From contig JBNKHV010000211.1 in NCBI GenBank assembly GCA_050290545.1, positions 13,463 to 77,462 of the forward strand: a stretch of DNA of 64,000 nucleotides, in the 5' to 3' direction. Below are positions 1 through 64,000 of this stretch, one piece after another. Position 1 is the stretch's first letter, and every line of letters starts with the position of its first letter. The notes under the pieces are model-generated. The model worked only from the letters and a program-made list of their open reading frames with translations. It was not told the DNA's origin and did not search any database. The stretch is from Polyangiaceae bacterium (lineage in GTDB: Bacteria; Myxococcota_A; Polyangia; Polyangiales; Polyangiaceae). Made by a program: the position numbers and the translations under genes.

Positions 1-912
1 GTCGAGCTTGATGCCGGCCATTCTCCAGAGCAAGGTCCGCGTGTGGTCATCTCCTGCTCGCTCCAAGGCGGCTTTCCAGTCCGCATCTTCCAGCGGCCGA
101 AAGTCGGAAGCGGTGATGCCCGCGAGCAGCGGCGAGCCGACGTGAATGCGCGCCAGCTCCAGGTTCGAGCCAGCAATGTCGCCGCTGTGGCGCAGGGCGC
201 CCGCTAGGTAGTGGCGCGCTCGCCAGGCGAGATCAGTCGAGGGCCCATAAAGCTCGGGCATCGAAGCCAGCATCTGCTGCACTTCTTGCCAATGGCGTGC
301 GTAGAACGTCGTCCGCAGGCGCAAGAAGGCGTAGCGCTGCAGCATGAAGGCATCGTTCTTTGCGGCTGCTGCCGTCTGGGCCTGCACCAGTGTCTTCAGT
401 AACTGCTGCTCGCTCTCCGGTGACATCACGGTCGACAGTTGCGCGATTCGTTCGACCTGCCGCGCGTGCAGCAAATAGGAGAGTGCCGACGAAACGAGTT
501 CACGAAGCTCGGGCTGCCTCTGCACCGTCACGTTGATGGGGCGCAGCATGGTGGGCGCCTCGCCGCCCCGGAGGATGCAACGTTGCAGCGCCTTGAGGTC
601 GACCTCCCGAGCGTGGAACAGGGCCTGCTCCCAGTTGGCGGTGTCGACCTGGCCCGAGAAGTAGCGGTCCCAATCGGCCTGCATCGCTCGCCGTTCGCAC
701 TCACTGCAGCGCGCGCCGACCCCGTAGGTGTTGACGTCGTATTCCAGAGCGACGTCCGGCGCTTCACCCGCTACGCTGGGGTCGAAGGTCGTCAGTTCGG
801 CCATCGTGGGTGGACCCCAGCCGCAGGCATTCGCGCTCCGGGCGCCATCGCCGCCCAAGATCAACGCCACCACCACGAGCAGGGGAGTGCTAGCGAAGCA
901 TCCGAAACGCAT
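1..912 (-). CDS. secreted hypothetical protein, partial (3' end lies beyond the window start)
   Basis: Minus-strand frame 1 is open from an ATG at 910-912 to the window edge. The translation starts MRFGCFASTPLLVVVALILGGDGARSANACGW, which gives a signal-peptide-like hydrophobic core, then continues as a plausible protein with coding-type codon bias. It is absent from the ORF track only because no stop codon lies in the window. The + strand ORF 439-1062 over the same DNA looks like an antisense shadow. Confidence 0.6.
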   Translation of the reverse strand, partial: MRFGCFASTPLLVVVALILGGDGARSANACGWGPPTMAELTTFDPSVAGEAPDVALEYDVNTYGVGARCSECERRAMQADWDRYFSGQVDTANWEQALFHAREVDLKALQRCILRGGEAPTMLRPINVTVQRQPELRELVSSALSYLLHARQVERIAQLSTVMSPESEQQLLKTLVQAQTAAAAKNDAFMLQRYAFLRLRTTFYARHWQEVQQMLASMPELYGPSTDLAWRARHYLAGALRHSGDIAGSNLELARIHVGSPLLAGITASDFRPLEDADWKAALERAGDDHTRTLLWRMAGIKLD

Positions 913-2025
913 GGTCCAAGTTCGCAACGTGGTGTCGCTCGAGGTTCTTGTCGGAGAGATCGAAGAGCGCCACGGTTCGAGGCGCTTCGTCTGGGCTCAG
1001 GTGTTCGGCGAGCAAGTCTCCAGCCGTTTGCAGGTCCGCTGCGGTCAACGTTTCCCCTTTGAGCACGTCTCCCTGGCGCAAGAGCGCACCGTGAAGGAAG
1101 GTGGTGCGCAGGACTTCGTAGCGCTGTGACGGTAACGAAGGAGCGAGCTCGTTCGTCGAGCCATTCCCATCTGCCGATGGCTCGACGGCACGCAGGAAGT
1201 CGAGCTCCTGCAGCTCCGCAGGGTCCGTGCTCTGCAGCAGTCCAACTACGCGCTCCCCGCGCAGCTGCAGCGTCCAAGACCAGATCGGCAGGGCGACGTC
1301 CAAGGGCAGCGGGTACTCGCCGACTCGCTCCAGGTAGCGCGCGGCGATGTTCGCGTCGAAGATAGCACGGTCCTCAGCTTTGCTGCTGAACTGGCCCATG
1401 TTGTAGAACATCAGCATGCCGCGCTCCACGGGGGGCACGCCCGTGCGCTCACGAAACTTCACTTGGTGCAGGCGGATCGTGGAGGACAGCTTCAGGCCGG
1501 GCGGGCCCACGGCACGCAGTGCTTTGACGAACTCGAAGAATCGCTCTCGCGTCGTGTCCGTCCAGTCACAATCGACCTGTAGTTCGGCAATCGCTGCGTT
1601 GCCGTCGGGGAGCGCTAACGGCTGCCACAGCGCGAGCACTCGTTGCCAAACTCGAGCTGCGAGCTCGCGCGTCTGCGGGGGCGTCAGCCTGGCGAACACC
1701 TGGTTGCGCAGGAAGACCACGGGCACGACATGGAGGGCTCTGGGGAGACTTGCTTCACGCACTCGCAGCTCGCCCACGAAGCGGGCGGCCCCAGCGTCGT
1801 CAGCCACGACGTCGAACGCGCGCAGGTAGACTCTGTCCGCGTGCAGGTCGCGTAGGGCTTGCCGTTCACCTCCCGAGAGCTCCAACGTCGAGCGCCAATA
1901 GTAGAAGGCCCGCGTCGCCTCCGGCTTGGGAGCATCGTTGCAACCCGCCAGCACGCCCACGAGCAAGAGCGCCGCGAACGTCATGCAGCATCGCCAGAGC
2001 AGCGGCTCGATGGGCCTCCGAAGCA
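890..2025 (-). CDS. hypothetical lipoprotein
   Basis: Long minus ORF. The best start is the ATG at 2025, giving MLRRPIEPLLWRCCMTFAALLLVGVLAGCNDAP (signal peptide plus lipobox LAGC). An alternative ATG is at 1985. No family recognised from sequence. Confidence 0.7.
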
Positions 2026-2289
2026 TCGGCGTCACCCTGGCACAAACGCGTCTTGCCGTCAGAGCATTCCGTCTGCCCTGGGCCTTGCGACGCGTGTCCA
2101 CGCGCGCGTCGCAAGGTGCCTGGGCCACCGGGGTGCGAGCTCGAGCTCCGCCATCGCGCAAGCGTGCCGCTGAAACGCGAGTGCCAGCGTCACTGACTGC
2201 GCGAGGGCACCGGGCAAGTGTCGATGCGGGTCCCGTGCCGTGCACGAGCGCGCCTCGGCGGTGCGGCACGTGGCCACGTCATTGTGAGT

Positions 2290-2835
2290 TCGAATTCCGC
2301 GACGTGCGAACACGCGCCCCGGAGGCGACGGCAATGTGCTCTGTCTGTGCGAGGGCGCGCGCTGGCGGTGACGATCGCCCGCCGCGTGGGTGCAATCGCA
2401 AGCCCGCCACCTGCGCGGGGGTGCCCGCTGGCGGCGACTGAGTGCCGAGTCCTTGCGAGGGCGCGCCGCCGAGATGTCGGTGCGCGCCTCGTTTCTGCGC
2501 AGGCTTGCCGGACAAGCGTGAATGCCAGGTTCAGTGGACGCGACAGGGTGCCAGGCAAGTGCGCACGCCAGGTTCAGTGGTGCGCAAGGGTACCGGCCAA
2601 GTGTCGACGCGAGGCCCGAGTCGTGCGCGAGCGTGTGTTGGAGGCGACGGTGGCGTGCCCGGTCAGTGCGAAGGCGCGCCGAGCTGCTGCGAGGGGCTCG
2701 CCGCGTTCCTGCAAAGGCGTGCCGAGTCGTTGCGTAGTGCGTGCCGCTTCTCTGCGAACGCCCGTCGGTCTTGTGCGAATGCCTGCCGCTTCTCTGCGAA
2801 CGCCCGTCGGTCTTGTGCGAACGCCCGTCGGTGGG
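2290..2835. repeat. degenerate tandem repeat array (~43-bp period) in intergenic DNA, with a near-perfect 37-nt unit duplicated at 2743-2779 and 2785-2821 and a partial third copy to 2831
   Basis: Recurring TGCGAA/TGCGAG/TGCGCA cores roughly every 40-45 bp. Exact repeats include gccaggttcagtgg at 2524 and 2567, and gccgcttctctgcgaacgcccgtcggtcttgtgcgaa at 2743 and 2785. The ORFs spanning this region on both strands (2059-2892 minus, 2218-3261 plus) translate to repetitive R/A-rich junk. Confidence 0.75.
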
Positions 2836-2898
2836 GCCAAGCCGGTGGAGCTTCACTCTGCTGCCGGCGCACGGCCCCGTGCGTTCGCTCAAGCTGGC

Positions 2899-4582
2899 TC
2901 AAGGACAGACGAAGCGCTGGAGCATCGGTGGCGACGCGGGGGCGTCAGCGCCTGCGGTACCGTCGTAGGCGATGAAACCCAGCGTCCGGCCGTCGACCGT
3001 CACGAAGGGATCGCTGTCGGCCGCGCGACGGCCCGCGAGGTCGTGCACGATGGCGGGGTCAAAGTGAACCAACATGTCGCCGGTGTGGACCGCGAGTTGC
3101 GGCGTGGCATCTTCCTCCGAAAAACCGAACTCGACGAAGTCGGCGATCTGATCACCGTTTGCGTCCACCACGAATTGCAGCGGCAGGGCTACGCCGCCAC
3201 CCAGTTCACGATTGTCCAGTGGGAAGAACACGGGTTCGAGACCGCCGGCGTCGAGGAATGAGCCACCGGAGCGGAGCAACCAGTCGACCTCCGCCGTGTC
3301 GTTCGTGGTTTCACTCAGCACGGCCAAGAGTGGCGGCCCACGCAAGAATTGCGCGCCCCACAGACGGTGCACCCTCGTCGTCGCCACGCTGAGGGGCAGT
3401 GGGTCTTCGACGTTGCCCAGGCTCTCGACCCGCCAGCCATTCGTGTCGGCATCGTAAGTCTGGAGCCAGAGTCTGTCAGCGGAGTCGCTCACCCGTTCGA
3501 AGGCGAACTCCCCGTAGAAGAAGCCAGCGCCCTCGAAGCTGTCGTTCCCCAGCGACCAAGGGTAGGATTGTCCCAGAGTGAGTTCCGGCGCCGCTTCCGT
3601 CCCTTCGAAGATCATCACTCCGATCTCGGCTTCGATCGCCCCGTCCGGTGTTCGGTCGTAGCCCACCACCAGATCGGGTGCCTCGTCGCCGCTCACGTTG
3701 GCGACGCCGACCTTGACGATGGAGGCCCAGCCACCAAGCGTGCTTGGCGCGTAGCCGTGGACCAGGACTTGCTCGAAACCGGCTGGCGTGTTTCGCAGTG
3801 CGATGAGCCAGTTCGTTCCCTCTGCGACGAGGTCCGAAACCCCATCGCGGTCGAGATCCAACACATGTAGGCGACGCAGCTCCGGGCCCACTTCGGGGAT
3901 GGCGCAGCGTTCGTGGACGAAGCGCACCTCATCGCCGACCAGCTCAGAGACCCAGAGGTTGAACGGCTCCGTCTCGAGATCGCTGCCGACCGTGCGATAG
4001 AACAAGTCGCCGATCCCATCCAGGTTGACGTCATAACTGAACGCGAGGCGTTGCTCGTCCGTGGTGGTGTCGAGTTCGAGCAGCACGGGCTCGGAGAGCG
4101 ACGACAGGCAGCTTTGTCGTGTCCAATCGATCGGCGGCGACACGAAGCCAGTTGCGTCGCTGGCGCGCGTCGCACTCGGGTAGGCGCAGTGGCTCGGCTC
4201 GTCGCTGCTTGCGACTCCGGCATCAGTACTCGCCCCTTCGCCAGACGCTTCGCGGACCGAATCGCCATCGGTCACAGCAACGTCCGGGATTGCAGCTTCG
4301 TCGGGTTCGGGTGCTTCCGGGTCGTCATCGGTCGAGGGGGACTCTTCGGCACGGCTCGAAGCGGGCGGTCCTGCATCGATGGAGTTGGAGTTGGGCGCGC
4401 TGCCATCTGCCGCCCCACTTGCCGGTACCTCCAGGCTCGCGTCGGTGCAGCGCTTTCGAACACAGCGTTCGGCAGATGGACAGTCGTCGTCTGTTCGACA
4501 GCTGAGCCAGTTGCTCTCCCCACCCGTTTCGGCTGTTTGACCACCGCAGCTCACGACCAGCGCGAGAGCCTGCAACCACATG
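2899..4582 (-). CDS. FG-GAP/VCBS-like repeat lipoprotein with an N-terminal Cys-rich module
   Basis: Start ATG at 4582 gives MWLQALALVVSCGG (signal plus lipobox). The N-terminus has a CRTDDDCPSAERCVRKRC motif. After an acidic linker come repeated DLDRDGVSDLV / DANGDQIADFV / NLDGIGDLF motifs typical of FG-GAP beta-propeller blades. Confidence 0.75.
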
Positions 4583-4679
4583 GCGGGACGAAGCGTCCCG
4601 CGCGCTTTCGTCGAGCAGCTTCGGGTCGATGCGTTTCGCGAGGTCCGCGCGTTCGCGCTGTTGCTGGGTTGGGATCTCA

Positions 4680-5696
4680 TCATGTCTCCGAACTGTGCTC
4701 CTCGTCCTCCACCTCTTCGGGGCTGACATAGGTCTGCCCGACGTAGGCGGTGAAGCGACGTCGCTTCGTTTCGTCGGGTGCTCCGTGCGCTTGATTGTGC
4801 TGCTCGACGCGCTGTCGCAAGTCCACGGCTTGGGCACGCACGCGCTTCAAGAAGCCCGCCACTTCGTCGTGCAGGGGGTGATCGTCGGACACGTCGAAGC
4901 AGTAGGTGCTACCTCCGACCCAATCATCCGCGGACGAGCGCGTCTGCGCCGATTGAACCTTGCGACAAATCGCGGTGACGAGCGCTTGATAGTGGTCGAA
5001 GACGGCGGCCTCCCAGCCCTGCCGATCGCCAACAGGGATCAAGTAGTGGCTCGATTCGTAGCGCGCGGTCCCTTCGGCCTCCGAGACCTGGGCGCGACCG
5101 TCGGCGACCAACTGAGCGAGTGCCGCCTCCAGTGCCAGCTTGGGAGCGGGCACGGTTTCGTTCAGCGCCTGCGCATTGATGGGGCCGAAGCGATGGATCG
5201 CCACCCATAGCAGCGCAGCCAGACGCTCCTGATCGTCCGGGTCTTGGTGGGGTCGATCCTCTTCGGTGGTTGCCCGGTAACTCGTCGCATCACCTCGACC
5301 CGTACGCGTCAACAGCTGAGACTCCACGAGATCCGTCAACACTGCGCGCACCAGGGCGCTGTCGTCCCCGCTGAATCGCTGCAGCACCCGGGCCCGTAGC
5401 ACGGGTCCATGCTCCTGCACGAAGGCGAACACTGCTTCCCAGATCGACTGACCGCGGAAGGTTGCACTCTCCGACAGACGTTGAACGCGGTTGTGATAAG
5501 TGCGGAGCGCGAGACCGAACATGTCCGCGATCACCTTGTTACCGAGGCCCTGCTGTTTGAGCTCCTGAACCAGGCTGGTGAACACCTGATTGGCGGTACG
5601 CGCCAGCGGTGCACGAGTGCCCCCCGCCGTCGCCAACTGAGCGATCAGCACGGTGGTTTGGCGAACAATCGCGTCGATGAGGAGCGGGACATCCAT
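4680..5696 (-). CDS. putative DNA-binding protein with N-terminal Fis-type HTH (paralog of 39582-40568)
   Basis: 338-aa ORF. The N-terminal segment ADMFGLALRTYHNRVQRL matches the Fis-family HTH pattern (LGxSRxTLYRKLK-like). Additional helix-rich segments resemble winged-helix modules. Clear paralog further along the window sharing LATAGG, ADMFGL.LR.Y, WEAAVFDH, GGSTY and LRQRV..HN.AH blocks. Confidence 0.7.
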   Translation of the reverse strand: MDVPLLIDAIVRQTTVLIAQLATAGGTRAPLARTANQVFTSLVQELKQQGLGNKVIADMFGLALRTYHNRVQRLSESATFRGQSIWEAVFAFVQEHGPVLRARVLQRFSGDDSALVRAVLTDLVESQLLTRTGRGDATSYRATTEEDRPHQDPDDQERLAALLWVAIHRFGPINAQALNETVPAPKLALEAALAQLVADGRAQVSEAEGTARYESSHYLIPVGDRQGWEAAVFDHYQALVTAICRKVQSAQTRSSADDWVGGSTYCFDVSDDHPLHDEVAGFLKRVRAQAVDLRQRVEQHNQAHGAPDETKRRRFTAYVGQTYVSPEEVEDEEHSSET

Positions 5697-5832
5697 GGGC
5701 GGGGCACAGCCGAAGAGAATTACGCGCCCGAGTCACCTCGGACAGCGCTCGGGCTAGGCTCGAAGACTATGGGGCCCGCGCCTCACTCGGGAGTGAAAAA
5801 ACTGGCACGGCCACGGGGCCAGGTGCGGTGTC

Positions 5833-6354
5833 TCAGCCCGCTTTGGCGCACTGGCGCTCGTGCTCGACACGCATCGACTCGACCAGAGCGTCGAGTTCGC
5901 GTTCCGAGACGGTGGCCCGCTCGGTCGCACCGCCGCCGTCCAATCCGGATACCCAACGGCTGCTCTCGCTGACCGTCGAGAATATCTTCTGTGGGTACGG
6001 GTATCTGGCGACGAGCGAGATCAACGTCAGCGCCGAACGCACGGCTGCTGCCGCGAAACCAGTGCCTTCGACGACGTAGGAGACACCCCGGACCTTGTCG
6101 TTGTGGCGTGTCATCACTTTGCGAATTTCCGCCTTCGCTTCTTCCGATGGCGCGGGGGCCACTCGAGAAATCACGGTGTAAACCACGAGACTTCCACAGA
6201 GGCGTACGATCCTATCCGCCTCTGCTGCCCACGCAGCGAGGTAGATCGCCGAAGGTGGAGCCTTGGTGAACGTCACGATCACATCTCCAAGGGTTCGGAC
6301 GCAGTGGTCGTCATCGATGTAGACAGGTTCCGACGGATGCAGTTCGGTGCGCAT
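5833..6354 (-). CDS. hypothetical protein (173 aa)
   Basis: Clean ORF with coding-like composition, same strand as and upstream of the Fis-HTH gene (137-bp gap). No recognisable motif. Confidence 0.5.
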   Translation of the reverse strand: MRTELHPSEPVYIDDDHCVRTLGDVIVTFTKAPPSAIYLAAWAAEADRIVRLCGSLVVYTVISRVAPAPSEEAKAEIRKVMTRHNDKVRGVSYVVEGTGFAAAAVRSALTLISLVARYPYPQKIFSTVSESSRWVSGLDGGGATERATVSERELDALVESMRVEHERQCAKAG

Positions 6355-6485
6355 TGGATTGCTCCCCAGACGTATACGGCCCCTGGGGCGCGGGACTTAA
6401 ATGGGTCCTCCACCCGGGCACCCAGGCAACGGCTGCAAGACGAAGAGACGGGCGCCGAGCCCCGGGCGAACGCTCGAGCCAGTTG

Positions 6486-7808
6486 CTAGAGCGATGAGAG
6501 GAAACTCCACACTTCCTCGGGCATCCACGACGAGTTCTGTCCCGCGTCGTTGGGCAGTGGTGTGTGACCTCCATCGTAGGGGCACCACATGACGGGGTAT
6601 TCTTCCGCACACCCCTCGTACTGGGTGCACAGGTGCCCACCCGTGGGGGCGGCTGGTAGCGTCTCGACGTTGCAACCTGCCGCAACGGCGAATACTTCGG
6701 TCTGTCCCAGTTGACCTCCGCCACCACTTTCTTGTTGGCCCAGTGAGCCGAAGAACGGAATGGGCTCGCAGGTGGCGGGCGCAGCGATACCCCCGGCAGA
6801 GTGCGCGACTGCGGCAAGGAACACTCCCGGTCGCTGGCAGGCGAGCTCTCGCACCATGGCGCCCCCCTGACTGAAGCCCTGCACGACGACGCGCGCCGTG
6901 TCGATGCACAGATCGGCTTTCACCTGCTCCAAAATGTCGTCCACGAAAGTGATGTCGGTGTCGATGGACCAGCTTTGATCGACAGCTTCCGGCGCGATGA
7001 AGATCGTGCTTCCTTCGGACAGCTCATACAACCCGAGAAACGCCGGGTTGCCAGCGATGTTGGCAGGTGTGTTCCCGAAGCCGTGAAACCCCAAAATGAG
7101 CTGGTATGGGCGAGTTCTGTCGTAGTTCTCCGGCATGCGAAGCACGTAGCGCCGGGCCGTGCCACCGCTCATGACGGTGTTGTAGTTGTACATGTTGGTG
7201 GAGGGACTGTTCTGCAGCGTGGGCTCCGTACCGCAGCCCGACGATGTCGTCGACTCCTCCGGTTGCCCTTCAGGGACAGCCCCACCGACACCTTCTGGCA
7301 TTTCGTCGCCGGGAGCGCCAGCGGTGCCTTCCGGAGAATCGCCAGCTGTGCCACCTGCTCCTGCCACACCCTCCGGCGCAAGCGGAGTCGTGTCTGGATC
7401 TACCGCGCTCGGCTCGTCGGCGGCGCCCGCGGCATTCTCGCCAGCTTCGGCGTCGTTGGTCCCGTTCGTGGTGTCGGGCGCGCTTTGGGCTTCAGGTTCA
7501 CTGCCGTTCGTCGTGGGACTGTCGGACCCTGCCGCTCCGCCTGCCGTGGAAGTGCCTGGGCTCGACGGGCCCGCAGGCGCATCCGACCCTGCTGAACTCG
7601 CGCCCGCAGGCGCGGAAGCACTGACCGCGGCAGCGTTGACGCCACCACTCGAACCCATGGGCGTCGCGCCTCCCGCTCCAGCGGAGCTATCGGCGGCGTC
7701 GTCAGACGCGCACGCGAAGGCAAGTGTCGTCGGCAGTGCGGTGAGTGCTGCGAGCGCGACACGCTGCCAGCGATGCGTTCCTGAGAATGAAGGCTTGACG
7801 GGATACAT
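6486..7808 (-). CDS. secreted esterase lipoprotein, PHB-depolymerase/LpqC-like alpha/beta hydrolase
   Basis: Signal plus lipobox (LAFAC). A long Ala/Gly/Ser/Pro/Glu low-complexity linker precedes a C-terminal catalytic domain with LILGFHGFGN and a GxSxG nucleophile motif VVQGFSQGGAM, as in the PHB depolymerase / esterase_phd family. Confidence 0.8.
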   Translation of the reverse strand: MYPVKPSFSGTHRWQRVALAALTALPTTLAFACASDDAADSSAGAGGATPMGSSGGVNAAAVSASAPAGASSAGSDAPAGPSSPGTSTAGGAAGSDSPTTNGSEPEAQSAPDTTNGTNDAEAGENAAGAADEPSAVDPDTTPLAPEGVAGAGGTAGDSPEGTAGAPGDEMPEGVGGAVPEGQPEESTTSSGCGTEPTLQNSPSTNMYNYNTVMSGGTARRYVLRMPENYDRTRPYQLILGFHGFGNTPANIAGNPAFLGLYELSEGSTIFIAPEAVDQSWSIDTDITFVDDILEQVKADLCIDTARVVVQGFSQGGAMVRELACQRPGVFLAAVAHSAGGIAAPATCEPIPFFGSLGQQESGGGGQLGQTEVFAVAAGCNVETLPAAPTGGHLCTQYEGCAEEYPVMWCPYDGGHTPLPNDAGQNSSWMPEEVWSFLSSL

Positions 7809-8351
7809 GAGTCTCGACCTCGAGATGATTCATTGCAATGAGTGGCGCGTTTGGGGTTTACGACGGGGACGGGCAGAGTCCGGAATTTAGCATGCCAATA
7901 GGGGCGTTACGACTACCTGCGGTCCGACTGCTGCGTTCGCAACGGATCTTTCGCTCTGCCAATCCCGCGTGTCGAGCCGACAACCGTCATTGGACAACAT
8001 GCTGTCTTCCGTTTGGCGACTGAGCTAGACGCGTCTCGGGGGGGGCGTGAGCTTAGGTGGCGGGGCTCTCCAGTGGTCCGAGCAAGCCGCCTACGCGACA
8101 AACGTCGTTTCCATGCTGGCACACGCACGAAGTGTACGCTTACACAAATCCGATGCCCATTTGCGCGTCGACGCACGATACGACGGCGGGAGACAAGGGG
8201 AACGCCCGTCCAAAAATGCTCGAAGAAGACCGCGAAGGGCGTCAATCCACCAAACAGCGGCCGAGCTGCTGCTGGACGGGGTTGCGAGTTGTTGCGGGAT
8301 TGACTACTCGCAGGAGCTGTATTCTCCTAACACCGAGGGGCATCGAAGCGC

Positions 8352-10205
8352 ATGGTCAATACCGCTCCGTCTCAGTCTCAGTTCCACGACGCCGGCCGCT
8401 GGCCTCCGAGTCATCGCAGGCTGATCACGTCAAAGCTGGAAGCGCTGGCCACCGCTGCCGGTATTGAGCACATGCTTCCGAATGCGTTGGCGGCGCTGGA
8501 TGTCCTCGCAATGCCGTGGTTGGATTGGCCGGCGAACGGACGAACGCCTTGGGCATCGGATCTGACGGACGACGGCACGCCGCTGGAGTTCTCCATCAGT
8601 TACGACAGTCAGACCCCCGCGTTGCGCCTACTGACCGAGTCACAAGGTCCGGGTCGTGATCCGGCATCGAGTTGGAGCAATGGCCTGGAAGTGAACCGGA
8701 GACTTGCCTCCGACTTTGGTGCCGACCTGGAAGCCTTCGAGTGCGTGAGCCCATTGTTCACTCCAGCCTCTGAAGATTCGGGTTTTGCCATGTGGCATGG
8801 CGCGGTGCTCCAAGCTGATGGCCCTCCAGCGTTCAAGGTATATCTCAATCCGCGCCGTCATGGTCCGGAGCAGGCCCGTTCAGTCGTGGACGAAGCCCTG
8901 CAACGGTTGAAGCTGACGTCGGCTCAGCGTTTGGTGAGGGAGCTTCCCGTCGAATGGGCCACCTTCTACTTCTCGCTGGATCTCGGCTCGGCATTGGGCG
9001 GGCGGGCAAAGGTCTACCTATGCTCACCGAGCTCCACTCCGGCGTCGCTCGCCGCGGAATTGGACGCCTTGGGTCTTGCGCCTGCAGCGGAAGTAGAGAG
9101 CTGGTTGGCTCGGTTGTTGCGCGACCGGTCACCCCTGGAAAGTCGGCCAATACAGATGTGCTTGGCGTTTCGCTCTGGTCGGGACCTGCCGGAGCTCACT
9201 TTGCACGTTCCCGTGCGCAGTTACGTGAGTCACGACGCGGAGGCTCTGCATCTCGCTTGCCAGTGGTTGAGGCCCCACGACGCGGCAGCATTGACGGCAG
9301 GGGTCCAGGCCATGGCTCAGCGCCCGCTCGAAAGTGGTCGCTCCTTGATCAGCTACGTCTCTCTTCGTCCGCGGCCCGATCACCTGGGCGTGACGGTTTA
9401 TCTATCGCCGCAGCTCTACGCCGTTCCCCCGCCGAGGTGCGTGTCACTGGACAACTCGGTTAAGAGTAGCTCCTACGTGCGCGAGCTCGGCCCCAAGGCG
9501 CGAGGAGGAAGCACCCGGACGCTCCGCGCTCTGACCGATGAGATTGCGCGATGCAAAGAGCGATTGAGTCGTAAGCCGTTTCTTCGGCGGGTTCGACACG
9601 AGGGTACGCTGGCGGAAGCCAAAGGTGTCGTACGGCGGATGGCTTTCTGGGTGATGGGATTTCAGGATATCCTGCGCCTAGTGACGCGTTTCACGACGGA
9701 GCCTACGCTCACCCGCTTGGCTTGCACGCACGAAGCGGAGGACCGTGGCCACGACCACTGGTTCCTGCATGACCTCGAGCAACTCGGCTTGGCCGTGTCG
9801 CTGTCGGACGCCTTCGGCGACGACTCGGAAGTCGCGCGAGACACTGTCTACGGCCTGATCGCAGATGTGGTCAAAGCAGAGGACGATCGTGCCCGGCTGT
9901 GTGTCGTGCTTTCGCTGGAAGCTGCCGGTGTGGAGTACTTCGCGGCAACGATTGCCTTCCTGCAGCGTGTGGGAGTCGGAGACGGGTTGTTGTACTATGC
10001 CCGCTCCCACCAGACAGTCGAAGCCAATCACGACGTGTTCGAAGAGGATAAGCAGGCGGAGCTCGCGGCAATGCCTGTTTCAGAGACGGCATTCGAAGAG
10101 TGTCTACGAGTCATTCACCGCACTTTCCGGGCAATGGAGGTACTCGGAGAAGAGCTGTACGGCTGGCTCGAACCAGAGGTAGAAGGCGCGGGAGACGCCT
10201 CATGA
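8352..10205 (+). CDS. fusion protein: DMATS-type (ABBA-fold) aromatic prenyltransferase domain plus C-terminal heme-oxygenase-like (diiron-oxidase-type) domain
   Basis: N-terminal ~380 aa carry repeated K-x-Y-L strand-end motifs (KVYLNP, KVYLCSP, TVYLSPQLY) like the Lys/Tyr barrel residues of DMATS indole prenyltransferases. C-terminal ~220 aa are helical with clustered metal-ligand-like residues (HEAEDRGHDHWFLHDLE, then SHQTVEANHDVFEED), as in HO-like diiron enzymes / the 'iron-containing redox enzyme family'. Its stop overlaps the next start (ATGA at 10202-10205). Confidence 0.7.
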   Translation: MVNTAPSQSQFHDAGRWPPSHRRLITSKLEALATAAGIEHMLPNALAALDVLAMPWLDWPANGRTPWASDLTDDGTPLEFSISYDSQTPALRLLTESQGPGRDPASSWSNGLEVNRRLASDFGADLEAFECVSPLFTPASEDSGFAMWHGAVLQADGPPAFKVYLNPRRHGPEQARSVVDEALQRLKLTSAQRLVRELPVEWATFYFSLDLGSALGGRAKVYLCSPSSTPASLAAELDALGLAPAAEVESWLARLLRDRSPLESRPIQMCLAFRSGRDLPELTLHVPVRSYVSHDAEALHLACQWLRPHDAAALTAGVQAMAQRPLESGRSLISYVSLRPRPDHLGVTVYLSPQLYAVPPPRCVSLDNSVKSSSYVRELGPKARGGSTRTLRALTDEIARCKERLSRKPFLRRVRHEGTLAEAKGVVRRMAFWVMGFQDILRLVTRFTTEPTLTRLACTHEAEDRGHDHWFLHDLEQLGLAVSLSDAFGDDSEVARDTVYGLIADVVKAEDDRARLCVVLSLEAAGVEYFAATIAFLQRVGVGDGLLYYARSHQTVEANHDVFEEDKQAELAAMPVSETAFEECLRVIHRTFRAMEVLGEELYGWLEPEVEGAGDAS

Positions 10206-11575
10206 GCGACGGGCGTTCGGAAAGTCGGCCCATCGCCGAACTGATCCCCAATGGGCCGCCCACTGAAGTTGGAGACTTCGGGGGGATCATTCGAGGGAGG
10301 GCGCTCGGCACGGTCGCGCCACGCAACGCCGAAGAGTTGCGCTCGTTGGTGCGTCTGGCTCGAGGACGTGGTGTCGGTCTGACGGCGAGAGGACTGGGCA
10401 GCAGTCAGAGTGGGCAAGCCGTGGCTGACGAGTGCGTTCAAGTGTCGTTCGAAGGGCTGCGAGCGGTAGGGAGTGTTCAAGCGACGAGCACCGTCGTGCG
10501 TTGTGAGGCAGGGGCAACGTTCGAGGACGTGCTGCGTGAGACGCTGGCGGTGGGCAAGATGCCCGCGGTCGTGCCGCTGAATCCAGACTTGTCTGTCGGT
10601 GGCGTGTTATCCGCTGGTGGTCTTGGCAGTTCGAGCCATCATCACGGGTTCGCCGCCTGCTGCGTGGAAGAGCTGACGGTCGTGTTGGGCGACGGCAGTT
10701 GCGTGGTTGCCAGCAGTAGCCAGAACAGAGACGTCTACGATTGCGTACTGGGCGGATTGGGTCGCTATGGTCTGATTGCAGAGGTTGCGTTGCGGCTAGT
10801 TCCAGTGCCCCCCCAACTCGTGACAACGACTCTGCTCTACGAGGACTGCGAGTCGATGCTGAACGATCAGCTGGTCCTCTCCGCCAAGTCCGAGGTGTTG
10901 CATCTCGAGGGGGTGTCGGCAGGCTGCGTTTTGGGTATGCGGAAGGCGGATGATGGCCGGCCGGTACCTCTTCGTCGTTGGTCCTACGCGCTTCACTTCA
11001 CGGTGGAAAGTGAAGCGCGAGCCGAGGAGATTCTCGGCGCACAGAATCACGTCGCGGTGTTGAACACCCAGACTGACAGTTCCGAAGCATACCTGCGGCG
11101 CTACCAACCGCGTTTTCGGATGATGCGGGCCAGCGGCGCCTGGGAGCAGACCCATCCATGGTTCGAGGCATTGGTCAGCCCGGATGGAGCGCGCGAGTTG
11201 CTGACGGCGGCTCAATCAATGCCGCCTTTCTTTGGCGACATGATCCGGGTCGCGACGGTTCGCCACGAGGCGATCCCGGCAGGAATCGCGGTTCCGACGC
11301 GGAACTCCATCAGTGCGTCCCACTTTTTCTCGGTCGCGGTTCTCCCGGCGGGAATTCCTCAGTCCCTGGTCGACTTCGCCAAAGCTGCGTTGCGAGCGCT
11401 CGACGACCGGTTGAGCGACGTTGGTGGGAAACGCTACCTTTCCGGTTGGCTTTGCGAGCCGACGGTCGATACTTGGCGGCGGCACTACGGGTCGGAGTTT
11501 GAGCGGCTCGAGGAGCTGCAACGACGCTACAATCCGGGGAACGTTCTGCGCTCGCGGTTGAACTTCCTCATTTGA
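10202..11575 (+). CDS. FAD-linked oxidase (VAO/PCMH-type FAD-binding domain)
   Basis: Starts MSDGRSESRP at the ATG overlapping the previous stop. N-terminal FAD-binding fold motifs (RNAEELRSLVRLARGRGVGLTARGLGSSQSGQA) and a C-terminal tail (RYNPGNVLRSRLNF) typical of cytokinin-dehydrogenase / BBE-like FAD oxidases. The track ORF from 10100 carries an N-terminal extension in a region that overlaps the upstream gene. Confidence 0.85.
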   Translation: MSDGRSESRPIAELIPNGPPTEVGDFGGIIRGRALGTVAPRNAEELRSLVRLARGRGVGLTARGLGSSQSGQAVADECVQVSFEGLRAVGSVQATSTVVRCEAGATFEDVLRETLAVGKMPAVVPLNPDLSVGGVLSAGGLGSSSHHHGFAACCVEELTVVLGDGSCVVASSSQNRDVYDCVLGGLGRYGLIAEVALRLVPVPPQLVTTTLLYEDCESMLNDQLVLSAKSEVLHLEGVSAGCVLGMRKADDGRPVPLRRWSYALHFTVESEARAEEILGAQNHVAVLNTQTDSSEAYLRRYQPRFRMMRASGAWEQTHPWFEALVSPDGARELLTAAQSMPPFFGDMIRVATVRHEAIPAGIAVPTRNSISASHFFSVAVLPAGIPQSLVDFAKAALRALDDRLSDVGGKRYLSGWLCEPTVDTWRRHYGSEFERLEELQRRYNPGNVLRSRLNFLI

Positions 11576-11595
11576 CCAATCGTAAATGGAGCAAG

Positions 11596-12429
11596 ATGTC
11601 CCACGAACACAAGGTGCAGCAATTCTACGACAGCGCTCGGCACTGCTATGAGCGCATCATGGGGGAATACTGGCATCACGCCGATCCTGAGGCGGTTGCC
11701 GCGGGGCTACCGCGTTCACGCGCGTGTGAGATTCTCAGCGAGCGTGTCGTGACGCTGTGCGGTATCGAGCCGGGTCATCGAGTCTTGGATTTTGGATCTG
11801 GGATTGGCGGTCCAACGCTGCACATGGCTCGCCACACTGGGGCGTCGTTCGTCGGCGTCTGTAACAACGACCGTCTGACTCAGCGCGCTCGTGAAGCCGC
11901 GAGCACCCGTGGAGCTTCCGAAAGCGTGACGTTCCAGACTTTGGGCGACGAGGAGTACAAGCAGCTGCCATTCGACGACGAGAGCTTCGACGCGATCGTG
12001 TTCATGGAGTCCGTCTGCCACATTCCGGACAAGGCTCAGCTGTTCCGAGAGTTCGCGCGGGTCGTGAAACCTGGATGTCGCATCGGAGGGATGGACTGGA
12101 TCCAGCGTCCGTGGGGTGAGGTCCAGCGTCCAGAACAAGTCCAGGAGTTCATTGGACCCATCTGTGAGCATGTCGCCATCCCCTGGCTGGGAAGTGTCGA
12201 TGACTATGCAAATCTGATGCGGGATGCAGGGTTCCGAGTTGCCGTCGCGCGTGACCTCGTTGCCGGGCAAAAGTGTTGGGGTGCCGTGCAGGACGACGAG
12301 AACCCCGAGTGGCTCAACTATGACGGGCCCGACTTCGAGATGTTTCGACGAGGTGAAGAGGCGCTCGTCGCCGCGCGGAACGCCGGGGTCTTCTCGATAG
12401 GCACTTGGATCGCAAGAAAACCCGTCTGA
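11596..12429 (+). CDS. class I SAM-dependent methyltransferase
   Basis: Motif I VLDFGSGIGG, post-motif acidic residue, motif II-like DAIVFMESVCH. The track start at 11572 is a TTG overlapping the previous stop. The ATG at 11596 (MSHEHK) is equally possible. Confidence 0.85.
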   Translation: MSHEHKVQQFYDSARHCYERIMGEYWHHADPEAVAAGLPRSRACEILSERVVTLCGIEPGHRVLDFGSGIGGPTLHMARHTGASFVGVCNNDRLTQRAREAASTRGASESVTFQTLGDEEYKQLPFDDESFDAIVFMESVCHIPDKAQLFREFARVVKPGCRIGGMDWIQRPWGEVQRPEQVQEFIGPICEHVAIPWLGSVDDYANLMRDAGFRVAVARDLVAGQKCWGAVQDDENPEWLNYDGPDFEMFRRGEEALVAARNAGVFSIGTWIARKPV

Positions 12430-12438
12430 CTTGCTCGC

Positions 12439-14622
12439 TCAGAAGCGAAACTCCGACACGAAGACGCCACTCTCGATGACGTCGGCAGCGGGACCTGGAT
12501 CCAGATCCGTCGGGGCCGTGAGCTTTCCGACGAGCAGAAAGCCGTCGGGGCTCTCGACCAACGTCGTGGTGTTCGATCCAGCTCCGAACTGAAAGCGGTA
12601 GGCCGAGGTGCCATCCGCGTCGTAGCCAAGCACGGAGCCCGATTCGGTGAGTACCACGCCGCCGCCGGGGGCTGCCCCGAGGCCGATGAAGACCTCGTCG
12701 GGCAGCAAGTTCACGCCAATGGACGTGCCGTCCTCTCGCAGGTGCAACAGCGCAGCGGCGCTCGTGCCGTACACAAGCAGACGCTCTTCAGGAAAGTCGG
12801 GAGGAGCCAGCGACGTGCGCACGCTTCCGCCCAGCATGACGACGCCATCTGAAGTGGTCACGAGCGAAGAGCCGAAATCGGGCCAGTACATGCGATGCAC
12901 TCCTGCGGGGTAGGTCCACGTTCCCTGCTCGAAGGTTCCTCCCGCAGTCCAGACGTCCGTAGCTGATGCCGCCAGATCTGCGACGGCTCCCTTGCGAACA
13001 TCGCCCCAAAGGTAGTTCCCGTCGGGGTCGAGCTTGACGAGAAAGCCGGTGATCGCGTGCTCCATTTCTCGTTCATCAACGCCCGCAGTGGGGTCGATGT
13101 CCTTGGCTCCGAGGTTGAACGACCCGGCGCAGTAAACGTTGCCGCTACCGTCGCTGACCACGTCGAGTCCGTTAGTCGCTCTGGGCGGCCACACTCGCGC
13201 CCAGAGCAGTTCGCCGTCCCCAGCATACCTCGCGACATACGCTTGCTCGTTCGAGTTCTCGATGCCGACTTCCACGTTGCCCGGTCCCGGGTCGAAGTCG
13301 ATCACGCCGGACATCGTCCCGGTGATGAGGACCGAGCCCGACGCACCCGGGGCCACGTCACTCACGTCGATCGCCGCATTGCCGATGGCGGTGGACCAGC
13401 CGTAGTTGCCATCTGCGTCGAGCTTGCTGACGTAGGCCATACCGCCGACTCCGCCGTCGCGGATGTCGGACGTGGCCGTGGGATCGAGATCGACCTCACC
13501 TCTGAAGGTGCCCGCCAACCAAGTGACGTCGTCCGACGCTCGGGCAACCACGGGCGGGTCCGCCACGTCGAGGCGCAGTGTCCCGACGTATTCGGGCGTA
13601 CAACTGCCGCCGAACTCCGTTTCGCAATCCGGTGACGTGCGATCGCAATTGGCGTAGCCAGTGTTGCAGGTGGGCTGTCCACAGGAGTTGGGATCCGTGC
13701 AATCCAGGCTCGCGTTTTCGGCGCCACAGTCGGCGCGCCCGCAAGCTCCGCAGTTTTTCGGTGTGTTGAGCGGTTCACACTCGAGGCCCCCGGAGCAGCG
13801 TTCGTGTCCGGGATAGCAGTCGCCATGCACGCATTCCCCTTGCACGCACTGGACTTGATTGTAGTTGCTCTCGCAGGGGGTGTCGCAAGCACCGCAGTGC
13901 AGCAGACTCGTTGCCAGGTTCACACAGCCGTCGCAGAAGTCCGGGGTCTGCTCGATGCAAGCCGTCGCGCACACGAACTGACCGTCTGACTTGGTGCAGA
14001 CCGGCGAGGCAGGTGGACAGGCGTCGCCACACGCTCCGCAAGCGGCCGCCTCTCCGAGGTAGGTTTCGCAACCGCTCTGCAAGTCCTCACTGCAGTGAGC
14101 GAACCCCTCGGCACAACTTCCCGACGGAAACACACAACGACCGTCCTGACAAATGGTCTCCGAGCCAGCGACCACGTTGGGTAGCTCGTTGCAGGTGATT
14201 CCACCGCAGACTCCGGGCGGCTCGGACATCGGGCCCATCATCTCGCCGCCCACGGACGTCATGGGAGTAGGAGCCTCAGTAGCCATCGTCGTGTCCATCG
14301 CTGTTTCACCACTGCCGGCTGGTGTCGTGACAGTGCCGTCAGTGGTCACTCCCTGGTTGGAGTCAGGCGTATCCGGGTCGCGACCTGCTGTGCCGCCGTC
14401 GCTTACGGCGCTAACGTTTTCGTCGGATGCCGTTTCGCCGCTTTCGTCTGTCGTGGCTGCTGCGCTCGATCCCGTGGAGGGCGCGCTGGAGCTCGTCCCG
14501 TCTCCCGTACCTCGTTCGGATGGGGCTTCGTCCGCCGTTCGGCCTCCGCCGTGACATTGCACGAGTCCCGTCGAAAGAGCTGCGAGGGAGAGCAAGCAGA
14601 GGGTGCGCAGTGGACACGTCAT
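12439..14622 (-). CDS. secreted Cys-rich protein with SBBP-type beta-propeller repeats
   Basis: Start ATG at 14622 gives MTCPLRTLCLLSLAALSTGLVQC (signal peptide). A Thr/Ser/Gly-rich linker is followed by a ~230-aa stretch with about 40 Cys (CGACGDAC, CGACDTPC, CGACGRADC). The C-terminal half has repeated G(T/S)F...(I/V)DFDPGPG motifs characteristic of SBBP beta-propeller repeats. The track ORF to 14982 is an upstream extension without a signal peptide. Confidence 0.75.
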   Translation of the reverse strand: MTCPLRTLCLLSLAALSTGLVQCHGGGRTADEAPSERGTGDGTSSSAPSTGSSAAATTDESGETASDENVSAVSDGGTAGRDPDTPDSNQGVTTDGTVTTPAGSGETAMDTTMATEAPTPMTSVGGEMMGPMSEPPGVCGGITCNELPNVVAGSETICQDGRCVFPSGSCAEGFAHCSEDLQSGCETYLGEAAACGACGDACPPASPVCTKSDGQFVCATACIEQTPDFCDGCVNLATSLLHCGACDTPCESNYNQVQCVQGECVHGDCYPGHERCSGGLECEPLNTPKNCGACGRADCGAENASLDCTDPNSCGQPTCNTGYANCDRTSPDCETEFGGSCTPEYVGTLRLDVADPPVVARASDDVTWLAGTFRGEVDLDPTATSDIRDGGVGGMAYVSKLDADGNYGWSTAIGNAAIDVSDVAPGASGSVLITGTMSGVIDFDPGPGNVEVGIENSNEQAYVARYAGDGELLWARVWPPRATNGLDVVSDGSGNVYCAGSFNLGAKDIDPTAGVDEREMEHAITGFLVKLDPDGNYLWGDVRKGAVADLAASATDVWTAGGTFEQGTWTYPAGVHRMYWPDFGSSLVTTSDGVVMLGGSVRTSLAPPDFPEERLLVYGTSAAALLHLREDGTSIGVNLLPDEVFIGLGAAPGGGVVLTESGSVLGYDADGTSAYRFQFGAGSNTTTLVESPDGFLLVGKLTAPTDLDPGPAADVIESGVFVSEFRF

Positions 14623-14887
14623 TGGAGCGAATTGCTGTCGTTTGCTCGGCGCGAAGGGCGGGGTACTGTGCACGGGGAGTTGCGGGCGCTCGTCCGATGG
14701 CAGACGGTGGCGCAAGCCTCGAATCATGGTCGCTGGGGGCGGGTCTGCGCATGCAAAAAGTTGCTCCCAGAAGCAGAGTAGGAGCGCCTCACCCCTGTCG
14801 GGACGTCGCCGCTCCGAAGCAGCGCACGACCGTGAACGCTTCCAGCGGCAAGCGGACGTGCTCGCGCCAATCTGGTAGTGTGCCGCC

Positions 14888-16418
14888 GATGAATTGGGGA
14901 AAGCTCGCACGTCGGGGCACGTTGCCCGCGATTGTGCCCGCACTCGTCGTGGCGCTGGCGTGCAAAGGGTCGGATAGCTCACGCTCGAAGGAACACGCCG
15001 CTGATCCGGTCGCCACAGGTAGCGACGTAAGCGCTCCCGCGCCCGAGATGGTGCCGACCGTGGCGTCCGCCGAAACTGCTCCCACCCACGACGCGCCGCA
15101 TCGAGCGGCGAGCCGCGAGTTGACGGAGCTTGCCGTCAAGCGCTTGCTCGACGATTGGCTGGTCGCGCAAAATGAACACTCGTTCGAGAGCTACGAGAAG
15201 GCGTACGCGAGTCGGTTCACGGGTATCAAGCGCACTGGTTCCAAAACCTCCAAGATGGATCGCCGACACTGGCTTTTGGACCGCCGCCAGATGTTTCCGC
15301 GCATCGTGAGCGTGCGTGCCAAAGACCCACAGATCGCGTTGCAGTCAAAGACGGCTAGTCTGCGCTTCGAACAGTACTGGGCCTCGAAGAACTACGAAGA
15401 CCGAGGCACGAAGCAAATGACGATCGTGCTCGAAGATGGGCTGCCACGCATTGCCCGCGAGGAGTTGCTGGAGAGTCGCGCCATCGGCGCGCAGAGCACG
15501 AGGCAGACGCCGGTGCATCTCGTGTATCGCTTCGGTGGGCAAGACTATCTGGTCGTCGGAGACGGGGCCAAGCTCGTCAAACCCGAGCTGCGTGAAGCAG
15601 CAGGCACGTTCGTGGCGTTCGGCGACGTCGACCTCAGCGACGCGCGCGCCATGGCAGATTGGCAGGGCCGAAGTCTGAGGGTGTTTTCTGTTTCGGGTAA
15701 ACATTGCACTGCGGAAGGCGGCAGGGTCGTCGGCATCGCGTTGGCTCTGCCTCACTTCTCGGAGCAAGGGCGCTGGGATACGCAGAAGGTTCCGCCCGCC
15801 GAGCGGGCCCAGATCATCGCCGAGATGGGCAGGCCGCAATACGCCGTCGAAATCGATGCGGTGAAAGGCAACTGTGGTGACTTGGTGTTAGGACAAGCTG
15901 CGAGTCAGCCTGTGACGAAGGTCGCGGAAGAAACATCGGACGAAGCCGCCAAACGAGTAGCCCTGACGGTGTTCGAGAACCTGCCGAAGTACCAAGCACA
16001 GCAGAAGGACCTCGACCAGTTCATCGCGGAGTCGGAGAAGGAAGCGGGTCACTCACAACCCAAGACGCCTTGGACGGAGTATTCACCGGTGATTCGCTCT
16101 CAACGCTCCTTCCGTCTCGGTGACGAGCACTACGTGTGGCTCAGCTACGACGCTGGCCCGGGTTGCGGCGGTTGGGATGGCGGTTTGGCGATGCTGTTTC
16201 GGGTTCACCCCGGAAAGGAGCTTCAAGTAACGCCTATCCCTCCGCCCAAGGGGGCGTTCTACCCCACGGGCGACGTCACTTCCTTGACCGACGTCAACGC
16301 AGATGGGCGCGTGGAGCTGTTGCTGCACCCGACCTTTTCCTCGGGAACACTGCTGCTCGACGAATCCCTGCAACCCGTCGAACAGGTCAACTACGTGAAT
16401 TTCGATTGTCCTTGCTGA
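14888..16418 (+). CDS. hypothetical lipoprotein
   Basis: ATG at 14888 gives MNWGKLARRGTLPAIVPALVVALACKGSDSS (signal plus lipobox LALAC). It is divergent from the SBBP gene. The track ORF from 14427 adds a non-protein-like upstream extension that overlaps the divergent gene's 5' end. Confidence 0.7.
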
Positions 16419-16780
16419 ACCGGAGCAGCCGCCCGGCGAGAAAACTCGAGAGACAACTCGCCGATGCCGAGCAGGCGCGTGCTGAGGCGGAAGAGAAGGT
16501 CGAGCGAGCGCAGGAACAGCTCGCTGGATTGCGGCAGAAAGGCGCGGCAGGCGAAGCGACCAAGAAGGCACTGAAGACCGAGGAGCAGGCGCTGCGGGAG
16601 GCTGCCCTGGCGGGGGCGCGGGTAGACGTGACGAAGGAGAAGGCGGCTCGGACGAAGCAACTCTTGTCTGGCAAGACGGATGTCTCTAGCGTGAAACGCA
16701 CTTCGGCCGAGGGCGTGGAGCCCGCGCCGCAGTCGGGCCTCAGGGCTCGGTGGTGCCTGCGCGCCCAGCCAAGTGTCTGA
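16412..16780 (+). CDS. possible small Lys/Glu-rich coiled-coil protein (unconfirmed start, TTG at 16412)
   Basis: The frame is open beyond the upstream stop with strong third-position G/C bias (LERQLADAEQARAEAEEKVERAQEQLAGLRQKG...). There is no in-frame ATG, so it depends on a TTG/GTG start. The opposite-strand ORF 16387-16956 looks non-coding. Confidence 0.3.
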   Translation: MLNRSSRPARKLERQLADAEQARAEAEEKVERAQEQLAGLRQKGAAGEATKKALKTEEQALREAALAGARVDVTKEKAARTKQLLSGKTDVSSVKRTSAEGVEPAPQSGLRARWCLRAQPSV

Positions 16781-16938
16781 CCCGAGCGCCGGAATTTTCT
16801 GCTGTTCTCTGACGATTCAGGAACACCGTCGCGCGAACTTGCCACCCTTGGGGGGTGAGTGGACTTCTCTGCACCGTTCTTCAGAGCTCCTGCGACTGCG
16901 GGCTGACAGGTGTTGTGTCGAATGCGAAAGGACGTGTG

Positions 16939-18189
16939 ATGCTCAAGAGAGGCCATTGCAGACTGCTACCTCCGTTTTTTGCGGTCGGTGTTGCCGCCTG
17001 GGGATGTGGTGAATCGAAGGACGACGGTTCGAGTGAGGTGGCTGTCCCGGCTCCAGCTGGCGTGACGTCCTCGCCGGAGCCGGTGAGCGGCAGCGCGTCC
17101 GGGGCGAACGCGCCAACTCTGCCGTCCGACGGGGCGTCGGGTGACTCGGGGCAGGGCACACCTGCATCCGTACCTGCCGCAGAGCCACCGGAGGGCACGA
17201 CACCGTCCGCGGCTTCACCGCCGACACCAGCGGCGGATGACACGGGCGAGGCGAGCCCCGCAGATGCTAGCCCGGCGGCAGAGCCGACCAGCGAAGAGGG
17301 CGCCGCGGGGGCAGCAGGCGAAAGTGTCGGAGCGGGCGGGGCAGGCGAGGGGGCCGAGGAGCCCTCTGTGCAAGCCCCGACGACGGAGGGCTGCAGCAGT
17401 GGTCCCTGGGAGACGGCCGATCCCTCGATGACCGGGCCGTTCGAAGTGGCGACGGACAACGAAGTCGGACCGGAGGCAGGAGATCCCGAAGAGGACGGCA
17501 CGGTACCGCGCTTCACCATGTTCCGTCCTGCGGACATCGAACAGAGTGAGTTGTGTCACCCGGTGATCACCTGGGGCAATGGTACCGGCTCCACCCCCAA
17601 TCTCTATGGGGCGTTCTTGCGGCACTTCGCGTCCCACGGCTTCGTGGTGATCGGATCGAACAGCACCAACGTCTCGCGGGGTGATCCCAAGCCCATGAAC
17701 GTCGGTATCGACTGGGTGCTGGAGCAGAACGAGGACCCGTCCAGCGTTCTGTACCATCACATCGATACGGCCCACATCGGTGCGACGGGGCATTCTCAAG
17801 GAGCTGCCGCGACGACCCAGGCTTCCGGCGATCAGCGCATCGTGGCCTCGGTGCCGATCGAGGGCGCTGGGCCGCAGAGAGACCTGAATGGTCCAGCCAT
17901 GTTCTTCTGCGGCGGCATGGACGACGTTGTCAGCTGCGACGGAGCCCAACGCGCTCTCGACGCGGTCACGACGCTACCGGCCATGTATGCCAACTATCTG
18001 ACGGCAACTCACGGCAACTGGCTCAGTCGCGGCGGTGATCAACGCAGTGACGTGGAAACGGCAGTCACCGCGTGGATGCGTGTGCACCTGATGCAAGACG
18101 AAGCACTTCGGTCCTGGTTCTATGGCGACTCGTGCCAGTTGTGTACCGATACTGCCTGGGAAGTCGATCGCAAGAACATGGACGAGTGA
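16939..18189 (+). CDS. secreted alpha/beta-hydrolase lipoprotein (cutinase/PETase/dienelactone-hydrolase-like)
   Basis: ATG at 16939 gives MLKRGHCRLLPPFFAVGVAAWGCG (lipobox). An acidic Pro/Ala-rich linker precedes a catalytic domain with ITWGNGTGSTPNLYGAFLRHFASHGFVVIGSN and the nucleophile motif IGATGHSQGAAAT, like GHSMGG in cutinase-type polyester hydrolases. The C-terminus has paired Cys. Confidence 0.8.
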   Translation: MLKRGHCRLLPPFFAVGVAAWGCGESKDDGSSEVAVPAPAGVTSSPEPVSGSASGANAPTLPSDGASGDSGQGTPASVPAAEPPEGTTPSAASPPTPAADDTGEASPADASPAAEPTSEEGAAGAAGESVGAGGAGEGAEEPSVQAPTTEGCSSGPWETADPSMTGPFEVATDNEVGPEAGDPEEDGTVPRFTMFRPADIEQSELCHPVITWGNGTGSTPNLYGAFLRHFASHGFVVIGSNSTNVSRGDPKPMNVGIDWVLEQNEDPSSVLYHHIDTAHIGATGHSQGAAATTQASGDQRIVASVPIEGAGPQRDLNGPAMFFCGGMDDVVSCDGAQRALDAVTTLPAMYANYLTATHGNWLSRGGDQRSDVETAVTAWMRVHLMQDEALRSWFYGDSCQLCTDTAWEVDRKNMDE

Positions 18190-18243
18190 GGCGCAGCCCC
18201 CCGAGCAGACGCTCTGGGGAGTCTGAGGCATGCTCTGGGGTAC

Positions 18244-21200
18244 TCAGAGCTCCCGACAATCCCCGAAGAACTCACGGCGACCGAAAGAATGGGGCCGCGC
18301 CTGCTTGATCAGGAGCGAGCGGTCGCCGTCGCTCAGCTTGAACTCGATCTCCATCGCGAACCAGCGTGCCTCCTGCTCGGGGTCCAGCAAGGGCCGAAAC
18401 CACTCGTGCACACCGCGTAGCGCGCAGCTGACCGCGTCCGCCTCGGCGGCACTCAATACGCGATCCGGGCTGCCACTGAGTGTGGCGACCAGACTGCTTT
18501 CGCCGTGGTAGACGAGGCGCGGGGTGCGACCCCAGCGATAGACGAACTGCTCGGTGCTGACTCCTGGGGCCGGATTGGTCACGCTGGCCTCTCCGGCTTG
18601 CGCGTTGATGTAGTAGATGTCTCCGCGATCCGGATCGAGCACGTTGCGGCTCACGGCAACGCCGTTGGCCTCCTCCGACAGGGAGGCGGGGTGGACCAGC
18701 ACCCCCATCGCGATGCTCTCGTCATCGATGTTGGCGAAGGCCCGCTCGTCGTAGGCGCGCAGGTTCCACAGGCTCGCCCACACCGTTCGCAACGCGTCGT
18801 CGACGCGGCGCTCGGGATCGTCTAGCTCGGCACTGACCGAGGTGTACAAGCCAGCGCCATTGAAGTTCGGCAGGTCTTCTGTGTTGCTACTGCTGCGGAA
18901 ACGCACCCGGCGGTTTCCGAAGCGCTCCCTCACCGCCTCCTCCACATCGCTCAGCAGTTCGTCGTCGACGGGCGTCTGCATGATGAGTTCTCGCACGGCG
19001 GCCAGGCCGAGTGCCCGCGTCTTCGGATCGGCGACGAATCCGGCGTCTTGCTTCAGCTCATCGAGCAGTTCATCTGCCCCGCTGGCCTTCAGGTGCTCGA
19101 GGGAGTGCACCACGGGAATGGCGAAGGGCTGGGCCGGGATCGTCGGGCGCACCGGCTCGCTACAGTAGGAGACGGTGATGTCGATGCGGGCGAGTTCGGC
19201 CATTTGCGCGGCCTTGGCGCCGATCGCCGGCAAGCTCGACAAGTCGTGATCGCTGAGAGGTTGAACGCCCCGTAGCTTCTTGTCGAGACGCGGGGCGACT
19301 GCGGGGCCTTGCTGAACGCGCTGTTGCCAGAACGCGGCCGCTTCTTCGGGGTCAGCCAGTTCGACGTCGACGCCGGTCGCGGATACTTCCAGCCGCACCA
19401 ACTCGTCCAAGTAGGGTGCGAGGCGCTCACGGGCGTTTGCCAGACTGGCGTTCGGCGTGCCGCGATTTTGGCTCAGTACGTTGACGTGCGCCAAGGGCGT
19501 TTGAAAGGCTTCGGTGATCAGACCGCCGACCAAGGGAATGTCGTTGGGTACGTCATCCGTGATGACGACGACGTTCGAACCGAGTGCTGCGTCCTCGAGT
19601 GCAGACGCAGTGACGAAGCGCAGGGTGCCGTAGGCGATGCCTTCCGTCAGTGGCTGATAGGTGACGTTCATGAACGGCGCGTTGGGCGCCACGATGGGAA
19701 GCGTGCCCTCGATTTCACGGACGCGCATGACTTGAGCGTCACCTTGCGGGCGCAGTACCCAACGTCGAGGGTTCCAGGTGTGTTCGATGGTCGAGTAGTA
19801 GCCATCGCGCATCGCGGCTGCATCGATGGAATCACCGGTCGAAAACTCGACCGACGCGATACCTGCTCCAGCATGTTCGACCAACGTGCCGAGGTGAAAG
19901 CGCCGACCGCTCGTGGCGCGATATTCCGCGTTCGAGAAGTCGACCCAGCCTTGATAGAACTCGTCGTACTGGACCGGGTCGCAGCGATCGAGCTCGGGCT
20001 CCTCGTAAATCCGCTCGCGCACGAACGTGTAGTGTAGCGGCCAGCGCGCTGCGGCCAGAAGGTGCACGAGCCCCGGTGCCTCGAAGTCGGCGACGAACTT
20101 CACGGGCGCAATCCCGAGTTGGCTGGCGCCAGCGGCGAGCTTTTCGAAGTCGGCGGGTGTTCGCAGCGCTCGGAGGCGGTCACCGATGTCGCGCTCGGCG
20201 ACCACCTCACAACCATTGGCGGCTGCTGGCGTTGCGTTGCGGCAGAAGCGCGACAAAACGGAGTCGTCTGGCACGCGGGCGAGCGTCGCCCCTTCTGGCC
20301 AGCGCATGAAGTCGACCCGGTCCAATACCTCGCCCTCATCGAAGAGCGTCAATACTCCCTCGAACTCGGGATCCGACTCGAGCTCACTCAGTACATCGCT
20401 CGGAACCTCGAGCGCAACACGTTCACCAGGCGCTAGCGTCTCGTCGGGGGGCAGCACGAGGTTCGTGCCATCTGCTGTCGTCGGCCACGGTAGAGACGGC
20501 TTGTGGGGGCTCAGGTTCAGCTGAAACTCCTCCAGAGACACCTCTGACTGGCCAGCGTTGAGCAGTTCGATGAACGCCGGCTCGTTCGTCCCGGGTCGCA
20601 GCGCGAGTTCGCTGATCCAAAGTGTCTTGGCGGTTGGGGGAAACGGGTCGGGTAACTCGTAGGCTTCGAATTCGACGTCGGACTCGAGACTCGGTGGTGG
20701 AGGCGGCGCGCAAGTGGTTGCGTTGCGCCGCCCCGGTGATGCGTAGCGACACGATTCGAAGTTGCCGGCGGCATCTGGAAAGCGCGCCAGCACCTGGTTT
20801 TGTCCGAGCGGCGGGATCACGACCGCGTCAGTGACGAAGCCGTCCGTTTCGAGCCACACTTCGTCGCCCGAGGAGCTGAGTTTGAAGGGGAGGTGGTGTT
20901 CACCTTGTTCTGGTTCGTCGTCGGCAAACACGAGCAGGCGTTGCCCTGGGTTCAACGTGCCGTTGGGCAGACGAGACGTCGCGCCCGATGCGTCCGCGAT
21001 TCGGTAGTCCGACAGCTCCAATGGCGCCTCGCCTGCGTTCACCAATTCCAGCCAGTCGTCCGCCTCGCCCAATTCGTCGATCCAGGCGCCGTCGTTGCTG
21101 GCCATCAATTCGTTGATGAGCAAAGGCCCTGCGCCGGGTGAACCTGCATCCGACCGACCCGCGTCGCTGTTTGAGGGGGAGGTCGGGGTGGTGGGTGGGG

Positions 21201-21450
21201 CTCCGGCGTCCGACACCTCCGGTGGCGTCGGGGACGACGCAGCGTCGCGCTCTGGGCCCGCGTCCGCCGAGTCTGGCATCAGTACCTTCAAGGGCACGCT
21301 TGGGGCGCGGCCGCCGTCCTGCTCCCGTTCACCCGCGCTGTCACGGTTTGTGCCACACGCAGTGAATGCCGTGGCACAGAACGCCGCCAGCGCGAAGCTC
21401 GCCCAGCAGCCGTGATTCCCAAGCGATAGTGGGGACTTCTCGCGCTTCAT
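18244..21450 (-). CDS. large lipoprotein: 2x lamin-tail domain (LTD) plus PEP-utilizing-enzyme mobile domain plus PPDK_N-type ATP/PEP-binding domain
   Basis: ATG at 21450 gives MKREKSPLSLGNHGCWASFALAAFCATAFTACG (lipobox). Two LTD-like repeats (LLINELMASNDGAWIDELGEADDWLELVNAGEAPLELSDYRI and LWISELALRPGTNEPAFIELLNAG). A His-containing segment TPLAHVNVLSQNRGTPNA resembles the phosphohistidine swivel domain. Then RVRFRSSSNTEDLPNFNGAGLYTSV matches the PPDK_N / PEP-synthase ATP-grasp signature (RSSAxxEDLPxxSFAGQ). Confidence 0.8.
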   Translation of the reverse strand: MKREKSPLSLGNHGCWASFALAAFCATAFTACGTNRDSAGEREQDGGRAPSVPLKVLMPDSADAGPERDAASSPTPPEVSDAGAPPTTPTSPSNSDAGRSDAGSPGAGPLLINELMASNDGAWIDELGEADDWLELVNAGEAPLELSDYRIADASGATSRLPNGTLNPGQRLLVFADDEPEQGEHHLPFKLSSSGDEVWLETDGFVTDAVVIPPLGQNQVLARFPDAAGNFESCRYASPGRRNATTCAPPPPPSLESDVEFEAYELPDPFPPTAKTLWISELALRPGTNEPAFIELLNAGQSEVSLEEFQLNLSPHKPSLPWPTTADGTNLVLPPDETLAPGERVALEVPSDVLSELESDPEFEGVLTLFDEGEVLDRVDFMRWPEGATLARVPDDSVLSRFCRNATPAAANGCEVVAERDIGDRLRALRTPADFEKLAAGASQLGIAPVKFVADFEAPGLVHLLAAARWPLHYTFVRERIYEEPELDRCDPVQYDEFYQGWVDFSNAEYRATSGRRFHLGTLVEHAGAGIASVEFSTGDSIDAAAMRDGYYSTIEHTWNPRRWVLRPQGDAQVMRVREIEGTLPIVAPNAPFMNVTYQPLTEGIAYGTLRFVTASALEDAALGSNVVVITDDVPNDIPLVGGLITEAFQTPLAHVNVLSQNRGTPNASLANARERLAPYLDELVRLEVSATGVDVELADPEEAAAFWQQRVQQGPAVAPRLDKKLRGVQPLSDHDLSSLPAIGAKAAQMAELARIDITVSYCSEPVRPTIPAQPFAIPVVHSLEHLKASGADELLDELKQDAGFVADPKTRALGLAAVRELIMQTPVDDELLSDVEEAVRERFGNRRVRFRSSSNTEDLPNFNGAGLYTSVSAELDDPERRVDDALRTVWASLWNLRAYDERAFANIDDESIAMGVLVHPASLSEEANGVAVSRNVLDPDRGDIYYINAQAGEASVTNPAPGVSTEQFVYRWGRTPRLVYHGESSLVATLSGSPDRVLSAAEADAVSCALRGVHEWFRPLLDPEQEARWFAMEIEFKLSDGDRSLLIKQARPHSFGRREFFGDCREL

Positions 21451-21575
21451 GTGGGGAGGGAGCGACGTGGATTCAGACATCGAATGGTCCATCTACAAGC
21501 ACCGTGCCAAGCGGGTCCTGTTCGTGGGGGGCGCCGATGCGCAAGAGTGTTGACGGACAGCTAGAGGTGGCGGGG

Positions 21576-22502
21576 CTACTCCGTGGGTCGCCCGATCGCG
21601 ATTTGGGTCTCGAAGGTGCGCCAGCGCAGGCCCGCCCAGCCGTACGCCGTCGGTTCACCCGTGTCCGGGTCACTCAGTAACAAGATCGTGCCGAATCCGA
21701 AGCCGTCGTGATTCGTGCGCGTGTCCTCGTCGTGGAGCAACCGGGACGAGTCCGCGATTCGGACGAGGTAAGCGTTGTCGTATCCTGGCACGGCAACCGG
21801 CGGCAGGAGGATGAAGGCAACGTGGCCGGTGTTGCGAGACTGAATGATGTCCGGCTTCACCCAAGCCACGACGTCCCCCGCTCGAGCGTCGGCGACGCGT
21901 TGGACGCGACGCCAGCCAAACCGCTCTTTGCCCGCCGGGACGGAAGCGATGCGACGGTAGAAGTCTCGCGCGAGTGGGCGGTGTGGCAGCTTGTAGGCAC
22001 TGGCCGCTGCGGCTCGGGGGGCGGCGCGGCGCAAAACCCATTGAGTCATGCCCGAACAATCGAAGGCATACATGCCCTGCTCCTCATCGACTCGGATCAT
22101 CGACGAGTAGCCTCCCGAGCGCCGGTTCTCGTGGATCCCACGCAGGGTCACCATCACGTTGTTCGCTTGCCACGGTACGGGCAGATCGCTCAGCCGCGGC
22201 GCGTTTGGTGCACTCGACGAATGGGTTTGGAGGCTTCGCTGGGTGGCGCCGACCCTGTTTGCATCGTTGCTTTCAGCAGGGTCCGGGACATTGCGGTCGT
22301 ATGCGACGACTGTGGGCGCCACGTGTCCGGGCTCGTGTTCCTGAGGCCCGGCGCAGCCGACGAGCCTGGTGCCGATGGCGACCGCGGACGCGACGAGGCA
22401 GGCGCGGCTGGGGACGTAGTGAGGGATGGGGTTGGGGAGCTGCACGCCTGGATTTGACTGAGTGGAGGCGGTGTTCTTGGGTGAGAGGCTGTCGATGGGC
22501 AC
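21576..22502 (-). CDS. NlpC/P60-like (papain-fold) lipoprotein
   Basis: The hydrophobic segment LVASAVAIGTRLVGCAGP supplies the lipobox. The catalytic-Cys-like motif MYAFDCSGMTQWVL resembles the NlpC/P60 YDCSGLVQ motif. A 10-nt gap to the next minus gene suggests an operon. Confidence 0.6.
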   Translation of the reverse strand: MPIDSLSPKNTASTQSNPGVQLPNPIPHYVPSRACLVASAVAIGTRLVGCAGPQEHEPGHVAPTVVAYDRNVPDPAESNDANRVGATQRSLQTHSSSAPNAPRLSDLPVPWQANNVMVTLRGIHENRRSGGYSSMIRVDEEQGMYAFDCSGMTQWVLRRAAPRAAAASAYKLPHRPLARDFYRRIASVPAGKERFGWRRVQRVADARAGDVVAWVKPDIIQSRNTGHVAFILLPPVAVPGYDNAYLVRIADSSRLLHDEDTRTNHDGFGFGTILLLSDPDTGEPTAYGWAGLRWRTFETQIAIGRPTE

Positions 22503-22511
22503 TCCCTCTGG

Positions 22512-23510
22512 CTAAGGTAGCAGGAAGGTGTCGCTCGCGGGGACATCGAGCTGTCCAAAAGGGCCGTAGCCCCAGCACTCGATGCTACCGTTCGCGTGCA
22601 GCGCGCAAGTCGTCGCGTTTGCTGCGATCACTTCGCGAAAGTCGTCGTCGAATACGAGGCGAGCTTGACCGCTTTCGTTGTAGCCCCAGCAGCGCAAGCT
22701 GCCGTCGCAGCGCAGCCCACAGCTGTGCGCTCCAGTGGATGCGAGTTGGGCGAAGTCCGTCACGTCGGAAGGGACTTGGGTCCTGCCGTCGTTCGGCGAG
22801 CCCCAGCAAAAGGCGCCTCCACCGTTGCGCAGAGCACACACGTGCGCCAGGCTGGTAACGACCTGCACGACATCGCCGGGCTCTTCACTCGGTGTCAACG
22901 TTTCGAAGCGATCGCTGCCCCAACATACGACGGTGGCGTTTTCCTGGAGGCCACACGTGTAGTCGAAGCCGGCTGAGATGCGCGCGAAGGATTCGCCCTC
23001 TGGTGGATCGAGTTGCCCCAGGCTGTTATCGCCCCAGCACGTCAGGCTACCGTCCGCGAACAGTCCGCAGCTGTGGCTCGCTCCGGCAGAGACCTGGACG
23101 AACTCTTGGTCGACGGAGGGCACATCGGCTTGTCGTGCCTCGTTGGCGCCCCAGCAGAACACCTCGCCCCCGCGACGCAAGCCGCAAGTGTGTCTCAGTG
23201 AGGCGCTCAACGACACGAAGTCCGTCACTTCCAGCGGCGCCTCCAGTTGCCCGTCGTCGTTACCTCCCCAGCACACCACGTCGCCCTGCTCGCGGATCGC
23301 ACAGATGTGCTCGCTTCCTCCTGCCAGCGTCGAGTTTCGTGGCGCTCGCGCGCAGCTGGTGGCCTCAGCTCGATTTGCGAGCCCCCCGGTCCCCGTCCTG
23401 CCGCCCGTCGAGTGCGCAATGTCTACTTCCGAGCGCGCGCCACAGCCCAAACCGACGAGCCCGAGTAGACTAGTCATCAGCAGCGGGCAGCGACGTGTCG
23501 AAAGCTGCAT
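22512..23510 (-). CDS. RCC1-repeat (beta-propeller) lipoprotein
   Basis: Start MQLSTRRCPLLMTSLLGLVGLGCGARSE (lipobox). Six or seven repeats of the form ..H(T/S)CGL..DG...CWG.N..GQL, classic RCC1/ATS1 repeats. Confidence 0.8.
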   Translation of the reverse strand: MQLSTRRCPLLMTSLLGLVGLGCGARSEVDIAHSTGGRTGTGGLANRAEATSCARAPRNSTLAGGSEHICAIREQGDVVCWGGNDDGQLEAPLEVTDFVSLSASLRHTCGLRRGGEVFCWGANEARQADVPSVDQEFVQVSAGASHSCGLFADGSLTCWGDNSLGQLDPPEGESFARISAGFDYTCGLQENATVVCWGSDRFETLTPSEEPGDVVQVVTSLAHVCALRNGGGAFCWGSPNDGRTQVPSDVTDFAQLASTGAHSCGLRCDGSLRCWGYNESGQARLVFDDDFREVIAANATTCALHANGSIECWGYGPFGQLDVPASDTFLLP

Positions 23511-23739
23511 TGGGATTGGAGTATACACACCAGGTCACTGTCTCCTTCTCGCGAGTGACTGTGCCATCGCCGCATCGCACTACGACGTACGCGGGGCCCG
23601 CACATTACCCCTGGGGCATACGTTTTCAGCCTTCGAGCAAGGCGCCGAGCATCTTGGCTCCAGCGAATCGCACGCCTGTTCACCCGCGTCCGCGTGTGTC
23701 AGAGTCACGGCTCCATTGGTATCGTCAGAGAGGTTCATC

Positions 23740-24984
23740 ATGAAAAGCCCCGTCTCACTCACGTTCGTGTCGTTGGGAGCGTTTGCACTCTCGGTTTCAG
23801 CCTGTGGCGATGACACCACCAAAGACGCATCCCAGGCCGCGACGACCGTTTCGAGCCCGGGGGCCAACTCCAGTGCTGGCGGGCCAAGCTCGACGGCACC
23901 GGGCGCGGGTTCGTCCACGGCCACGCCGAATCCAAGCGGGGTATCTTCAACGGCGGATACGAGTGGGCAGGCTGCCACGTCGGAACCTGTAGCGACGGCC
24001 AGTGCGACCCCCGACCCGACCACGAGCGGTGACGGTAGTTCGGATGGACCCGGTGATCCCGCTCCGGAAATGGACGGTGCGGGGGGCTCGATGGCTGCGG
24101 GCGCCGGAGGCAGTCCCACCGAACCCATGGGCATGGGTGGTGACATGGGCGCTGGTGGCGATGGCCCGGGTGGTGCGGATGAGCCGGCGGCAGGTGGTGC
24201 TGGCGGCGCGGGCGAAACACCTGAGGAGGGGATGCCTTCGGGTGGCGACGCCACTCCCAGCGCCGGCTGCGGCATGGACACGGGTCAGCAAACCGGTAGC
24301 TGGGTCGAGAGCCAGGTGATGACTGACGGCGGCAATCGTCCCTACTCGGTGTGGTTGCCGGACGGCTACGATCCGATGCGTGCCTATCCGGTGATCGGCT
24401 TGCTGCACGGTTGTGGCAGCGGCACGAACAACCTGCCCATGGAGCGTCAGACAGGGAGCGACGCGATCTTGTTTCGCGGCACGGGCTCCGCCGCCGACAC
24501 CTGTTGGGATTCGGGTGCCAACGGCGCTGACGTTGCTTTCGTCGACGCCATGATCGCTGACGTTCAGGCACGTTTCTGTACGGACACGAGCCGCTTCTTC
24601 GCCGTGGGATATAGCAGCGGCTCCTGGTTAGCCGATCAGCTCGCGTGCATCCGTGCCGACGTATTGCGAGGGATCGCCACCGTAGCCGGCGGCAACCCGG
24701 GCGTCAGAAACTGCACCGGACCCATCGCGCAGATCTTCGTGCACGACACGATGGACAACAGCAACGGGATCAACGGCAGCGAAAGTGCTCGCGATCGGGT
24801 GCTGATGGAGAACAACTGCGATACGTCCATCGAGCCCGTACCGGAAGATCCGTCGCCGTGCGTGCGCTATCAGGGTTGTGATCCCGGATACCCCGTCGTC
24901 TGGTGCGCGACGACAGGAGAGGGCCACAACCGCCAAGACAACCTGGCCGCGCCCGCGTTCTGGAACTTCTTCCAGGAGTTCTGA
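23740..24984 (+). CDS. secreted esterase lipoprotein, PHB-depolymerase/LpqC-like (paralog class of 6486-7808)
   Basis: ATG at 23740 gives MKSPVSLTFVSLGAFALSVSACGDD (lipobox). A Ser/Thr/Gly/Ala-rich linker precedes a catalytic domain with VIGLLHGCGSG and the GxSxG motif FAVGYSSGSW. Cys pairs suggest an extracytoplasmic location. The 5' part of the track ORF (22978-23739) overlaps the RCC1 gene and is not coding. Confidence 0.8.
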   Translation: MKSPVSLTFVSLGAFALSVSACGDDTTKDASQAATTVSSPGANSSAGGPSSTAPGAGSSTATPNPSGVSSTADTSGQAATSEPVATASATPDPTTSGDGSSDGPGDPAPEMDGAGGSMAAGAGGSPTEPMGMGGDMGAGGDGPGGADEPAAGGAGGAGETPEEGMPSGGDATPSAGCGMDTGQQTGSWVESQVMTDGGNRPYSVWLPDGYDPMRAYPVIGLLHGCGSGTNNLPMERQTGSDAILFRGTGSAADTCWDSGANGADVAFVDAMIADVQARFCTDTSRFFAVGYSSGSWLADQLACIRADVLRGIATVAGGNPGVRNCTGPIAQIFVHDTMDNSNGINGSESARDRVLMENNCDTSIEPVPEDPSPCVRYQGCDPGYPVVWCATTGEGHNRQDNLAAPAFWNFFQEF

Positions 24985-25008
24985 GCAGCGCGTGACGTTC
25001 GTTTGCTC

Positions 25009-25905
25009 TCAGCTGAACAGCGATTCAGCGAGGCGGTCGAATACGATGCGCATGCGTCGGCTCGAGCGAAGCTCGCGGTGAGTGAGTAACCACGTGGGCA
25101 GTGTGAGCGGCGGAGGCACCTCGGGTAGTACTCTGGTGACCGTTGGCTCGGCGTCGCCCACTTCCTCCATCATGATGCAAATCCCCATCCCGCGTTTGGC
25201 CATCTCCCATTGGACGAGGTGGTCTTCGGTGCGAACGGGGAAGTTGCCCTCGGCGAATCGATAGCCCTGAGCGTTGAGCATGGTGCGCAGGCGCGGCGAA
25301 TCGTCGAAGCCGAATATCTGGGCCTTCTCCGATAGCTCGGTTTGGGTCTTCGGGTTTCCGATGCGCGTCAAGTACTCGGGAGTCGCGTACATCCAAGCGG
25401 AGCTTTCTGCCTTGAGCTGCTTCGCGATCAAGTCGCCGTCGTCGGGGCGGAAGTGGCGTACGGCGATGTCCGCGTCGCGGCGGCGCAGATCGCTCGCCCT
25501 GTTGGAGACGACCAACTCGACGTCGATGCCCGGGTGCTCGCTGCGAAGTGCCTCGACGATCGGCGAGACCAAGTAGGCCGCGACAGCCTGACTGGCCGCG
25601 ATACGCACCAGGCCGTCCACGGCAGTGGCTTTGCCTGCTGCTCCCAGCGATACGCGGGATGCGGCTTCCCCCATCTCTCGAACGTGCTCGAGCAGCTCCA
25701 GACCGTTGGCGGTGAGTTCTAGGTGGTTGCCAATGCGAGTGAACAGGGCGACACCAAGCTCCTCCTCGAGGGCCGTCACCTGGCGGCCGAGGGTGGGCTG
25801 GGTGAGTCCGAGCGCTCGGGCTGCGGCGGACAGCGAGCCCTCTTCCGCGGTCACCAGGAAGGCCCGGGCGCGGTTCCAATCGAAGGCGACGGATCTCCAG
25901 CTCAT
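25009..25905 (-). CDS. LysR-family transcriptional regulator
   Basis: N-terminal HTH (FLVTAEEGSLSAAARALGLTQPTLGRQVTALEEELGVALFTR) and a C-terminal LysR substrate-binding domain. It is divergent from the NmrA-like gene, a classic LysR arrangement. Confidence 0.9.
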   Translation of the reverse strand: MSWRSVAFDWNRARAFLVTAEEGSLSAAARALGLTQPTLGRQVTALEEELGVALFTRIGNHLELTANGLELLEHVREMGEAASRVSLGAAGKATAVDGLVRIAASQAVAAYLVSPIVEALRSEHPGIDVELVVSNRASDLRRRDADIAVRHFRPDDGDLIAKQLKAESSAWMYATPEYLTRIGNPKTQTELSEKAQIFGFDDSPRLRTMLNAQGYRFAEGNFPVRTEDHLVQWEMAKRGMGICIMMEEVGDAEPTVTRVLPEVPPPLTLPTWLLTHRELRSSRRMRIVFDRLAESLFS

Positions 25906-26035
25906 GCGAATATGCATATCCGTGATTCAGATTTGGTCAATCGATCAAACGCATGTGCATGGCTAGAACCAGGGTGTTGCCGGCGGAAAGGCGCACCGCG
26001 GCACCGCTCACCGATGCGCCGACTAAGAGGAAATC

Positions 26036-26782
26036 ATGAGAGTTTGCATCGTAGGGGCCGCGGGGAAGCTGGGCCGGTACATGGTTCAGCACGCGTTGGA
26101 CCAAGGCCACGAGGTGGTCGGTGTGTGCCGCCCGCAAAGTGTGTCCAAGCTGGCGAGCTTCGGAAGCCGCATCACCGTCGTTCCCGGGCACACCAACGAC
26201 CGCGAGGTGATCGAGCGAGCAGTGAGGGGTTGTGACGCGGTGCTCACGGTGCTCGTTCCGATGGGCGTCGATGCCTATGCTTCCGGCACCGCTCGAGCCG
26301 TGCTCGATTTCGCCGAGCTCGACGCGCGTTTGGTGTTCTCCTGTGGCTGGCACATCTCGCTCGACGGCAAAGACGTCTACACTCGGAAGTTGCTCACCTT
26401 CGTCAGGGTCTTCGGATTCTTGGCGCGCCTTCTTCGATTCGCGGATCTCGACGACCAAGTGGAGGCGACGCGCCGCATCTTCGCTAGCGACCGTCGCTGG
26501 ACTGTCGTCCGCGGTTCCGATCTCGAAGAGGGGCCGAGCCAAGGACTACCGGTGTGGAGTGACCACGTGGGGGATCCGATCTTGGCCAGCAACCTCACTC
26601 GGCGGACCGATTTTGCGCTCTTCATGGTCCAGGCCCTGAGCAACGACGAGCTCGTTCATCGCGCGCCCGCCATCAACGGCCTTCAAACCCCTTCGGCGCT
26701 CGCACACCAACCTCCGGCACTGCCCCCTTCGGGGCGCGAACCCTCCGCGGTGCGCCAGGAGTCGCCGCTGAGGGTTGCCTGA
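26036..26782 (+). CDS. NAD(P)-binding NmrA-like / atypical SDR protein
   Basis: Rossmann motif MRVCIVGAAGKLGRYMV at the N-terminus, then HEVVGVCR. Size and layout match the NmrA/NAD(P)H-binding family. Confidence 0.8.
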   Translation: MRVCIVGAAGKLGRYMVQHALDQGHEVVGVCRPQSVSKLASFGSRITVVPGHTNDREVIERAVRGCDAVLTVLVPMGVDAYASGTARAVLDFAELDARLVFSCGWHISLDGKDVYTRKLLTFVRVFGFLARLLRFADLDDQVEATRRIFASDRRWTVVRGSDLEEGPSQGLPVWSDHVGDPILASNLTRRTDFALFMVQALSNDELVHRAPAINGLQTPSALAHQPPALPPSGREPSAVRQESPLRVA

Positions 26783-26802
26783 GGGCGAGGTCGGACTCGG
26801 AA

Positions 26803-27558
26803 ATGGAGAGCACCATGACAATCAGGAATTCAACCCCCAGCCACCCAATTCCCACACATGCTTGGATCCCCGGCGTTGCCGGAGTCTTGTACCTCGTCAT
26901 CATCGTGTGCGGGGTTTGGAGCGATGGCTTCGTTCGCTCGCAGCTGATCGTCGCGGGCGATGCGCAGCAAACTGCCGCCAACATCCTCGAAGCCGAGTCG
27001 CTATTTCGCCTGAGCTTCTTCGCCGATTCGCTCATGGTCTTGTGCGACGTCGGACTCGCCGTGCTGCTGTTCGAGTTGCTACGCGGCGTCAGTGCGCCGA
27101 TTGCGGCGTTGGCAACCGCATTTCGAGTGACTCAGGCCGCAGTGTTGGGTCTCAATCTGCTCAACCAGCACCTATCACTCTCACTGCTGACGGGCACACA
27201 CGCCCTCGACGTCCAGACGCGCAACGCTCTGGCGCTGCTCTTTGCCGAGGCCCAGGGCTACGGTTACGATCTCGGACTGCTCTTCTTCGGGATCAACTGC
27301 GTGCTCACCGGCATTGTCGTGTTCTGCTCGGGCTTTGCACCGCGTTGGATAGGGGTTCTGGTGGCTGCCTCGGGACCAGTCTATTTGATTGGCAGCAGCC
27401 TTCGATTCCTCTCACCTGAGATTGCAGAAGGCTTTCAGAGGGCCTACATGCTGCCGCTGGTCGCAGAAACGGCGTTTTGCCTCTGGTTGCTCGTCGCGGG
27501 CTATGTGGCGCGTTCTGCCCCGTCCGTGGCAGCGGACGACGCCATCGCTGGCGCGTGA
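26803..27558 (+). CDS. DUF4386-family integral membrane protein
   Basis: Five or six hydrophobic segments. The overall pattern (AGVLYLVIIVCGVWSDGFVRSQLIVAGDAQQTAANI.., C-terminal YMLPLVAETAFCLWLLVAG) resembles DUF4386 proteins. It follows the NmrA-like gene after 20 nt. Confidence 0.75.
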   Translation: MESTMTIRNSTPSHPIPTHAWIPGVAGVLYLVIIVCGVWSDGFVRSQLIVAGDAQQTAANILEAESLFRLSFFADSLMVLCDVGLAVLLFELLRGVSAPIAALATAFRVTQAAVLGLNLLNQHLSLSLLTGTHALDVQTRNALALLFAEAQGYGYDLGLLFFGINCVLTGIVVFCSGFAPRWIGVLVAASGPVYLIGSSLRFLSPEIAEGFQRAYMLPLVAETAFCLWLLVAGYVARSAPSVAADDAIAGA

Positions 27559-27888
27559 CGTGCAAATGGTAGCGGGTGAGGCAGGAGCGCTGGCGCGTGC
27601 GACGCGGGTGCACGTCGTAACGTGCCGCTGTCGGCGCAGCAGCAAGCCTTGGCGTCGTTACAGGTGCTCGTCGAAGAAGCTGCGGATCTCGTCGCCGGCC
27701 AAACACGTCCACAAGTCCGGGTCGTGGGTTGGAGTGTCGTGCTGACAGAACCGCAGCGTACGGTCGAGTTCGGTGACCCGAGTCCCGCCTGTCGGGGCAT
27801 CGCTGTGTACGCTCCGTTCCGAGTCCAACGAGCCTTGCGCTGGCGTCTGGCGGCCAAATGAGCGAGCACGATTGTCGCGCTCGCTCAT

Positions 27889-36634: not shown

Positions 36635-38461
36635 ATGACGACGACTCGGCTGTCATTTCTACTCTTGCTTTCTCTTTCTTGGTTCGCAGCCAGCTGTGAA
36701 GAGCTGCCCTTGAGGTCGAGCGCGCCTGATTCACGGGGTGTCGCGACCGATGACACGAGCGCACCGCGCGACGGGATTGACGCCGGGCCTCACACCGACT
36801 CGGACGACTCCCGCTCCGGCGACGGAACTTTAACCGGTGATCTGGGCACAAGTGAGTCGCAGCAGAGCGATTCCGATCAGGACGCGTCCGAGGTCGCGGC
36901 GTCCGACCCACGTGATACTGAGCAGGACGGTCCCCAGGGGAACGACTCGGACACGACCGATGCCGGCGACGCCGACGTCGATGACACGAGCCACGGCGTG
37001 GCTGACGCAGGCAGCAGCGGTGCCAGCGAGGTGAACGAGTCCGAAACTGGCGATTCGAGCTCATCGGAGACGGTCGACCCGCAGACCCCTGCACGAGGCG
37101 ATGGCAACGTCGAAGCCAAGGACCCACCGCCGTCGATCCCCATCGCGTGTGAAGAATATTGGCCCGGATACGAGTGTGAATTCTCTCGGAACGCCTTCAG
37201 AAAGCGTGCTCTCGACGCCTTGTGGGAGCAGTGTGGTGACTGCCACAGTGACTCCGAAGGGGGTGTCCCTCCGTTCTTGACTGATCACATCCTGGGGCAC
37301 GACGCCGCCTTGCCGCACATCACGCTCGACGACTTGGCTGCGTCGCCGCTGCTGCAAATGATTAGAGACGGGCATTACTGTGAGGAGGACTGCTACGAAA
37401 AGGCCGACCGGATCAAACAAGGCCTCAGGGATTGGCAATCACGTTTTCCAACGAGGGAGCGGCGGCTCGCTGAGTTGGAGACTGCGATGGCGCGCTGGGC
37501 GGACGCCGGCATCGAGGACTACCAGTGGACAATCGAGAACGTGTGCTCGGCCTGCTTCGACACCTTCGACAATCACGCCCTCGCCGTCGTCTCTTCGAAA
37601 CAACTGGTGTCTCTTCGACTCGGGCCGGTCCTCGAGATCCCGGGTGCGTCTGTGGAGCCGACGTTTCGGCGCCCGTGGTACACGGTCGCGGGACTCTTCG
37701 AAACGATGCGCACAGTTATCGACCTAGCCGTCGACGACCTCACGGTTTCATACGATTCTAGCTACTGGTACCCCAAGTCGGTGACGGTCGACTTCACCAG
37801 CGAGTGGCTCGACGACGAGCACTACTACGAAGTCCGCGACTTCCTTGTGCTCGGGGCAGGTTACTGCGAGGAGCAGGGCGCCTTTCGGTCGGACGCAGCC
37901 ACACTGCAGGCGCAGGGCTGTGCTTCGACTCAGGATTGCGACAGCTGCGCCCCACGCCAGCCGTATACGGTGTGTGGCGGCTTGTACCGACGCTGCAGCG
38001 TGGACGCGGACTGTCGCGCGGGGAGCGTCTGTGTGGACTACGGCGGGGAGGGGTGCGCGAACCTCGGCAGCTATTGCAGGCTAGATTGCACCGAGGACCC
38101 TTGCCCAATGGGTTACGGCTGCGACGGTGAAACCGGACACTGTGTGGAACTCCAGTGCACTGGCGCGCCCGAGCTTTGCGTCGACAGAGACCATTGCCAA
38201 CCCGGCTCCCCCAAAGCCGATCGCCGCGGCTGTGTTCCCCCTTCGTGCGATGAGGGTGCCATCGATTGTGGGTCGTGGGCGCGCTGTGATCCCACATCGG
38301 TGATGGCGATGGCGGATGGTTGCGCGCCGCTCGATTGCGTGAGCGATGGCGACTGCGGTTGTGGCAGCTGCGTCAACGGATTCTGTGCGGCAGCACCGGG
38401 CTTGTGTCTCTCCTGGTCGAGCCCCGAAGAGTCGCCGGAGCCGGGTCCGCCGCCAGACTGA
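36635..38461 (+). CDS. secreted lipoprotein with acidic linker and C-terminal myxobacterial-type Cys-rich repeats
   Basis: MTTTRLSFLLLLSLSWFAASC (lipobox). A D/S/T-rich acidic linker is followed by a central domain with CxxC pairs. The C-terminal ~180 aa hold repeated C-x-x-D-x-D-C...C...C modules (CSVDADCRAGSVC, CVDRDHCQPG, CVSDGDCGCGSCVNGFC). Confidence 0.75.
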   Translation: MTTTRLSFLLLLSLSWFAASCEELPLRSSAPDSRGVATDDTSAPRDGIDAGPHTDSDDSRSGDGTLTGDLGTSESQQSDSDQDASEVAASDPRDTEQDGPQGNDSDTTDAGDADVDDTSHGVADAGSSGASEVNESETGDSSSSETVDPQTPARGDGNVEAKDPPPSIPIACEEYWPGYECEFSRNAFRKRALDALWEQCGDCHSDSEGGVPPFLTDHILGHDAALPHITLDDLAASPLLQMIRDGHYCEEDCYEKADRIKQGLRDWQSRFPTRERRLAELETAMARWADAGIEDYQWTIENVCSACFDTFDNHALAVVSSKQLVSLRLGPVLEIPGASVEPTFRRPWYTVAGLFETMRTVIDLAVDDLTVSYDSSYWYPKSVTVDFTSEWLDDEHYYEVRDFLVLGAGYCEEQGAFRSDAATLQAQGCASTQDCDSCAPRQPYTVCGGLYRRCSVDADCRAGSVCVDYGGEGCANLGSYCRLDCTEDPCPMGYGCDGETGHCVELQCTGAPELCVDRDHCQPGSPKADRRGCVPPSCDEGAIDCGSWARCDPTSVMAMADGCAPLDCVSDGDCGCGSCVNGFCAAAPGLCLSWSSPEESPEPGPPPD

Positions 38462-38508
38462 GGTGGCCTCGCGAGGCTCCCGTTGTCGTCGGCGCTTGCC
38501 GCAGGCGA

Positions 38509-39585
38509 TCACTCGGTGCGGTAGTCTTCGACCGCGCCAACATCCCCGCAGACGTCGGCACGCAGTGCGTTTCTCACGTGGCCTGCCACGTTTGCGACGT
38601 GATCCGGCGTGCAGAGCTCAGCGGCCAAGTCCGGGTAGTAGCAGACGGACTGCCCGCGACCGTAGTTGGGCGAGTAGACGCAGCCCGTGCCGGTATCGTC
38701 GGGGCCTTTGGGCCACCCCAACGCATCGTCGACGCCGTACACGTTGGCTCGCGCGTAGAAGTCGCAGCCACCTGGATCGCCCGTGTTATCGTAGACGTAG
38801 CAGTCTCCGATGCCTGTGGGCCCGATGCCGACGACCGCGTCGAAGATCTCTTCGTCAGTGAGTTCGAGGGCGAGGCGTTCTGCTGCTGCGGCCGTGTTCG
38901 AACCCCCATCGAGAGACGAAGCGCCACTCACGTCGCGCCCCTCCGTATCGACGGCAGCGGCGTCTAGCGTTTCGGGTACTCCCGCGTCGAGTTCGACGTC
39001 CGCGGTCCCGGTTGCGGGTTCTTCCGTGCCAGCACCGGCCGGGCCCGACGCACGTTGGCCGCCGTCCGAGGCTTCACTACTTTCGGTGGAGCCAACTCGG
39101 CTGCCGGGCGACGCAGCATCGCCCGGTTCTGAACTTGCGCCCGAATCAGCTCGGGCCTCGGTCGCGTCGTTCGTCTCATCAGGTAAACGCAGTGCGGTCG
39201 AAGCGTGCTGACAGATGCCTCGACTGCAGATCAGGTCTCCATTGCCTACCTCGGAGCAGTCAGAGTCCTCGGTGCACACTAGCGCGCAGATGCGTCGACT
39301 GTTGCAGTCCGCGAAGCTCGCTTCCACGCACTCGATGTTCGTACCGAGCGATTCGCACGCTTGATCGCCAGAGCATCGCTCCGTGCAGACCCCACATTCG
39401 CACGAGAGGTTATCGGGGCAGTCAGCATCCTTCGCGCACATGGACATGAAGTGGGACTCACTGTCGGCACCACCACCGTCGGACCGCGTACTGGCGCCGC
39501 AGCCACAGAAGAGGGCACTTCCTAGTGCGAGTAGTGCGGTCAGGCGTTTGACACAGCGCCCACGGTGGCGTGCAATCGCGATCAA
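38509..39585 (-). CDS. Cys-rich secreted lipoprotein (partner of the Fis-HTH paralog)
   Basis: MIAIARHRGRCVKRLTALLALGSALFCGCG (lipobox). The N-terminus has CAKDADCPDNLSCECGVCTERC and CTEDSDCSEVGNGDLICSRGIC modules. A Gly/Ser/Ala-rich linker precedes a C-terminal Gly/Asp/Tyr-rich domain. Its start overlaps the stop of the upstream gene (39582-39585). Confidence 0.7.
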   Translation of the reverse strand: MIAIARHRGRCVKRLTALLALGSALFCGCGASTRSDGGGADSESHFMSMCAKDADCPDNLSCECGVCTERCSGDQACESLGTNIECVEASFADCNSRRICALVCTEDSDCSEVGNGDLICSRGICQHASTALRLPDETNDATEARADSGASSEPGDAASPGSRVGSTESSEASDGGQRASGPAGAGTEEPATGTADVELDAGVPETLDAAAVDTEGRDVSGASSLDGGSNTAAAAERLALELTDEEIFDAVVGIGPTGIGDCYVYDNTGDPGGCDFYARANVYGVDDALGWPKGPDDTGTGCVYSPNYGRGQSVCYYPDLAAELCTPDHVANVAGHVRNALRADVCGDVGAVEDYRTE

Positions 39586-40568
39586 CTCTCGGGCTCCTCG
39601 GGGCCCGTGCTCGGCACCACCAGCTGTCCTCCGTAGAACGTGACGCGGTAGGTCTGCTCAGGCTTTTCGTGTGCTTCGTTGTACTGTCGCACCCGTTGGC
39701 GCAGCTCACTGGCGGACTGCCGAAACCTGTTCAACTGCCCGAGCACATCCGCCTCCATTGGGTGGCCGGGCCACACCTCCAGGCTGTACGTGCTTCCACC
39801 GGTGCCTGTCGGGGGCTCATCTCCTGGCTTGAGACGCGCCGTGACCGTCCTGATCACGGCTTCGATGTGGTCGAAGACAGCTGCCTCCCAGCCGTGAGAG
39901 GCTTCGGCTGCCACCGCGAACTCCTTCGCCAGATAGCGAGGGTTCTCTGGATCCTGCAGCAGCTCGACGCGGCCCAGCGTCAACAATCGGTCGAGGGATT
40001 GTTCCAGGTGAGGCGTGCGCACGAGTTCCTCGAGTTCCGTGCGACAGAGCGGCCCCAATCGGTAGATGAGCGCCCAGATGACCGAATCCAGACCTTCGTG
40101 ACTGTCGCTCCAGCCGAGTTCGGCGAGCTCCTCGGCTGTGGGCGGGCGGTACGTGGTCGCGTTGCCTTCGCCGCAGCGGATGACCAGCCCGCTCTCACAC
40201 AGATCGCGCAACACGCCTGCCAACAGATCCGGGTCGTTGCCTCCGAACTTCTCGTAGAGGCTCGCGCGTGACACGTGCTCGTGTTGACTCACGTGCTCCA
40301 GCACTGCTTCCCAAAGCGAGCGGCTCGGGGTCGTCTCCGACCCTGCCAACCGTCGGATCTTGCGCAGGTACGAACGCAATGGCAGGCCGAACATGTCGGC
40401 GCCGACTTTGCGGCTCACGCCAGCGCGCGAGAGCTCGTCAACCAAGCCCAAAAACACCTGCCGTTCCACCCGCATCAGCGGAGCGCGCAGGCCGCCCGCG
40501 GTTGCCAACCGGGCAACTAGCCGCGTCATCTCGCGAACGACCGCGTCGACTAGCAGCTCTGCATGCAT
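39582..40568 (-). CDS. putative DNA-binding protein with N-terminal Fis-type HTH (paralog of 4680-5696)
   Basis: By alignment with the paralog the start is MHAELLVDAVVREMTRLVARLATAGGLRAPL (ATG at 40568). The track ORF to 40643 adds 25 aa. It shares ADMFGLPLRSYLRKIRRL (Fis-type HTH), WEAAVFDH, GGSTY and LRQRVRQYNEAH blocks with the paralog. Confidence 0.7.
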   Translation of the reverse strand: MHAELLVDAVVREMTRLVARLATAGGLRAPLMRVERQVFLGLVDELSRAGVSRKVGADMFGLPLRSYLRKIRRLAGSETTPSRSLWEAVLEHVSQHEHVSRASLYEKFGGNDPDLLAGVLRDLCESGLVIRCGEGNATTYRPPTAEELAELGWSDSHEGLDSVIWALIYRLGPLCRTELEELVRTPHLEQSLDRLLTLGRVELLQDPENPRYLAKEFAVAAEASHGWEAAVFDHIEAVIRTVTARLKPGDEPPTGTGGSTYSLEVWPGHPMEADVLGQLNRFRQSASELRQRVRQYNEAHEKPEQTYRVTFYGGQLVVPSTGPEEPES

Positions 40569-41116
40569 CGTCTCGAACCGAACATCCCTGACTCTGGGAA
40601 CGCCCAGGTGCCGCGCAATGTTGCACACGCCAGAACGATTCACCAGAGGCGCGGCACCCCATCCGGCGTGTCGGACGAGCCTTCTCGCGCTGCTCGATCT
40701 CGATGATTGTGGCAGTCGCCGAGACGCGAGCGTGTTCGGAAGTCAGCAGCTTTTGCGCGCCCGTGCCCACTGGAGCCCGGGCCGGCGATAGCGCCGACCC
40801 ACCCTGGATGGGGTGCTGTCCAGGGCCGTTTCTTCCGACCTTTTCGTGCCGTTCGGGACTCGTCGGGCTACGTCTTCCTGCCTGAGACACCCCCTCGCTC
40901 TGCGGCCTCGAGTCTTGGCGTACCAGTGACGTTTGGGTCATCCCCGCGCTGCAGCAACGCAGAGCCAGTCGGGGCACGCGGTTCGGAGCGCTCGCGGGTG
41001 ATGTCGGGCTGTGATTGGCAGCGTATCAGCGCACGAAGTCACTGAGGGGATTCATCGGTTGGATTCGTCCGAAGAGAGCACAGGCCATACCGACGAATTG
41101 GTCTAGGGTCGCCATC

Positions 41117-41746
41117 ATGACAGATGCCAGCAAATTCGATGCAGCGGGGGGCACTTCGGTCGCGAGCTCGTGTGTGCTCGTCCCGCGGTGGGGCGGCAAA
41201 GCGACCTCCGATTGGTACCCGTGGTTCGAGGAGCAGATCCCCGAGGTGTACATCCTGCCCGTGGTACCCAAGGACGCGCCGCCGCAGGCCTGGCAGCAAG
41301 CGGTCACCGACGCGCTGCCGACGGATCCCGAGCGGTTTTCCGAGACGGTCGTCGTGACTCACAGTCTCGGCATGCATGGGCTCGTCATGGCGCTGAACGC
41401 AGTGCCGTCCGGACCATCCCTACGCGGCGCACTACTCGTTGCGGCTTGGTGGGACATCGACCGTGCGTTTTGGGATCGGATCGAGGAACCCTGGAGCGCC
41501 ATCGAACCTTACCTGGATTACTCGTTCGACCAACGAGCGGTGCAACGCCGTCTCGGCCACGCTGTGGCGCTGATCTCCGACGATGATCCGATCGTCAGTT
41601 CGCCCGCCGACGTGACGAGCAACCTCTTGCAGAGCCGACTGGGCTGCGAGGTGCGCGTCTGTCCCGGGCGAAAACACTTCAATCAGCCCCAGGAACCGGA
41701 CGTGGTCGCCGCGCTTGGAGAGCTACGTCGAGCGGTCACGAGCTGA
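41117..41746 (+). CDS. serine hydrolase of the YdeN/RBBP9 alpha/beta-hydrolase family
   Basis: ATG at 41117 (MTDASKFD...). VLVPRWGGKATSDWYPWFEEQ and the nucleophile motif VVVTHSLGMHGL match PF06821-type Ser hydrolases. Cytoplasmic, with no signal peptide. Confidence 0.75.
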   Translation: MTDASKFDAAGGTSVASSCVLVPRWGGKATSDWYPWFEEQIPEVYILPVVPKDAPPQAWQQAVTDALPTDPERFSETVVVTHSLGMHGLVMALNAVPSGPSLRGALLVAAWWDIDRAFWDRIEEPWSAIEPYLDYSFDQRAVQRRLGHAVALISDDDPIVSSPADVTSNLLQSRLGCEVRVCPGRKHFNQPQEPDVVAALGELRRAVTS

Positions 41747-41793
41747 GGGCAGTTCAGGGCAGGGCCTCATGCTCGTCGAGGGCCCCTGCGCCA

Positions 41794-43443
41794 TCAGTGC
41801 GGGTTGCACGGATTCGCCTGGCAATCCGGGCACTCACCGAGCCGAAACAGGATCTCGTCCAGTTCGCAAGTCGGGAGGTTGTCGTTGGTGTGGATGGTGA
41901 TGGCTGTGCCGAGATCGGTCAGTGCGGGCAGACTGTGAATGGTCCAGAGCTCGGGGTTCTTCCAGAACGCAACCATTTCTGCGCTCTCGAGTGCCGGCAT
42001 CTCCGCAGAGAAGGCTCCCGAGTTTTCGTGCACGTCGATGGCGCTCGCCCAGTTCAAGAGAGGCATGTCGATGACGGACAAGTTCTCGTTGAACGCCACC
42101 GTGATCCCCGTCTCGTAGTCGTTCGGAGTGCCGGCGGTTTCGAGCACGGGGCAACTGACGACCAACGAATCCGTCGCCGAGGAACCGTTCATTTCTATCG
42201 ATAGACCGCCGTCGATGGTGCGCACGGCGGGTAGCACCGCTTCGGACAAGCTGGCGTTGTCGGCGATGGACAAGTCGTGAACCGAGGTCACGCCTGACAG
42301 TGCCGCGACGCTCGTGAGTAGCTGGTTGGAGGCAATGCTTCCGTCCTGCACGTCGGTGAGCGCCCCGAGCCCATCGAGCGTCTCGAGCGCGTCGTTCCAT
42401 TCCACCGCCAATGTCCCGCCAACGGTGCGCAGCGCGTTCAGCCCCACGAGCGAGGTCAACGTTCGGTTGACAGTTATCGTCAGGTCGCCCGAGACGTGCG
42501 CCAAGTTGTTCAACCCAGATAGCGTATCGAGGTTGCGACTTCCGGTGAGCACGACGTTTTCACGATAGGTCAGGCTCTCCAGTCCTTGCAGGGAATCGAG
42601 GCCGTTGGAGTTGAGGATCAGGTCACCCATTCCAAACTGCAGGTCCTCGAGTGCGGACAGCGAGCGAATGTCGGTGCTCTCGAGCTCGAGAGTCCCTCCG
42701 AGGAACTCCAGCTGCTCCAGTCCTGCGAGCGACTGGAGGTCTCCCGACGAGCGAATCGCCAAGTCGCCAGCGATCCGCTCGAGACCGTCCAACCCCGAAA
42801 GATCGACCAAGCCCCCGAGCGCTTCGAACACGAGCGAGCCTTCGATTCTTTGCAACCCCTCCAACCCAGTGAGGCTGGTGACCTGCTCACCCGAGACGAA
42901 TAGCGTGCCCGGTAGGGAGGTGCAGCCCAGTGCGCCGAATTTCCAGACGTCCTCGTCCGAACGCAGATACAGCGTATCGGTGAAGCCAGCGTTGGCGGGG
43001 GATACGGTGGATAGGCTCTCTGCGCTGCAGGCTTCGTCTGCCTCGCTCGCTGACGCCTCGTCCGCGGCATCCATCGAACCCTCTTCTGACGGTTCCTCGT
43101 CGCCCGTCAGCTCGGTGTCATCAGCTTGGGACTCGCTCGCTTCGTCGTCCGAGTCCCACTTTCCTTCCTGGTCACTGCTCGGCGATTCGCTTGCCCCGCT
43201 CCCTTCCGAGCCATCGTTCGAGCTCGTGTCCGACGAGTCCTCGGCGGAGCTCCCCATGGACGTTTCGCTGTCCCACGTTCCGGATCCCGTGTCCGGTGCG
43301 TGGTCTTCGTCGGGCATCGTGTCTGGTTGCCCACCGCACGCAGTGGTGCCGGCGAATGCCAGGATGAGAGCGACGCTCCGGTGAGCGGAACGGCGGATTG
43401 GCTCCAAAAGGAGAACGGAAGCGCTACGAGTGTCTGAGTCCAT
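41794..43443 (-). CDS. lipoprotein with leucine-rich-repeat / receptor-L-domain-like solenoid repeats
   Basis: ATG at 43443 gives MDSDTRSASVLLLEPIRRSAHRSVALILAFAGTTACGG (lipobox). An acidic Ser/Asp/Glu linker is followed by more than 12 repeats of ~22-24 aa (LxGLxxLxxIxGxLxIxxNxxLxSLxG). The C-terminus is Cys-containing (CELDEILFRLGECPDCQANPCNPH). Confidence 0.75.
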   Translation of the reverse strand: MDSDTRSASVLLLEPIRRSAHRSVALILAFAGTTACGGQPDTMPDEDHAPDTGSGTWDSETSMGSSAEDSSDTSSNDGSEGSGASESPSSDQEGKWDSDDEASESQADDTELTGDEEPSEEGSMDAADEASASEADEACSAESLSTVSPANAGFTDTLYLRSDEDVWKFGALGCTSLPGTLFVSGEQVTSLTGLEGLQRIEGSLVFEALGGLVDLSGLDGLERIAGDLAIRSSGDLQSLAGLEQLEFLGGTLELESTDIRSLSALEDLQFGMGDLILNSNGLDSLQGLESLTYRENVVLTGSRNLDTLSGLNNLAHVSGDLTITVNRTLTSLVGLNALRTVGGTLAVEWNDALETLDGLGALTDVQDGSIASNQLLTSVAALSGVTSVHDLSIADNASLSEAVLPAVRTIDGGLSIEMNGSSATDSLVVSCPVLETAGTPNDYETGITVAFNENLSVIDMPLLNWASAIDVHENSGAFSAEMPALESAEMVAFWKNPELWTIHSLPALTDLGTAITIHTNDNLPTCELDEILFRLGECPDCQANPCNPH

Positions 43444-43522
43444 GCCAGGCACCGTAGCTGAGCTCTCCAACCCCGACGGGCGAAAATATCTTCACCCGAG
43501 TGCCGGCAAGCGCGCTGTTCTT

Positions 43523-44935
43523 CTAGGTGGCGGCGTAGGACACACCGAGGTTCGCGATGATCGCCGTTTCTTTGCCCGACGCGAGAGGAACAAGAACGGT
43601 CGACCCGCTGAAGGCGACGATGCATTGTCCTGCACGGCTGTGGCTGAACGGCTTGCTATCCGTTGCGCCCGCCATGCTTCCAAACGGACCGAACGTGCGC
43701 CCCCGGCTCGTCTTCAGCGTGAGCTGCACCACGCACTCCCAGCCATACCAAGTCCCCGTGTAGCCCGACACCTCCGTCAGCAACTCGCCTGGAGCCAGGC
43801 TCACCTCATGCGGCACACCGCTGGAGCCACCGTGCTGAACGCTGGTGTAGGTGACCTTTGCCGACTCGAAGCTACCGGTGTTCACGGTTTGAATCGCGTC
43901 CAGCACGTCTCCCGCGCGAATGGTCAGCGACGAGATTGGAGGGTTCTCAGCCGTGGCGATCAGGGTGGTGTCGTCGAAGCTGGCGTTGGGTGGCGCCGGG
44001 TTTACGAGCTGGTAGAGAATGATTTGCTGCGCTTGCTCGTAGGCGAAGTTGCCCGAGTTGATGCGCCAGTTGGTGATTCCCCGGAAGGGGACTCCGTTGG
44101 AACTGCCCCGTTGGTACGCCTCATAGGCCTCTTGCGCTGTCTGGTCCGGCTCGGGAGCGCCGGGGCCGATGCTTTCGAACTTGGCGCCGTAGGCGAGCAG
44201 GGTCGCGTCGATACCGAGCTCGGTGTAGGAGGGGGGGTATGCTCCGCCGTAGATCTGTAGGTTCACCAAATCGATGTTTGGATTGACGTTGGCGCCGCTG
44301 AGTTCGTCCGTCGAGGCGGGTGAAAGCGTCAAGTAGAGCGGCTTTCCGCCGTTCGCTTTCTGCTGGTCGAAGGCCGCGCGGATGGCGGGGAGCAGCGCGT
44401 TGAAGTTGGCGGCCGTCGTGTCGCTGGACAGTGGATACTCCCAGTCGATGTCGAGCCCGTCGAGATCGTGGGCGTTCAGGTACTCGACGAGATTGGCGGC
44501 GAACTGAGCCGCATAGCCGCTCGCTGGTTCGGGACCCGTGAAGATGTTGTTGAGCGTGTCGCCATTGCCCCAGAGTAGTGTCGCCACCAACAGAATGTTG
44601 GGGTTGGCTGCTCGTGCATCGGCGGTCAGACTGCTGAGATATTGCGCGTTCGTCATCGTCTTGCCGCTCACCTTCGAGGTGTGCGTCACTTCCGGCCACT
44701 CCAAGGTCCAACCCTGCTTCGCGGGAGCAGTGTGGAAGAACCCAACTCCCAACCAGTCGACGCTCTTGTAAACGCCAGAGCGAACTGCCGACTGGAAGGA
44801 GCTCGTGCCGTCGGAGTAGATGGTACCCGATGGATCATCCTCCTGGAGGTACATCCACGCGTTCACTGAGTTGCTGCTTGGCCAGGTCATTGTTTCCTCT
44901 TTTTGTGTCATTGAATGCCGTTGGATGGTAACCAC
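43523..44935 (-). CDS. GH18 glycoside hydrolase (chitinase-like) with C-terminal jacalin-type lectin domain
   Basis: DGLDIDWEYP is the GH18 catalytic motif (DxxDxDxE). The C-terminal ~130 aa (HGGSSGVPHEVSLAPGELLTEVSGYTGTWYGWECVVQLTLKTSRGRTFGPFG) fit a jacalin-like beta-prism. No obvious signal peptide. Confidence 0.8.
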   Translation of the reverse strand: MVTIQRHSMTQKEETMTWPSSNSVNAWMYLQEDDPSGTIYSDGTSSFQSAVRSGVYKSVDWLGVGFFHTAPAKQGWTLEWPEVTHTSKVSGKTMTNAQYLSSLTADARAANPNILLVATLLWGNGDTLNNIFTGPEPASGYAAQFAANLVEYLNAHDLDGLDIDWEYPLSSDTTAANFNALLPAIRAAFDQQKANGGKPLYLTLSPASTDELSGANVNPNIDLVNLQIYGGAYPPSYTELGIDATLLAYGAKFESIGPGAPEPDQTAQEAYEAYQRGSSNGVPFRGITNWRINSGNFAYEQAQQIILYQLVNPAPPNASFDDTTLIATAENPPISSLTIRAGDVLDAIQTVNTGSFESAKVTYTSVQHGGSSGVPHEVSLAPGELLTEVSGYTGTWYGWECVVQLTLKTSRGRTFGPFGSMAGATDSKPFSHSRAGQCIVAFSGSTVLVPLASGKETAIIANLGVSYAAT

Positions 44936-44952
44936 CCCCGCGGACCGAAGAG

Positions 44953-46737
44953 TCAGCTCGCCGCGCTGCGCGGGCCTTCTGCGGACTCCGACTGCAGGAA
45001 CCTGCGCAGCAACGCCACGGCGCTCGGCGACAACGCACGCGTCAGGGGCATGTACAGGGTCGTGCCACGGTACTCGTCGGAGATGCGTTTGAGGATCTCA
45101 CCGCCCACCGCGCGAATGGTCGCCTCGTCATTGAGCGGGATGCGCTTGGACATGGCCGGAAAGGTGACATAGAAGAACCGGAGGGCGTTTTCGTAAACCT
45201 CGTCCCAAGACACGGGCCCATCTCCGAACGATGGGGAAGGGTACCTGCGAAAGTTGATGAAGTAGCCACCAGAAGCACTCGTTTTCGCGCCGAGGGCAAT
45301 GTTCAGTGTCACGTAGCCATCACCCTTGCCGTTGTCCGTTGCCGGGATCACGACTTCGGTCGCTCCAGCAGGCACGGTGATCGTGTCGGGACAATTCAAG
45401 AACTCGCCAGCGGGCAGGGCGCCCGAAGGCGTCAACGTCGTCGTCAACGTCAACTCCCGCTGCAGCGGACCTCCCAATTCGGACACCTTCAGTCGGATCT
45501 CGCCGAAGGGAGTACTTGGCTCGTTGAGATAGATGTTCCGTGGATCGCCAAACAATCGGATGGGGGCCTCGTCGATCTGTAGCGGATGCTTCGGGTTGGA
45601 AGCCCCTATCCGGATCGCATTCTCCGTCAGCTTCTGCGCGACTGCCGGGGTGACGTCCACGTCGTAGACGCCACCGTAGACGTAGTACGTCTCCGGCAAC
45701 GACGCGGTGCGCACGAGATCCGGCTCCGCCGCGGTCCCGATCAACAAGTCCCCATAGTCGAGGTTTGGACCGATGGGGCCGGTGTTGTCTTCTGCATCCT
45801 GCCGTAGTGCCTGCCCCTGAAGCGCCGCCGAAAGGTCGAGGCTGAGGCGGCCAGCTTTTTCGTCGAGCAGCGCCACACCGCTGGAGCCGAGCATGCCATT
45901 CTGTAGCAGTCGCCCTGCAGGACAGGTCGCCGGTTCGTCTGGATACCAGGGCCCCAAGGTGCCGACGATTCTTCCGAGCGAAGGGTTCGCGTCGTTCCGG
46001 TTCTCCCGGTAATTCGCCGCCATGTACTCGGGGGACTTTCCAGGCATGTGCTCGAACATGTTGAAGCGCAGCACGATGCCCTGTGCGCCTTCCGCCTCGA
46101 CGAGTGCGCGCAGCAGCGCGTTCGAGGAATCGAAGGACTTCACCGCACTAGTTGGGAAGGCGACTTGAAACGTCCCGTTGGCATAGACCGAGCCCGGAGT
46201 GGGAAACGGGGGCTTCGTCGTCGAATCGTAGCGCCGGCCGATGAAGCGCGAATGACACACCGTGTCCCACTGGATGTGGAGCAGGGGAGTGCCGCTTCCG
46301 ATCTGCAGGCCCCCGACGTAGATTTGTGTCGTCTGACCGCTGGTCGCGTCCAGGTCGACCATTACAGGGCCACCGTAGGGGCCTGACCCGTTCTTGGGGT
46401 CCACAGAGCCGAGCAAGAATACGGGTGCCCCAATCAGAGCTCCCGTCGCTTGCACGTCTCCGGGAACGCCCGCGGACGAGACCTTGGCATCCATGAAGGC
46501 CACCTGGTGGTCGCCGTAGTAGTTCCAGCCGCCCCGAGCGCTCGCGCCCGGTGTTGGGGACGTGCGCAGGTATTCGATGATCTCGGCATCCGACTTCTGG
46601 CTCACGACCTTTGCCGCAGCCAGATCGAAGAGCTGTTCAGCACTGCCGGGCTTGCCGTATTCGTCGTTGTTCGCCGTGTCGACGTTGGTGCTGCCGCCGC
46701 CCCAAAAATTGATGCGCGGTCCGTTTAGATAACTCAT
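44953..46737 (-). CDS. hypothetical protein (594 aa), operon partner of the GH18 and CxxCH genes
   Basis: Long clean ORF with coding bias. It lies 17 nt before the GH18 start and 23 nt after the CxxCH gene stop. No signal peptide and no recognisable motif. Confidence 0.7.
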   Translation of the reverse strand: MSYLNGPRINFWGGGSTNVDTANNDEYGKPGSAEQLFDLAAAKVVSQKSDAEIIEYLRTSPTPGASARGGWNYYGDHQVAFMDAKVSSAGVPGDVQATGALIGAPVFLLGSVDPKNGSGPYGGPVMVDLDATSGQTTQIYVGGLQIGSGTPLLHIQWDTVCHSRFIGRRYDSTTKPPFPTPGSVYANGTFQVAFPTSAVKSFDSSNALLRALVEAEGAQGIVLRFNMFEHMPGKSPEYMAANYRENRNDANPSLGRIVGTLGPWYPDEPATCPAGRLLQNGMLGSSGVALLDEKAGRLSLDLSAALQGQALRQDAEDNTGPIGPNLDYGDLLIGTAAEPDLVRTASLPETYYVYGGVYDVDVTPAVAQKLTENAIRIGASNPKHPLQIDEAPIRLFGDPRNIYLNEPSTPFGEIRLKVSELGGPLQRELTLTTTLTPSGALPAGEFLNCPDTITVPAGATEVVIPATDNGKGDGYVTLNIALGAKTSASGGYFINFRRYPSPSFGDGPVSWDEVYENALRFFYVTFPAMSKRIPLNDEATIRAVGGEILKRISDEYRGTTLYMPLTRALSPSAVALLRRFLQSESAEGPRSAAS

Positions 46738-46760
46738 CCGGGTTCTCCTCGATGGTGCCG

Positions 46761-48017
46761 TCAGGGCGCGCTGGATTGGGCGGATAGAAAGATGAAACTG
46801 TAGTTCGTCTTGATGCTGTCGTTGGGGACCCGCGCCGTGCTGTGACAGTCCATGCAGCTGCTGGTGGGCTGGATGTAACTCTCCATCGTCACGTTGGCCA
46901 CGGTTCCCGGTGTTGGGGTGCCCTGCGGATTGCCGGGGTCATTGGGGTCCGCGGGCCACTGAGGCGAGACGAGTTGATAGTAACGAAACGGAGTGTCCCT
47001 GAGGAGAGCCTGCCACTTGTCGTTGATGGTGGCTACCGTGTCGGTGATCGGCGTCACACGCTCGATCTGATTGGGCACGGTGAACGGCTGCCCGCTCGTC
47101 GTCGGCGACATGTTGGGGGTGCAGTACGCCCCCTGGCAGTCCGGGTTCGAGTAGCTCGGGTGCGCGCCCGCCAGATTGTCGACCTGCTCGAACGTCGTCC
47201 AGATCCACTGGGGAAAGCCAGCGGGTTTGTACACGACGTGGAAGCCGACGAGTCCCACTGTGGCCGGCTCGTATTTGCCAGTCGGCTTCCCCTGGTCGTC
47301 GAACCCCATCACTTCGGCACTGACCGCGTGGTACCTGGCGGATTGTTCCGGGCTGATGATGCGCCAGGCGCCTTTGACTTCGAGCGCGCCTTGCGGGAAG
47401 TCGATCGTCTTGGCGGTGTTGAGTACGTTCGCGTCGTAGTACTGGTTTTCGACGACATAGTCGTAGGAGGCTTGGTCTACGGCGATCTCGTAGTACGTCG
47501 GCTTCCCCGCTTGGTCCACCAACCAGCCACCGACGGCTTGCTGAATCGACGGCGGGAGCTTGTGAGCTGCATCCACCTTCGAACGGAAGTGCAGCTGCTT
47601 CTTGTGGGTGGAGCCACTTGCCCACGGTCCCGGATCCTGGGCGTTCGGCAAGAACAATTGCTCCGTCGTCTTGTAGGTTTCCCACACGCGGGCAGAGTCC
47701 TGTGCGAAAGGCAACGTACAATCCGGCTCTCCGCGACTGCCCACTTTCGCCGGCCAGTTCACCGCCGTGAACAAGCGCCAGGCATAGTCGGCGAACTCAC
47801 TCAGCGCTCCGGTTGCTGCAGGAGGTGTCGATGGCAGCGTGCAGTATTCGGACGGGACCGTCTGCGTTTGCGCTGCGACTGCGCTCGGTGTTTGAGGCTC
47901 AGGGGCTTCGACAGCGAGGCTCGTCGTTGGGCCGCCCTGCGGTGCCTCGGGCGTCCCTCGTTCGCAACCGCACAGCACGATGCCGACGCAACAAGCGGAG
48001 CGTCGGAAGAAGGTCAT
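46761..48017 (-). CDS. secreted lipoprotein with C-terminal CxxCH motif (paralog of 58352-59908)
   Basis: ATG at 48017 gives MTFFRRSACCVGIVLCGCERG (lipobox). Blocks conserved with the paralog: EFADYAWRLFTAVNWPA, VWETYK, GAWRIIS, FPQWIWTTFEQVDNL, YYQLVSPQWP. The C-terminus carries CMDCH, a potential heme c binding site. Confidence 0.75.
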   Translation of the reverse strand: MTFFRRSACCVGIVLCGCERGTPEAPQGGPTTSLAVEAPEPQTPSAVAAQTQTVPSEYCTLPSTPPAATGALSEFADYAWRLFTAVNWPAKVGSRGEPDCTLPFAQDSARVWETYKTTEQLFLPNAQDPGPWASGSTHKKQLHFRSKVDAAHKLPPSIQQAVGGWLVDQAGKPTYYEIAVDQASYDYVVENQYYDANVLNTAKTIDFPQGALEVKGAWRIISPEQSARYHAVSAEVMGFDDQGKPTGKYEPATVGLVGFHVVYKPAGFPQWIWTTFEQVDNLAGAHPSYSNPDCQGAYCTPNMSPTTSGQPFTVPNQIERVTPITDTVATINDKWQALLRDTPFRYYQLVSPQWPADPNDPGNPQGTPTPGTVANVTMESYIQPTSSCMDCHSTARVPNDSIKTNYSFIFLSAQSSAP

Positions 48018-48084
48018 CAATCTCGAGGTTCGTTTCAACGTCAATTCTTTCGGTTGGGCCGCCGTTGCCGCGGTCGTCTTCGGT

Positions 48085-51000
48085 TCACGGCTCCAGGCAT
48101 TTGCGCGACCATGTCGAGGTGCCATCTTTGCCGATCGTCGAGCTTTGGCACATGTCCGGCAGTGGCACCGACAAGTCCACATTCATCGATTGGCAAGTCT
48201 CCGCGCACACGCTCTCGGCGGCGCAGCCCTCGCCCCAAAGCTCGTCCTCTGCCAGCTCGCACTCCTCCAGTGAAGCGCGAACGCCGATACGTTGCATCAT
48301 GCCCCGGTCCTCGTGCCCGAGGATGTGACAGTGAATGACGAAGTCACCATCGTAGTCGAGGAAACGATGGCGAACCTTGACGAAGCCCTCTCGGATCGGA
48401 GCTGGGTTCGGCGCGCGGCCACAGACGCATTGGCTTCCCACGACGCAACCCGAGTCTTCGACTGCCGCGTCGTCGCAGCTCCATTGTCCGTTCCAAGTCG
48501 CGTCCGTCGCTTCTGTCGCCGCGGGACAGTCTCGTTCAGCGTCCGCGTCACTGCCGAGCGGCTCCACACAGGCGTCTCGGGCTTGGCAGCCGCAGACGCA
48601 ACTCACGTTCGGGTCCTTGCAGCCAGCTTTCTTGGCATCCGCTTGCTCGCAACTCTCCGACCCATTCCAGATCATGTTGGCGGCAGCGCAGACTTGCCCA
48701 CAGGAGCTCTGCACTCCAGCATCCTGCTCGGCGCTCTTCGGGCCGCAAACGTCTCCCCCTTCGAGCGGAGGAATGTACGCCAGGGGAAGGCCAATCGTAT
48801 CCTGCCAGCGCCGCAAAGGGCTCGAGGTTTCCAATTTCCCGACGTCCTCCGGCAGTGGGCACGCGCCCTTGCAGGTCATGTGCTCGTTCGTGCAGCCTGT
48901 GAGGCAGGCTTCCGCAAAGTCGCCGTCACACTCCTCGCTACAAATCTGCAGTGACTCGTCGCACTCGGTGAAGCAAGCGTTGTCTGGATCGGACGGTCCG
49001 GTGAAGTAAGTGTTTGCGTCCAACCAGTCGGTGATGAAGAACGGATTGATGTGGATGTGGAACGGGTGGGAGACCGCGGTGTAGTTGGTGATCGTCCACT
49101 CTTCGGCGGTGCCGAGTGCCATGCATTGGTCCAAGCGGTCGGCGCAGAACTTCTTGTTGTCGATGTAGAACTCCGGGCTTTGGGCTTGGCCAGGGTTCAT
49201 CTGGAACTCGACCGTCTGTGGATCGGTCAGCTCCTCATCCGAGACAGGAACGAGGGCCGTCTGCAGTGCCTCGGGGAGCTGGTCGAAAGTTCGCAAGTTC
49301 CTCGGCAGCGAATCCACCGGCGGCGGAGCCATCGGATCGGGTGGTTCGATGACCAGTTTGAGCAGTGGCACATCCACTCCGCTGGGGCTGTTCGCCAAGA
49401 ACGTGCCCGGATCTTCCGGCAGCGAATCACAGCTGGGCATGTCGCCGCTCGAGGTATTGCCGCTGCCATTGTCCGCGCCGCGGCCGTTTCCGCCTCCGTT
49501 GCCACCGCCGCCGCCGATGACGTCAGACTTTCGCAGCAACAGCTCCGTTCGCTCCTCGACGGCGGGTGCGACGATCAGGAAGTCCGCTCGGTTGCCAGAG
49601 TTGAAGGCGATGTCCAGGTACTTGTCGTTGTTGCACAAGACATCCTGCCAGCGCTCGTCGAGGAACTCGATCCCGTCTTGGGCGATTTGATAGACGCCGG
49701 GCCGCTTGTAGCTGCCCGCCTGAGGCACTCCGTCTTCGCATTCCGTTCCTGGCGGCGGAACGTACGGCTTCCCATCCACGTCCTGCAGTTCCATGCCCTT
49801 GAAACTGGCGCTGGCCTGTTGGGTGCCGCTGATGAATCTCCAACGTTGAACTTCGCCAGACTTCATCGTGAGCGTCGGAGTGATGACACCGTTGACGGAA
49901 AGCTCAGGTGGCGCTTGGCGCTGAAACTCCTCCGAGTCTTGGGGTTCGAGCAGGCGCGGCTTGCGATCGTCGATCTGCTGCAACACCAACACCTGCTCAT
50001 TGGCATCCTCGATCTCGGGGATACCGGCGAAGTCCCCTTCGATGATCAGCGCACCGGCGAGCCCGTTGAGCATCTGAATCGCGGTGGAGCCGTGCTTGTG
50101 GGCGTGATACCAATGGGTTCCGGGGATCTGTGACTCTTCGAAGTGCAAGGCGTAGGGCGGGACTTCGTCGCCGGGGAACTTCCAACACGCGATCCCTTTG
50201 CAGTTGGGGCTCGGAGGCGACGTCTCGGCGTCCGGCGGCGTGGCAATGACGTAGACGTTGTCCACCAATCTGAACTCAGGGTTCGGCGCGCCGGACTCCA
50301 AGAACTGCAGTTGACCATTCGTGTCTGGGGCGACGTGCGTGCCGTGAAAATGAATGTTGGTGTCGTTGAAGCCGTGGAAGCAGTTGGGCGACACGTCGGC
50401 TTCGGGTGAACCTTCGGCACAGTTGTGTCCCGTGCCGTCGTTCTCGGAGGCACCGTCGGTCACGCTGAGAAGGTTGGCGAACTGAAGATTCAGCGTGTCC
50501 CCGATCTTCAAGCGCAACGTGGGTCCAGGGAAGCTCGCGGGCAGCGGCGCTTCGCCAGCGAGGCCCCCGCGGTAAGTGCGCAGGGTCATCGGCATCGGCT
50601 TCATGTAGATGTCGGGGCAGACGGTGTCTGGCTCGCCATCTTGGCCGAAGTTGGTCCCAGGCAAATAGAACCGCATCACGTCGTCGAAGCGTTCGTAGAC
50701 GACGTCGAGCTCGACGTTGAGCGACTGGTTGGGGCCCTCTGGCGCGCAGAGTTCGGGCACCATCGCGTTGGGATTGCAGCGCTCTCCCGGTTTGACACCC
50801 GCGTCGCTCGGGTCGACGACGGCAGCGTCCGCCATCACGACCGGAGTGGTGGCGTCCTTCGGCTCGGGCCCAGCGTCGTTCTTGGGGTCGACGACGCTCG
50901 CGTCGGCCACCTCCGCCGGACCGGCAGCGTCCTGCGTGTCGATGTCTGAGCTGGCGTCTTCGGCCAAACCTGAATCGCCGGGTGCCTCCGCACCGTCGCT

Positions 51001-51105
51001 CCCTTCACAGGCCCAGCTGGTGAACAGGCCTAGGCAGACGGCGGCTAAGTGAACGCGGGCGCGCACAGTGCTGCGCTTGCCCGCAGTGGCATTGGATCCC
51101 GACAT
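48085..51105 (-). CDS. multicopper oxidase (laccase-like) lipoprotein with a large Cys-rich insertion
   Basis: ATG at 51105 gives MSGSNATAGKRSTVRARVHLAAVCLGLFTSWACEG (lipobox). All four MCO copper-ligand motifs are present: HFHGTHV, HWYHAHKHG, HPFHIHINPF, HCHILGHEDRGMM. About 230 aa with more than 30 Cys lie between motifs 3 and 4. The nucleotide sequence also has a GGN run encoding GGGGGNGGGNG. Confidence 0.85.
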   Translation of the reverse strand: MSGSNATAGKRSTVRARVHLAAVCLGLFTSWACEGSDGAEAPGDSGLAEDASSDIDTQDAAGPAEVADASVVDPKNDAGPEPKDATTPVVMADAAVVDPSDAGVKPGERCNPNAMVPELCAPEGPNQSLNVELDVVYERFDDVMRFYLPGTNFGQDGEPDTVCPDIYMKPMPMTLRTYRGGLAGEAPLPASFPGPTLRLKIGDTLNLQFANLLSVTDGASENDGTGHNCAEGSPEADVSPNCFHGFNDTNIHFHGTHVAPDTNGQLQFLESGAPNPEFRLVDNVYVIATPPDAETSPPSPNCKGIACWKFPGDEVPPYALHFEESQIPGTHWYHAHKHGSTAIQMLNGLAGALIIEGDFAGIPEIEDANEQVLVLQQIDDRKPRLLEPQDSEEFQRQAPPELSVNGVITPTLTMKSGEVQRWRFISGTQQASASFKGMELQDVDGKPYVPPPGTECEDGVPQAGSYKRPGVYQIAQDGIEFLDERWQDVLCNNDKYLDIAFNSGNRADFLIVAPAVEERTELLLRKSDVIGGGGGNGGGNGRGADNGSGNTSSGDMPSCDSLPEDPGTFLANSPSGVDVPLLKLVIEPPDPMAPPPVDSLPRNLRTFDQLPEALQTALVPVSDEELTDPQTVEFQMNPGQAQSPEFYIDNKKFCADRLDQCMALGTAEEWTITNYTAVSHPFHIHINPFFITDWLDANTYFTGPSDPDNACFTECDESLQICSEECDGDFAEACLTGCTNEHMTCKGACPLPEDVGKLETSSPLRRWQDTIGLPLAYIPPLEGGDVCGPKSAEQDAGVQSSCGQVCAAANMIWNGSESCEQADAKKAGCKDPNVSCVCGCQARDACVEPLGSDADAERDCPAATEATDATWNGQWSCDDAAVEDSGCVVGSQCVCGRAPNPAPIREGFVKVRHRFLDYDGDFVIHCHILGHEDRGMMQRIGVRASLEECELAEDELWGEGCAAESVCAETCQSMNVDLSVPLPDMCQSSTIGKDGTSTWSRKCLEP

Positions 51106-51272
51106 GAATGCCTCTTCACCCCGTCGGCGAAAAGAGTCCATTACAGGACATTTCACGGCCTTGCGGGCCGCCGCTGTTCAGCAGGAATACGGCCCGCGGG
51201 GCGGTAATCCCATCGCCTGGGCAGCTAGGCCCGGCGATGGTTGAGCTCGGTCTTGGCGCAGCCTCGAGCGGC

Positions 51273-52997
51273 TCAAAAGGGGCCGCAGCCTGTGCGCGGC
51301 ACCGTTCCGCTACCGACGAGCTGATCGAGGGCTTCCGCCTGCGCCGCACAGTCGATGGGATTGCCCTCGAGGTAAATGGTGCTCAAGTCCGGGAAGTCGG
51401 CCCCCACGAGAGGGCTCACGTCGCTGATGGCGTTATTCGTCAGGTACAGGAGCTTCAGTGAGGAGAGCTGAGCCAAAGGAGCGACGTCTTCGATTTGATT
51501 GTCGTCGAGGCGCAGCCGCTCCAGCGCCGTCAAAGGAGCCAGAGGCGAAATGTCGCTGATGGCGTTCGCGCGCAACGTGAGGGACGTCAAGTCGTCCAGC
51601 GCCTCGAGCCCGTCGAGATCGGCAAGTCCGGTGCCCGTCAGCTCCAAGTTCAGCAGTCTGCGGAGAGAGCTCAAAGGTTGCACGCTCGTCACGCCGCTGC
51701 CCACGATGTAGAGCTGCTCGAGCGCCCTCAGGCTGCTTAGGGGCGACAGGTCTGCCTGTCTTGCGTTCTCGATCCGTAGCAGGTTGAGCTTGGTGAGCGA
51801 ATCGAGTGGCGTGAGATCTCCCGAGCTGGGCACGCCCAGCGTCAGAACGGTCAGATTGACCAAGGGACTGATCGGGTCGACGTCGAGCTCCACGTCGGTC
51901 ACGCCACTGACGTGCAATTCGGTCAGTTGCAGTAGAGAGCGCACTGGCTCCAGGCTGCTCAAGCTGTCCGAATGGACGCGAAGAAAGGTCAAGCTCCTGT
52001 GCCCCGCGGTGGGGCTCAAATCGCTGACGTTGGCCGAAATCACTTCGAGCGTCGTCAACTTCGTCAGGGGCTCCAGTGGCGATAGATCACTCACCGCGTC
52101 GGAAGAGATGCGCAAGGAGGTGAGCTCCGACAACGACGCGAGCGGGGAGAGATCAGCGACGGAGATGTTGCGCAGGGTGAGCGTTTCGAGCTTCGTGAGC
52201 GCTCCCACGGGTGTCAGATCGACCACCCCCGGGTTGTAAGAGAGATCGAGGGACGTCAGACCCACCAGGCACTCGAGTCCAACCAGCGAATCGAGATTCC
52301 CGCCGCTGACGCTGAACGCACCTCCCTCGAGTGACGTCAGGGTCGCTACCTGATCAGCCGTGAGTTCCCCGTCGACCAGGCCACCCGAGACGGAACTCAG
52401 TTCCGAGCGCACCAAGTTTTCCAGGTCCTGATCTTCGAATACGACGGGGCCAACGCAGGGGTTGAGCTCCGGGGGCATCGGCTCGGGCTGCTCGGGATCC
52501 AGCGGTGGATCGGAGTCGGGCATCGCGCTGCCATCCGTCATCTCGTCGGGGGTTTCCACCTCCACGGCGTCTGCCGGTGTCTCATCGGGTGGCGTCTCTT
52601 CTGCGGGAGTGTCCGTGACATCGGTGGGGGAGGCTTCGTCAGCGTCCATCGTCGCCCCAGGGTCGACGGCTTCGTCGCCAGTGTTGGGATCGGTCGGATC
52701 CGCAGCCACGTTGGGCGTCCCGGAGCTGTCGGGATGCCTGCTGTCAGTGGCGGAGCCGTCTGGGGTGCTGCCGGGTTGTCGCGAGTCGCCATTCGCCGCA
52801 CTCGAATTAGCGTCCGCCGTACCCGACGTGTCGTCGGTGAACGTGCCATTGGTGCCATCGACAGCGCCTGGTTCGTCTTCGACTTCGACGGCAACGTCGG
52901 CGTCGGATGATGCACCACAGCCGGAAGTCGTCATCGCGATGAAGCACGTCACGACGCACACGGCCCACGCGCTGGTACTGCTCTTGCCCATTCTCAT
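51273..52997 (-). CDS. leucine-rich-repeat (internalin-like LRR) lipoprotein
   Basis: ATG at 52997 gives MRMGKSSTSAWAVCVVTCFIAMTTSGCG (lipobox). An acidic Thr/Asp/Pro linker is followed by more than 12 canonical 22-aa LRRs (LxxLxxLxxLxLxxNxISDLSPL). It ends with a Cys-containing cap (NPIDCAAQAEALDQLVGSGTVPRTGCGPF). Confidence 0.8.
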   Translation of the reverse strand: MRMGKSSTSAWAVCVVTCFIAMTTSGCGASSDADVAVEVEDEPGAVDGTNGTFTDDTSGTADANSSAANGDSRQPGSTPDGSATDSRHPDSSGTPNVAADPTDPNTGDEAVDPGATMDADEASPTDVTDTPAEETPPDETPADAVEVETPDEMTDGSAMPDSDPPLDPEQPEPMPPELNPCVGPVVFEDQDLENLVRSELSSVSGGLVDGELTADQVATLTSLEGGAFSVSGGNLDSLVGLECLVGLTSLDLSYNPGVVDLTPVGALTKLETLTLRNISVADLSPLASLSELTSLRISSDAVSDLSPLEPLTKLTTLEVISANVSDLSPTAGHRSLTFLRVHSDSLSSLEPVRSLLQLTELHVSGVTDVELDVDPISPLVNLTVLTLGVPSSGDLTPLDSLTKLNLLRIENARQADLSPLSSLRALEQLYIVGSGVTSVQPLSSLRRLLNLELTGTGLADLDGLEALDDLTSLTLRANAISDISPLAPLTALERLRLDDNQIEDVAPLAQLSSLKLLYLTNNAISDVSPLVGADFPDLSTIYLEGNPIDCAAQAEALDQLVGSGTVPRTGCGPF

Positions 52998-53327
52998 ATC
53001 GCTCTCTCGCTCTGCCCCCACGACGCTCGGTCGAGGCGTCTGACTCGGCGTCGTGTCGCCGCCATGATAGCGCGACTCGAATGACCCCCATATCCACATT
53101 TTTGGGATCGCATCATCCGGAAAGTCAGGACTATCGCGCCCCTCACCCCCTTTGTCCGTGCGCTGCGGGTGCTTGAAATTGCGAGCGGCTCAGGACCAGT
53201 GTGGGCTCTGGTAGGAAGGCGCCCGGGAGCCCGAGCCGGACGATGCTCACTCGGTGCTCTGCGCGCCGTTCAGTCACGGGTTGTGAGCGGAGGATCGCGC
53301 CCGGCGTTTCACCACATAGGCAACGAT

Positions 53328-54788
53328 TTACTGCCAGAAGCTGTCGACCTGCGTCACGGCGACGAGCAGCTGCGCCAGATCATCGCCGCTCGCGGAGAAC
53401 AGCGCTTGGACTTTGTTGGCTTCGCTTTCGACTGCGGAATCGATCTCGACGCCCGTAGTGTGATGAATTGCGGTGCGGGCGAGGCAGCTTTGGACGAGGG
53501 CGTTGTCGCTCAACGCGGCCATGAATTCGTCGGGCCCATCGAACGCGATTGGCTCGCTGTTGCCGAGAGTGTCTTGGTATATGACCTCGCCACTGACGAC
53601 CAAAGGCTGCCCGGCTTCTTCCGTTTGTGGGCGCCCCACGACGTCGAAGTTCTCCAGCGCAAAACCGTAGCTGTCGAAGACGCTGTGGCAGCCGACGCAT
53701 ATGGCGTTGCTCACTGCCGTCGTGTAGCTCTCTTGGAAGTTCTCCACGTCGGCGAAGGTTTCTGGCACCAGATCGGCCGGCTTGGGTGGTACCAGCAAGC
53801 ATTGCATCGTTTCGAGGACCCATCTTCCGCGGCGCCCGATGCGATTGAGCGAGGCAGTGACCAAACCCAGCGTCAACACGCCACGCTGCTCGGGAACGAG
53901 CACGCGTCCCGGCAGCTCGCCCACGTCTTTGAGGGCGAGGTGCTCGGCGAGCGCCGGGAACATCTGCGCTTCGGGCTCGGTCAACAGGTGCGCGAGCGTC
54001 GTGTCTCCAGATTCGGCGAAGTCGACCAAGAATGACTGCGCCTGAACCTGCATCTCTGCCCACACCTCGACGTCGAGTTTGGCGTTGGGTGAATAGGGCC
54101 ACGACTCGAACCCCAACCACGTCTCGAGGAACGCGAGCAAGCCCTGAGCGGCTTCGGGTTGCTCGATCAGGTCGAGCGCGGCGCACTCGACGTCGGCGTA
54201 CGTCTGTAGTTGGCCGTCGATTGCCATTTCCAGAAGCTCGGGCGTCGCGCCGGTATCGAAGAGCAGATTGGACAGGCGCTCCGCGATCACCTCGGGCGGA
54301 AGAGGAATGGGTGTGGCGTCGGAGCAGGGCACGTACTCCTCGGCGCTCTCGCCAGGGCCGGCCTCGCTCGCCGCCTCCGCTTGTGGGCCCGCGGATGCTG
54401 GCAGCGGGTCCTGCGTTCCAACGCCGCTGAGGGGCGGGCTCGAGGCGAGCGGACCAGGGGTGGGGGCCGGTGCTATCGCGATGCCGTCGCCGTTTCCGAC
54501 TTCGTCCGCCGCCTCACCGGCGCCCACGGGTTCACCGCCGCTTGCGGACTCACCAGTGCCTACTGTTTCACTGCCGTCGTTGGGAGCAGCGGCAATACCG
54601 TCAGACTCGTTCGCGTCCCCCGTGGCGCTCGTCGTATCGTCCCGCTCGGAGGCGTCGTCCGCGGTCACCTCGTCGGAGGAGTCTGCCTTCGTTGGCAGCA
54701 CCTCGAGTTCGGATTCGCCGATGACGCCGCTTTGTGCGCCGCAGCCGACGACCAAGGCGAGCAAGGCTGGAGTGTGTCGTTTGAGCAT
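53328..54788 (-). CDS. lipoprotein with CxxCH motif, DUF1588/DUF1592-like (Planctomycete/myxobacterial PSD-type) domain
   Basis: MLKRHTPALLALVVGCGAQ (lipobox). An acidic linker is followed by a C-terminal domain with CVGCHSVFDSYGFALENFD, the CxxCH plus FALEN-type motif seen in DUF1588-family proteins. Confidence 0.7.
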   Translation of the reverse strand: MLKRHTPALLALVVGCGAQSGVIGESELEVLPTKADSSDEVTADDASERDDTTSATGDANESDGIAAAPNDGSETVGTGESASGGEPVGAGEAADEVGNGDGIAIAPAPTPGPLASSPPLSGVGTQDPLPASAGPQAEAASEAGPGESAEEYVPCSDATPIPLPPEVIAERLSNLLFDTGATPELLEMAIDGQLQTYADVECAALDLIEQPEAAQGLLAFLETWLGFESWPYSPNAKLDVEVWAEMQVQAQSFLVDFAESGDTTLAHLLTEPEAQMFPALAEHLALKDVGELPGRVLVPEQRGVLTLGLVTASLNRIGRRGRWVLETMQCLLVPPKPADLVPETFADVENFQESYTTAVSNAICVGCHSVFDSYGFALENFDVVGRPQTEEAGQPLVVSGEVIYQDTLGNSEPIAFDGPDEFMAALSDNALVQSCLARTAIHHTTGVEIDSAVESEANKVQALFSASGDDLAQLLVAVTQVDSFWQ

Positions 54789-54853
54789 GGGTCTCCCTTA
54801 TTGCGAGGTCGAGGTTGCCCTCAGTGGGTATTGCCCCGAGCAGCGCCACGTTC

Positions 54854-55714
54854 TCACTTTTCGCGCTCCAAAAGCGCGCGCGCCTGATCCCGCAGCCGGA
54901 TCCGCTCCCGAGTCAGAAGTCCGGCAGGGAAACGCCGCTCGTGTTCGGCGGTGAGCGCGAGCACTCCCGCCGCGTCGCCCGCACTGAGCCGCAAGCGCGC
55001 TCGCTCCAAGAGGACTCGTTCTTGCTGCAGGGACGACTGATGCGCGTTTCCGCTCGAGGACTCGTTCCTGTTCCAGGTCGCGGATGAACGCGTGCCGGAC
55101 GCGGCCGCCGAGGTGTCGTCAGCTGCCGGTTCAGTTCGAGGCGTGTCCGTCGCAGGCTGCGCTTCGCGTGAGTGTCGCGACCGACTCGCCGCACCTGGCG
55201 TCACGGCATGCATGGGTGTCGGCACTGGCTCACGCCCAGTCGCCAATTCGTGCGTTTCAGCTGCATCGAGCTCCGCCGCCGGCGCCTCTTTGGCAATGGA
55301 GCCCTCTCGAGCCGCGTTCGGCGATGCGGCTGAGCGTTCACGCGCGTCAGCACGATGTTTCTCTTCACGCTGTTCCCCTTCTTGGCGTTCACCCTCTTGC
55401 AGCGCCGAGTGCCCGGCATACCAGGGCAAGTACGCCATCACGCGCTGCACCCACTTGCCGCCCAGGCCCGTCGCGGCGATCGCACTCGGCACCAGCAGGA
55501 ACACGACCGCCGCCAACACCAAGGGACGCACGGACAGCGGCAGCGAAGCGGGGCGGCCTGTCGTCGACACGGAAGTCCGCAAGCGGGCCCGCACGTGTTC
55601 TCTCAGCGCTCGGGGCGGTACTTCGCAGCGTGAAGTGCGCCGCAACCGTGCCAGCTCCGGCAACGGTGCCTCGAGCCCATCGATGTCGAACGTCGACTGC
55701 AGGTCTGGGTTCAT
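54854..55714 (-). CDS. anti-sigma factor (single-pass membrane protein) cognate to the upstream ECF sigma
   Basis: Its start overlaps the sigma gene stop by 4 nt. A cytoplasmic N-terminus is followed by one TM segment (LVLAAVVFLLVPSAIAA) and a periplasmic Glu/Arg/Ser-rich domain. Confidence 0.7.
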   Translation of the reverse strand: MNPDLQSTFDIDGLEAPLPELARLRRTSRCEVPPRALREHVRARLRTSVSTTGRPASLPLSVRPLVLAAVVFLLVPSAIAATGLGGKWVQRVMAYLPWYAGHSALQEGERQEGEQREEKHRADARERSAASPNAAREGSIAKEAPAAELDAAETHELATGREPVPTPMHAVTPGAASRSRHSREAQPATDTPRTEPAADDTSAAASGTRSSATWNRNESSSGNAHQSSLQQERVLLERARLRLSAGDAAGVLALTAEHERRFPAGLLTRERIRLRDQARALLEREK

Positions 55715-56292
55715 TGGGGTTCTCCTGTCGCGGCAGGGGCGATGACGAAGGGTTCGAGCTCCGCTTGGCGCAAGGCGTGGCGAAAGCGTCTTCTTCCGGC
55801 GGCCAGACGCGAATAGGCTGTCTTCAGTGGCAAGTTCAGGGCGTCAGCGACTTCGTTCATCGGCACTTCGTCGAAGTCGTGCAACAGCAGCACGCCCCGA
55901 TGCCGGAGCGGTACTCGACCCAGCGCATCTTGCAGTTGGCGCAGTTGGGCTTGGAGGATGGCGAGTTGTTCCGGTCCCAAACTCGGATCTTCGACCTGCA
56001 GCTCGTGCTCGGAGGTTTCGCGTCGAAACCACGCCTTGCGGCGATGGGCGGAAGCGATGCGAAAAGCGACGCCGAACAACCAGGGGCGCAGCGAGCGCTC
56101 AGGATCGAGCTGGTGCCGCTGTTTCCACGCCACGACGAAGACGTCGTGAGTCAAGTCCCCCAACTCGGAAGTGCGCACCCCCATGCGTCGCAAGGAGCGC
56201 CACACGTAATCGAAGTTGGCCTCGTACTCCTGCTCGAAGCGAGCATCCGGCGTCCCATCGGGAGCGTCTTCTGGGGCCGAGCCAGAGGTCAT
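55711..56292 (-). CDS. ECF (sigma-70 family group IV) sigma factor
   Basis: The region-2 signature FDYVWRSLRRMGVRTSELGDLTHDVFVVAWKQ and the region-4 HTH VPMNEVADALNLPLKTAYSRLAAGRRR are typical of RpoE-like ECF sigmas. Confidence 0.9.
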   Translation of the reverse strand: MTSGSAPEDAPDGTPDARFEQEYEANFDYVWRSLRRMGVRTSELGDLTHDVFVVAWKQRHQLDPERSLRPWLFGVAFRIASAHRRKAWFRRETSEHELQVEDPSLGPEQLAILQAQLRQLQDALGRVPLRHRGVLLLHDFDEVPMNEVADALNLPLKTAYSRLAAGRRRFRHALRQAELEPFVIAPAATGEPQ

Positions 56293-56369
56293 GAACGGTT
56301 ATTGTGTTAGGGGCCGCAAATTCTCAGAAAATCTTCGTGTCCCTGCCCGCATCCGCCGACGGGCGCATT

Positions 56370-64000: not shown

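What the first reader, a model, noticed from the sequence alone, without database searches (positions are those of the whole stretch)
2899..5696. Duplicated two-gene module: Fis-type-HTH protein immediately upstream of a Cys-rich secreted lipoprotein (copy 1)
The 338-aa gene 4680-5696 and the 328-aa gene 39582-40568 are clear paralogs, sharing the blocks LATAGG, ADMFGL.LR.Y..++RL, WEAAVFDH, GGSTY and LRQRV.Q.N.AH. Each is followed within 0-100 nt, on the same strand, by a lipoprotein carrying C-x2-D-x-D-C-P...C...C modules. The two downstream lipoproteins are not detectably alike outside those Cys modules, being FG-GAP here and a Gly/Asp-rich domain in copy 2. Conserved pairing of a regulator-like protein with different secreted Cys-rich cargo suggests a modular regulator/effector or chaperone/cargo system that I cannot assign to a described family.
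Basis: seen in the sequence. Interest (0 to 1): 0.65.

Follow-up and report, generated by a model that had tools for sequence, protein, structure and literature searches.

The report
Self-regulating regulator plus variable lipoprotein cassette
The two gene pairs are real copies of a widespread but undescribed cassette in Polyangia (myxobacteria): a DNA-binding protein that almost certainly binds a palindrome in front of its own gene, co-translated with a lipoprotein that has a conserved cysteine-rich "handle" and an exchangeable outer domain.

Summary
The two regulator-like genes, 4680-5696(-) and 39582-40568(-), are paralogs (42% identity, E 2e-82). Each overlaps the start of a downstream lipoprotein gene by 4 nt.

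The regulator family is large: at least 1279 clusters at 50% identity, all about 330 aa. It has no Pfam or NCBIfam model, is confined to Polyangia/Myxococcota and occurs at 7 or more copies per genome.

In two independent locus sets, 75/81 and 58/68 regulator genes are followed directly by a lipoprotein with one conserved N-terminal module: E-T-[NH]-[WF]-L plus up to 8 Cys. The C-terminal cargo is unrelated between loci (propellers, MIDAS adhesins, pectate lyase, serpin and others).

New here is a 16-bp palindrome, GTGC-N8-GCAC, upstream of the regulator gene in 74/82 loci. A -10-like hexamer lies 23-24 nt downstream of it, usually 6-10 nt before the start codon, which suggests leaderless mRNA. 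Half-site bases co-vary with residues 63 and 68 of the predicted recognition helix: Arg68 goes with G in 18/18 half-sites, His/Leu68 with T, and Gln68 with T or C.

Best reading: an autoregulated, translationally coupled expression cassette for tethered extracellular proteins. The physiological role is unknown.

The parts
5793..5808 (-). Copy 1 operator: 16-bp palindrome GTGC-CAGTTTTT-TCAC. The full 25-mer PWM match is 5787-5811.
   Evidence: This is the only strong PWM hit in the whole window (score 25.0). The same motif is found upstream of the regulator gene in 74/82 loci. Sequence read.
5764..5769 (-). Copy 1 -10-like hexamer TAGTCT, 23 nt downstream of the TCAC half-site. No recognisable -35 hexamer. 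Here it lies 67 nt before the ATG, so copy 1 probably has a leader of about 60 nt, unlike most family members.
   Evidence: A YAnnnY hexamer sits 23-24 nt after the right half-site in 56/72 loci, against 0-5 at nearly every other offset. Sequence read. The transcription start is inferred, not measured.
4680..5696 (-). Copy 1 regulator gene A (338 aa). Predicted domains: N-terminal four-helix HTH domain (recognition helix about residues 62-74, LALRTYHNRVQRL), two tandem winged helices (85-142 and 153-214), and a C-terminal helical domain with invariant motifs WEAAVFDH, GGSTY and HP.
   Evidence: (AF2 model, mean pLDDT 79.9).
2899..4683 (-). Copy 1 lipoprotein LA (594 aa): signal peptide, lipobox VVSC (Cys46), N-module, acidic disordered linker, and a C-terminal domain with a weak FG-GAP-like signal.
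   Evidence: The ATGA overlap with gene A is read directly from the coordinates.
4441..4524 (-). Copy 1 N-module, short 4-Cys form: GGESNWLSCRTDDDCPSAERCVRKRCTD (residues 54-81 of LA).
   Evidence: HMM hit E 9.7e-11. Invariant columns C62, C68, C74 and C79, and nearly invariant E56, W59 and L60, in a 62-member alignment.
39582..40568 (-). Copy 2 regulator gene B (328 aa from the ATG at 40568; an in-frame GTG at 40643 would give 353 aa). It is a divergent paralog with an unusual recognition helix, LPLRSYLRKIRRL (Pro63, Leu68).
   Evidence: Its closest relatives in metagenomes are no more than 50% identical.
38509..39585 (-). Copy 2 lipoprotein LB (358 aa from the TTG that overlaps the stop of B): signal peptide, Cys-rich N-module, Gly/Asp/Ser/Glu-rich linker, and an orphan C-terminal domain.
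   Evidence: The search found only the protein itself and one 87%-identical ortholog among 8000 word-sharing candidates from 5.8 billion proteins. That 360-aa ortholog covers the full length, which supports the upstream TTG start.
39307..39471 (-). Copy 2 N-module, 8-Cys form of the ETHFL subtype: SESHFMSMCAKDADCPDNLSCECGVCTERCSGDQACESLGTNIEC...
   Evidence: HMM hit E 1e-11. The ETHFL subtype is shared with 58 soil-metagenome loci.
40613..40628 (-). Copy 2 candidate operator, degenerate and uncertain: GTGT-GCAACATT-GCGC, which contains the perfect 10-bp palindrome GCAA-CA-TTGC.
   Evidence: The PWM scores only 4.8. Sequence read. The spacing to any -10-like hexamer does not fit the family geometry, so this part is tentative.

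Best explanation
Each copy is a self-contained, three-part expression cassette found in Polyangia.

1. A 16-bp palindromic operator (GTGC-N8-GCAC) abuts a promoter that has a -10-like hexamer 23-24 bp downstream and no recognisable -35 hexamer.
2. A cytoplasmic protein of about 330 aa follows. Its N-terminal helix-turn-helix, probably as a dimer, reads that palindrome and so controls its own operon.
3. A lipoprotein gene is translationally coupled to the regulator gene through overlapping stop and start codons. Its product is exported and lipid-anchored. It carries a conserved disulfide-rich N-terminal module, then a disordered acidic linker, then a cargo domain that differs from cassette to cassette.

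Shown here: the pairing, the operator with its fixed geometry, and the residue-to-base co-variation.

Inferred:
- The regulator acts as an activator. The palindrome centre lies about 43-44 bp upstream of the inferred transcription start, and there is no -35 hexamer.
- Most transcripts are leaderless.
- Divergence of operator and recognition helix partly insulates paralogous cassettes from one another.
- The N-module is a common anchoring or presentation handle.
- The two winged helices and the C-terminal domain receive an unknown signal or partner.
For: - Paralogy: E 2e-82.
- Family size and uniform length.
- Linkage: 75/81 genome loci and 58/68 metagenome loci. In the reverse direction, 75/78 module-bearing ORFs follow a regulator gene.
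- No other gene is conserved at positions -4 to +4.
- Junctions: 42/70 have a 4-nt overlap and 16 more have other overlaps of 20 nt or less.
- Operator: present in 74/82 loci, usually 29-33 nt from the start codon. Only about 20 independent extra matches occur in 1.66 Mb scanned on both strands.
- -10-like hexamer: at offset 23-24 in 56/72 loci, and 6-10 nt from the start codon in about 40.
- Unbiased scan of all 338 alignment columns: the residue best associated with half-site position 2 is H68Q (p 1e-7, 7 lineages). The residue best associated with position 4 is A63S (p 1e-5, 8 lineages).
- Combined sets of 114 loci: Arg68 goes with G in 18/18 half-sites (6 lineages, p 9e-25), His68 with T in 111/118, Leu68 with T in 8/8, Gln68 with T 43 and C 41. 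Ala63 goes with C in 88/130; Gly63 never goes with C.
- In the second set, operators were located with a pattern that leaves positions 2 and 4 free.
- Cargo: 61 lipoproteins fall into 32 unrelated clusters. Cargo homology is retained when regulators are 70% identical or more and lost below about 60%.
- Cargo types are extracellular.
Against: - There are no expression, binding or localisation data. The transcription start, and therefore both 'leaderless' and 'activator position', are inferred from a -10-like hexamer alone.
- Co-variation counts are not fully phylogenetically independent. The R65S / G-to-C case is a single clade.
- Copy B in this window lacks a convincing operator (score 4.8), and copy A carries an atypical leader of about 60 nt.
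- The strongly conserved wH-wH-C-terminal part (two thirds of the protein) has no assigned role.
- The regulators stay 40-60% identical while the cargo is unrelated. That fits a common signal better than cargo-specific sensing, and leaves open why each cargo needs its own regulator.
Confidence: 0.62

Rival explanations
1. Escort or chaperone model. The winged-helix protein binds the nascent conserved N-terminus of the pre-lipoprotein and hands it to the export machinery. Any DNA binding is secondary.
For: Translational coupling would place the two products together. The regulator subfamily and the N-module subtype track each other: A-type with ETNWL, B/soil-type with ETHFL. The function of the wH-wH-C-terminal region is unassigned.
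Against: The conserved N-module lies after the signal peptide and has 4-8 Cys, typical of an extracytoplasmic disulfide domain. Residue-to-base co-variation demonstrates a DNA-reading role for the HTH. Tracking of subtypes is equally explained by co-duplication of the unit.
Confidence: 0.1
2. Polymorphic lipoprotein toxin system of the SitA type. The lipoprotein is a delivered toxin with a conserved N-terminal delivery domain and variable toxic C-termini. The upstream gene is an accessory or immunity-like factor.
For: Both have the layout of lipobox, conserved N-terminus and variable C-terminus, with several copies per genome, in the same phylum. SitA is described in PMC8546572.
Against: SitA escort domains are about 375 aa, the toxins are nucleases, and an immunity gene follows (PMC8546572). 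Here the N-module is about 55 aa. Cargo matches are adhesins, propellers, pectate lyase, serpin and Kazal domains, with no nuclease or toxin family. No conserved downstream gene exists. The conserved partner is cytoplasmic and reads DNA.
Confidence: 0.05
3. The palindrome is read by another factor, such as an alternative sigma factor or a global regulator. The winged-helix protein does something else on nucleic acid, for example acting as an AlkZ/YcaQ-like repair protein or a nucleoid protein.
For: The best multi-domain structural and Pfam similarities are to AlkZ/YcaQ-type tandem winged helices: Foldseek E 3.6e-5, and AlkZ-like in 26/45 members. The conserved GCACTA lies where a -35 element would be.
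Against: The AlkZ-like hit of protein A is below Pfam's cut-off (21.2 against 25.9 bits). It covers only profile positions 89-228 of 329, and TM-scores are about 0.2. Symmetric half-site changes occur (GCGC/GCGC, GTCC/GTCC, AGGA/GGGA). Co-variation with residues of the adjacent gene's own HTH is hard to explain if another protein binds.
Confidence: 0.08
4. A stochastic or mutually exclusive surface-variation system. Each cassette is a positive-feedback bistable switch, and cross-binding among paralogous regulators makes cells display different subsets of tethered proteins.
For: There are many paralogous cassettes per genome, with both shared and diverged operator classes. MAG SZUA-265 carries GTGC/GTGC, GCGC/GCGC and ATGA/GGGT types. 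The inferred activator position implies positive autoregulation. The cargo is variable and surface-type.
Against: This is entirely inferential. The sign of regulation is unknown, there are no single-cell or expression data, and surface exposure of the lipoproteins is not established.
Confidence: 0.15

Closest known systems
SitA polymorphic lipoprotein toxins of Myxococcus (sitBAI cassettes; PMC8546572, PMC5562445)
   Same: Both are myxobacterial and multi-copy. Both are lipoproteins with a family-defining conserved N-terminal region followed by modular, exchangeable C-terminal domains, and both have an accessory gene immediately upstream.
   Different: The SitA escort domain is about 375 aa, the C-termini are nucleases, and an immunity gene follows; SitB is an envelope accessory protein. 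Here the N-module is a Cys-rich domain of about 55 aa. The cargo is non-toxin and no downstream partner is conserved. The upstream gene encodes a cytoplasmic DNA-binding protein with its own operator.
Fis / NtrC-type C-terminal DNA-binding domains (Pfam HTH_8)
   Same: The AF2 model has four helices: two long ones followed by a short HTH at the end of the domain. The motif G-N-K-x-x-A-x-x-F/L-G-x-x-R-x-T/Y resembles the Fis/NtrC HTH. hhalign and hmmsearch align residues 57-73 to Fis 78-94 and residues 41-72 to an NtrC-family DNA-binding domain. The target is a palindrome with an A/T-rich centre.
   Different: The similarity is not significant: hhalign probability 0.4%, E 0.14, and PDB hit E 0.76. 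HTH_8 is not among the 25 Pfam families listed of the 30 that match 45 members. The domain is N-terminal and followed by two winged helices, an architecture not known for Fis or NtrC proteins (from my own knowledge of those families).
AlkZ / YcaQ (HTH_42, Pfam AlkZ-like) tandem winged-helix DNA glycosylases
   Same: Both have tandem winged-helix repeats. This is the best Foldseek multi-domain hit (9zd6, E 3.6e-5) and the most frequent sub-threshold Pfam hit, in 26/45 members.
   Different: Only the middle of the AlkZ profile is matched (positions 89-228 of 329). Protein A scores 21.2 bits, under the 25.9-bit cut-off, and TM-scores are about 0.2. The N-terminal region, which holds the catalytic motif in AlkZ/YcaQ (from my own knowledge), is replaced here by the four-helix HTH domain.
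Dedicated regulator plus surface lipoprotein loci repeated many times per genome, such as Bacteroidota polysaccharide utilisation loci (an analogy from general knowledge)
   Same: Paralogous loci each pair a locus-specific regulator with exported or lipid-anchored proteins of varied function. Pectate lyase and adhesin cargo occur here.
   Different: There are no SusC/SusD homologues. The regulators are of a different type and highly similar to one another. The unit is only two genes, and no substrate link is known.

Membership tests
Fis/NtrC-type HTH (Pfam HTH_8, PF02954) | Significant match to the family profile or to Fis/NtrC DNA-binding domain sequences | tested here: not met
   HTH_8 is not among the 25 Pfam families listed, of 30 that match the 45 members at E<=0.01. 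hhalign of a 55-sequence N-terminal profile against E. coli Fis gives probability 0.4%, E 0.14. The best PDB hit to an NtrC-family domain has E 0.76.
Fis/NtrC-type HTH (Pfam HTH_8, PF02954) | Four-helix domain whose last two helices form the HTH, with the last helix reading a palindromic site as a dimer | tested here: inconclusive
   The AF2 model shows helices at 3-24, 28-48, 53-59 and 64-74 (pLDDT 58-78 in this region). Base co-variation maps to residues 63 and 68 in the last helix. Dimerisation was not tested.
AlkZ-like / HTH_42 DNA glycosylases (PF06224) | Full-length match above Pfam's gathering score, including the N-terminal catalytic region | tested here: not met
   Protein A scores 21.2 bits against a 25.9-bit cut-off and matches profile positions 89-228 of 329 only. 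26/45 members hit at E<=0.01, and protein B has no hit. Foldseek TM-scores are about 0.2.
BlaI/MecI/CopY repressors (Penicillinase_R, PF03965) | Protein of about 120-140 aa with one winged helix plus a dimerisation domain, matching above threshold, with a partner sensor-protease gene | tested here: not met
   Protein A scores 15.8 bits against a 22.6-bit cut-off. The protein is about 330 aa with a different architecture. No conserved neighbour other than the lipoprotein exists. One public record nevertheless carries this name (P0061).
SitA polymorphic lipoprotein toxins | C-terminal toxin (nuclease) domain and a cognate immunity gene immediately downstream | tested here: not met
   The cargo families found are serpin, SBBP propeller, MIDAS adhesin, PelZ, Kazal, Big_2 and similar, with no toxin family. 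No conserved gene occurs at +2. The definition is taken from PMC8546572.
SitA polymorphic lipoprotein toxins | One of the six escort-domain families of about 375 aa | not tested
   No SitA sequences were compared directly. The conserved region here is only about 55 aa, which is incompatible in length.
Bacterial lipoproteins (signal peptidase II substrates) | N-terminal signal peptide ending in a lipobox [LVI][ASTVI][GAS]C | tested here: met
   Read from the sequence. LA has ...LALVVS-C46; most family members have canonical boxes such as LVAC, AIGC or GAAC. LB has a less canonical LFCG-C29. No dedicated predictor was available.
Myxococcal Cys-rich repeat families (TIGR02232 myxo_disulf_rpt, TIGR04201 Myxo_Cys_RPT) | Match of the N-module to these repeat models | tested here: not met
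   LA and LB have no NCBIfam hit at E<=1. Only 1 and 2 of 62 full-length lipoproteins hit these models. The isolated N-modules give only weak Pfam hits to DUF7107, Squash, WAP and Dickkopf_N.
Known anti-phage defence systems (PADLOC-DB) | Any component matching a defence-system model | tested here: not met
   There is only a 0.035 E-value partial hit for A, and none for B, LA or LB.

The most novel reading that the evidence does not exclude
Polyangia carry a large set of partly orthogonal regulator/operator pairs with a simple, readable recognition code: residue 68 reads half-site base 2 and residue 63 reads base 4. Each pair forms a positive-feedback, leaderless, two-gene switch that decides whether one particular tethered extracellular protein is displayed. 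Together the cassettes would give individual cells different surface or secreted repertoires, for predation, adhesion or kin recognition. The conserved Cys-rich N-module would be the common docking or sorting handle for a so far unknown envelope partner.
Probability: 0.15. Interest if true: 0.8.

Novelty: new variant of a known kind. Interest (0 to 1): 0.6.

Why it matters
The analysis defines a large protein family with no curated model: at least 1279 clusters at 50% identity, thousands of sequences, and 7 or more copies per genome. It also supplies its obligate partner domain, its cis-element and a candidate amino-acid-to-base recognition code, all from sequence alone.

This gives Polyangia, a poorly cultured predatory group rich in secondary metabolites, a testable regulatory unit for dozens of extracellular proteins per genome. 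It could also provide a natural set of related but distinct transcription factor/operator pairs for synthetic biology.

Public annotation currently calls these genes hypothetical or mislabels them as BlaI/MecI or ScpB. It also mis-starts at least one of the lipoproteins.

Tried and rejected
- Pfam, NCBIfam and PADLOC scans of all four proteins found nothing above threshold.
- A sequence-profile search of the PDB with the full family gave nothing below E 0.18. With the N-terminal 80 residues, the only hits below E 0.3 were spurious matches to designed helical repeat proteins.
- A protein database search with the 65-aa N-module profile found a single hit, because the query was too short for the word index.
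- A search with full-length LB found only the protein itself and one ortholog.
- I looked for a third conserved gene (immunity, transporter or sensor) at positions -4 to +4 and found none.
- I considered sigma-54 and ECF-type promoters for the upstream motif by eye. The order and spacing of the conserved bases do not fit, and the symmetric co-variation argues for a dimeric transcription factor site.
- I tried to define the operator of copy B. Only a degenerate candidate was found, and its spacing to a -10-like hexamer does not match the family.
- Three literature searches found no description of the family.
Full report
**Observation**

The window has 63% G+C. Its best public matches are Polyangiaceae MAGs, with 95-96% protein identity at loci L002 and L003. 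Both gene pairs are present as described.

- Gene A, 4680-5696(-), encodes 338 aa. Gene B, 39582-40568(-), encodes 328 aa.
- They align end to end at 42% identity, E 2e-82. tblastn finds no third copy in the window.
- Each regulator gene's stop overlaps the start of the next gene by 4 nt. LA is 2899-4683 (594 aa, ATGA junction). LB is 38509-39585 (358 aa, TTGA junction).
- By BLASTP, LA and LB share only the signal peptide and first Cys block (E 8e-4).

**The regulator family**

No Pfam, NCBIfam or PADLOC model reaches threshold for A or B. The weak hits are to assorted winged-helix families, most often AlkZ-like (26 of 45 members, sub-threshold and partial).

- The word-indexed search of 5.8 billion proteins returned 3741 relatives or more. 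Nearly all are unnamed, about 330 aa long and 55-60% identical to A.
- The exhaustive profile search found 1279 clusters at 50% identity (584 at E<=1e-30). Nearly all of the top 150 are about 330 aa or shorter fragments, so no fusions are evident.
- In GTDB representative genomes, 145 loci were confirmed. The best 80 are all from MAGs labelled Polyangiaceae, Sandaracinaceae, Myxococcales or similar.
- Individual MAGs carry several copies. SZUA-265 has at least 7 and A1A2.bin.35 at least 5.

The AF2 model (mean pLDDT 79.9) has these parts:

- two long N-terminal helices plus a short HTH (residues 53-74);
- two tandem winged helices (85-142 and 153-214);
- a C-terminal helical region that carries the invariant WEAAVFDH, GGSTY and HP motifs.

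The 'Fis-type' label is not supported statistically: hhalign against Fis gives probability 0.4%, and the NtrC-family DNA-binding domain hit has E 0.76.

**The pairing**

In 81 genome loci with room downstream, 75 regulator genes are followed at once by an ORF that matches an HMM of the lipoprotein N-terminal module. Conversely, 75 of the 78 module-bearing ORFs in about 830 kb follow a regulator gene. The other three are a second lipoprotein in the same operon. In the window, the HMM hits only LA and LB.

An independent set of 80 metagenome loci gives 58 of 68. These were retrieved with copy B, come from soil and rhizosphere samples, and are no more than 50% identical to B.

Junctions overlap by 4 nt in 42 of 70 cases, and by another amount up to 20 nt in 16 more. 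No other gene family is conserved at positions -4 to +4.

**The lipoprotein**

The layout is signal peptide, lipobox Cys, a short spacer, the conserved module, usually a low-complexity acidic linker, and then the cargo.

- The module reads G-[GS]-E-T-[NH]-[WF]-L-x2-C-x2-D-x2-C-x3-5-C-x-C-G-x-C-T-x2-C plus three further Cys.
- LA has a short 4-Cys version. LB has the ETHFL subtype seen in the soil set.
- The module matches no curated family.
- Cargo regions of 61 proteins fall into 32 unrelated clusters. Cargo homology persists when regulators are 70% identical or more, and is essentially gone below 60%.
- Recognisable cargo includes MIDAS adhesins, pectate lyase PelZ, SBBP/LipL53 propellers, delta-60 repeats, a serpin, and Kazal, Big_2 and receptor-L domains.
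- In the word-indexed search of 5.8 billion proteins, LB's cargo matched only one ortholog.

Upstream of the regulator gene lies a palindrome, GTGC-N8-GCAC(TA).

- A PWM finds it in 74 of 82 loci. In 47 of them, the end of the 25-mer PWM match lies 29-34 nt from the start codon.
- In 1.66 Mb scanned on both strands there are 124 matches at score 12 or more. Of these, 74 are these sites, and most of the rest are the same sites read on the other strand.
- A YAnnnY hexamer lies 23-24 nt after the right half-site in 56 of 72 loci, against 0-5 at nearly every other offset. Its 3' end is 6-10 nt from the start codon in about 40 loci.
- This implies transcripts that start at or next to the start codon, with no recognisable -35 hexamer, and a palindrome centred roughly 43-44 bp upstream of the inferred start.

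In the window, the only strong match is 5787-5811(-), with score 25. Its hexamer TAGTCT is at 5764-5769. In this lineage the ATG is 67 nt further on, so copy 1 is probably leadered. Copy B has only a degenerate candidate at 40613-40628.

**Who binds the palindrome**

Half-site variants are often symmetric: GCGC/GCGC, GTCC/GTCC and AGGA/GGGA. A scan of all 338 alignment columns was made without prior choice of residues.

- The substitution best associated with C at half-site position 2 is H68Q (p 1e-7, spread over 7 lineages).
- The substitution best associated with A/T at position 4 is A63S (p 1e-5, 8 lineages).
- The only G-to-C change at position 3 occurs in the one clade with R65S.
- All three residues lie in the predicted recognition helix.

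In the independent soil set, operators were located with a pattern that leaves positions 2 and 4 free. It matched 44 of 76 regions, against about 3.5 expected. The combined table for 114 loci is:

| Residue | Base at the paired half-site position |
|---|---|
| Arg68 (position 2) | G in 18/18 half-sites (9 loci, 6 lineages; p 9e-25) |
| His68 (position 2) | T in 111/118 |
| Leu68 (position 2) | T in 8/8 |
| Gln68 (position 2) | T 43, C 41 |
| Ala63 (position 4) | C in 88/130 |
| Gly63 (position 4) | A 42, G 20, T 4, never C |

This is strong indirect evidence that each regulator reads the palindrome in front of its own gene through the N-terminal HTH. Within one genome, both shared and diverged operator classes coexist. 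Both cross-talk and partial insulation are therefore possible.

**Interpretation**

The conserved and co-duplicated unit is operator + regulator + N-module. The cargo is exchanged or diverges beyond recognition.

The most economical mechanism is an autoregulated bicistronic cassette. Activation is favoured, because the site abuts a promoter without a -35 hexamer, but this is not shown. The lipoprotein would be made in step with the regulator, exported, lipidated and held by a disulfide-rich handle and a flexible linker. The roles of the two winged helices, the invariant C-terminal motifs and the N-module remain unknown.

**Comparison with known systems**

- SitA toxin cassettes share the modular lipoprotein logic. 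They differ in N-domain size, cargo type, immunity gene and the nature of the upstream gene.
- Membership of Fis/NtrC, AlkZ/YcaQ and BlaI/MecI families was tested and not met.
- Three literature searches found no description of the family.

**Verdict**

It is an undescribed family-level cassette built from familiar parts (an HTH autoregulator and a modular lipoprotein), so I rate it a new variant of a known kind. Interest is moderate to high because it comes with a concrete, easily tested operator and recognition code.

Noticed in passing
window 2738-2832: A 42-bp tandem repeat (2.1 copies, 95% match; also read as 21 bp x 3.8) lies in the intergenic region just downstream of the LA stop codon. 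Its function is unknown; it might act as a terminator or a repeat element.
   Followed up: partly
window 43474-43498 (-) and 7872-7896 (-): Two weak operator-like PWM matches (scores 13.3 and 12.9). Each lies just upstream of another lipoprotein gene (41794-43470 and 6486-7808) on the same strand and close to a cassette. The number is about what chance predicts (roughly 1.5-4 per window), so they may mean nothing.
   Followed up: partly
window 8352-10205 (+) and the genes after it (L001 2169-6246): A 617-aa protein with a Trp_DMAT (aromatic prenyltransferase) domain and a weak Haem_oxygenas_2 hit is followed by an FAD_binding_4 oxidase and a methyltransferase. This looks like a small prenylated-indole type biosynthetic cluster next to copy 1.
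   Followed up: no
window 38509-39585 (-): The public NCBI protein for LB is 312 aa and starts at the internal ATG (Met47), inside the conserved N-module, so it lacks the signal peptide. A 358-aa form and a 360-aa ortholog support the TTG start that overlaps the stop of gene B.
   Followed up: yes
window 36635-38461 (+): A 608-aa Cys-rich putative lipoprotein is convergent with LB. It has many C-x-C/D-C-type repeats but does not match the N-module HMM, and no regulator gene sits upstream. Cys-rich secreted proteins are therefore common here beyond the cassette.
   Followed up: partly
L004 5884-5908 and L006 1010-1034: Two related loci carry a second, high-scoring copy of the operator (scores 25.9 and 24.8) about 35-75 bp upstream of the proximal site and scoring best on the opposite strand. 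This could be a divergent promoter or a cooperative second site.
   Followed up: no
L015 7584-8390, L016 5884-8937, L046 8185-9693: Three cassettes carry a second lipoprotein gene with its own N-module directly after the first, giving tandem cargo genes under one regulator.
   Followed up: partly
window 5833-6354 (-): A 173-aa ORF with no Pfam hit on record lies between the esterase-like lipoprotein gene and the copy 1 operator. It is conserved only in the closest MAG relative (L002) and is not part of the family-wide cassette.
   Followed up: partly

Follow-up and report, generated by a model that had tools for sequence, protein, structure and literature searches.

A putative myxobacterial three-gene pathway to a small prenylated indole derived from tryptophan

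Genes and layout of the operon

The window, a 64,000-nucleotide stretch of Polyangiaceae DNA, carries three consecutive plus-strand ORFs, as a sequence-only reading had reported: gene 1 (8352-10205, 617 aa), gene 2 (10202-11575, 457 aa) and gene 3 (11572 or 11596 to 12429, and accordingly 285 or 277 aa). The locus contains the following features:

7809..8351, no strand: divergent intergenic region of 543 bp, presumed promoter/regulatory region of the operon
8352..9431, + strand: N-terminal domain of gene 1 (about aa 1-360), DMATS-type tryptophan dimethylallyltransferase, 5-DMATS-like
9444..9512, + strand: inter-domain linker of gene 1 (aa 365-387)
9513..10205, + strand: C-terminal domain of gene 1 (aa 388-617), AetD-like heme-oxygenase-like diiron oxidase (HDO)
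10202..11575, + strand: gene 2, FAD-linked oxidase of the cytokinin-dehydrogenase (CKX) clade
11596..12429, + strand: gene 3, class I SAM-dependent methyltransferase, 277 aa
12439-14982: convergent gene, downstream of gene 3 after a 9-nt gap

Genes 1 and 2 share the ATGA stop/start overlap noted before at 10202-10205, with GGAG 7 nt upstream, through which gene 2 is predicted to be translationally coupled to gene 1. The start of gene 3 had likewise been placed at the gene 2 stop. A TTG at 11572 does overlap this stop, but gene 3 most likely starts at the ATG at 11596, which is preceded by GGAG at 11588, 5 nt before the start, and is the start in public gene calls and orthologues. Gene 3 would then begin 20 nt past the gene 2 stop with no overlap.

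The divergent intergenic region and the convergent downstream gene lie as described earlier. Within 7809-8351 we found no ORF with family support, no sigma-70-like promoter in a promoter scan and no match in an Rfam search, and its repeats were short and imperfect only. The sole terminator-like match in the scan was on the minus strand, just beyond the stop of the convergent gene. The genes flanking the operon are hydrolases and hypotheticals. No NRPS or PKS was present among the window ORFs scanned, in agreement with the earlier statement that such a core is missing, and the nearby ORFs scanned held no cyclodipeptide synthase, RiPP precursor or NRPS.

Domain assignments and active-site residues

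All four predicted domain families scored above their Pfam gathering thresholds. Profile searches placed the N-terminal domain of gene 1, previously proposed to be an aromatic prenyltransferase, in the DMATS family: Trp_DMAT scored 49.5 bits (cut-off 25), and the NCBIfam DMATS model 90.9, under its cut-off of 163.85. The closest relatives by sequence and fold are 5-DMATS, 6-DMATS, PriB and IptA, all of which prenylate free L-Trp, with CymD also high among the matches; the best structural match is 5-DMATS from Streptomyces coelicolor (SCO7467). Gln268 and Tyr335 occupy the positions of V259 and H329 in 6-DMATS, whose V259Q/H329Y mutant switches prenylation to C5 (PMC9355150). The Gln/Tyr pair is probably a mark of C5 prenylation, an assignment resting on two residues because Gln268 is conserved in the family alignment only within the subclade of the window, with Leu in the other fusions. 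The linker that follows had a pLDDT below 50 in an AlphaFold2 model and is variable in length, with many gaps in the alignment.

The C-terminal domain matched Haem_oxygenas_2 (PF14518) marginally, at 29.9 bits against a cut-off of 28.9. Its sole solved relative is AetD, at an identity of only 21-23%. All six AetD metal ligands (3-His/3-carboxylate) and the three substrate-contact residues (Phe/Phe/Tyr) are retained. Tyr548 corresponds to Y167 of AetD, the residue that binds the carboxylate of the substrate, and a Phe stands where other HDOs bear a seventh carboxylate, which would leave Fe1 open for amino-acid chelation; 61 of 66 relatives keep the six ligands, this Phe and the Tyr. The suspected O2-activating diiron-like domain thus belongs to a catalytic family with every metal ligand intact. 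A non-prenyltransferase N-terminus joined to a non-catalytic C-terminus had been named as the result that would contradict the sequence-only reading; the profile searches gave the opposite.

By its likeness to AetD and SktA, the HDO domain is predicted to process the tryptophan side chain. AetD is a diiron enzyme that converts ring-substituted tryptophan to indole-3-carbonitrile, and both AetD and SktA act on C5-substituted tryptophans (PMC11611611, PMC11869266), so that a C5 prenyl group would take the place of the bromine. The two enzymes form different products from near-identical substrates, and the outcome of the HDO reaction is therefore not readable from its sequence. At the second-sphere positions occupied by M139 and A142 in AetD and by T139 and T142 in SktA, the domain has Leu522 and Ala525.

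Gene 2 matched FAD_binding_4 (77 bits) and Cytokin-bind (30 bits). Its family profile aligned with plant CKX over the full length (E 4e-64), whereas the next family, DprE1, matched through the FAD domain only (101 bits). By these profiles gene 2 is a full-length member of the CKX clade; the FAD_binding_4 part of the earlier assignment held, while the proposed BBE type was rejected. Gene 2 and CKX have motifs in common, HPW among them. The covalent-FAD His of CKX (GHS) is replaced in gene 2, and Leu stands at the position of the catalytic Asp169, in a PLNLD motif conserved across the family, so kinship with CKX does not fix its chemistry. For gene 3, the SAM methyltransferase call was borne out by Methyltransf_11 (64 bits), with Methyltransf_25 and Methyltransf_23 also matching; RebM and MitM are its best PDB relatives (E 1e-24).

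Distribution, synteny and domain fusions

In about 15 species-level MAGs of Myxococcota, whose flanks are unrelated, the flavoenzyme gene comes after the DMATS-HDO fusion, at a gap extrapolated to -22 to +40 nt. All sequences that carry the fusion are MAGs or metagenome contigs, several of them Sandaracinaceae MAGs. Since the same genes stand together in many genomes while their flanks are unrelated, the arrangement is far beyond chance. Homologues were thus co-localised in related genomes, as the operon proposal called for, even as fusions. Of the 150 best HDO-domain representatives, 35 are DMATS-HDO, four HDO-FAD, three FAD-DMATS-HDO, one DMATS-HDO-FAD and one HDO-DMATS proteins; locus L022 encodes a DMATS-HDO-FAD fusion and locus L042 an HDO-FAD fusion.

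In many genomes the FAD oxidase lies directly downstream of the HDO or is fused to it. The same oxidase family is paired with or fused to an HDO in loci with no prenyltransferase (L055, L059, L061, L067, L071, L074 and L089), and HDO and FAD pairs lacking a DMATS occur in other phyla. Conversely, some DMATS and HDO clusters, e.g. L053, have no FAD gene, which indicates that the flavoenzyme is not universally required; DMATS and HDO are also paired in alphaproteobacterial MAGs. The HDO and FAD oxidase form the evolutionarily tightest unit, the DMATS is largely a myxobacterial addition and the methyltransferase is an accessory of some clades. In the closest clade the methyltransferase is retained despite relocation: in L004 its orthologue lies downstream of the fusion and shows 85% identity, and in L092 it lies upstream in divergent orientation and shows 71%. 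Copies with 51-59% identity occur in clusters with unfused DMATS and HDO (L037, L038, L049, L053 and L069).

Proposed pathway, alternatives and known systems

We favour, at somewhat better than even confidence, the reading that the three genes form a self-contained operon whose product is a small indole metabolite derived from tryptophan and carrying a prenyl group. The gene structure, domain identities, catalytic residue conservation, synteny and domain fusions are observed; from them we infer the substrate, the regiochemistry, the step order and, for steps 2 to 4, the chemistry. In step 1, the DMATS domain would prenylate free L-tryptophan on its benzene ring, probably at C5, with the dimethylallyl group of DMAPP. 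In step 2, the fused HDO would hold the amino-acid end of prenyl-tryptophan on Fe1 and cut or rearrange the alanyl side chain using O2, giving a one-carbon C3 substituent of nitrile or aldehyde type and a C2 acid. The AetD route runs through C-beta hydrogen abstraction, an aziridine and nitrogen migration to C-beta, and the intermediate proposed for it, in which nitrogen sits between C-alpha and C-beta, is a secondary amine or imine (PMC11611611). This is the substrate class of CKX, and a CKX-type enzyme would thus fit the pathway. In step 3 the flavoenzyme, tied genetically to the HDO, may act on the rearranged intermediate or product and oxidize a benzylic C-H or a C-N bond, and in step 4 the methyltransferase would add a methyl group.

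The HDO might instead behave like SktA, which we consider unlikely: prenyl-tryptophan would yield prenyl-skatole, cyanide and CO2, the VAO/CKX-type flavoenzyme would take the 3-methyl group via a methylene-indolenine to an aldehyde or carbinol, which the methyltransferase would then cap. Hydroxylation of benzylic methyl or alkyl groups para to a heteroatom is a classical reaction of the VAO family, which suits this route. The FAD partner is also found with prenyltransferase-free HDOs, so that it probably recognizes its substrate by the indole or the C3 part. SktA itself, an AetD homologue with the same ligand set, converts 5-bromo-Trp to skatole and cyanide (PMC11869266; PMC13108848), but Leu522/Ala525 are AetD-like at the positions that separate the two enzymes, a weak discriminator. 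The same pairing of oxidase and HDO in loci without a prenyltransferase argues against a flavoenzyme acting on the prenyl chain rather than the C3 substituent, by turning dimethylallyl into a 1,3-diene or by oxidative cyclization, and we doubt this option. In ergot biosynthesis, diene formation has been proposed as the role of EasE, CKX enzymes accommodate an isopentenyl chain above the flavin, and a DMATS, a methyltransferase, an FAD oxidase and an O2-activating enzyme parallel DmaW/EasF/EasE/EasC. A diene would yield the dienyl side chain of the myxobacterial indiacens A and B, 4-(3-methylbuta-1,3-dienyl)indoles made by Sandaracinus (PMC4660955, PMC9306752), in keeping with the Sandaracinaceae MAGs among the fusion holders. 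However, the DMATS markers indicate C5 and not C4, indiacens lack a C3 substituent, the best 80 loci include no cultured Sandaracinus genome, and the methyltransferase and the oxidase do not belong to the EasF and BBE types, respectively.

A prenyl acceptor other than free L-tryptophan, be it a different aromatic amino acid, a derivative of indole or a residue within a peptide, would change the product class. We regard it as very unlikely: the top DMATS matches all use free L-Trp, the HDO retains the amino-acid-chelating site and aromatic stacking residues of AetD, and the nearby ORFs scanned offer no peptide-making partner of the kinds sought. That the genes form a module of cytokinin type or for catabolism, acting in the turnover of prenyl-adenine or the degradation of indole, or are neighbours with no shared function, appears extremely improbable. 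The best characterized relatives of gene 2 are cytokinin dehydrogenases and the operon is flanked by hydrolases and hypotheticals, but the CKX catalytic Asp and covalent His are replaced and the partners of gene 2 are a Trp prenyltransferase and an AetD-like oxidase; translational coupling, synteny over many genomes and repeated domain fusions speak against unrelated neighbours.

The prenyl-indole pathway thus remains our preferred reading, and the profile searches and conserved gene neighbourhood support the earlier idea of a small stand-alone pathway to a tailored prenylated aromatic or indole product. It had also been called potentially undescribed, and in the literature we found no paper describing a DMATS-HDO with a flavoenzyme and a methyltransferase; the product is probably an undescribed small prenylated indole compound. 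The operon is a solid genome-mining lead and adds to the known Trp-prenylation and AetD/SktA-type pathways.

With AetD and SktA, the gene 1 HDO shares the diiron fold, ligand set, Phe/Phe/Tyr contacts and open Fe1, and the pathways share a logic in which the Trp benzene ring is decorated before the alanyl side chain is oxidized. The decoration is a prenyl group from an HDO-fused DMATS here and a halogen from a separate flavin halogenase (AetF, SktB) there. A CKX-clade flavoenzyme is adjacent or fused here, whereas none is listed for the skt cluster and, to our knowledge, none is encoded in the aet cluster. The early ergot pathway (DmaW/EasF/EasE/EasC) likewise combines a Trp DMATS with a methyltransferase, an FAD-linked oxidase and a metalloenzyme that activates O2. 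However, EasF, EasE and EasC are not homologous to the three non-DMATS components of the window, which has a Methyltransf_11-type enzyme in place of EasF, a CKX-clade oxidase in place of BBE, an HDO in place of a catalase and markers for C5 in place of C4. Plant CKX enzymes (such as ZmCKX1, ZmCKX4 and ZmCKX8) share the two-domain FAD_binding_4 and Cytokin-bind architecture of gene 2, but gene 2 is bacterial and its setting is a Trp-processing HDO, not purine metabolism. The actinomycete cassettes are, like the operon, minimal and stand-alone, with a bacterial Trp DMATS followed by an enzyme oxidizing the Trp side chain: SCO7467, which shares the Gln/Tyr markers, and the FMO SCO7468 (type B) give 5-dimethylallylindole-3-acetonitrile, and IptA with a tryptophanase (type A) gives 6-dimethylallylindole-3-carbaldehyde (PMC3617294). 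Their side-chain enzyme is an NADPH-dependent flavin monooxygenase or a PLP tryptophanase, whereas the Myxococcota operon uses a DMATS-fused diiron HDO and adds two further enzymes, the CKX-like oxidase and the methyltransferase.

A predicted three-gene operon

All three plus-strand ORFs that a sequence-only reading had described in the window were recovered at the same coordinates, and codon-position GC marks each of them as coding:

8352-10205, plus strand: gene 1, 617-aa ORF, predicted fusion of a DMATS-type prenyltransferase with a heme-oxygenase-like diiron oxidase (HDO)
10202-11575, plus strand: gene 2, 457 aa counted from its ATG, predicted FAD oxidase of the cytokinin dehydrogenase (CKX) clade
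11596-12429, plus strand: gene 3, predicted SAM methyltransferase ORF (TTG alternative start at 11572)

The ATGA stop/start overlap proposed between genes 1 and 2 lies within CTC-ATGA-GC at 10199-10207, with a GGAG 7 nt upstream. For gene 3, the same reading had put a TTG/ATG start at the gene 2 stop (11572). A TTG does overlap the gene 2 TGA, but we prefer the ATG at 11596 as the start, because a GGAG precedes it at the right spacing and because public gene calls use it, both for the window sequence and for orthologues. The gap between the gene 2 stop and this ATG is 20 nt. A divergent spacer of 543 bp precedes gene 1 and a convergent gene begins 9 nt past the gene 3 stop, both as previously noted. 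With a shared strand, the ATGA overlap and 20-nt gap, and a co-localisation that is kept across genomes with differing flanks, the three genes are a predicted operon and, by sequence comparison, a putative conserved biosynthetic gene cluster. No useful signal came from promoter, terminator and Rfam scans of the upstream region and of the window as a whole; Rfam at its gathering threshold returned zero matches over the 64 kb, hence no tRNA or riboswitch, and the repeats in the intergenic region were short and unconvincing.

GC3 of the three genes is 0.69-0.70, slightly below that of many other window genes (0.75-0.80). Together with their immediate neighbours (about 5400-16400) they span 0.64-0.72, compared with 0.75-0.80 for most long ORFs elsewhere, and this stretch may be of different origin. 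Two long ORFs on opposite strands, 12439-14982 (minus) and 14427-16418 (plus), overlap by about 555 nt; public gene calls include the former, whose family matches (MXAN_6577-like Cys-rich, beta-propeller) are weak, while the latter has no family match and may begin later or be spurious. The minus-strand ORF at 18244-21492 encodes 1082 aa and combines lamin-tail domains with PPDK_N (PEP-utilising, ATP-grasp), an unusual architecture. Scanned ORFs with family matches are mostly secreted-type hydrolases and LRR/RCC1 repeat proteins, and they also include a TonB-dependent receptor and a multicopper-oxidase-like protein (48085-51177), a gene content that would fit a bacterium living by degradation or predation.

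Domains and active-site residues

The sequence-only reading had assigned an indole-type prenyltransferase joined to a heme-oxygenase (HO)-like domain, an FAD oxidase and a methyltransferase, and profile searches bore this out. In gene 1, Pfam Trp_DMAT (PF11991) matched residues 60-312 (49.5 bits, cut-off 25) and Haem_oxygenas_2 matched residues 426-561 (29.9 bits, cut-off 28.9). The stricter NCBIfam subfamily model TIGR03429 scored the DMATS domain at 90.9, under its cut-off of 163.85, and the domain is therefore a divergent family member. An AlphaFold2 model of gene 1, built from 15 family members (mean pLDDT 82.8), has residues 20-360 folded as a prenyltransferase barrel (ABBA fold) and residues 388-605 as an all-helical domain with the HO-like fold; the linker between them (365-387) is disordered.

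In the DMATS domain, E79, R92, K162/Y164, R218/K220/Y222, Y335 and Y350 are invariant in 15 fusions and identical in the Streptomyces coelicolor 5-DMATS. Following the FgaPT2 literature, we take E79 to be the catalytic Glu, with a hydrogen bond to the NH of the indole, and the Arg/Lys/Tyr set to bind the diphosphate. An ungapped HMMER alignment puts Gln268 and Tyr335 of the window protein at the V259 and H329 positions of 6-DMATS, the same pair as in 5-DMATS; Gln268 is confined to the window's subclade. The base of 6-DMATS is His329, and a V259Q/H329Y double mutant moves prenylation to C5 (PMC9355150, reviewing the structures of Ostertag 2021). Because these two marker residues match the 5-DMATS pair, we infer that the DMATS domain probably prenylates L-Trp at C5.

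The sole PDB sequence match to the HDO domain was the nitrile synthase AetD (E 2e-7); in a neighbour-joining tree AetD has a long branch and falls outside the clade of fusions. AetD binds its metals through D76/H79, E140 and H172/E176/H179 and contacts its substrate through F44, F48 and Y167, with Y167 holding the substrate carboxylate and F48 replacing the extra carboxylate of SznF-type HDOs (PMC11611611). The window domain carries the corresponding three-His/three-carboxylate set (D-x2-H, E, H-x3-E-x2-H) on core helices 1-3, with D464/H467, E523 and H553/E557/H560 aligning to the AetD ligands in that order, and an AetD-type substrate site formed by W433 (F44), F437 (F48, on auxiliary helix 2) and Y548 (Y167). 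Ligands and substrate contacts are kept in 61 of the 66 relatives collected. A degenerate HO-like domain was ruled out for the window protein, since all ligands are there. With ligands and contacts intact, the domain appears equipped to work like AetD and the skatole synthase SktA, as a diiron oxidase that chelates an amino acid and is triggered by its substrate, although its 21-23% identity to AetD is too low for predicting the product.

A sister subfamily of DMATS-HDO fusions (comparison loci L028, L029, L030, L031 and L036, ~8001-9700 in each) has lost all of the six ligands and the substrate Tyr, and its C-terminal HO-like domain is apparently a pseudo-enzyme domain, judging from these losses. 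Downstream in these loci, at a distance of 270-630 nt, there is a remoter CKX-like oxidase of 24-26% identity.

Gene 2 matched Pfam FAD_binding_4 and, C-terminally, Cytokin-bind. A family profile of 20 HDO-associated oxidases (profile A2) matched plant CKX over its full length (E 4e-64, 220 bits, profile positions 1-424), and the next family, DprE1, reached 101 bits over the FAD domain only. All 20 members have G-x-S-Q-S-G-Q, which contains no His, in place of the GHS motif of covalent histidyl-FAD. Asp169 of ZmCKX1, the catalytic residue in the CKX motif WTDYL, aligns to Leu126 in a conserved P-L-N-L-D-L-T-V-G-G; Asp129 is close by and nearly invariant, yet out of register with it. The full-length match combined with replacement of both His and Asp therefore places gene 2 in the CKX clade by descent, with a different active site.

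Gene 3 scored above the cut-offs of Methyltransf_11, _25, _23 and _31, as a class I enzyme, and contains the glycine-rich SAM motif LDFGSGIGG. Its best PDB relatives are RebM and MitM, of the small-molecule methyltransferase type.

Fusions and partner genes in other genomes

When 5.8 billion protein clusters were searched by word index, gene 1 had only 29 relatives, of which about 15 were full-length fusions, and 185,579 species genomes yielded 201 relatives of either domain when scanned. The best 78 loci include about 21 species-level genomes that carry the DMATS-HDO fusion, every one of them a metagenome-assembled genome (MAG) labelled Polyangiaceae, Sandaracinaceae, Myxococcales, 'Deltaproteobacteria' or similar. 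The proposal that the genes belong together was upheld by these genomes: a CKX-like oxidase (36-59% identical) directly follows the fusion in about 15 of the ~21, within unrelated flanks, at an extrapolated distance of -22 to +40 nt.

The methyltransferase also follows the cluster, though its position varies. In L004, a 60%-identical cluster, it lies downstream and shares 85% identity; in L092, a 48%-identical cluster, it shares 71% identity but is divergent and upstream. Copies of 51-59% identity accompany DMATS and HDO encoded as separate genes (L037, L038, L049, L053 and L069), and the remoter fusions are without it. Its retention despite rearrangement argues that it is part of the pathway in this clade.

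The whole family is small: an exhaustive HMMER search of 1.84 billion representatives with the HDO domain gave no more than 358 relatives, of which 71 reached E<=1e-30. The best 150 of the 358 include 35 DMATS-HDO proteins, four HDO-FAD, three FAD-DMATS-HDO, one DMATS-HDO-FAD and one HDO-DMATS. Besides L022 and L042 (listed below), P0050, P0037, P0109, P0139 and P0115 are natural fusions of these kinds, and sizes run from 597 aa (HDO-DMATS) and ~675 aa (HDO-FAD) to ~1010-1070 aa (FAD-DMATS-HDO) and 1126 and 1080 aa (DMATS-HDO-FAD). Other loci pair HDO with the FAD oxidase and are without DMATS; this holds for L059, L074, L089 and L083 in the list below, which belong to other phyla, and for several Myxococcota.

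Fusions and HDO-oxidase pairs in comparison loci
L022, 7821-11201: DMATS-HDO-FAD triple fusion, one 1126-aa ORF with junctions in frame; Sorangium sp. MAG
L042, 9789-11816: HDO-FAD fusion, junction in frame, preceded by a DMATS gene; Polyangiaceae MAG
L059, 8001-10237: adjacent HDO and FAD genes with ATGA overlap, MOSC-domain gene divergent upstream; cyanobacterium
L074, 1287-3399: adjacent HDO and FAD genes; Microtetraspora fusca NBRC 13915, cultured
L089, 4890-8390: adjacent HDO and FAD genes, preceded by a PHBH-type flavin monooxygenase; Eoetvoesiella MAG
L083: HDO with the oxidase a few hundred bases upstream, no prenyltransferase; Legionella sp. W05-934-2, cultured

That fusion has recurred with the domains in differing orders argues strongly for one pathway served by the three predicted activities, and these natural multi-order fusions would be ideal constructs for biochemistry. 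From the gene neighbourhoods, HDO with a CKX-like oxidase seems to be the deepest unit, although that partner is missing for some HDOs, AetD among them.

Two Alphaproteobacteria MAGs (L053 and L069, 41% GC) carry an unfused variant without the CKX-like oxidase. Its HDO and DMATS genes are accompanied by two cupins, a methyltransferase with 53-59% identity to that of the window, an AMP-dependent ligase, an MFS transporter and a FadL-type porin. Two candidates were set aside as different architectures: P0019, in which the FAD_binding_4 protein accompanying the DMATS is unrelated, and P0020 (L012/L013:8001-10720), a different fusion of 603 aa with the DMATS in its C-terminal part. The N-terminal stretch of P0020 is unrelated to HDO, and an Indigoidine_A (pseudouridine-5'-phosphate glycosidase-like) gene follows it.

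Proposed pathway, alternatives and precedents

What appears to be new at this locus is the DMATS-HDO fusion and its CKX-clade partner; the component families are known and the pathway logic has precedents. Full-text searches, with most subscription journals outside their coverage, returned no paper joining DMATS or another prenyltransferase with HDO or AetD, and none joining HDO with cytokinin dehydrogenase. The text of a 2026 HDO mini-review contains neither 'prenyl' nor 'fusion' or 'fused' (PMC13108848).

The best-supported reading, whose chemistry we infer throughout, is a four-step scheme. L-Trp and DMAPP would give dimethylallyl-Trp, probably the C5 isomer; the fused HDO would chelate its amino-acid end and process the side chain oxidatively; the flavoenzyme would oxidise the resulting intermediate or product; and the methyltransferase would add a methyl group. 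Known substrates of AetD and SktA carry Br at C5 (PMC11869266, PMC13108848), so a C5 prenyl group would be its steric counterpart. For AetD, the proposal runs from C-beta hydrogen abstraction to an aziridine that reopens with N between C-alpha and C-beta, and ends in N-hydroxylation to nitrile and glycolate, with aldehyde and glyoxylate as a shunt (PMC11611611). With N inserted, the intermediate is an imine or secondary amine beside an aromatic ring, the substrate class of CKX, which makes its interception by the flavoenzyme an attractive hypothesis by analogy.

A more far-reaching version strikes us as possible but unlikely. It holds that the CKX-clade flavoprotein is the dedicated partner of AetD-like HDOs and takes over the N-migrated secondary-amine or imine intermediate, which AetD handles alone. 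The resulting two-enzyme machine, so far unrecognised and spread over Myxococcota, cyanobacteria, actinomycetes and proteobacteria, would turn ring-decorated tryptophans into undescribed C1-substituted indoles, and in the window the fused DMATS would feed it directly with 5-dimethylallyl-Trp. If true, this would give the cytokinin-dehydrogenase fold a new catalytic role and AetD/SktA chemistry a third branch.

Several alternatives were weighed against the four-step scheme. One is an SktA-like outcome: a single diiron scaffold converts Trp to a nitrile in AetD or to skatole and cyanide in SktA, and the field is still asking what decides between them (PMC13108848); at second-sphere positions 139/142, AetD has M139/A142 and SktA Thr/Thr (PMC13108848), and the window has Leu and Ala. 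Another is a prenyl acceptor other than Trp. A cytokinin-related or catabolic role could be read from the family match of gene 2, but a true cytokinin dehydrogenase was rejected because covalent His and catalytic Asp are both unconserved, and the locus points to a non-cytokinin role for bacterial CKX-clade enzymes. The flavoenzyme might instead act on the prenyl chain, in an ergot- or indiacen-like manner. Indiacens of the 3-formyl-4-dienylindole type would have fitted DMATS, AetD-like aldehyde formation and FAD dehydrogenation; the probability of this link is low, as Sandaracinus indiacens are without a C3 substituent according to the synthesis paper and no cultured Sandaracinus genome is among the best 80 loci.

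The locus reveals a distinct branch of the AetD/SktA family, with the diiron domain hard-wired to a Trp prenyltransferase and a CKX-like flavoenzyme. It predicts a new class of small prenylated indoles from uncultured myxobacteria, with no NRPS or PKS needed, and the fusion proteins would be natural systems in which to study possible substrate channelling between prenyltransferase barrel and HDO. The three-gene cassette is short and easy to synthesise for heterologous expression, making the locus a candidate lead for genome mining.

Ergot biosynthesis uses DmaW with EasF, the BBE-type EasE and the catalase EasC, whereas the window has a Methyltransf_11 enzyme, a CKX-type oxidase and an HDO in place of these partners. 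As the three partner enzymes fall outside the ergot families, homology was rejected, and the predicted likeness to the ergot pathway is functional only. The closest precedent in overall logic is the two-gene cassette of the S. coelicolor 5-DMATS and its FMO partner (SCO7467/SCO7468), which makes 5-dimethylallylindole-3-acetonitrile (PMC3617294).

Follow-up and report, generated by a model that had tools for sequence, protein, structure and literature searches.

Heme-oxygenase-like diiron oxidases (HDOs) of the AetD/SktA subfamily act on tryptophan and are substrate-triggered, and one diiron scaffold converts Trp either into a nitrile (AetD) or into skatole and cyanide (SktA). Both characterised members take C5-substituted tryptophans as substrates, the ring being decorated first. 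In AetD, F48 stacks on the substrate and Y167 hydrogen-bonds the substrate carboxylate. SznF, listed as a multidomain HDO in a 2026 mini-review, has an extra Glu where the AetD/SktA subfamily has Phe. Prenylation followed by side-chain removal within one polypeptide is known from Mara1, a DMATS-tryptophanase fusion.

Here we analysed a 64,000-nucleotide stretch of Polyangiaceae DNA (the window) that contains a gene in which a DMATS-type prenyltransferase (PT) domain and an HDO domain share one reading frame. An earlier note, made from the sequence alone, had called this fusion unusual and had pointed out that no characterised enzyme is known to join the two folds. The literature searched yielded no such enzyme and no published description of a PT-HDO module, but the fusion, although uncharacterised, is no one-off: it belongs to a recurrent family, and its partners are found as separate genes and in differently ordered fusions too.

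Results

Organisation of the fusion gene

The gene for the bifunctional PT-HDO protein, defined by its open reading frame and domain matches, lies at 8352..10205 (+) and encodes 617 aa from an ATG start. The earlier claim of a DMATS-HDO fusion in this frame was borne out, with both folds recovered by Pfam, PDB and Foldseek searches. The PT domain occupies aa 1-365 (8352..9446, +), with order from about aa 20, and the HDO domain spans about aa 387-610 (9510..10181, +). Between them lies an interdomain linker, aa 366-386 (9447..9509, +), that is predicted to be disordered (pLDDT <50) and differs in sequence and length between homologues. Structure models with pLDDT of 85-87 matched the same PDB structures as the sequence search, and with the Pfam, PDB sequence and structure-model matches both domain assignments are far beyond chance. 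Structure prediction with Foldseek comparison, the check suggested in the earlier note, returned a predicted ABBA PT-barrel for the N-terminal part and a predicted all-helical, AetD-like fold for the C-terminal part. Because the linker of roughly 20 residues is modelled with low confidence and the full-length model reached a pTM of just 0.62, the predicted arrangement supports a claim of domain proximity, and the channelling of a prenylated intermediate put forward in the earlier note would go beyond it.

The fusion is real and not an assembly artefact, since the 617-aa ORF was found identical in three independent assemblies (the NCBI MAG and two Logan assemblies) and 17 other species-representative genomes carry PT and HDO in one frame with no intervening stop codon.

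The prenyltransferase domain

The N-terminal domain matched Pfam Trp_DMAT (PF11991) at E 5e-13, its 49.5 bits lying well above the gathering score of 25; its score of 90.9 with TIGR03429, the NCBIfam model of the DMATS subfamily, was under the cut-off of 163.85. A PDB sequence search returned bacterial 5-DMATS and 6-DMATS at E 6e-36. The domain was modelled as ten strands with flanking helices, in the alpha-beta-beta-alpha repeats of a PT-barrel, and Foldseek aligned this model with PriB, 5-DMATS, 6-DMATS and IptA at TM 0.85-0.88. Structures of the matched L-Trp prenyltransferases have been solved with Trp bound.

All three strand-end motifs that had first suggested a DMATS enzyme were located: KVYLNP at aa 162-167 (nt 8835-8852), KVYLCSP at aa 220-226 (nt 9009-9029) and TVYLSPQLY at aa 348-356 (nt 9393-9419). 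The candidate diphosphate-binding residues at strand ends, K162, Y164, R218, K220, Y222, R265, R289 and Y350, fall within 8835..9419 (+), and a DDGTPLEFS motif at 8568..8594 (+) contains Glu79, by analogy the catalytic Glu of the DMATS family. E79, R92 and the strand-end residues just named were invariant in 20 of 20 homologues. We take them to match FgaPT2 residues, namely the catalytic Glu directed to the indole NH and the ring of Arg, Lys and Tyr residues for the diphosphate.

Judging by its closest characterised relatives and by the residue pair Q268/Y335 (within 8835..9419, +, placed by alignment to DMATS enzymes), the PT domain would prenylate L-Trp. The regioselectivity pair consists of two residues from a review's summary; it aligned with V259/H329 of 6-DMATS and is in the state of 5-DMATS. 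Since this Gln/Tyr pair is typical of 5-DMATS, prenylation is probably directed to C5, a prediction that hangs on two review-derived residues because Q268 is conserved only in the subclade of the window protein.

The diiron oxidase domain

The C-terminal domain matched Pfam Haem_oxygenas_2 (PF14518) at E 6e-7, its 29.9 bits just exceeding the gathering score of 28.9. AetD was matched by sequence at E of about 1e-6 to 1e-7, with phmmer giving 2e-7 over nearly the full length. The domain model (pLDDT 87, pTM 0.85) was all-helical, in keeping with the heme-oxygenase-like fold of three core and four auxiliary helices. The top 20 PDB matches in Foldseek were all AetD, at TM 0.74-0.79 (about 0.77), followed in the ranking by BesC, CADD, UndA, PolF and RohS. 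The earlier note had likened the domain to the SznF/UndA/BesC class; its HDO assignment with a 3-His/3-carboxylate site stood, but the matches point specifically to the AetD/SktA subfamily.

By alignment, 6/6 iron ligands of AetD (3-His/3-carboxylate) are conserved. D464 and H467 in core helix 1 (9741..9752, +), equivalent to AetD D76 and H79, are invariant in 15/15 group-1 fusions. Core helix 2 would contribute E523 (9918..9920, +), the equivalent of AetD E140, within LSLEAAG at aa 520-526; of the 15 group-1 fusions, 13 have Glu at this position and two have Asp. H553, E557 and H560 in core helix 3, corresponding to AetD H172, E176 and H179, lie together with Y548 (AetD Y167) at 9993..10031 (+) and are likewise invariant in the group-1 fusions. 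The two sequence clusters singled out in the earlier note are present, HEAEDRGHDHWFLHDLE at aa 460-476 (nt 9729-9779) and SHQTVEANHDVFEED at aa 552-566 (nt 10005-10049). The idea that they form the metal site held for D464/H467 in HEAEDRGHDHWFLHDLE and for H553/E557/H560 in SHQTVEANHDVFEED, which align with AetD ligands, but the sixth ligand, E523, sits in a helix outside both.

F437 (9660..9662, +), the equivalent of AetD F48, takes the place of the aux-alpha2 carboxylate ligand. F437 and Y548 are features of the substrate-triggered type and are invariant in the family, and their retention along with the six ligands implies that an alpha-amino-acid substrate would be bound as in AetD. The S214-equivalent pocket residue was placed one position apart by HMMER and MAFFT, making it Ala or Met.

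Identity between the HDO domain and AetD is 23%, compared to 39% between AetD and SktA, which puts the domain outside the characterised pair; on this comparison the myxobacterial HDO clade is separate, an outgroup to AetD/SktA. Since the clade is separate and the products of AetD and SktA differ, the sequence does not reveal what the reaction yields, and neither a nitrile nor a skatole product can be assigned.

Downstream genes

The ATG of a cytokinin-dehydrogenase-like FAD-linked oxidase of 457 aa (10202..11575, +) overlaps the TGA of the fusion gene (ATGA). The protein contains the Pfam domains FAD_binding_4 and Cytokin-bind, and the gene was also called in locus L001. Plant CKX enzymes were closest in the PDB (E 8e-31), with the FAD- and substrate-binding domains both covered. 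The CKX reaction is an oxidation at the allylic CH2 of a dimethylallyl group; the enzymes bind FAD covalently through the His of a GHS motif, and the Asp of a WTDY motif binds the cytokinin amine. Aligned to CKX8, the window protein has LGSS instead of GHS, so that the covalent-flavin His is replaced by Ser, and Leu/Asn where the Asp of WTDY is absent. Because neither the GHS His nor the WTDY Asp is kept, the oxidase is, judging from this alignment, no cytokinin dehydrogenase.

A predicted SAM-dependent small-molecule methyltransferase of 277 aa follows at 11596..12429 (+), with an ATG at 11596 inside a mechanically called ORF that starts from TTG at 11572. It matched Pfam Methyltransf_11/25/23, was also called in locus L001, and is related to PDB entries labelled Methyltransferase (3bus), MitM and D-glucose O-methyltransferase. 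The fusion gene, the FAD oxidase and the methyltransferase form a compact operon in the window. A scan of positions 7700-12700 found no promoter-like sites and one terminator-like site, weak and on the opposite strand. We also considered a larger biosynthetic cluster and rejected it, as the flanking ORFs are without biosynthetic Pfam domains.

Recurrence of the module in myxobacteria

A search for the same architecture, likewise suggested in the earlier note, recovered it repeatedly. Among 80 species-representative PT loci, 17 had in-frame PT-HDO fusions. In 10 the PT gene lay next to and ahead of a separate HDO gene, with overlaps of 4 nt in some, and 5 had pairs on opposite strands. Of 186 retrieved proteins with an HDO domain, 45 were in-frame fusions. 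PT-then-HDO was the commonest order of both genes and domains, and the other fusion orders found were HDO-FADox, PT-HDO-FADox, FADox-PT-HDO and HDO-PT. PT, HDO and FAD oxidase occurred as unfused triads in loci L087 and L088. The fusion lay immediately 5' of an FAD oxidase orthologue in 11 other species-representative loci, and the three-gene cassette was found again in locus L004, with different flanking genes and a methyltransferase copy that is 84% identical. Overall identity among the group-1 fusions is 38-60%. A tblastn search had suggested fusions in cultured Archangium strains as well; a frame check resolved these into adjacent or overlapping separate genes.

Because the same partners occur both as adjacent separate genes and in varied fusions, this pattern marks PT, HDO and cytokinin-dehydrogenase-like FAD oxidase as a putative three-enzyme pathway module recurring in myxobacteria. 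Its products are probably prenylated indoles, formed along a route so far unstudied.

Discussion

We consider it reasonably likely that the fusion protein is a bifunctional enzyme that would prenylate L-Trp and then carry out an AetD/SktA-type side-chain oxidation, with the FAD oxidase and methyltransferase acting later. In the first step, the N-terminal domain would move a dimethylallyl group from DMAPP onto the benzene ring of free L-Trp, likely at C5. The tethered HDO domain would then chelate the amino and carboxylate groups of prenyl-Trp through Fe1 and activate O2, and the alanyl side chain would be oxidatively cleaved or rearranged. This would leave a prenylated indole whose C3 carries a one-carbon group, which may be an AetD-like nitrile, an SktA-like methyl group formed with cyanide, or an aldehyde. 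Gene linkage suggests that the translationally coupled flavoprotein could oxidise this product further, either in the prenyl group, at its benzylic/allylic CH2, or in the C3 substituent, before the downstream methyltransferase would methylate it. Three observations support the prenylation-first order: the C5-decorated substrates of AetD and SktA, the 5-DMATS-like Q268/Y335 pair, and the precedent of Mara1.

Rather more tentative, and in our judgement doubtful, is the broader proposal that PT, the separate HDO clade and the CKX-like flavoprotein constitute an unrecognised, widespread myxobacterial route from Trp to prenylated or dienyl indoles, with a third side-chain outcome and perhaps the missing indiacen-type route. 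The flavoprotein might then desaturate the prenyl group or return electrons to the diiron centre; electron transfer of this kind would explain the HDO-FADox fusions. Indiacens are 4-dienyl indoles, and a reading of them as 3-formyl prenyl-indoles, which would have fitted an aldehyde shunt of AetD, was ruled out by the unsubstituted C3 described in the synthesis paper. No report of indiacen biosynthesis was found in the literature searched. A homologue search from a Sandaracinaceae-MAG fusion returned no named Sandaracinus isolate, and absences in a genome scan with the motif DD[GH][TS]P[FY]E[LF]S carry no weight, as the pattern misses the window's own DDGTPLEFS. The indiacen link is unsupported speculation.

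Several other readings were weighed against the proposed pathway. The HDO domain might perform a different oxidation of prenyl-Trp, such as N-oxygenation, desaturation, decarboxylation or full excision of the side chain to leave a C3-unsubstituted prenyl-indole, in which case the module would yield a different product class. The identity to AetD of just 23% and the outgroup position of the myxobacterial clade leave room for this, as do the very different reactions carried out by HDOs with identical primary ligand sets and the lack, in the aet and skt clusters, of a counterpart to the tightly coupled CKX-like flavoprotein. Set against it, the AetD-specific substrate features are kept (F48, Y167, no aux-alpha2 carboxylate), and N-oxygenases of the superfamily typically have a fourth carboxylate; we regard this reading as unlikely.

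Somewhat less probable still is the reverse order, in which the HDO domain would turn free L-Trp into an indole nitrile, skatole or aldehyde that the PT domain prenylates afterwards. Such an order is possible because AetD turns over unbrominated L-Trp; HDO-then-PT fusions are known (P0113), and DMATS enzymes often accept a range of indole derivatives. However, the closest characterised relatives of the PT domain all prenylate free L-Trp, both characterised HDO pathways and Mara1 decorate the ring ahead of side-chain processing, and PT then HDO is the most frequent order.

It seems highly improbable that only the PT is active and that the C-terminal domain serves as a scaffold or a regulatory pseudo-enzyme without catalytic function. 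The related proteins P0020-P0022 have an HDO-like N-terminal domain in which 6/6 ligand positions are lost, so degenerate PT-fused HDO copies do exist; in the window protein and the 15 group-1 fusions, by contrast, each of the six ligands is either invariant or replaced conservatively and F437/Y548 never vary, and such conservation at overall identities so low indicates purifying selection on catalysis. An assembly or frameshift artefact that merged two neighbouring genes, conceivable because PT and HDO are adjacent in several genomes with gaps or overlaps so small that one indel could join them, has almost negligible probability given the three independent assemblies, the 17 genomes and the 45 retrieved proteins, each fusion with its own linker.

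With prenylation followed by side-chain oxidation as the preferred reading, the PT-HDO fusion is a good enzymology lead. The myxobacterial HDO clade would represent a third, divergent branch that has the same ligand set, prenyl instead of bromine decoration and an obligatory flavoprotein partner, and therefore offers a natural experiment on how HDO outcome is controlled. The many independent fusion orders provide unusually strong comparative evidence on which enzymes cooperate. The three-gene cassette is compact enough for direct synthesis and expression, and genetic work is feasible in the cultured Archangium strains that have unfused versions. Should a prenylated indole nitrile or a related compound prove to be the product, the cassette would give a one-operon biocatalytic route to such scaffolds.

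Comparison with known systems

In SznF, as here, an HDO domain is covalently tied to a second catalytic domain of the same pathway. The two proteins differ in partner fold, ligands and chemistry, SznF being an N-oxygenase HDO (3-His/4-carboxylate) joined to a cupin.

The PT domain has its PT-barrel in common with 5-DMATS (Streptomyces coelicolor), 6-DMATS (Micromonospora olivasterospora), PriB and IptA, at 28-32% identity, and resembles bacterial L-Trp DMATS enzymes in its conserved catalytic Glu and diphosphate residues and in a Gln/Tyr pair like that of 5-DMATS. The known enzymes come from actinomycetes and stand alone at about 360-400 aa, whereas the window PT adds a C-terminal oxidase domain of ~230 aa.

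AetD (the aetokthonotoxin nitrile synthase) and SktA (the skatole synthase) are HDO diiron enzymes with brominated L-Trp substrates. The HDO domain resembles AetD in its predicted heme-oxygenase-like fold, its D/H, E and H/E/H ligands, a Phe that replaces the aux-alpha2 carboxylate, and a Tyr directed to the substrate carboxylate, and it would share with both enzymes a ring-decorated Trp as substrate. Unlike the cyanobacterial AetD and SktA, it is myxobacterial, has a fused or clustered PT partner where they have a halogenase, and is always accompanied by a CKX-like flavoprotein.

Mara1 likewise couples an N-terminal DMATS domain with a C-terminal partner for removing or modifying the Trp side chain, and there too fused and unfused forms coexist and the domain order is reversed in other lineages. 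Its partner is a PLP-dependent beta-eliminating lyase and its product a C3-unsubstituted prenyl-indole; in the window protein the lyase domain (PF01212) is absent and the C-terminal domain is PF14518/HDO, predicted to be an O2-dependent diiron oxidase. Unlike Mara1, the module in the window has a third enzyme, the FAD oxidase.

Domain structure of the fusion protein

The open reading frame at window positions 8352-10205 (+) starts with ATG, encodes 617 aa and contains, at the implied positions, every motif quoted in an earlier note made from the sequence alone. A third-position GC of 0.69, a little lower than in most genes around it (0.72-0.77), favours a coding role for this frame. Two independent Logan assemblies and the NCBI metagenome-assembled genome (MAG) GCA_050288925.1 contain an identical 617-aa ORF. 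Pfam matched Trp_DMAT at aa 60-312 (E 5e-13) and Haem_oxygenas_2 at aa 426-561 (E 6e-7, barely over the gathering score). In an AlphaFold2 model based on 20 homologues (mean pLDDT 85), the linker at aa 366-386 had pLDDT <50 and the full-length pTM was 0.62, so that the tethering of the two domains is what stands of the earlier note's channelling idea.

The N-terminal half was a DMATS-type prenyltransferase (PT), as first assigned. Residues 31-362 matched bacterial 5-DMATS and 6-DMATS (E 6e-36), as well as PriB, IptA and CymD, among PDB sequences, and between aa 78 and 351 the model has ten beta-strands arranged as alpha-beta-beta-alpha repeats. Foldseek matched it to PriB, 5-DMATS, 6-DMATS and IptA, whose solved structures contain L-Trp, with target-normalised TM-scores of 0.85-0.88 and 28-32% identity. 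E79, the glutamate of DDxTPxE, and the basic or tyrosine residues at strand ends (R92, K162, Y164, R218, K220, Y222, R265, R289 and Y350) were invariant in 20/20 aligned homologues. As one review sums up Ostertag et al. 2021, His329 of 6-DMATS is the base beside C6, and the V259Q/H329Y double mutant, which has the 5-DMATS arrangement, prenylates at C5. Since Q268 and Y335 of the window protein align with V259 and H329 in the printed alignment, whose numbering agrees with both residues, C5 of L-Trp is our best guess for the prenylation site from these two residues, Q268 being kept only within the window's own subclade.

The C-terminal half, assigned early on to the heme-oxygenase-like diiron oxidases (HDO), matched AetD across nearly its full length (aa 383-599, E about 1e-7). 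A separate model of this domain (pLDDT 87, pTM 0.85) returned AetD for all of its top 20 PDB matches in Foldseek (TM 0.74-0.79, 20-22% identity), followed by BesC, CADD, UndA, TenA, HamA, PolF and RohS. In the AetD papers, the iron ligands sit on core helices 1 (D76, H79), 2 (E140) and 3 (H172, E176, H179); the substrate chelates Fe1 through its amino acid moiety, its carboxylate is hydrogen-bonded by Y167, and F48 stacks on it and takes the place of the auxiliary-helix carboxylate of SznF. With native AetD numbering rebuilt from the printed alignment and checked against published ligand and contact residues, the equivalents in the window are D464, H467, E523, H553, E557 and H560 for the ligands, and F437 and Y548 for F48 and Y167. 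All eight were invariant, or E-to-D at 523, in the 15 closest fusions, at 38-60% overall identity. Both ligand clusters of the earlier note are therefore real, but only two likely ligands lie in the first and three in the second, the sixth being in a helix that it did not flag.

Recurrence of the fusion

A search of 5.8 billion proteins yielded about 20 proteins of ~600 aa with a PT domain and an extra domain, and exhaustive phmmer against 1.84 billion representatives yielded 360 relatives of the HDO domain. The architecture search suggested in the earlier note showed that PT-HDO recurs: it accounted for 45 of the 186 HDO-containing proteins retrieved, the remainder being stand-alone HDO (132), HDO-FADox with a cytokinin-dehydrogenase (CKX)-like FAD-linked oxidase (4), FADox-PT-HDO (3), PT-HDO-FADox (1) and HDO-PT (1). 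Part of the 132 came from ~1-kb contigs and may be fragments, and one, P0070 (666 aa), is actually a cytochrome P450 domain N-terminal to a same-clade HDO with all ligands intact. A frame check of 80 species-representative genomes with a related PT found 17 true in-frame PT-HDO fusions. At 10 further loci, among them those of the cultured Archangium violaceum Cb vi76 and of two A. gephyra strains, the PT gene was followed by a separate HDO gene, adjacent or with a 4-nt overlap, and at 5 the HDO lay on the other strand. Record titles, where given, were nearly all Myxococcota (Polyangiaceae, Sandaracinaceae, Nannocystales, Archangium); in the species-representative loci, no HDO lay near the PT relatives of cyanobacteria. 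These relatives and the 63% GC of the window point to a myxobacterial origin.

Several other arrangements were observed. First, in P0020-P0022 (about 604 aa) the PT is preceded by about 230 HDO-like residues in which six of six metal-ligand positions are replaced (E/N/Q/R/D/P); this looks like a degenerate pseudo-HDO that has stayed joined to the PT, and its loci are probably L032, L036 and L037 (Myxococcaceae MAG, Hyalangium). Second, P0027 and P0028 (about 590-605 aa) join DMATS to a different, classical Haem_oxygenas_2 domain, which has E/H ligands and an ELGxGxxxxTH motif, carries Glu where AetD has Tyr167 and is about 16% identical to the window HDO; this is probably an independent fusion. 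Third, an Archangiaceae MAG (L055, about 9466-10023 (-)) encodes a stand-alone HDO that matches SktA in its 39% identity to AetD, with a stand-alone DMATS gene ~1 kb away on the opposite strand of this myxobacterial contig. Lastly, a stand-alone HDO of the window clade in cultured Sorangium sp. So ce260 (L086:8001-8780 (+)) adjoins a nitronate-monooxygenase-family gene, has neither a PT nor a CKX-like gene up to 8 kb away, and may act in a different context.

A compact three-gene cassette

At 10202-10205, the stop codon of the fusion gene and the start codon of a 457-aa FAD-linked oxidase (10202-11575 (+)) share an ATGA, which suggests translational coupling, and a methyltransferase follows (11596-12429 (+)). 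Taken mechanically, the longest oxidase ORF reaches back to GTG 10100 within the fusion gene; ATG 10202 is the likely true start. The three genes form a compact cassette: Pfam detected no biosynthetic domains in the flanking window ORFs, and the same genes recur in L004, where the fusion homologue is 60% identical, amid unrelated flanking genes. These unrelated flanks, together with the cassette's third-position GC of 0.69-0.70 (8352-12429; most neighbours 0.72-0.77), hint at horizontal mobility. Nearby, the divergently oriented 6486-7808 (-) encodes 440 aa that begin with a long Ala/Gly/Ser/Pro-rich stretch of low complexity and end in a region weakly resembling alpha/beta-hydrolases (esterase); it is probably unrelated to the cassette. 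At 18244-21492 (-) lies a 1082-aa ORF with lamin-tail and pyruvate phosphate dikinase AMP/ATP-binding domains, whereas most of the remaining large ORFs up to 22 kb lacked Pfam matches.

Of the other species-representative loci, 11 carry an oxidase orthologue (36-43% identity) directly downstream of the fusion, and two more carry one after an adjacent PT/HDO pair; L087 and L088 contained unfused PT, HDO and FADox triads. Fusion of HDO with FADox ties the flavoprotein to the HDO step. Beside a stand-alone PT, L054:11412-13598 (-) encodes such a fusion in one 728-aa ORF, and P0032, P0057, P0067 and P0076 likewise join an AetD-like HDO directly to FADox (about 670-730 aa with L054). Triple fusions P0047 (1080 aa) and P0036, P0106 and P0135 (about 1010-1070 aa) occur in two orders, PT-HDO-FADox and FADox-PT-HDO. 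The window oxidase resembles plant cytokinin dehydrogenases (E 8e-31) and is far more distant from BBE, EncM and DprE1; in the alignment it lacks their covalent-flavin His and the Asp that binds the cytokinin amine. It is predicted to have a CKX-like fold and a different substrate.

The methyltransferase is similar to MitM and other enzymes that methylate small molecules. Linked to the fusion only sporadically, it seems to go with this PT family more broadly. Homologues (51-72% identical) occur a few kb or less from stand-alone PTs with no nearby HDO at L039, L056, L067, L070, L072 and L084.

Proposed pathway and relation to known systems

Conservation of the features by which AetD binds the amino acid implies that the substrate of the HDO would retain that moiety. 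Free L-Trp is what the closest PT relatives use, and both the aet and skt pathways and Mara1, a fusion of DMATS with a tryptophanase, decorate the ring before processing the side chain. On these grounds the most economical model puts prenylation first: L-Trp would become prenyl-Trp, probably 5-DMAT, whose side chain would be oxidatively remodelled by the diiron domain, leaving a one-carbon substituent at C3 of the prenyl-indole; the CKX-like flavoprotein would then oxidise either the prenyl CH2 or this substituent, and methylation would come last. Beyond the folds, ligand sets and gene coupling, the substrate, regiochemistry, reaction order and product are putative.

Each half of the protein is from a known family, and Mara1, in which DMATS is joined to an enzyme that removes the tryptophan side chain, is already a fusion of this sort. 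The earlier note knew of no characterised enzyme joining the PT and HDO folds, and our literature search, which covered few subscription journals, likewise found neither a DMATS-HDO fusion nor a PT/HDO/CKX-like triad; a 2026 HDO mini-review notes a second domain for SznF only and leaves such a fusion unmentioned. The source records name these proteins simply 'DMATS type aromatic prenyltransferase' or 'iron-containing redox enzyme family protein'. AetD forms a nitrile and SktA skatole plus cyanide despite 39% shared identity; because the window HDO is only 23% identical to AetD, it belongs to a separate clade whose product is not readable from either. This clade represents a third, divergent branch of AetD/SktA chemistry, with partners strongly backed by comparison, and should be of solid interest to natural-product enzymologists.

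What the first reader, a model, noticed from the sequence alone, without database searches (positions are those of the whole stretch)
43523..51105. Operon coupling a Cys-insert multicopper oxidase to a CxxCH secreted protein, an unknown 594-aa protein and a GH18-jacalin protein
Four minus-strand genes have gaps of only 67, 23 and 17 nt. The MCO has all four copper-site motifs but carries a ~230-aa, more than 30-Cys insertion between motifs 3 (HPFHIHINPF) and 4 (HCHILGHEDRGMM), inside the C-terminal cupredoxin domain. That placement is very unusual for laccase-like enzymes. The next gene encodes a lipoprotein whose only obvious cofactor site is a C-terminal CMDCH, so a possible mono-heme c partner. 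The combination with a GH18/jacalin carbohydrate-active protein hints at an extracytoplasmic polymer-oxidation or modification system (chitin, phenolic or melanin-like substrates) of unknown function.
Basis: partly seen in the sequence, partly recalled or inferred. Interest (0 to 1): 0.65.

Follow-up and report, generated by a model that had tools for sequence, protein, structure and literature searches.

The report
Conserved haem/VioB-like gene pair beside lectin-decorated oxidase
The four genes exist and sit tightly together, but only the middle two (a secreted haem protein and a relative of half of the pigment enzyme VioB) travel together across bacteria, and the copper oxidase's odd cysteine-rich insert is a sugar-binding lectin module.

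Summary
In detail: four minus-strand genes with gaps of 67, 23 and 17 nt, an intact multicopper oxidase (MCO) with 235 aa between copper motifs 3 and 4, a lipoprotein with C-terminal CMDCH, a 594-aa protein, and a GH18+jacalin protein. The Cys count is overstated: 22, not more than 30.

In 79 genomes carrying a homologue of the 594-aa protein, none has an MCO or GH18 homologue within 10 kb. The MCO's three closest relatives lack the other genes.

The conserved unit is the middle pair, usually 3 nt apart or overlapping by 4 nt.
- P2 (the CxxCH protein) has a cytochrome P460/c'-beta-like fold, and the CxxCH is a family hallmark.
- P3 (594 aa) is homologous to the N-terminal ~580 residues of VioB and has no signal peptide.
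- In Pseudomonas and other gammaproteobacteria the pair lies next to ebo/EDB clusters, which are linked to tryptophan-derived indole products. No ebo gene lies in this window.

The MCO insert is composite. One part is a twin-CxxxC segment shared with close homologues. The other is two diverged MVL-lectin repeats, at the same loop where other MCOs of this clade carry a canonical MVL domain. It is in frame and recurs in other assemblies.

Likely function, inferred: an aromatic-metabolite oxidation module placed beside a glycan-targeted oxidase.

The parts
48085..51105 (-). Three-domain multicopper oxidase, probably a lipoprotein (1006 aa; the longest ORF runs to 51156)
   Evidence: Pfam Cu-oxidase_2 and Cu-oxidase_3 score above their cut-offs. 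PDB sequence hits include the Thermus thermophilus laccase 2xu9, E = 8e-22. All copper ligands are invariant in alignment A1. The N-terminus is hydrophobic and ends in Cys.
49039..49068 (-). Copper motif 3, HPFHIHINPF (residues 697-706 of the 1023-aa ORF)
48859..48975 (-). Insert part A: four CxxxC pairs (CFTEC, CSEEC, CLTGC, CKGAC), read as disulfide-stapled helical hairpins
   Evidence: Shared with the closest homologues P0002 and P0003 (67% and 65% identity) and absent from more distant ones. The hairpin reading is inference from the motif pattern.
48415..48756 (-). Insert part B: two tandem diverged MVL-lectin-like repeats (residues 801-914, 14 Cys), unique to this protein
   Evidence: Pfam MVL (PF12151) E = 0.011. 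A canonical MVL domain sits at the same loop in 19 related MCOs. An HMM built from those inserts scores 18.7 bits on repeat 2. A phmmer search of 1.84 billion representatives finds only MVL-repeat proteins. Alignment A6.
48295..48333 (-). Copper motif 4, HCHILGHEDRGMM (T1 Cys, His and axial Met)
46761..48017 (-). P2: secreted lipoprotein (418 aa), a cytochrome P460/c'-beta-like candidate mono-haem c protein
46842..46856 (-). CMDCH, the candidate haem c attachment motif of P2
   Evidence: Invariant C388, C391 and H392 in A5. The motif SSC[MLF]xCH is present in 133 of 150 family ORFs.
44953..46737 (-). P3: 594-aa protein without a signal peptide, homologous to the N-terminal ~580 residues of VioB
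43523..44935 (-). GH18 catalytic domain (DGLDIDWE at 44438..44461) plus a C-terminal jacalin lectin domain; no signal peptide
   Evidence: Pfam GH18, jacalin and TIM-barrel_EndoS. Motif position and N-terminus.
58352..59908 (-). Second, distant P2 paralogue (518 aa, lipoprotein-like, CQGCH at 58496..58510) with no P3-like partner
   Evidence: 24% identity to P2 over about 400 aa, E = 3e-20. It clusters with the P2 family. Motif position.

Best explanation
The region is a lineage-specific juxtaposition of three separable things, possibly co-transcribed here.

(1) A secreted, lipoprotein-type three-domain MCO with all copper ligands. Two loops of its third cupredoxin domain carry disulfide-rich decorations: a twin-CxxxC hairpin segment, and two tandem MVL-type lectin repeats. 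I infer that the lectin repeats tether the oxidase to GlcNAc/mannose-containing glycans.

(2) A widely conserved two-gene module.
- P2 is a periplasmic lipoprotein with a cytochrome P460/c'-beta-like beta-sheet fold and a family-wide CxxCH near the C-terminus. That suggests one covalently bound haem with an open coordination site, so a catalytic or ligand-binding haem rather than a simple electron shuttle.
- P3 is a cytoplasmic protein corresponding to the N-terminal ~580 residues of VioB/StaD/RebD-type aryl-pyruvate-imine dimer synthases. It lacks their C-terminal ferritin-like half.
- By analogy with VioB chemistry, and with the ebo/EDB and scytonemin context of its homologues, the most likely role (inferred) is this: P3 couples or oxidises an aromatic amino-acid-derived precursor in the cytoplasm, and P2 processes the exported product oxidatively in the periplasm.

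(3) A signal-less GH18+jacalin glycosidase-lectin.

Shown: the homologies, the conservation of the pair, the absence of conserved linkage to the MCO and GH18 genes, and the lectin nature of the insert. Inferred: haem binding, the substrate class, the two-compartment order, and any hand-off to the MCO.
For: Pair conservation:
- A P2 homologue lies immediately upstream of P3 in about 75 of 79 genome loci. These span Gamma- and Alphaproteobacteria, Bacteroidota and Acidobacteriota.
- By ORF calling, a P2-family ORF ends within 65 nt of the P3 start in 70 of 82 loci. The gap is +3 nt in 51 and a 4-nt overlap in 7.
- The pair is also adjacent in six metagenomic or genomic places.

No conserved link to the flanking genes:
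- There are no MCO or GH18 hits in any of those loci, nor around the closest MCO homologues.

P2:
- The top three Foldseek hits are from the same family.
- PF16694 is the commonest sub-threshold Pfam hit, in 15 of 52 members with best E = 5e-4.
- The CxxCH is invariant, and the N-terminus looks like a signal peptide with a lipobox.

P3:
- It matches the TIGR04492 VioB model from end to end of the model's N-terminal half.
- The N-terminus is conserved and structured, with no signal peptide.

Context:
- EboA, EboB, EboE, EboF, EboD and ScyE-family genes flank the pair in gammaproteobacteria.
- ebo exports the scytonemin monomer for periplasmic oxidative dimerisation (PMC6282210).
- Expressing the EDB cluster yields indole derivatives and indole dimers (PMC12904256; PMC9655573).

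Lectin insert.
Against: - The C-terminal segment of P2 that carries the CxxCH is modelled with low confidence (pLDDT 52-84). No haem chemistry was tested.
- P2 is exported and P3 is not, which fits poorly with a physical complex despite the tight gene coupling.
- P3 lacks the C-terminal half of VioB, and no VioA-like amino-acid oxidase or ebo gene lies in the 64-kb window.
- I could not confirm that P2/P3 homologues fall within the published limits of the EDB cluster (the primary papers are not held).
- Tight spacing and the lack of internal terminators leave open a real, lineage-specific functional coupling with the MCO and GH18 genes.
Confidence: 0.6

Rival explanations
1. The four genes form one extracytoplasmic polymer-oxidation operon, and P2 is a mono-haem cytochrome c that passes electrons to or from the MCO. 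The system acts on chitin, phenolic or melanin-like substrates.
For: The genes are co-directional with gaps of 67, 23 and 17 nt and no terminator-like hairpin between them; one lies after the last gene. The MCO and P2 are both exported. Glycan-binding modules occur in both the MCO (MVL-like) and the fourth gene (jacalin, GH18).
Against: There is no synteny of the set in 79 + 6 + 3 related loci. P2 always pairs with P3, not with an MCO. MCOs take electrons directly from substrates and need no cytochrome partner (established knowledge of the family). The P460/c'-beta fold is not an electron-shuttle cytochrome fold. P3 and GH18-jacalin lack signal peptides.
Confidence: 0.12
2. P2 is a nitrogen-oxide or hydroxylamine-handling haem protein, like true cytochrome P460 or cytochrome c'-beta. 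The P2-P3 pair would then serve NO/NH2OH detoxification or sensing rather than aromatic metabolite chemistry.
For: The closest structural relatives oxidise hydroxylamine or bind NO and CO (the identities of the hits are; their functions are from established knowledge).
Against: P2 is about three times larger than P460 proteins and falls below the Pfam threshold. Its invariable partner is a VioB-like protein. Its recurrent genomic context is ebo/EDB and ScyE-like genes, not nitrogen-cycle genes.
Confidence: 0.1
3. The long Cys-rich insert is an assembly error, a frameshift or a decaying region, and the MCO is non-functional.
For: The insert is the longest of the 120 homologues, and part B has no counterpart in the closest homologues.
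Against: The reading frame is continuous, with conserved MCO strands before, between and after the two parts. GC3 is 0.68-0.78 throughout. The identical protein occurs on two NCBI contigs and in an independent Logan assembly. Part B is homologous to MVL modules at the same site in relatives. All copper ligands are intact.
Confidence: 0.02

Closest known systems
VioB / StaD / RebD (iminophenyl-pyruvate dimer / chromopyrrolic acid synthases; NCBIfam TIGR04492)
   Same: P3 aligns end to end with the N-terminal ~580 positions of the VioB model, and 56 of 59 family members match it. Like VioB, as I recall its sequence, P3 starts with a conserved structured N-terminus and has no signal peptide.
   Different: P3 is 594 aa, not about 1000. 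It lacks the C-terminal half, which is ferritin-like from my own knowledge of Pfam PF12902. It scores 44 bits against a cut-off of 1250. It is never next to vioA/C/D/E-type genes in the loci examined. Instead it is strictly paired with a secreted CxxCH protein.
Cytochrome P460 / cytochrome c'-beta (Pfam PF16694; PDB 6hiu, 2je3, 8brk, 7s5o)
   Same: It gives the top structural matches with two programs. Shared features are a beta-sheet-rich fold, a single CxxCH near the C-terminus and export to the periplasm. PF16694 gives sub-threshold hits in 15 of 52 members.
   Different: P2 is about 420 aa against about 150-190. It has an N-terminal helical extension and about 110 residues inserted before the CxxCH. 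It falls below the Pfam gathering score. The P460 Lys cross-link was not assessed. It is always encoded with P3.
ebo / EDB clusters and periplasmic ScyE in scytonemin synthesis
   Same: In Pseudomonas, Rheinheimera, Shewanella, Nitrospirillum and others, the P2-P3 pair lies directly after eboA-F. A second paralogous pair (P2'-P3') and a ScyD/ScyE-family gene often accompany it. The logic matches ebo-scytonemin: a cytoplasmic step, export, then a periplasmic oxidative step (PMC6282210).
   Different: The 64-kb window has no ebo gene. The window's closest P2-P3 relatives are stand-alone pairs flanked by unrelated genes.
Bacterial three-domain multicopper oxidases (Thermus thermophilus laccase 2xu9, CueO, CotA)
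   Same: It has the four copper-binding motifs, the Pfam Cu-oxidase_2/_3 domains and an axial Met at the T1 site.
   Different: It belongs to a long clade (630-870 aa homologues) with large inserts in domains 1 and 3. The spacing between motifs 3 and 4 is 235 aa here, against about 35 in 2xu9 and a clade median of 68. It also has a Cys-rich C-terminal tail.
MVL (Microcystis viridis lectin; Pfam PF12151, mannan-binding protein)
   Same: The part B repeats share the pattern DAxxxCPxxxxxxxxTWNGQW...SVCG with MVL repeats. The only database relatives are MVL-repeat proteins.
   Different: The repeats are diverged (Pfam E = 0.011). They carry extra cysteines and a 9-residue 'AGC' extension. They are embedded in an enzyme loop rather than forming a free lectin. 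Glycan specificity is untested.
GH18 chitinases / EndoS-type endo-beta-N-acetylglucosaminidases with lectin domains
   Same: It has the GH18 TIM barrel with an intact DxxDxDxE motif, a weak match to the EndoS TIM-barrel model and a jacalin lectin domain.
   Different: It has no signal peptide, and the LRR modules are encoded by separate flanking genes. It is not linked to P2-P3 in any other genome examined.

Membership tests
Multicopper oxidase (three-domain, laccase-like) | Four copper-ligand motifs: HxH, HxH, HxxHxH and HCHxxxHxxxxM | tested here: met
   H269/H271, H351/H353, H697/H700/H702, and H942/C943/H944/H948/M953. All are invariant in A1.
Multicopper oxidase (three-domain, laccase-like) | Pfam Cu-oxidase domains above the gathering score | tested here: met
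   PF07731 scores 52.3 bits (cut-off 20.4) and PF07732 scores 31.7 bits (cut-off 21).
Cytochrome P460 / c'-beta (PF16694) | Pfam model above the gathering score | tested here: not met
   13.5 bits against a cut-off of 27 for the window P2. 15 of 52 relatives hit with E between 5e-4 and 10, all below the cut-off as far as shown.
Cytochrome P460 / c'-beta (PF16694) | Beta-sheet P460 fold | tested here: inconclusive
Cytochrome P460 / c'-beta (PF16694) | Single CxxCH near the C-terminus and export to the periplasm | tested here: met
   CMDCH at residues 388-392 of 418; invariant in A5; present in 133 of 150 family ORFs. The N-terminus is hydrophobic and lipobox-like.
Cytochrome P460 / c'-beta (PF16694) | Covalently bound five-coordinate haem (with a Lys cross-link in P460 proper) | not testable with these tools
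   This needs haem staining, UV-vis spectroscopy and mass spectrometry.
VioB / StaD / RebD (TIGR04492 equivalog) | Full-length (~1000 aa) match above the cut-off of 1250 bits | tested here: not met
   44 bits. Only model positions 1-580 are matched, and the protein ends at residue 594.
VioB / StaD / RebD (TIGR04492 equivalog) | Homology of the N-terminal domain | tested here: met
   Residues 1-582 align to positions 1-580 at E = 6e-12. 56 of 59 family members match, best E = 5e-24.
VioB / StaD / RebD (TIGR04492 equivalog) | Haem b cofactor and aryl-pyruvate-imine coupling activity | not testable with these tools
   This needs biochemistry. The family has no invariant His or Cys.
ebo / EDB cluster | eboA-F genes adjacent | tested here: not met
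   No Ebo family hit was found among the window ORFs scanned. Ebo genes are present next to P2-P3 in 46 of 51 Pseudomonas-type and 14 of 31 other loci.
MVL lectin (PF12151) | Pfam model above the gathering score | tested here: not met
   16.2 bits against a cut-off of 25, E = 0.011, for part B.
MVL lectin (PF12151) | Homology to bona fide MVL repeats | tested here: met
   A clade-specific insert HMM scores 18.7 bits, E = 6e-8 for a single-sequence search. All the inspected phmmer hits among 1.84 billion representatives are MVL-repeat proteins. Alignment A6. The insertion site is the one where related MCOs carry a canonical MVL domain (53.8 bits in P0015).
GH18 glycoside hydrolase | Pfam domain above the cut-off and the DxxDxDxE catalytic motif | tested here: met
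   PF00704 scores 59.6 bits (cut-off 29.6). DGLDIDWE lies at residues 159-166.
   0 of 79 genome loci, 0 of 6 further P3 places and 0 of 3 closest MCO loci.
   Short gaps, no internal terminator-like hairpin, and one hairpin after the last gene at 43512-43493. The consensus scan found no sigma-70-like promoter anywhere in 43000-53500. No expression data are available.

The most novel reading that the evidence does not exclude
P2-P3 is an uncharacterised, phylogenetically broad two-compartment enzyme system for oxidative coupling of tryptophan- or tyrosine-derived aryl-pyruvates. It pairs a cytoplasmic 'half-VioB' with a periplasmic P460-fold catalytic haem c protein. It would be the missing chemistry behind the indole derivatives and indole dimers attributed to Pseudomonas EDB/ebo clusters. 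In this organism it would have been recruited next to a lectin-tethered laccase-like oxidase, which polymerises or deposits the exported aromatic product on a glycan surface as a scytonemin- or melanin-like extracellular pigment or armour.
Probability: 0.15. Interest if true: 0.8.

Novelty: new variant of a known kind. Interest (0 to 1): 0.55.

Why it matters
The ebo/EDB clusters are conserved across bacteria and algal plastids. They are needed for scytonemin export and for nematode repellence, yet their product is unknown (PMC6282210, PMC12904256).

This work shows that a strictly paired P460-like haem lipoprotein and a VioB-N-terminal homologue, often in two paralogous copies, are the commonest companions of ebo in gammaproteobacteria. 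That gives a concrete, testable candidate for the indole-coupling chemistry seen when EDB is expressed.

It also defines two protein families that have no Pfam model and no relative of solved structure by sequence.

Separately, lectin (MVL) modules inserted into a loop of the copper-binding domain of a bacterial MCO clade suggest a way of targeting oxidases to glycans. I found no description of this in the searched literature. That could interest enzyme engineers.

For the scan itself, the lesson is that tight spacing did not predict a conserved operon here.

Tried and rejected
- Sequence searches of the PDB with P2, P3 and their family profiles found nothing meaningful.
- The AlphaFold-database fold libraries were unavailable, so the model-level similarity of P3 to VioB could not be checked.
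- I did not model the MCO. The tool returns no coordinates, so the distance of the insert from the T1 copper could not have been measured, and part B has too few homologues for a confident model.
- I compared the 134-aa and 479-aa proteins downstream of the second P2 paralogue with the ~690-aa partner seen in Shewanella. There was no significant similarity.
- My single-linkage clustering lumped the ScyE-like 368-aa protein with P3. A direct comparison shows no similarity, so this was an artefact.
- Primary EDB papers (PMC3660686, PMC9328163, PMC11567786) are not held. The position of P2/P3 relative to the published EDB limits therefore remains inferred.
I do not endorse 'Myxococcota'.
- The frameshift or misassembly explanation for the insert was rejected.
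Full report
**Observation**

The region holds four co-directional minus-strand ORFs:
- a multicopper oxidase (MCO), 48085..51105, with the longest ORF running to 51156
- P2, 46761..48017
- P3, 44953..46737
- a GH18+jacalin protein, 43523..44935

The gaps are 67, 23 and 17 nt. The last gap becomes 62 nt if the ATG at 44890, used by gene callers, is the true start.

A simple scan finds no terminator-like hairpin between the genes. One lies just after the last gene, at 43512-43493.

The MCO has all four copper motifs, and the ligand residues are invariant against homologues. It has 235 residues between motifs 3 and 4. That interval holds 22 Cys, not more than 30, and the whole ORF holds 44.

The insert is not an artefact:
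- Conserved MCO strands lie before, between and after its two parts.
- GC3 stays at 0.68-0.78 through it.
- The same proteins occur on two NCBI contigs and in an independent Logan assembly.

**What the MCO insert is**

Alignment with homologues splits the insert into two parts.

Part A (Cys 728-766) is four CxxxC pairs. It is shared with the two closest homologues, at 67% and 65% identity.

Part B (residues 801-914, 14 Cys) is unique to this protein. It consists of two repeats of the pattern ...C..(V)C......WNG..SC.......GC.....CVCG.

Across the 120 best homologues, the median spacing between motifs 3 and 4 is 68 aa. In 34 of them it is 100 aa or more, and the window protein has the maximum.

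In 19 of the enlarged homologues, the loop after the conserved WWDTFxLP strand contains a canonical MVL (mannan-binding lectin, PF12151) domain. In P0015 it scores 53.8 bits. This is exactly the site of part B.

Four results tie part B to MVL:
- Part B itself matches PF12151 weakly, E = 0.011.
- An HMM built from the inserts of the relatives hits repeat 2 at 18.7 bits, and hits repeat 1 weakly.
- A full phmmer scan of 1.84 billion representative proteins finds only 16 relatives. The five I inspected are small secreted tandem-MVL-repeat proteins, or in one case a GH18 domain fused to two MVL-variant repeats.
- The multiple alignment shows that the window repeats belong to an MVL variant with a 9-residue 'AGC' extension.

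So the 'unusual' insert is a lineage-specific duplication and elaboration of a lectin insertion that recurs in this MCO clade. I found no paper describing MCOs with MVL inserts. I could not measure where the module sits relative to the T1 copper.

**Is the four-gene set a unit?**

The MCO's three closest homologues have unrelated neighbours.

A degenerate-pattern scan of one genome per GTDB species with the P3 family alignment returned 79 loci with 10-kb flanks. A tblastn search with all six window proteins gave these results:
- A P2 homologue lies immediately upstream of P3 in about 75 of the 79 loci.
- No locus has an MCO or GH18-jacalin homologue at E of 1e-5 or better.

The same holds for Teredinibacter, Pseudomonas and a metagenome contig, and for the three closest P3 homologues at 56-58% identity.

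By ORF calling, a P2-family ORF ends within 65 nt of the P3 start in 70 of 82 loci. The P2 stop and the P3 start are 3 nt apart in 51 of them and overlap by 4 nt in 7.

The conserved functional unit is therefore P2-P3. The MCO and the GH18-jacalin gene are lineage-specific neighbours.

**P2**

No Pfam or NCBIfam family passes threshold, and there is no PDB relative by sequence.

Evidence for a secreted haem c protein:
- The family alignment has invariant C388, C391 and H392 in the motif ESYIQPxSSC[MLF]xCH.
- CxxCH lies in the last 90 residues of 133 of 150 family ORFs. The exceptions are mostly short fragments.
- The N-termini are signal peptides, mostly with lipoboxes.

Evidence for a P460-like fold:
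- The AF2 model has pLDDT 82.6. The core (residues 56-355) is above 90, and the CxxCH segment is lower, as expected for a haem-dependent region.
- Foldseek ranks the same family first to third, though without significance.
- PF16694 (Cytochrome_P460) is by far the commonest sub-threshold Pfam hit in the family: 15 of 52 members, best E = 5e-4, and E = 0.1 for the window protein.

These three weak-to-moderate lines agree with the position of the CxxCH and with export. I therefore regard P2 as an enlarged, remote relative of the P460/c'-beta fold. From established knowledge, proteins of that fold carry a five-coordinate haem c that binds or oxidises small molecules, rather than shuttling electrons.

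**P3**

P3 matches NCBIfam TIGR04492 (VioB) over residues 1-582 against model positions 1-580 of 1003. 56 of 59 family members match it, best E = 5e-24. All scores are far below the equivalog cut-off.

P3 therefore corresponds to the N-terminal half of VioB/StaD/RebD-type enzymes and ends where their C-terminal half begins.

Other properties:
- The N-terminus is conserved and structured, so there is no signal peptide.
- The AF2 model is confident, with pLDDT 91.6 and pTM 0.91. It is mostly beta with a C-terminal helical bundle.
- The family has many invariant Arg, Tyr and Met residues but no invariant His or Cys.

**Wider context**

Clustering the flanking ORFs of the 79 loci, followed by family scans, shows a recurrent layout in gammaproteobacteria such as Pseudomonas, Rheinheimera, Shewanella, Endozoicomonas and Marinobacterium, and in the alphaproteobacterium Nitrospirillum. 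There the pair follows eboA, eboB, eboE and eboF, with an EboD-VTT fusion further upstream. These clusters often also hold:
- a second, distantly related pair: P2' (about 384 aa) and P3' (about 790 aa; 24% identity to P3)
- a 345-aa protein of unknown function
- a ScyD/ScyE-family gene

ebo genes lie within 10 kb in 46 of 51 Pseudomonas-type loci and in 14 of 31 other loci.

The literature gives the following:
- In Nostoc, ebo exports the scytonemin monomer for periplasmic oxidative dimerisation by ScyE (PMC6282210).
- The Pseudomonas 'EDB' variant contains ebo plus genes of unknown function. When expressed in E. coli it yields tryptophol, other indole derivatives and novel indole dimers (PMC12904256; PMC9655573).

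VioB chemistry is the dimerisation of an indole-pyruvate imine (established knowledge). The VioB-like P3 and P3' are therefore natural candidates for that chemistry. This is an inference. I could not check the published limits of the EDB cluster, because the primary papers are not held. I found no paper linking ebo with VioB or with a cytochrome.

The window itself has no ebo gene. Its closest P2-P3 relatives (Teredinibacter, Gilvimarinus, Marinimicrobium, Sphingomonadales, Acidobacteriota, Bacteroidota) are stand-alone pairs flanked by unrelated genes. A VTT/DedA membrane protein gene is a recurrent neighbour.

**Mechanism proposed**

Shown:
- P2 is exported and P3 is not.
- The two genes are tightly coupled.
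- P2 resembles an open-site haem c protein.
- P3 is a half-VioB.

Inferred:
- P3 acts in the cytoplasm on an aromatic amino-acid-derived keto acid or imine.
- The product crosses the membrane, through ebo where it is present.
- P2 oxidises or couples the product in the periplasm.

In this organism the adjacent lectin-decorated MCO could act further on the same product at a glycan surface. The only support for that is gene order.

The GH18-jacalin protein has an intact catalytic motif but no signal peptide. Its link to the rest is a shared glycan theme and nothing more.

**Verdict**

The operon and 'electron partner' interpretation is not supported by comparative data.

What is really of interest is a widespread, uncharacterised P460-like/VioB-like gene pair, together with a lectin insertion in an MCO clade. 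I rate this a new variant of known kinds, of moderate interest.

Noticed in passing
window 58352..59908 (-), with 57908..58312 and 56370..57809 downstream: A second, distant P2-family lipoprotein (518 aa, 24% identity to P2, CQGCH near the C-terminus) lies about 7 kb upstream. It is followed by a 134-aa and a 479-aa protein with no family match, not by a P3-like gene. The 134-aa protein ends in a motif (IAAWIDQGAP) that recalls the C-terminal end of Planctomycete-type cytochrome domains. That resemblance is from memory.
   Followed up: partly
window 41794..59908 (-): About 18 kb of genes lie on one strand: the P2 paralogue, two unknowns, an ECF sigma factor (55711..56292) with a likely anti-sigma factor (54854..55714), a PSD4/PSCyt3/PSD2-domain protein (53328..54788), an LRR protein (51273..53099), the four genes of the finding, and a second LRR/receptor-L-domain protein (41794..43470). 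Several of them, including the MCO and both LRR proteins, start with a lipoprotein-like signal followed by a long acidic low-complexity linker. Both LRR proteins give hits to the EndoS LRR model, next to a GH18 that weakly hits the EndoS TIM-barrel model.
   Followed up: partly
L032 4156..12924 (Rheinheimera); the same layout in L007 and most Pseudomonas loci: ebo/EDB-type clusters carry two paralogous P2/P3 pairs (P2' ~384 aa with P3' ~790 aa, then P2 with P3). A 345-aa protein of unknown function separates the pairs, and a ScyD/ScyE-family protein follows them. In several Pseudomonas loci the P2' ORF is broken into fragments of 160-350 aa that lack the CxxCH, which may mean pseudogenes or sequencing errors.
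   Followed up: partly
L040 4626..8166 (-), L077 11993..15524 (-), L016 5361..7460: A third pairing exists. A longer P2-family protein (~485 aa) lies next to a ~690-aa protein with no family match (cluster c19), in Shewanella, Crocinitomicaceae and Nitrospirillum, close to the P2-P3 pair.
   Followed up: no
protein P0378 (377 aa, from the representatives search): This is a GH18-like domain (FDGVDIDFE motif, identified by eye and not scanned against Pfam) fused to two MVL-variant repeats of the same subtype as the MCO insert. It suggests that this lectin subtype travels with GlcNAc-active enzymes.
   Followed up: no
L074 11780..12367, L009 5860..6537, L021 1201..3126 and others (cluster c16): A VTT/DedA-domain membrane protein gene recurs beside P2-P3, and in some genomes it is fused to EboD. 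It weakly matches the undecaprenyl-phosphate transporter UptA model, which hints at a lipid-carrier step.
   Followed up: no
window 18244..21492 (-) and L002 3562..6279: The window encodes a 1082-aa protein with a lamin-tail domain and a PPDK_N (PEP-utilising, ATP-binding) domain. A PPDK_N/Rph-type gene also lies near the closest MCO homologue, P0003. This is probably coincidence.
   Followed up: no
MCO residues 955-1023 (window 48085..48294): The MCO has a 69-residue tail after copper motif 4, with six Cys. The tail is shared with P0002, P0003 and P0004 but absent from more distant homologues. No Pfam match was found.
   Followed up: partly
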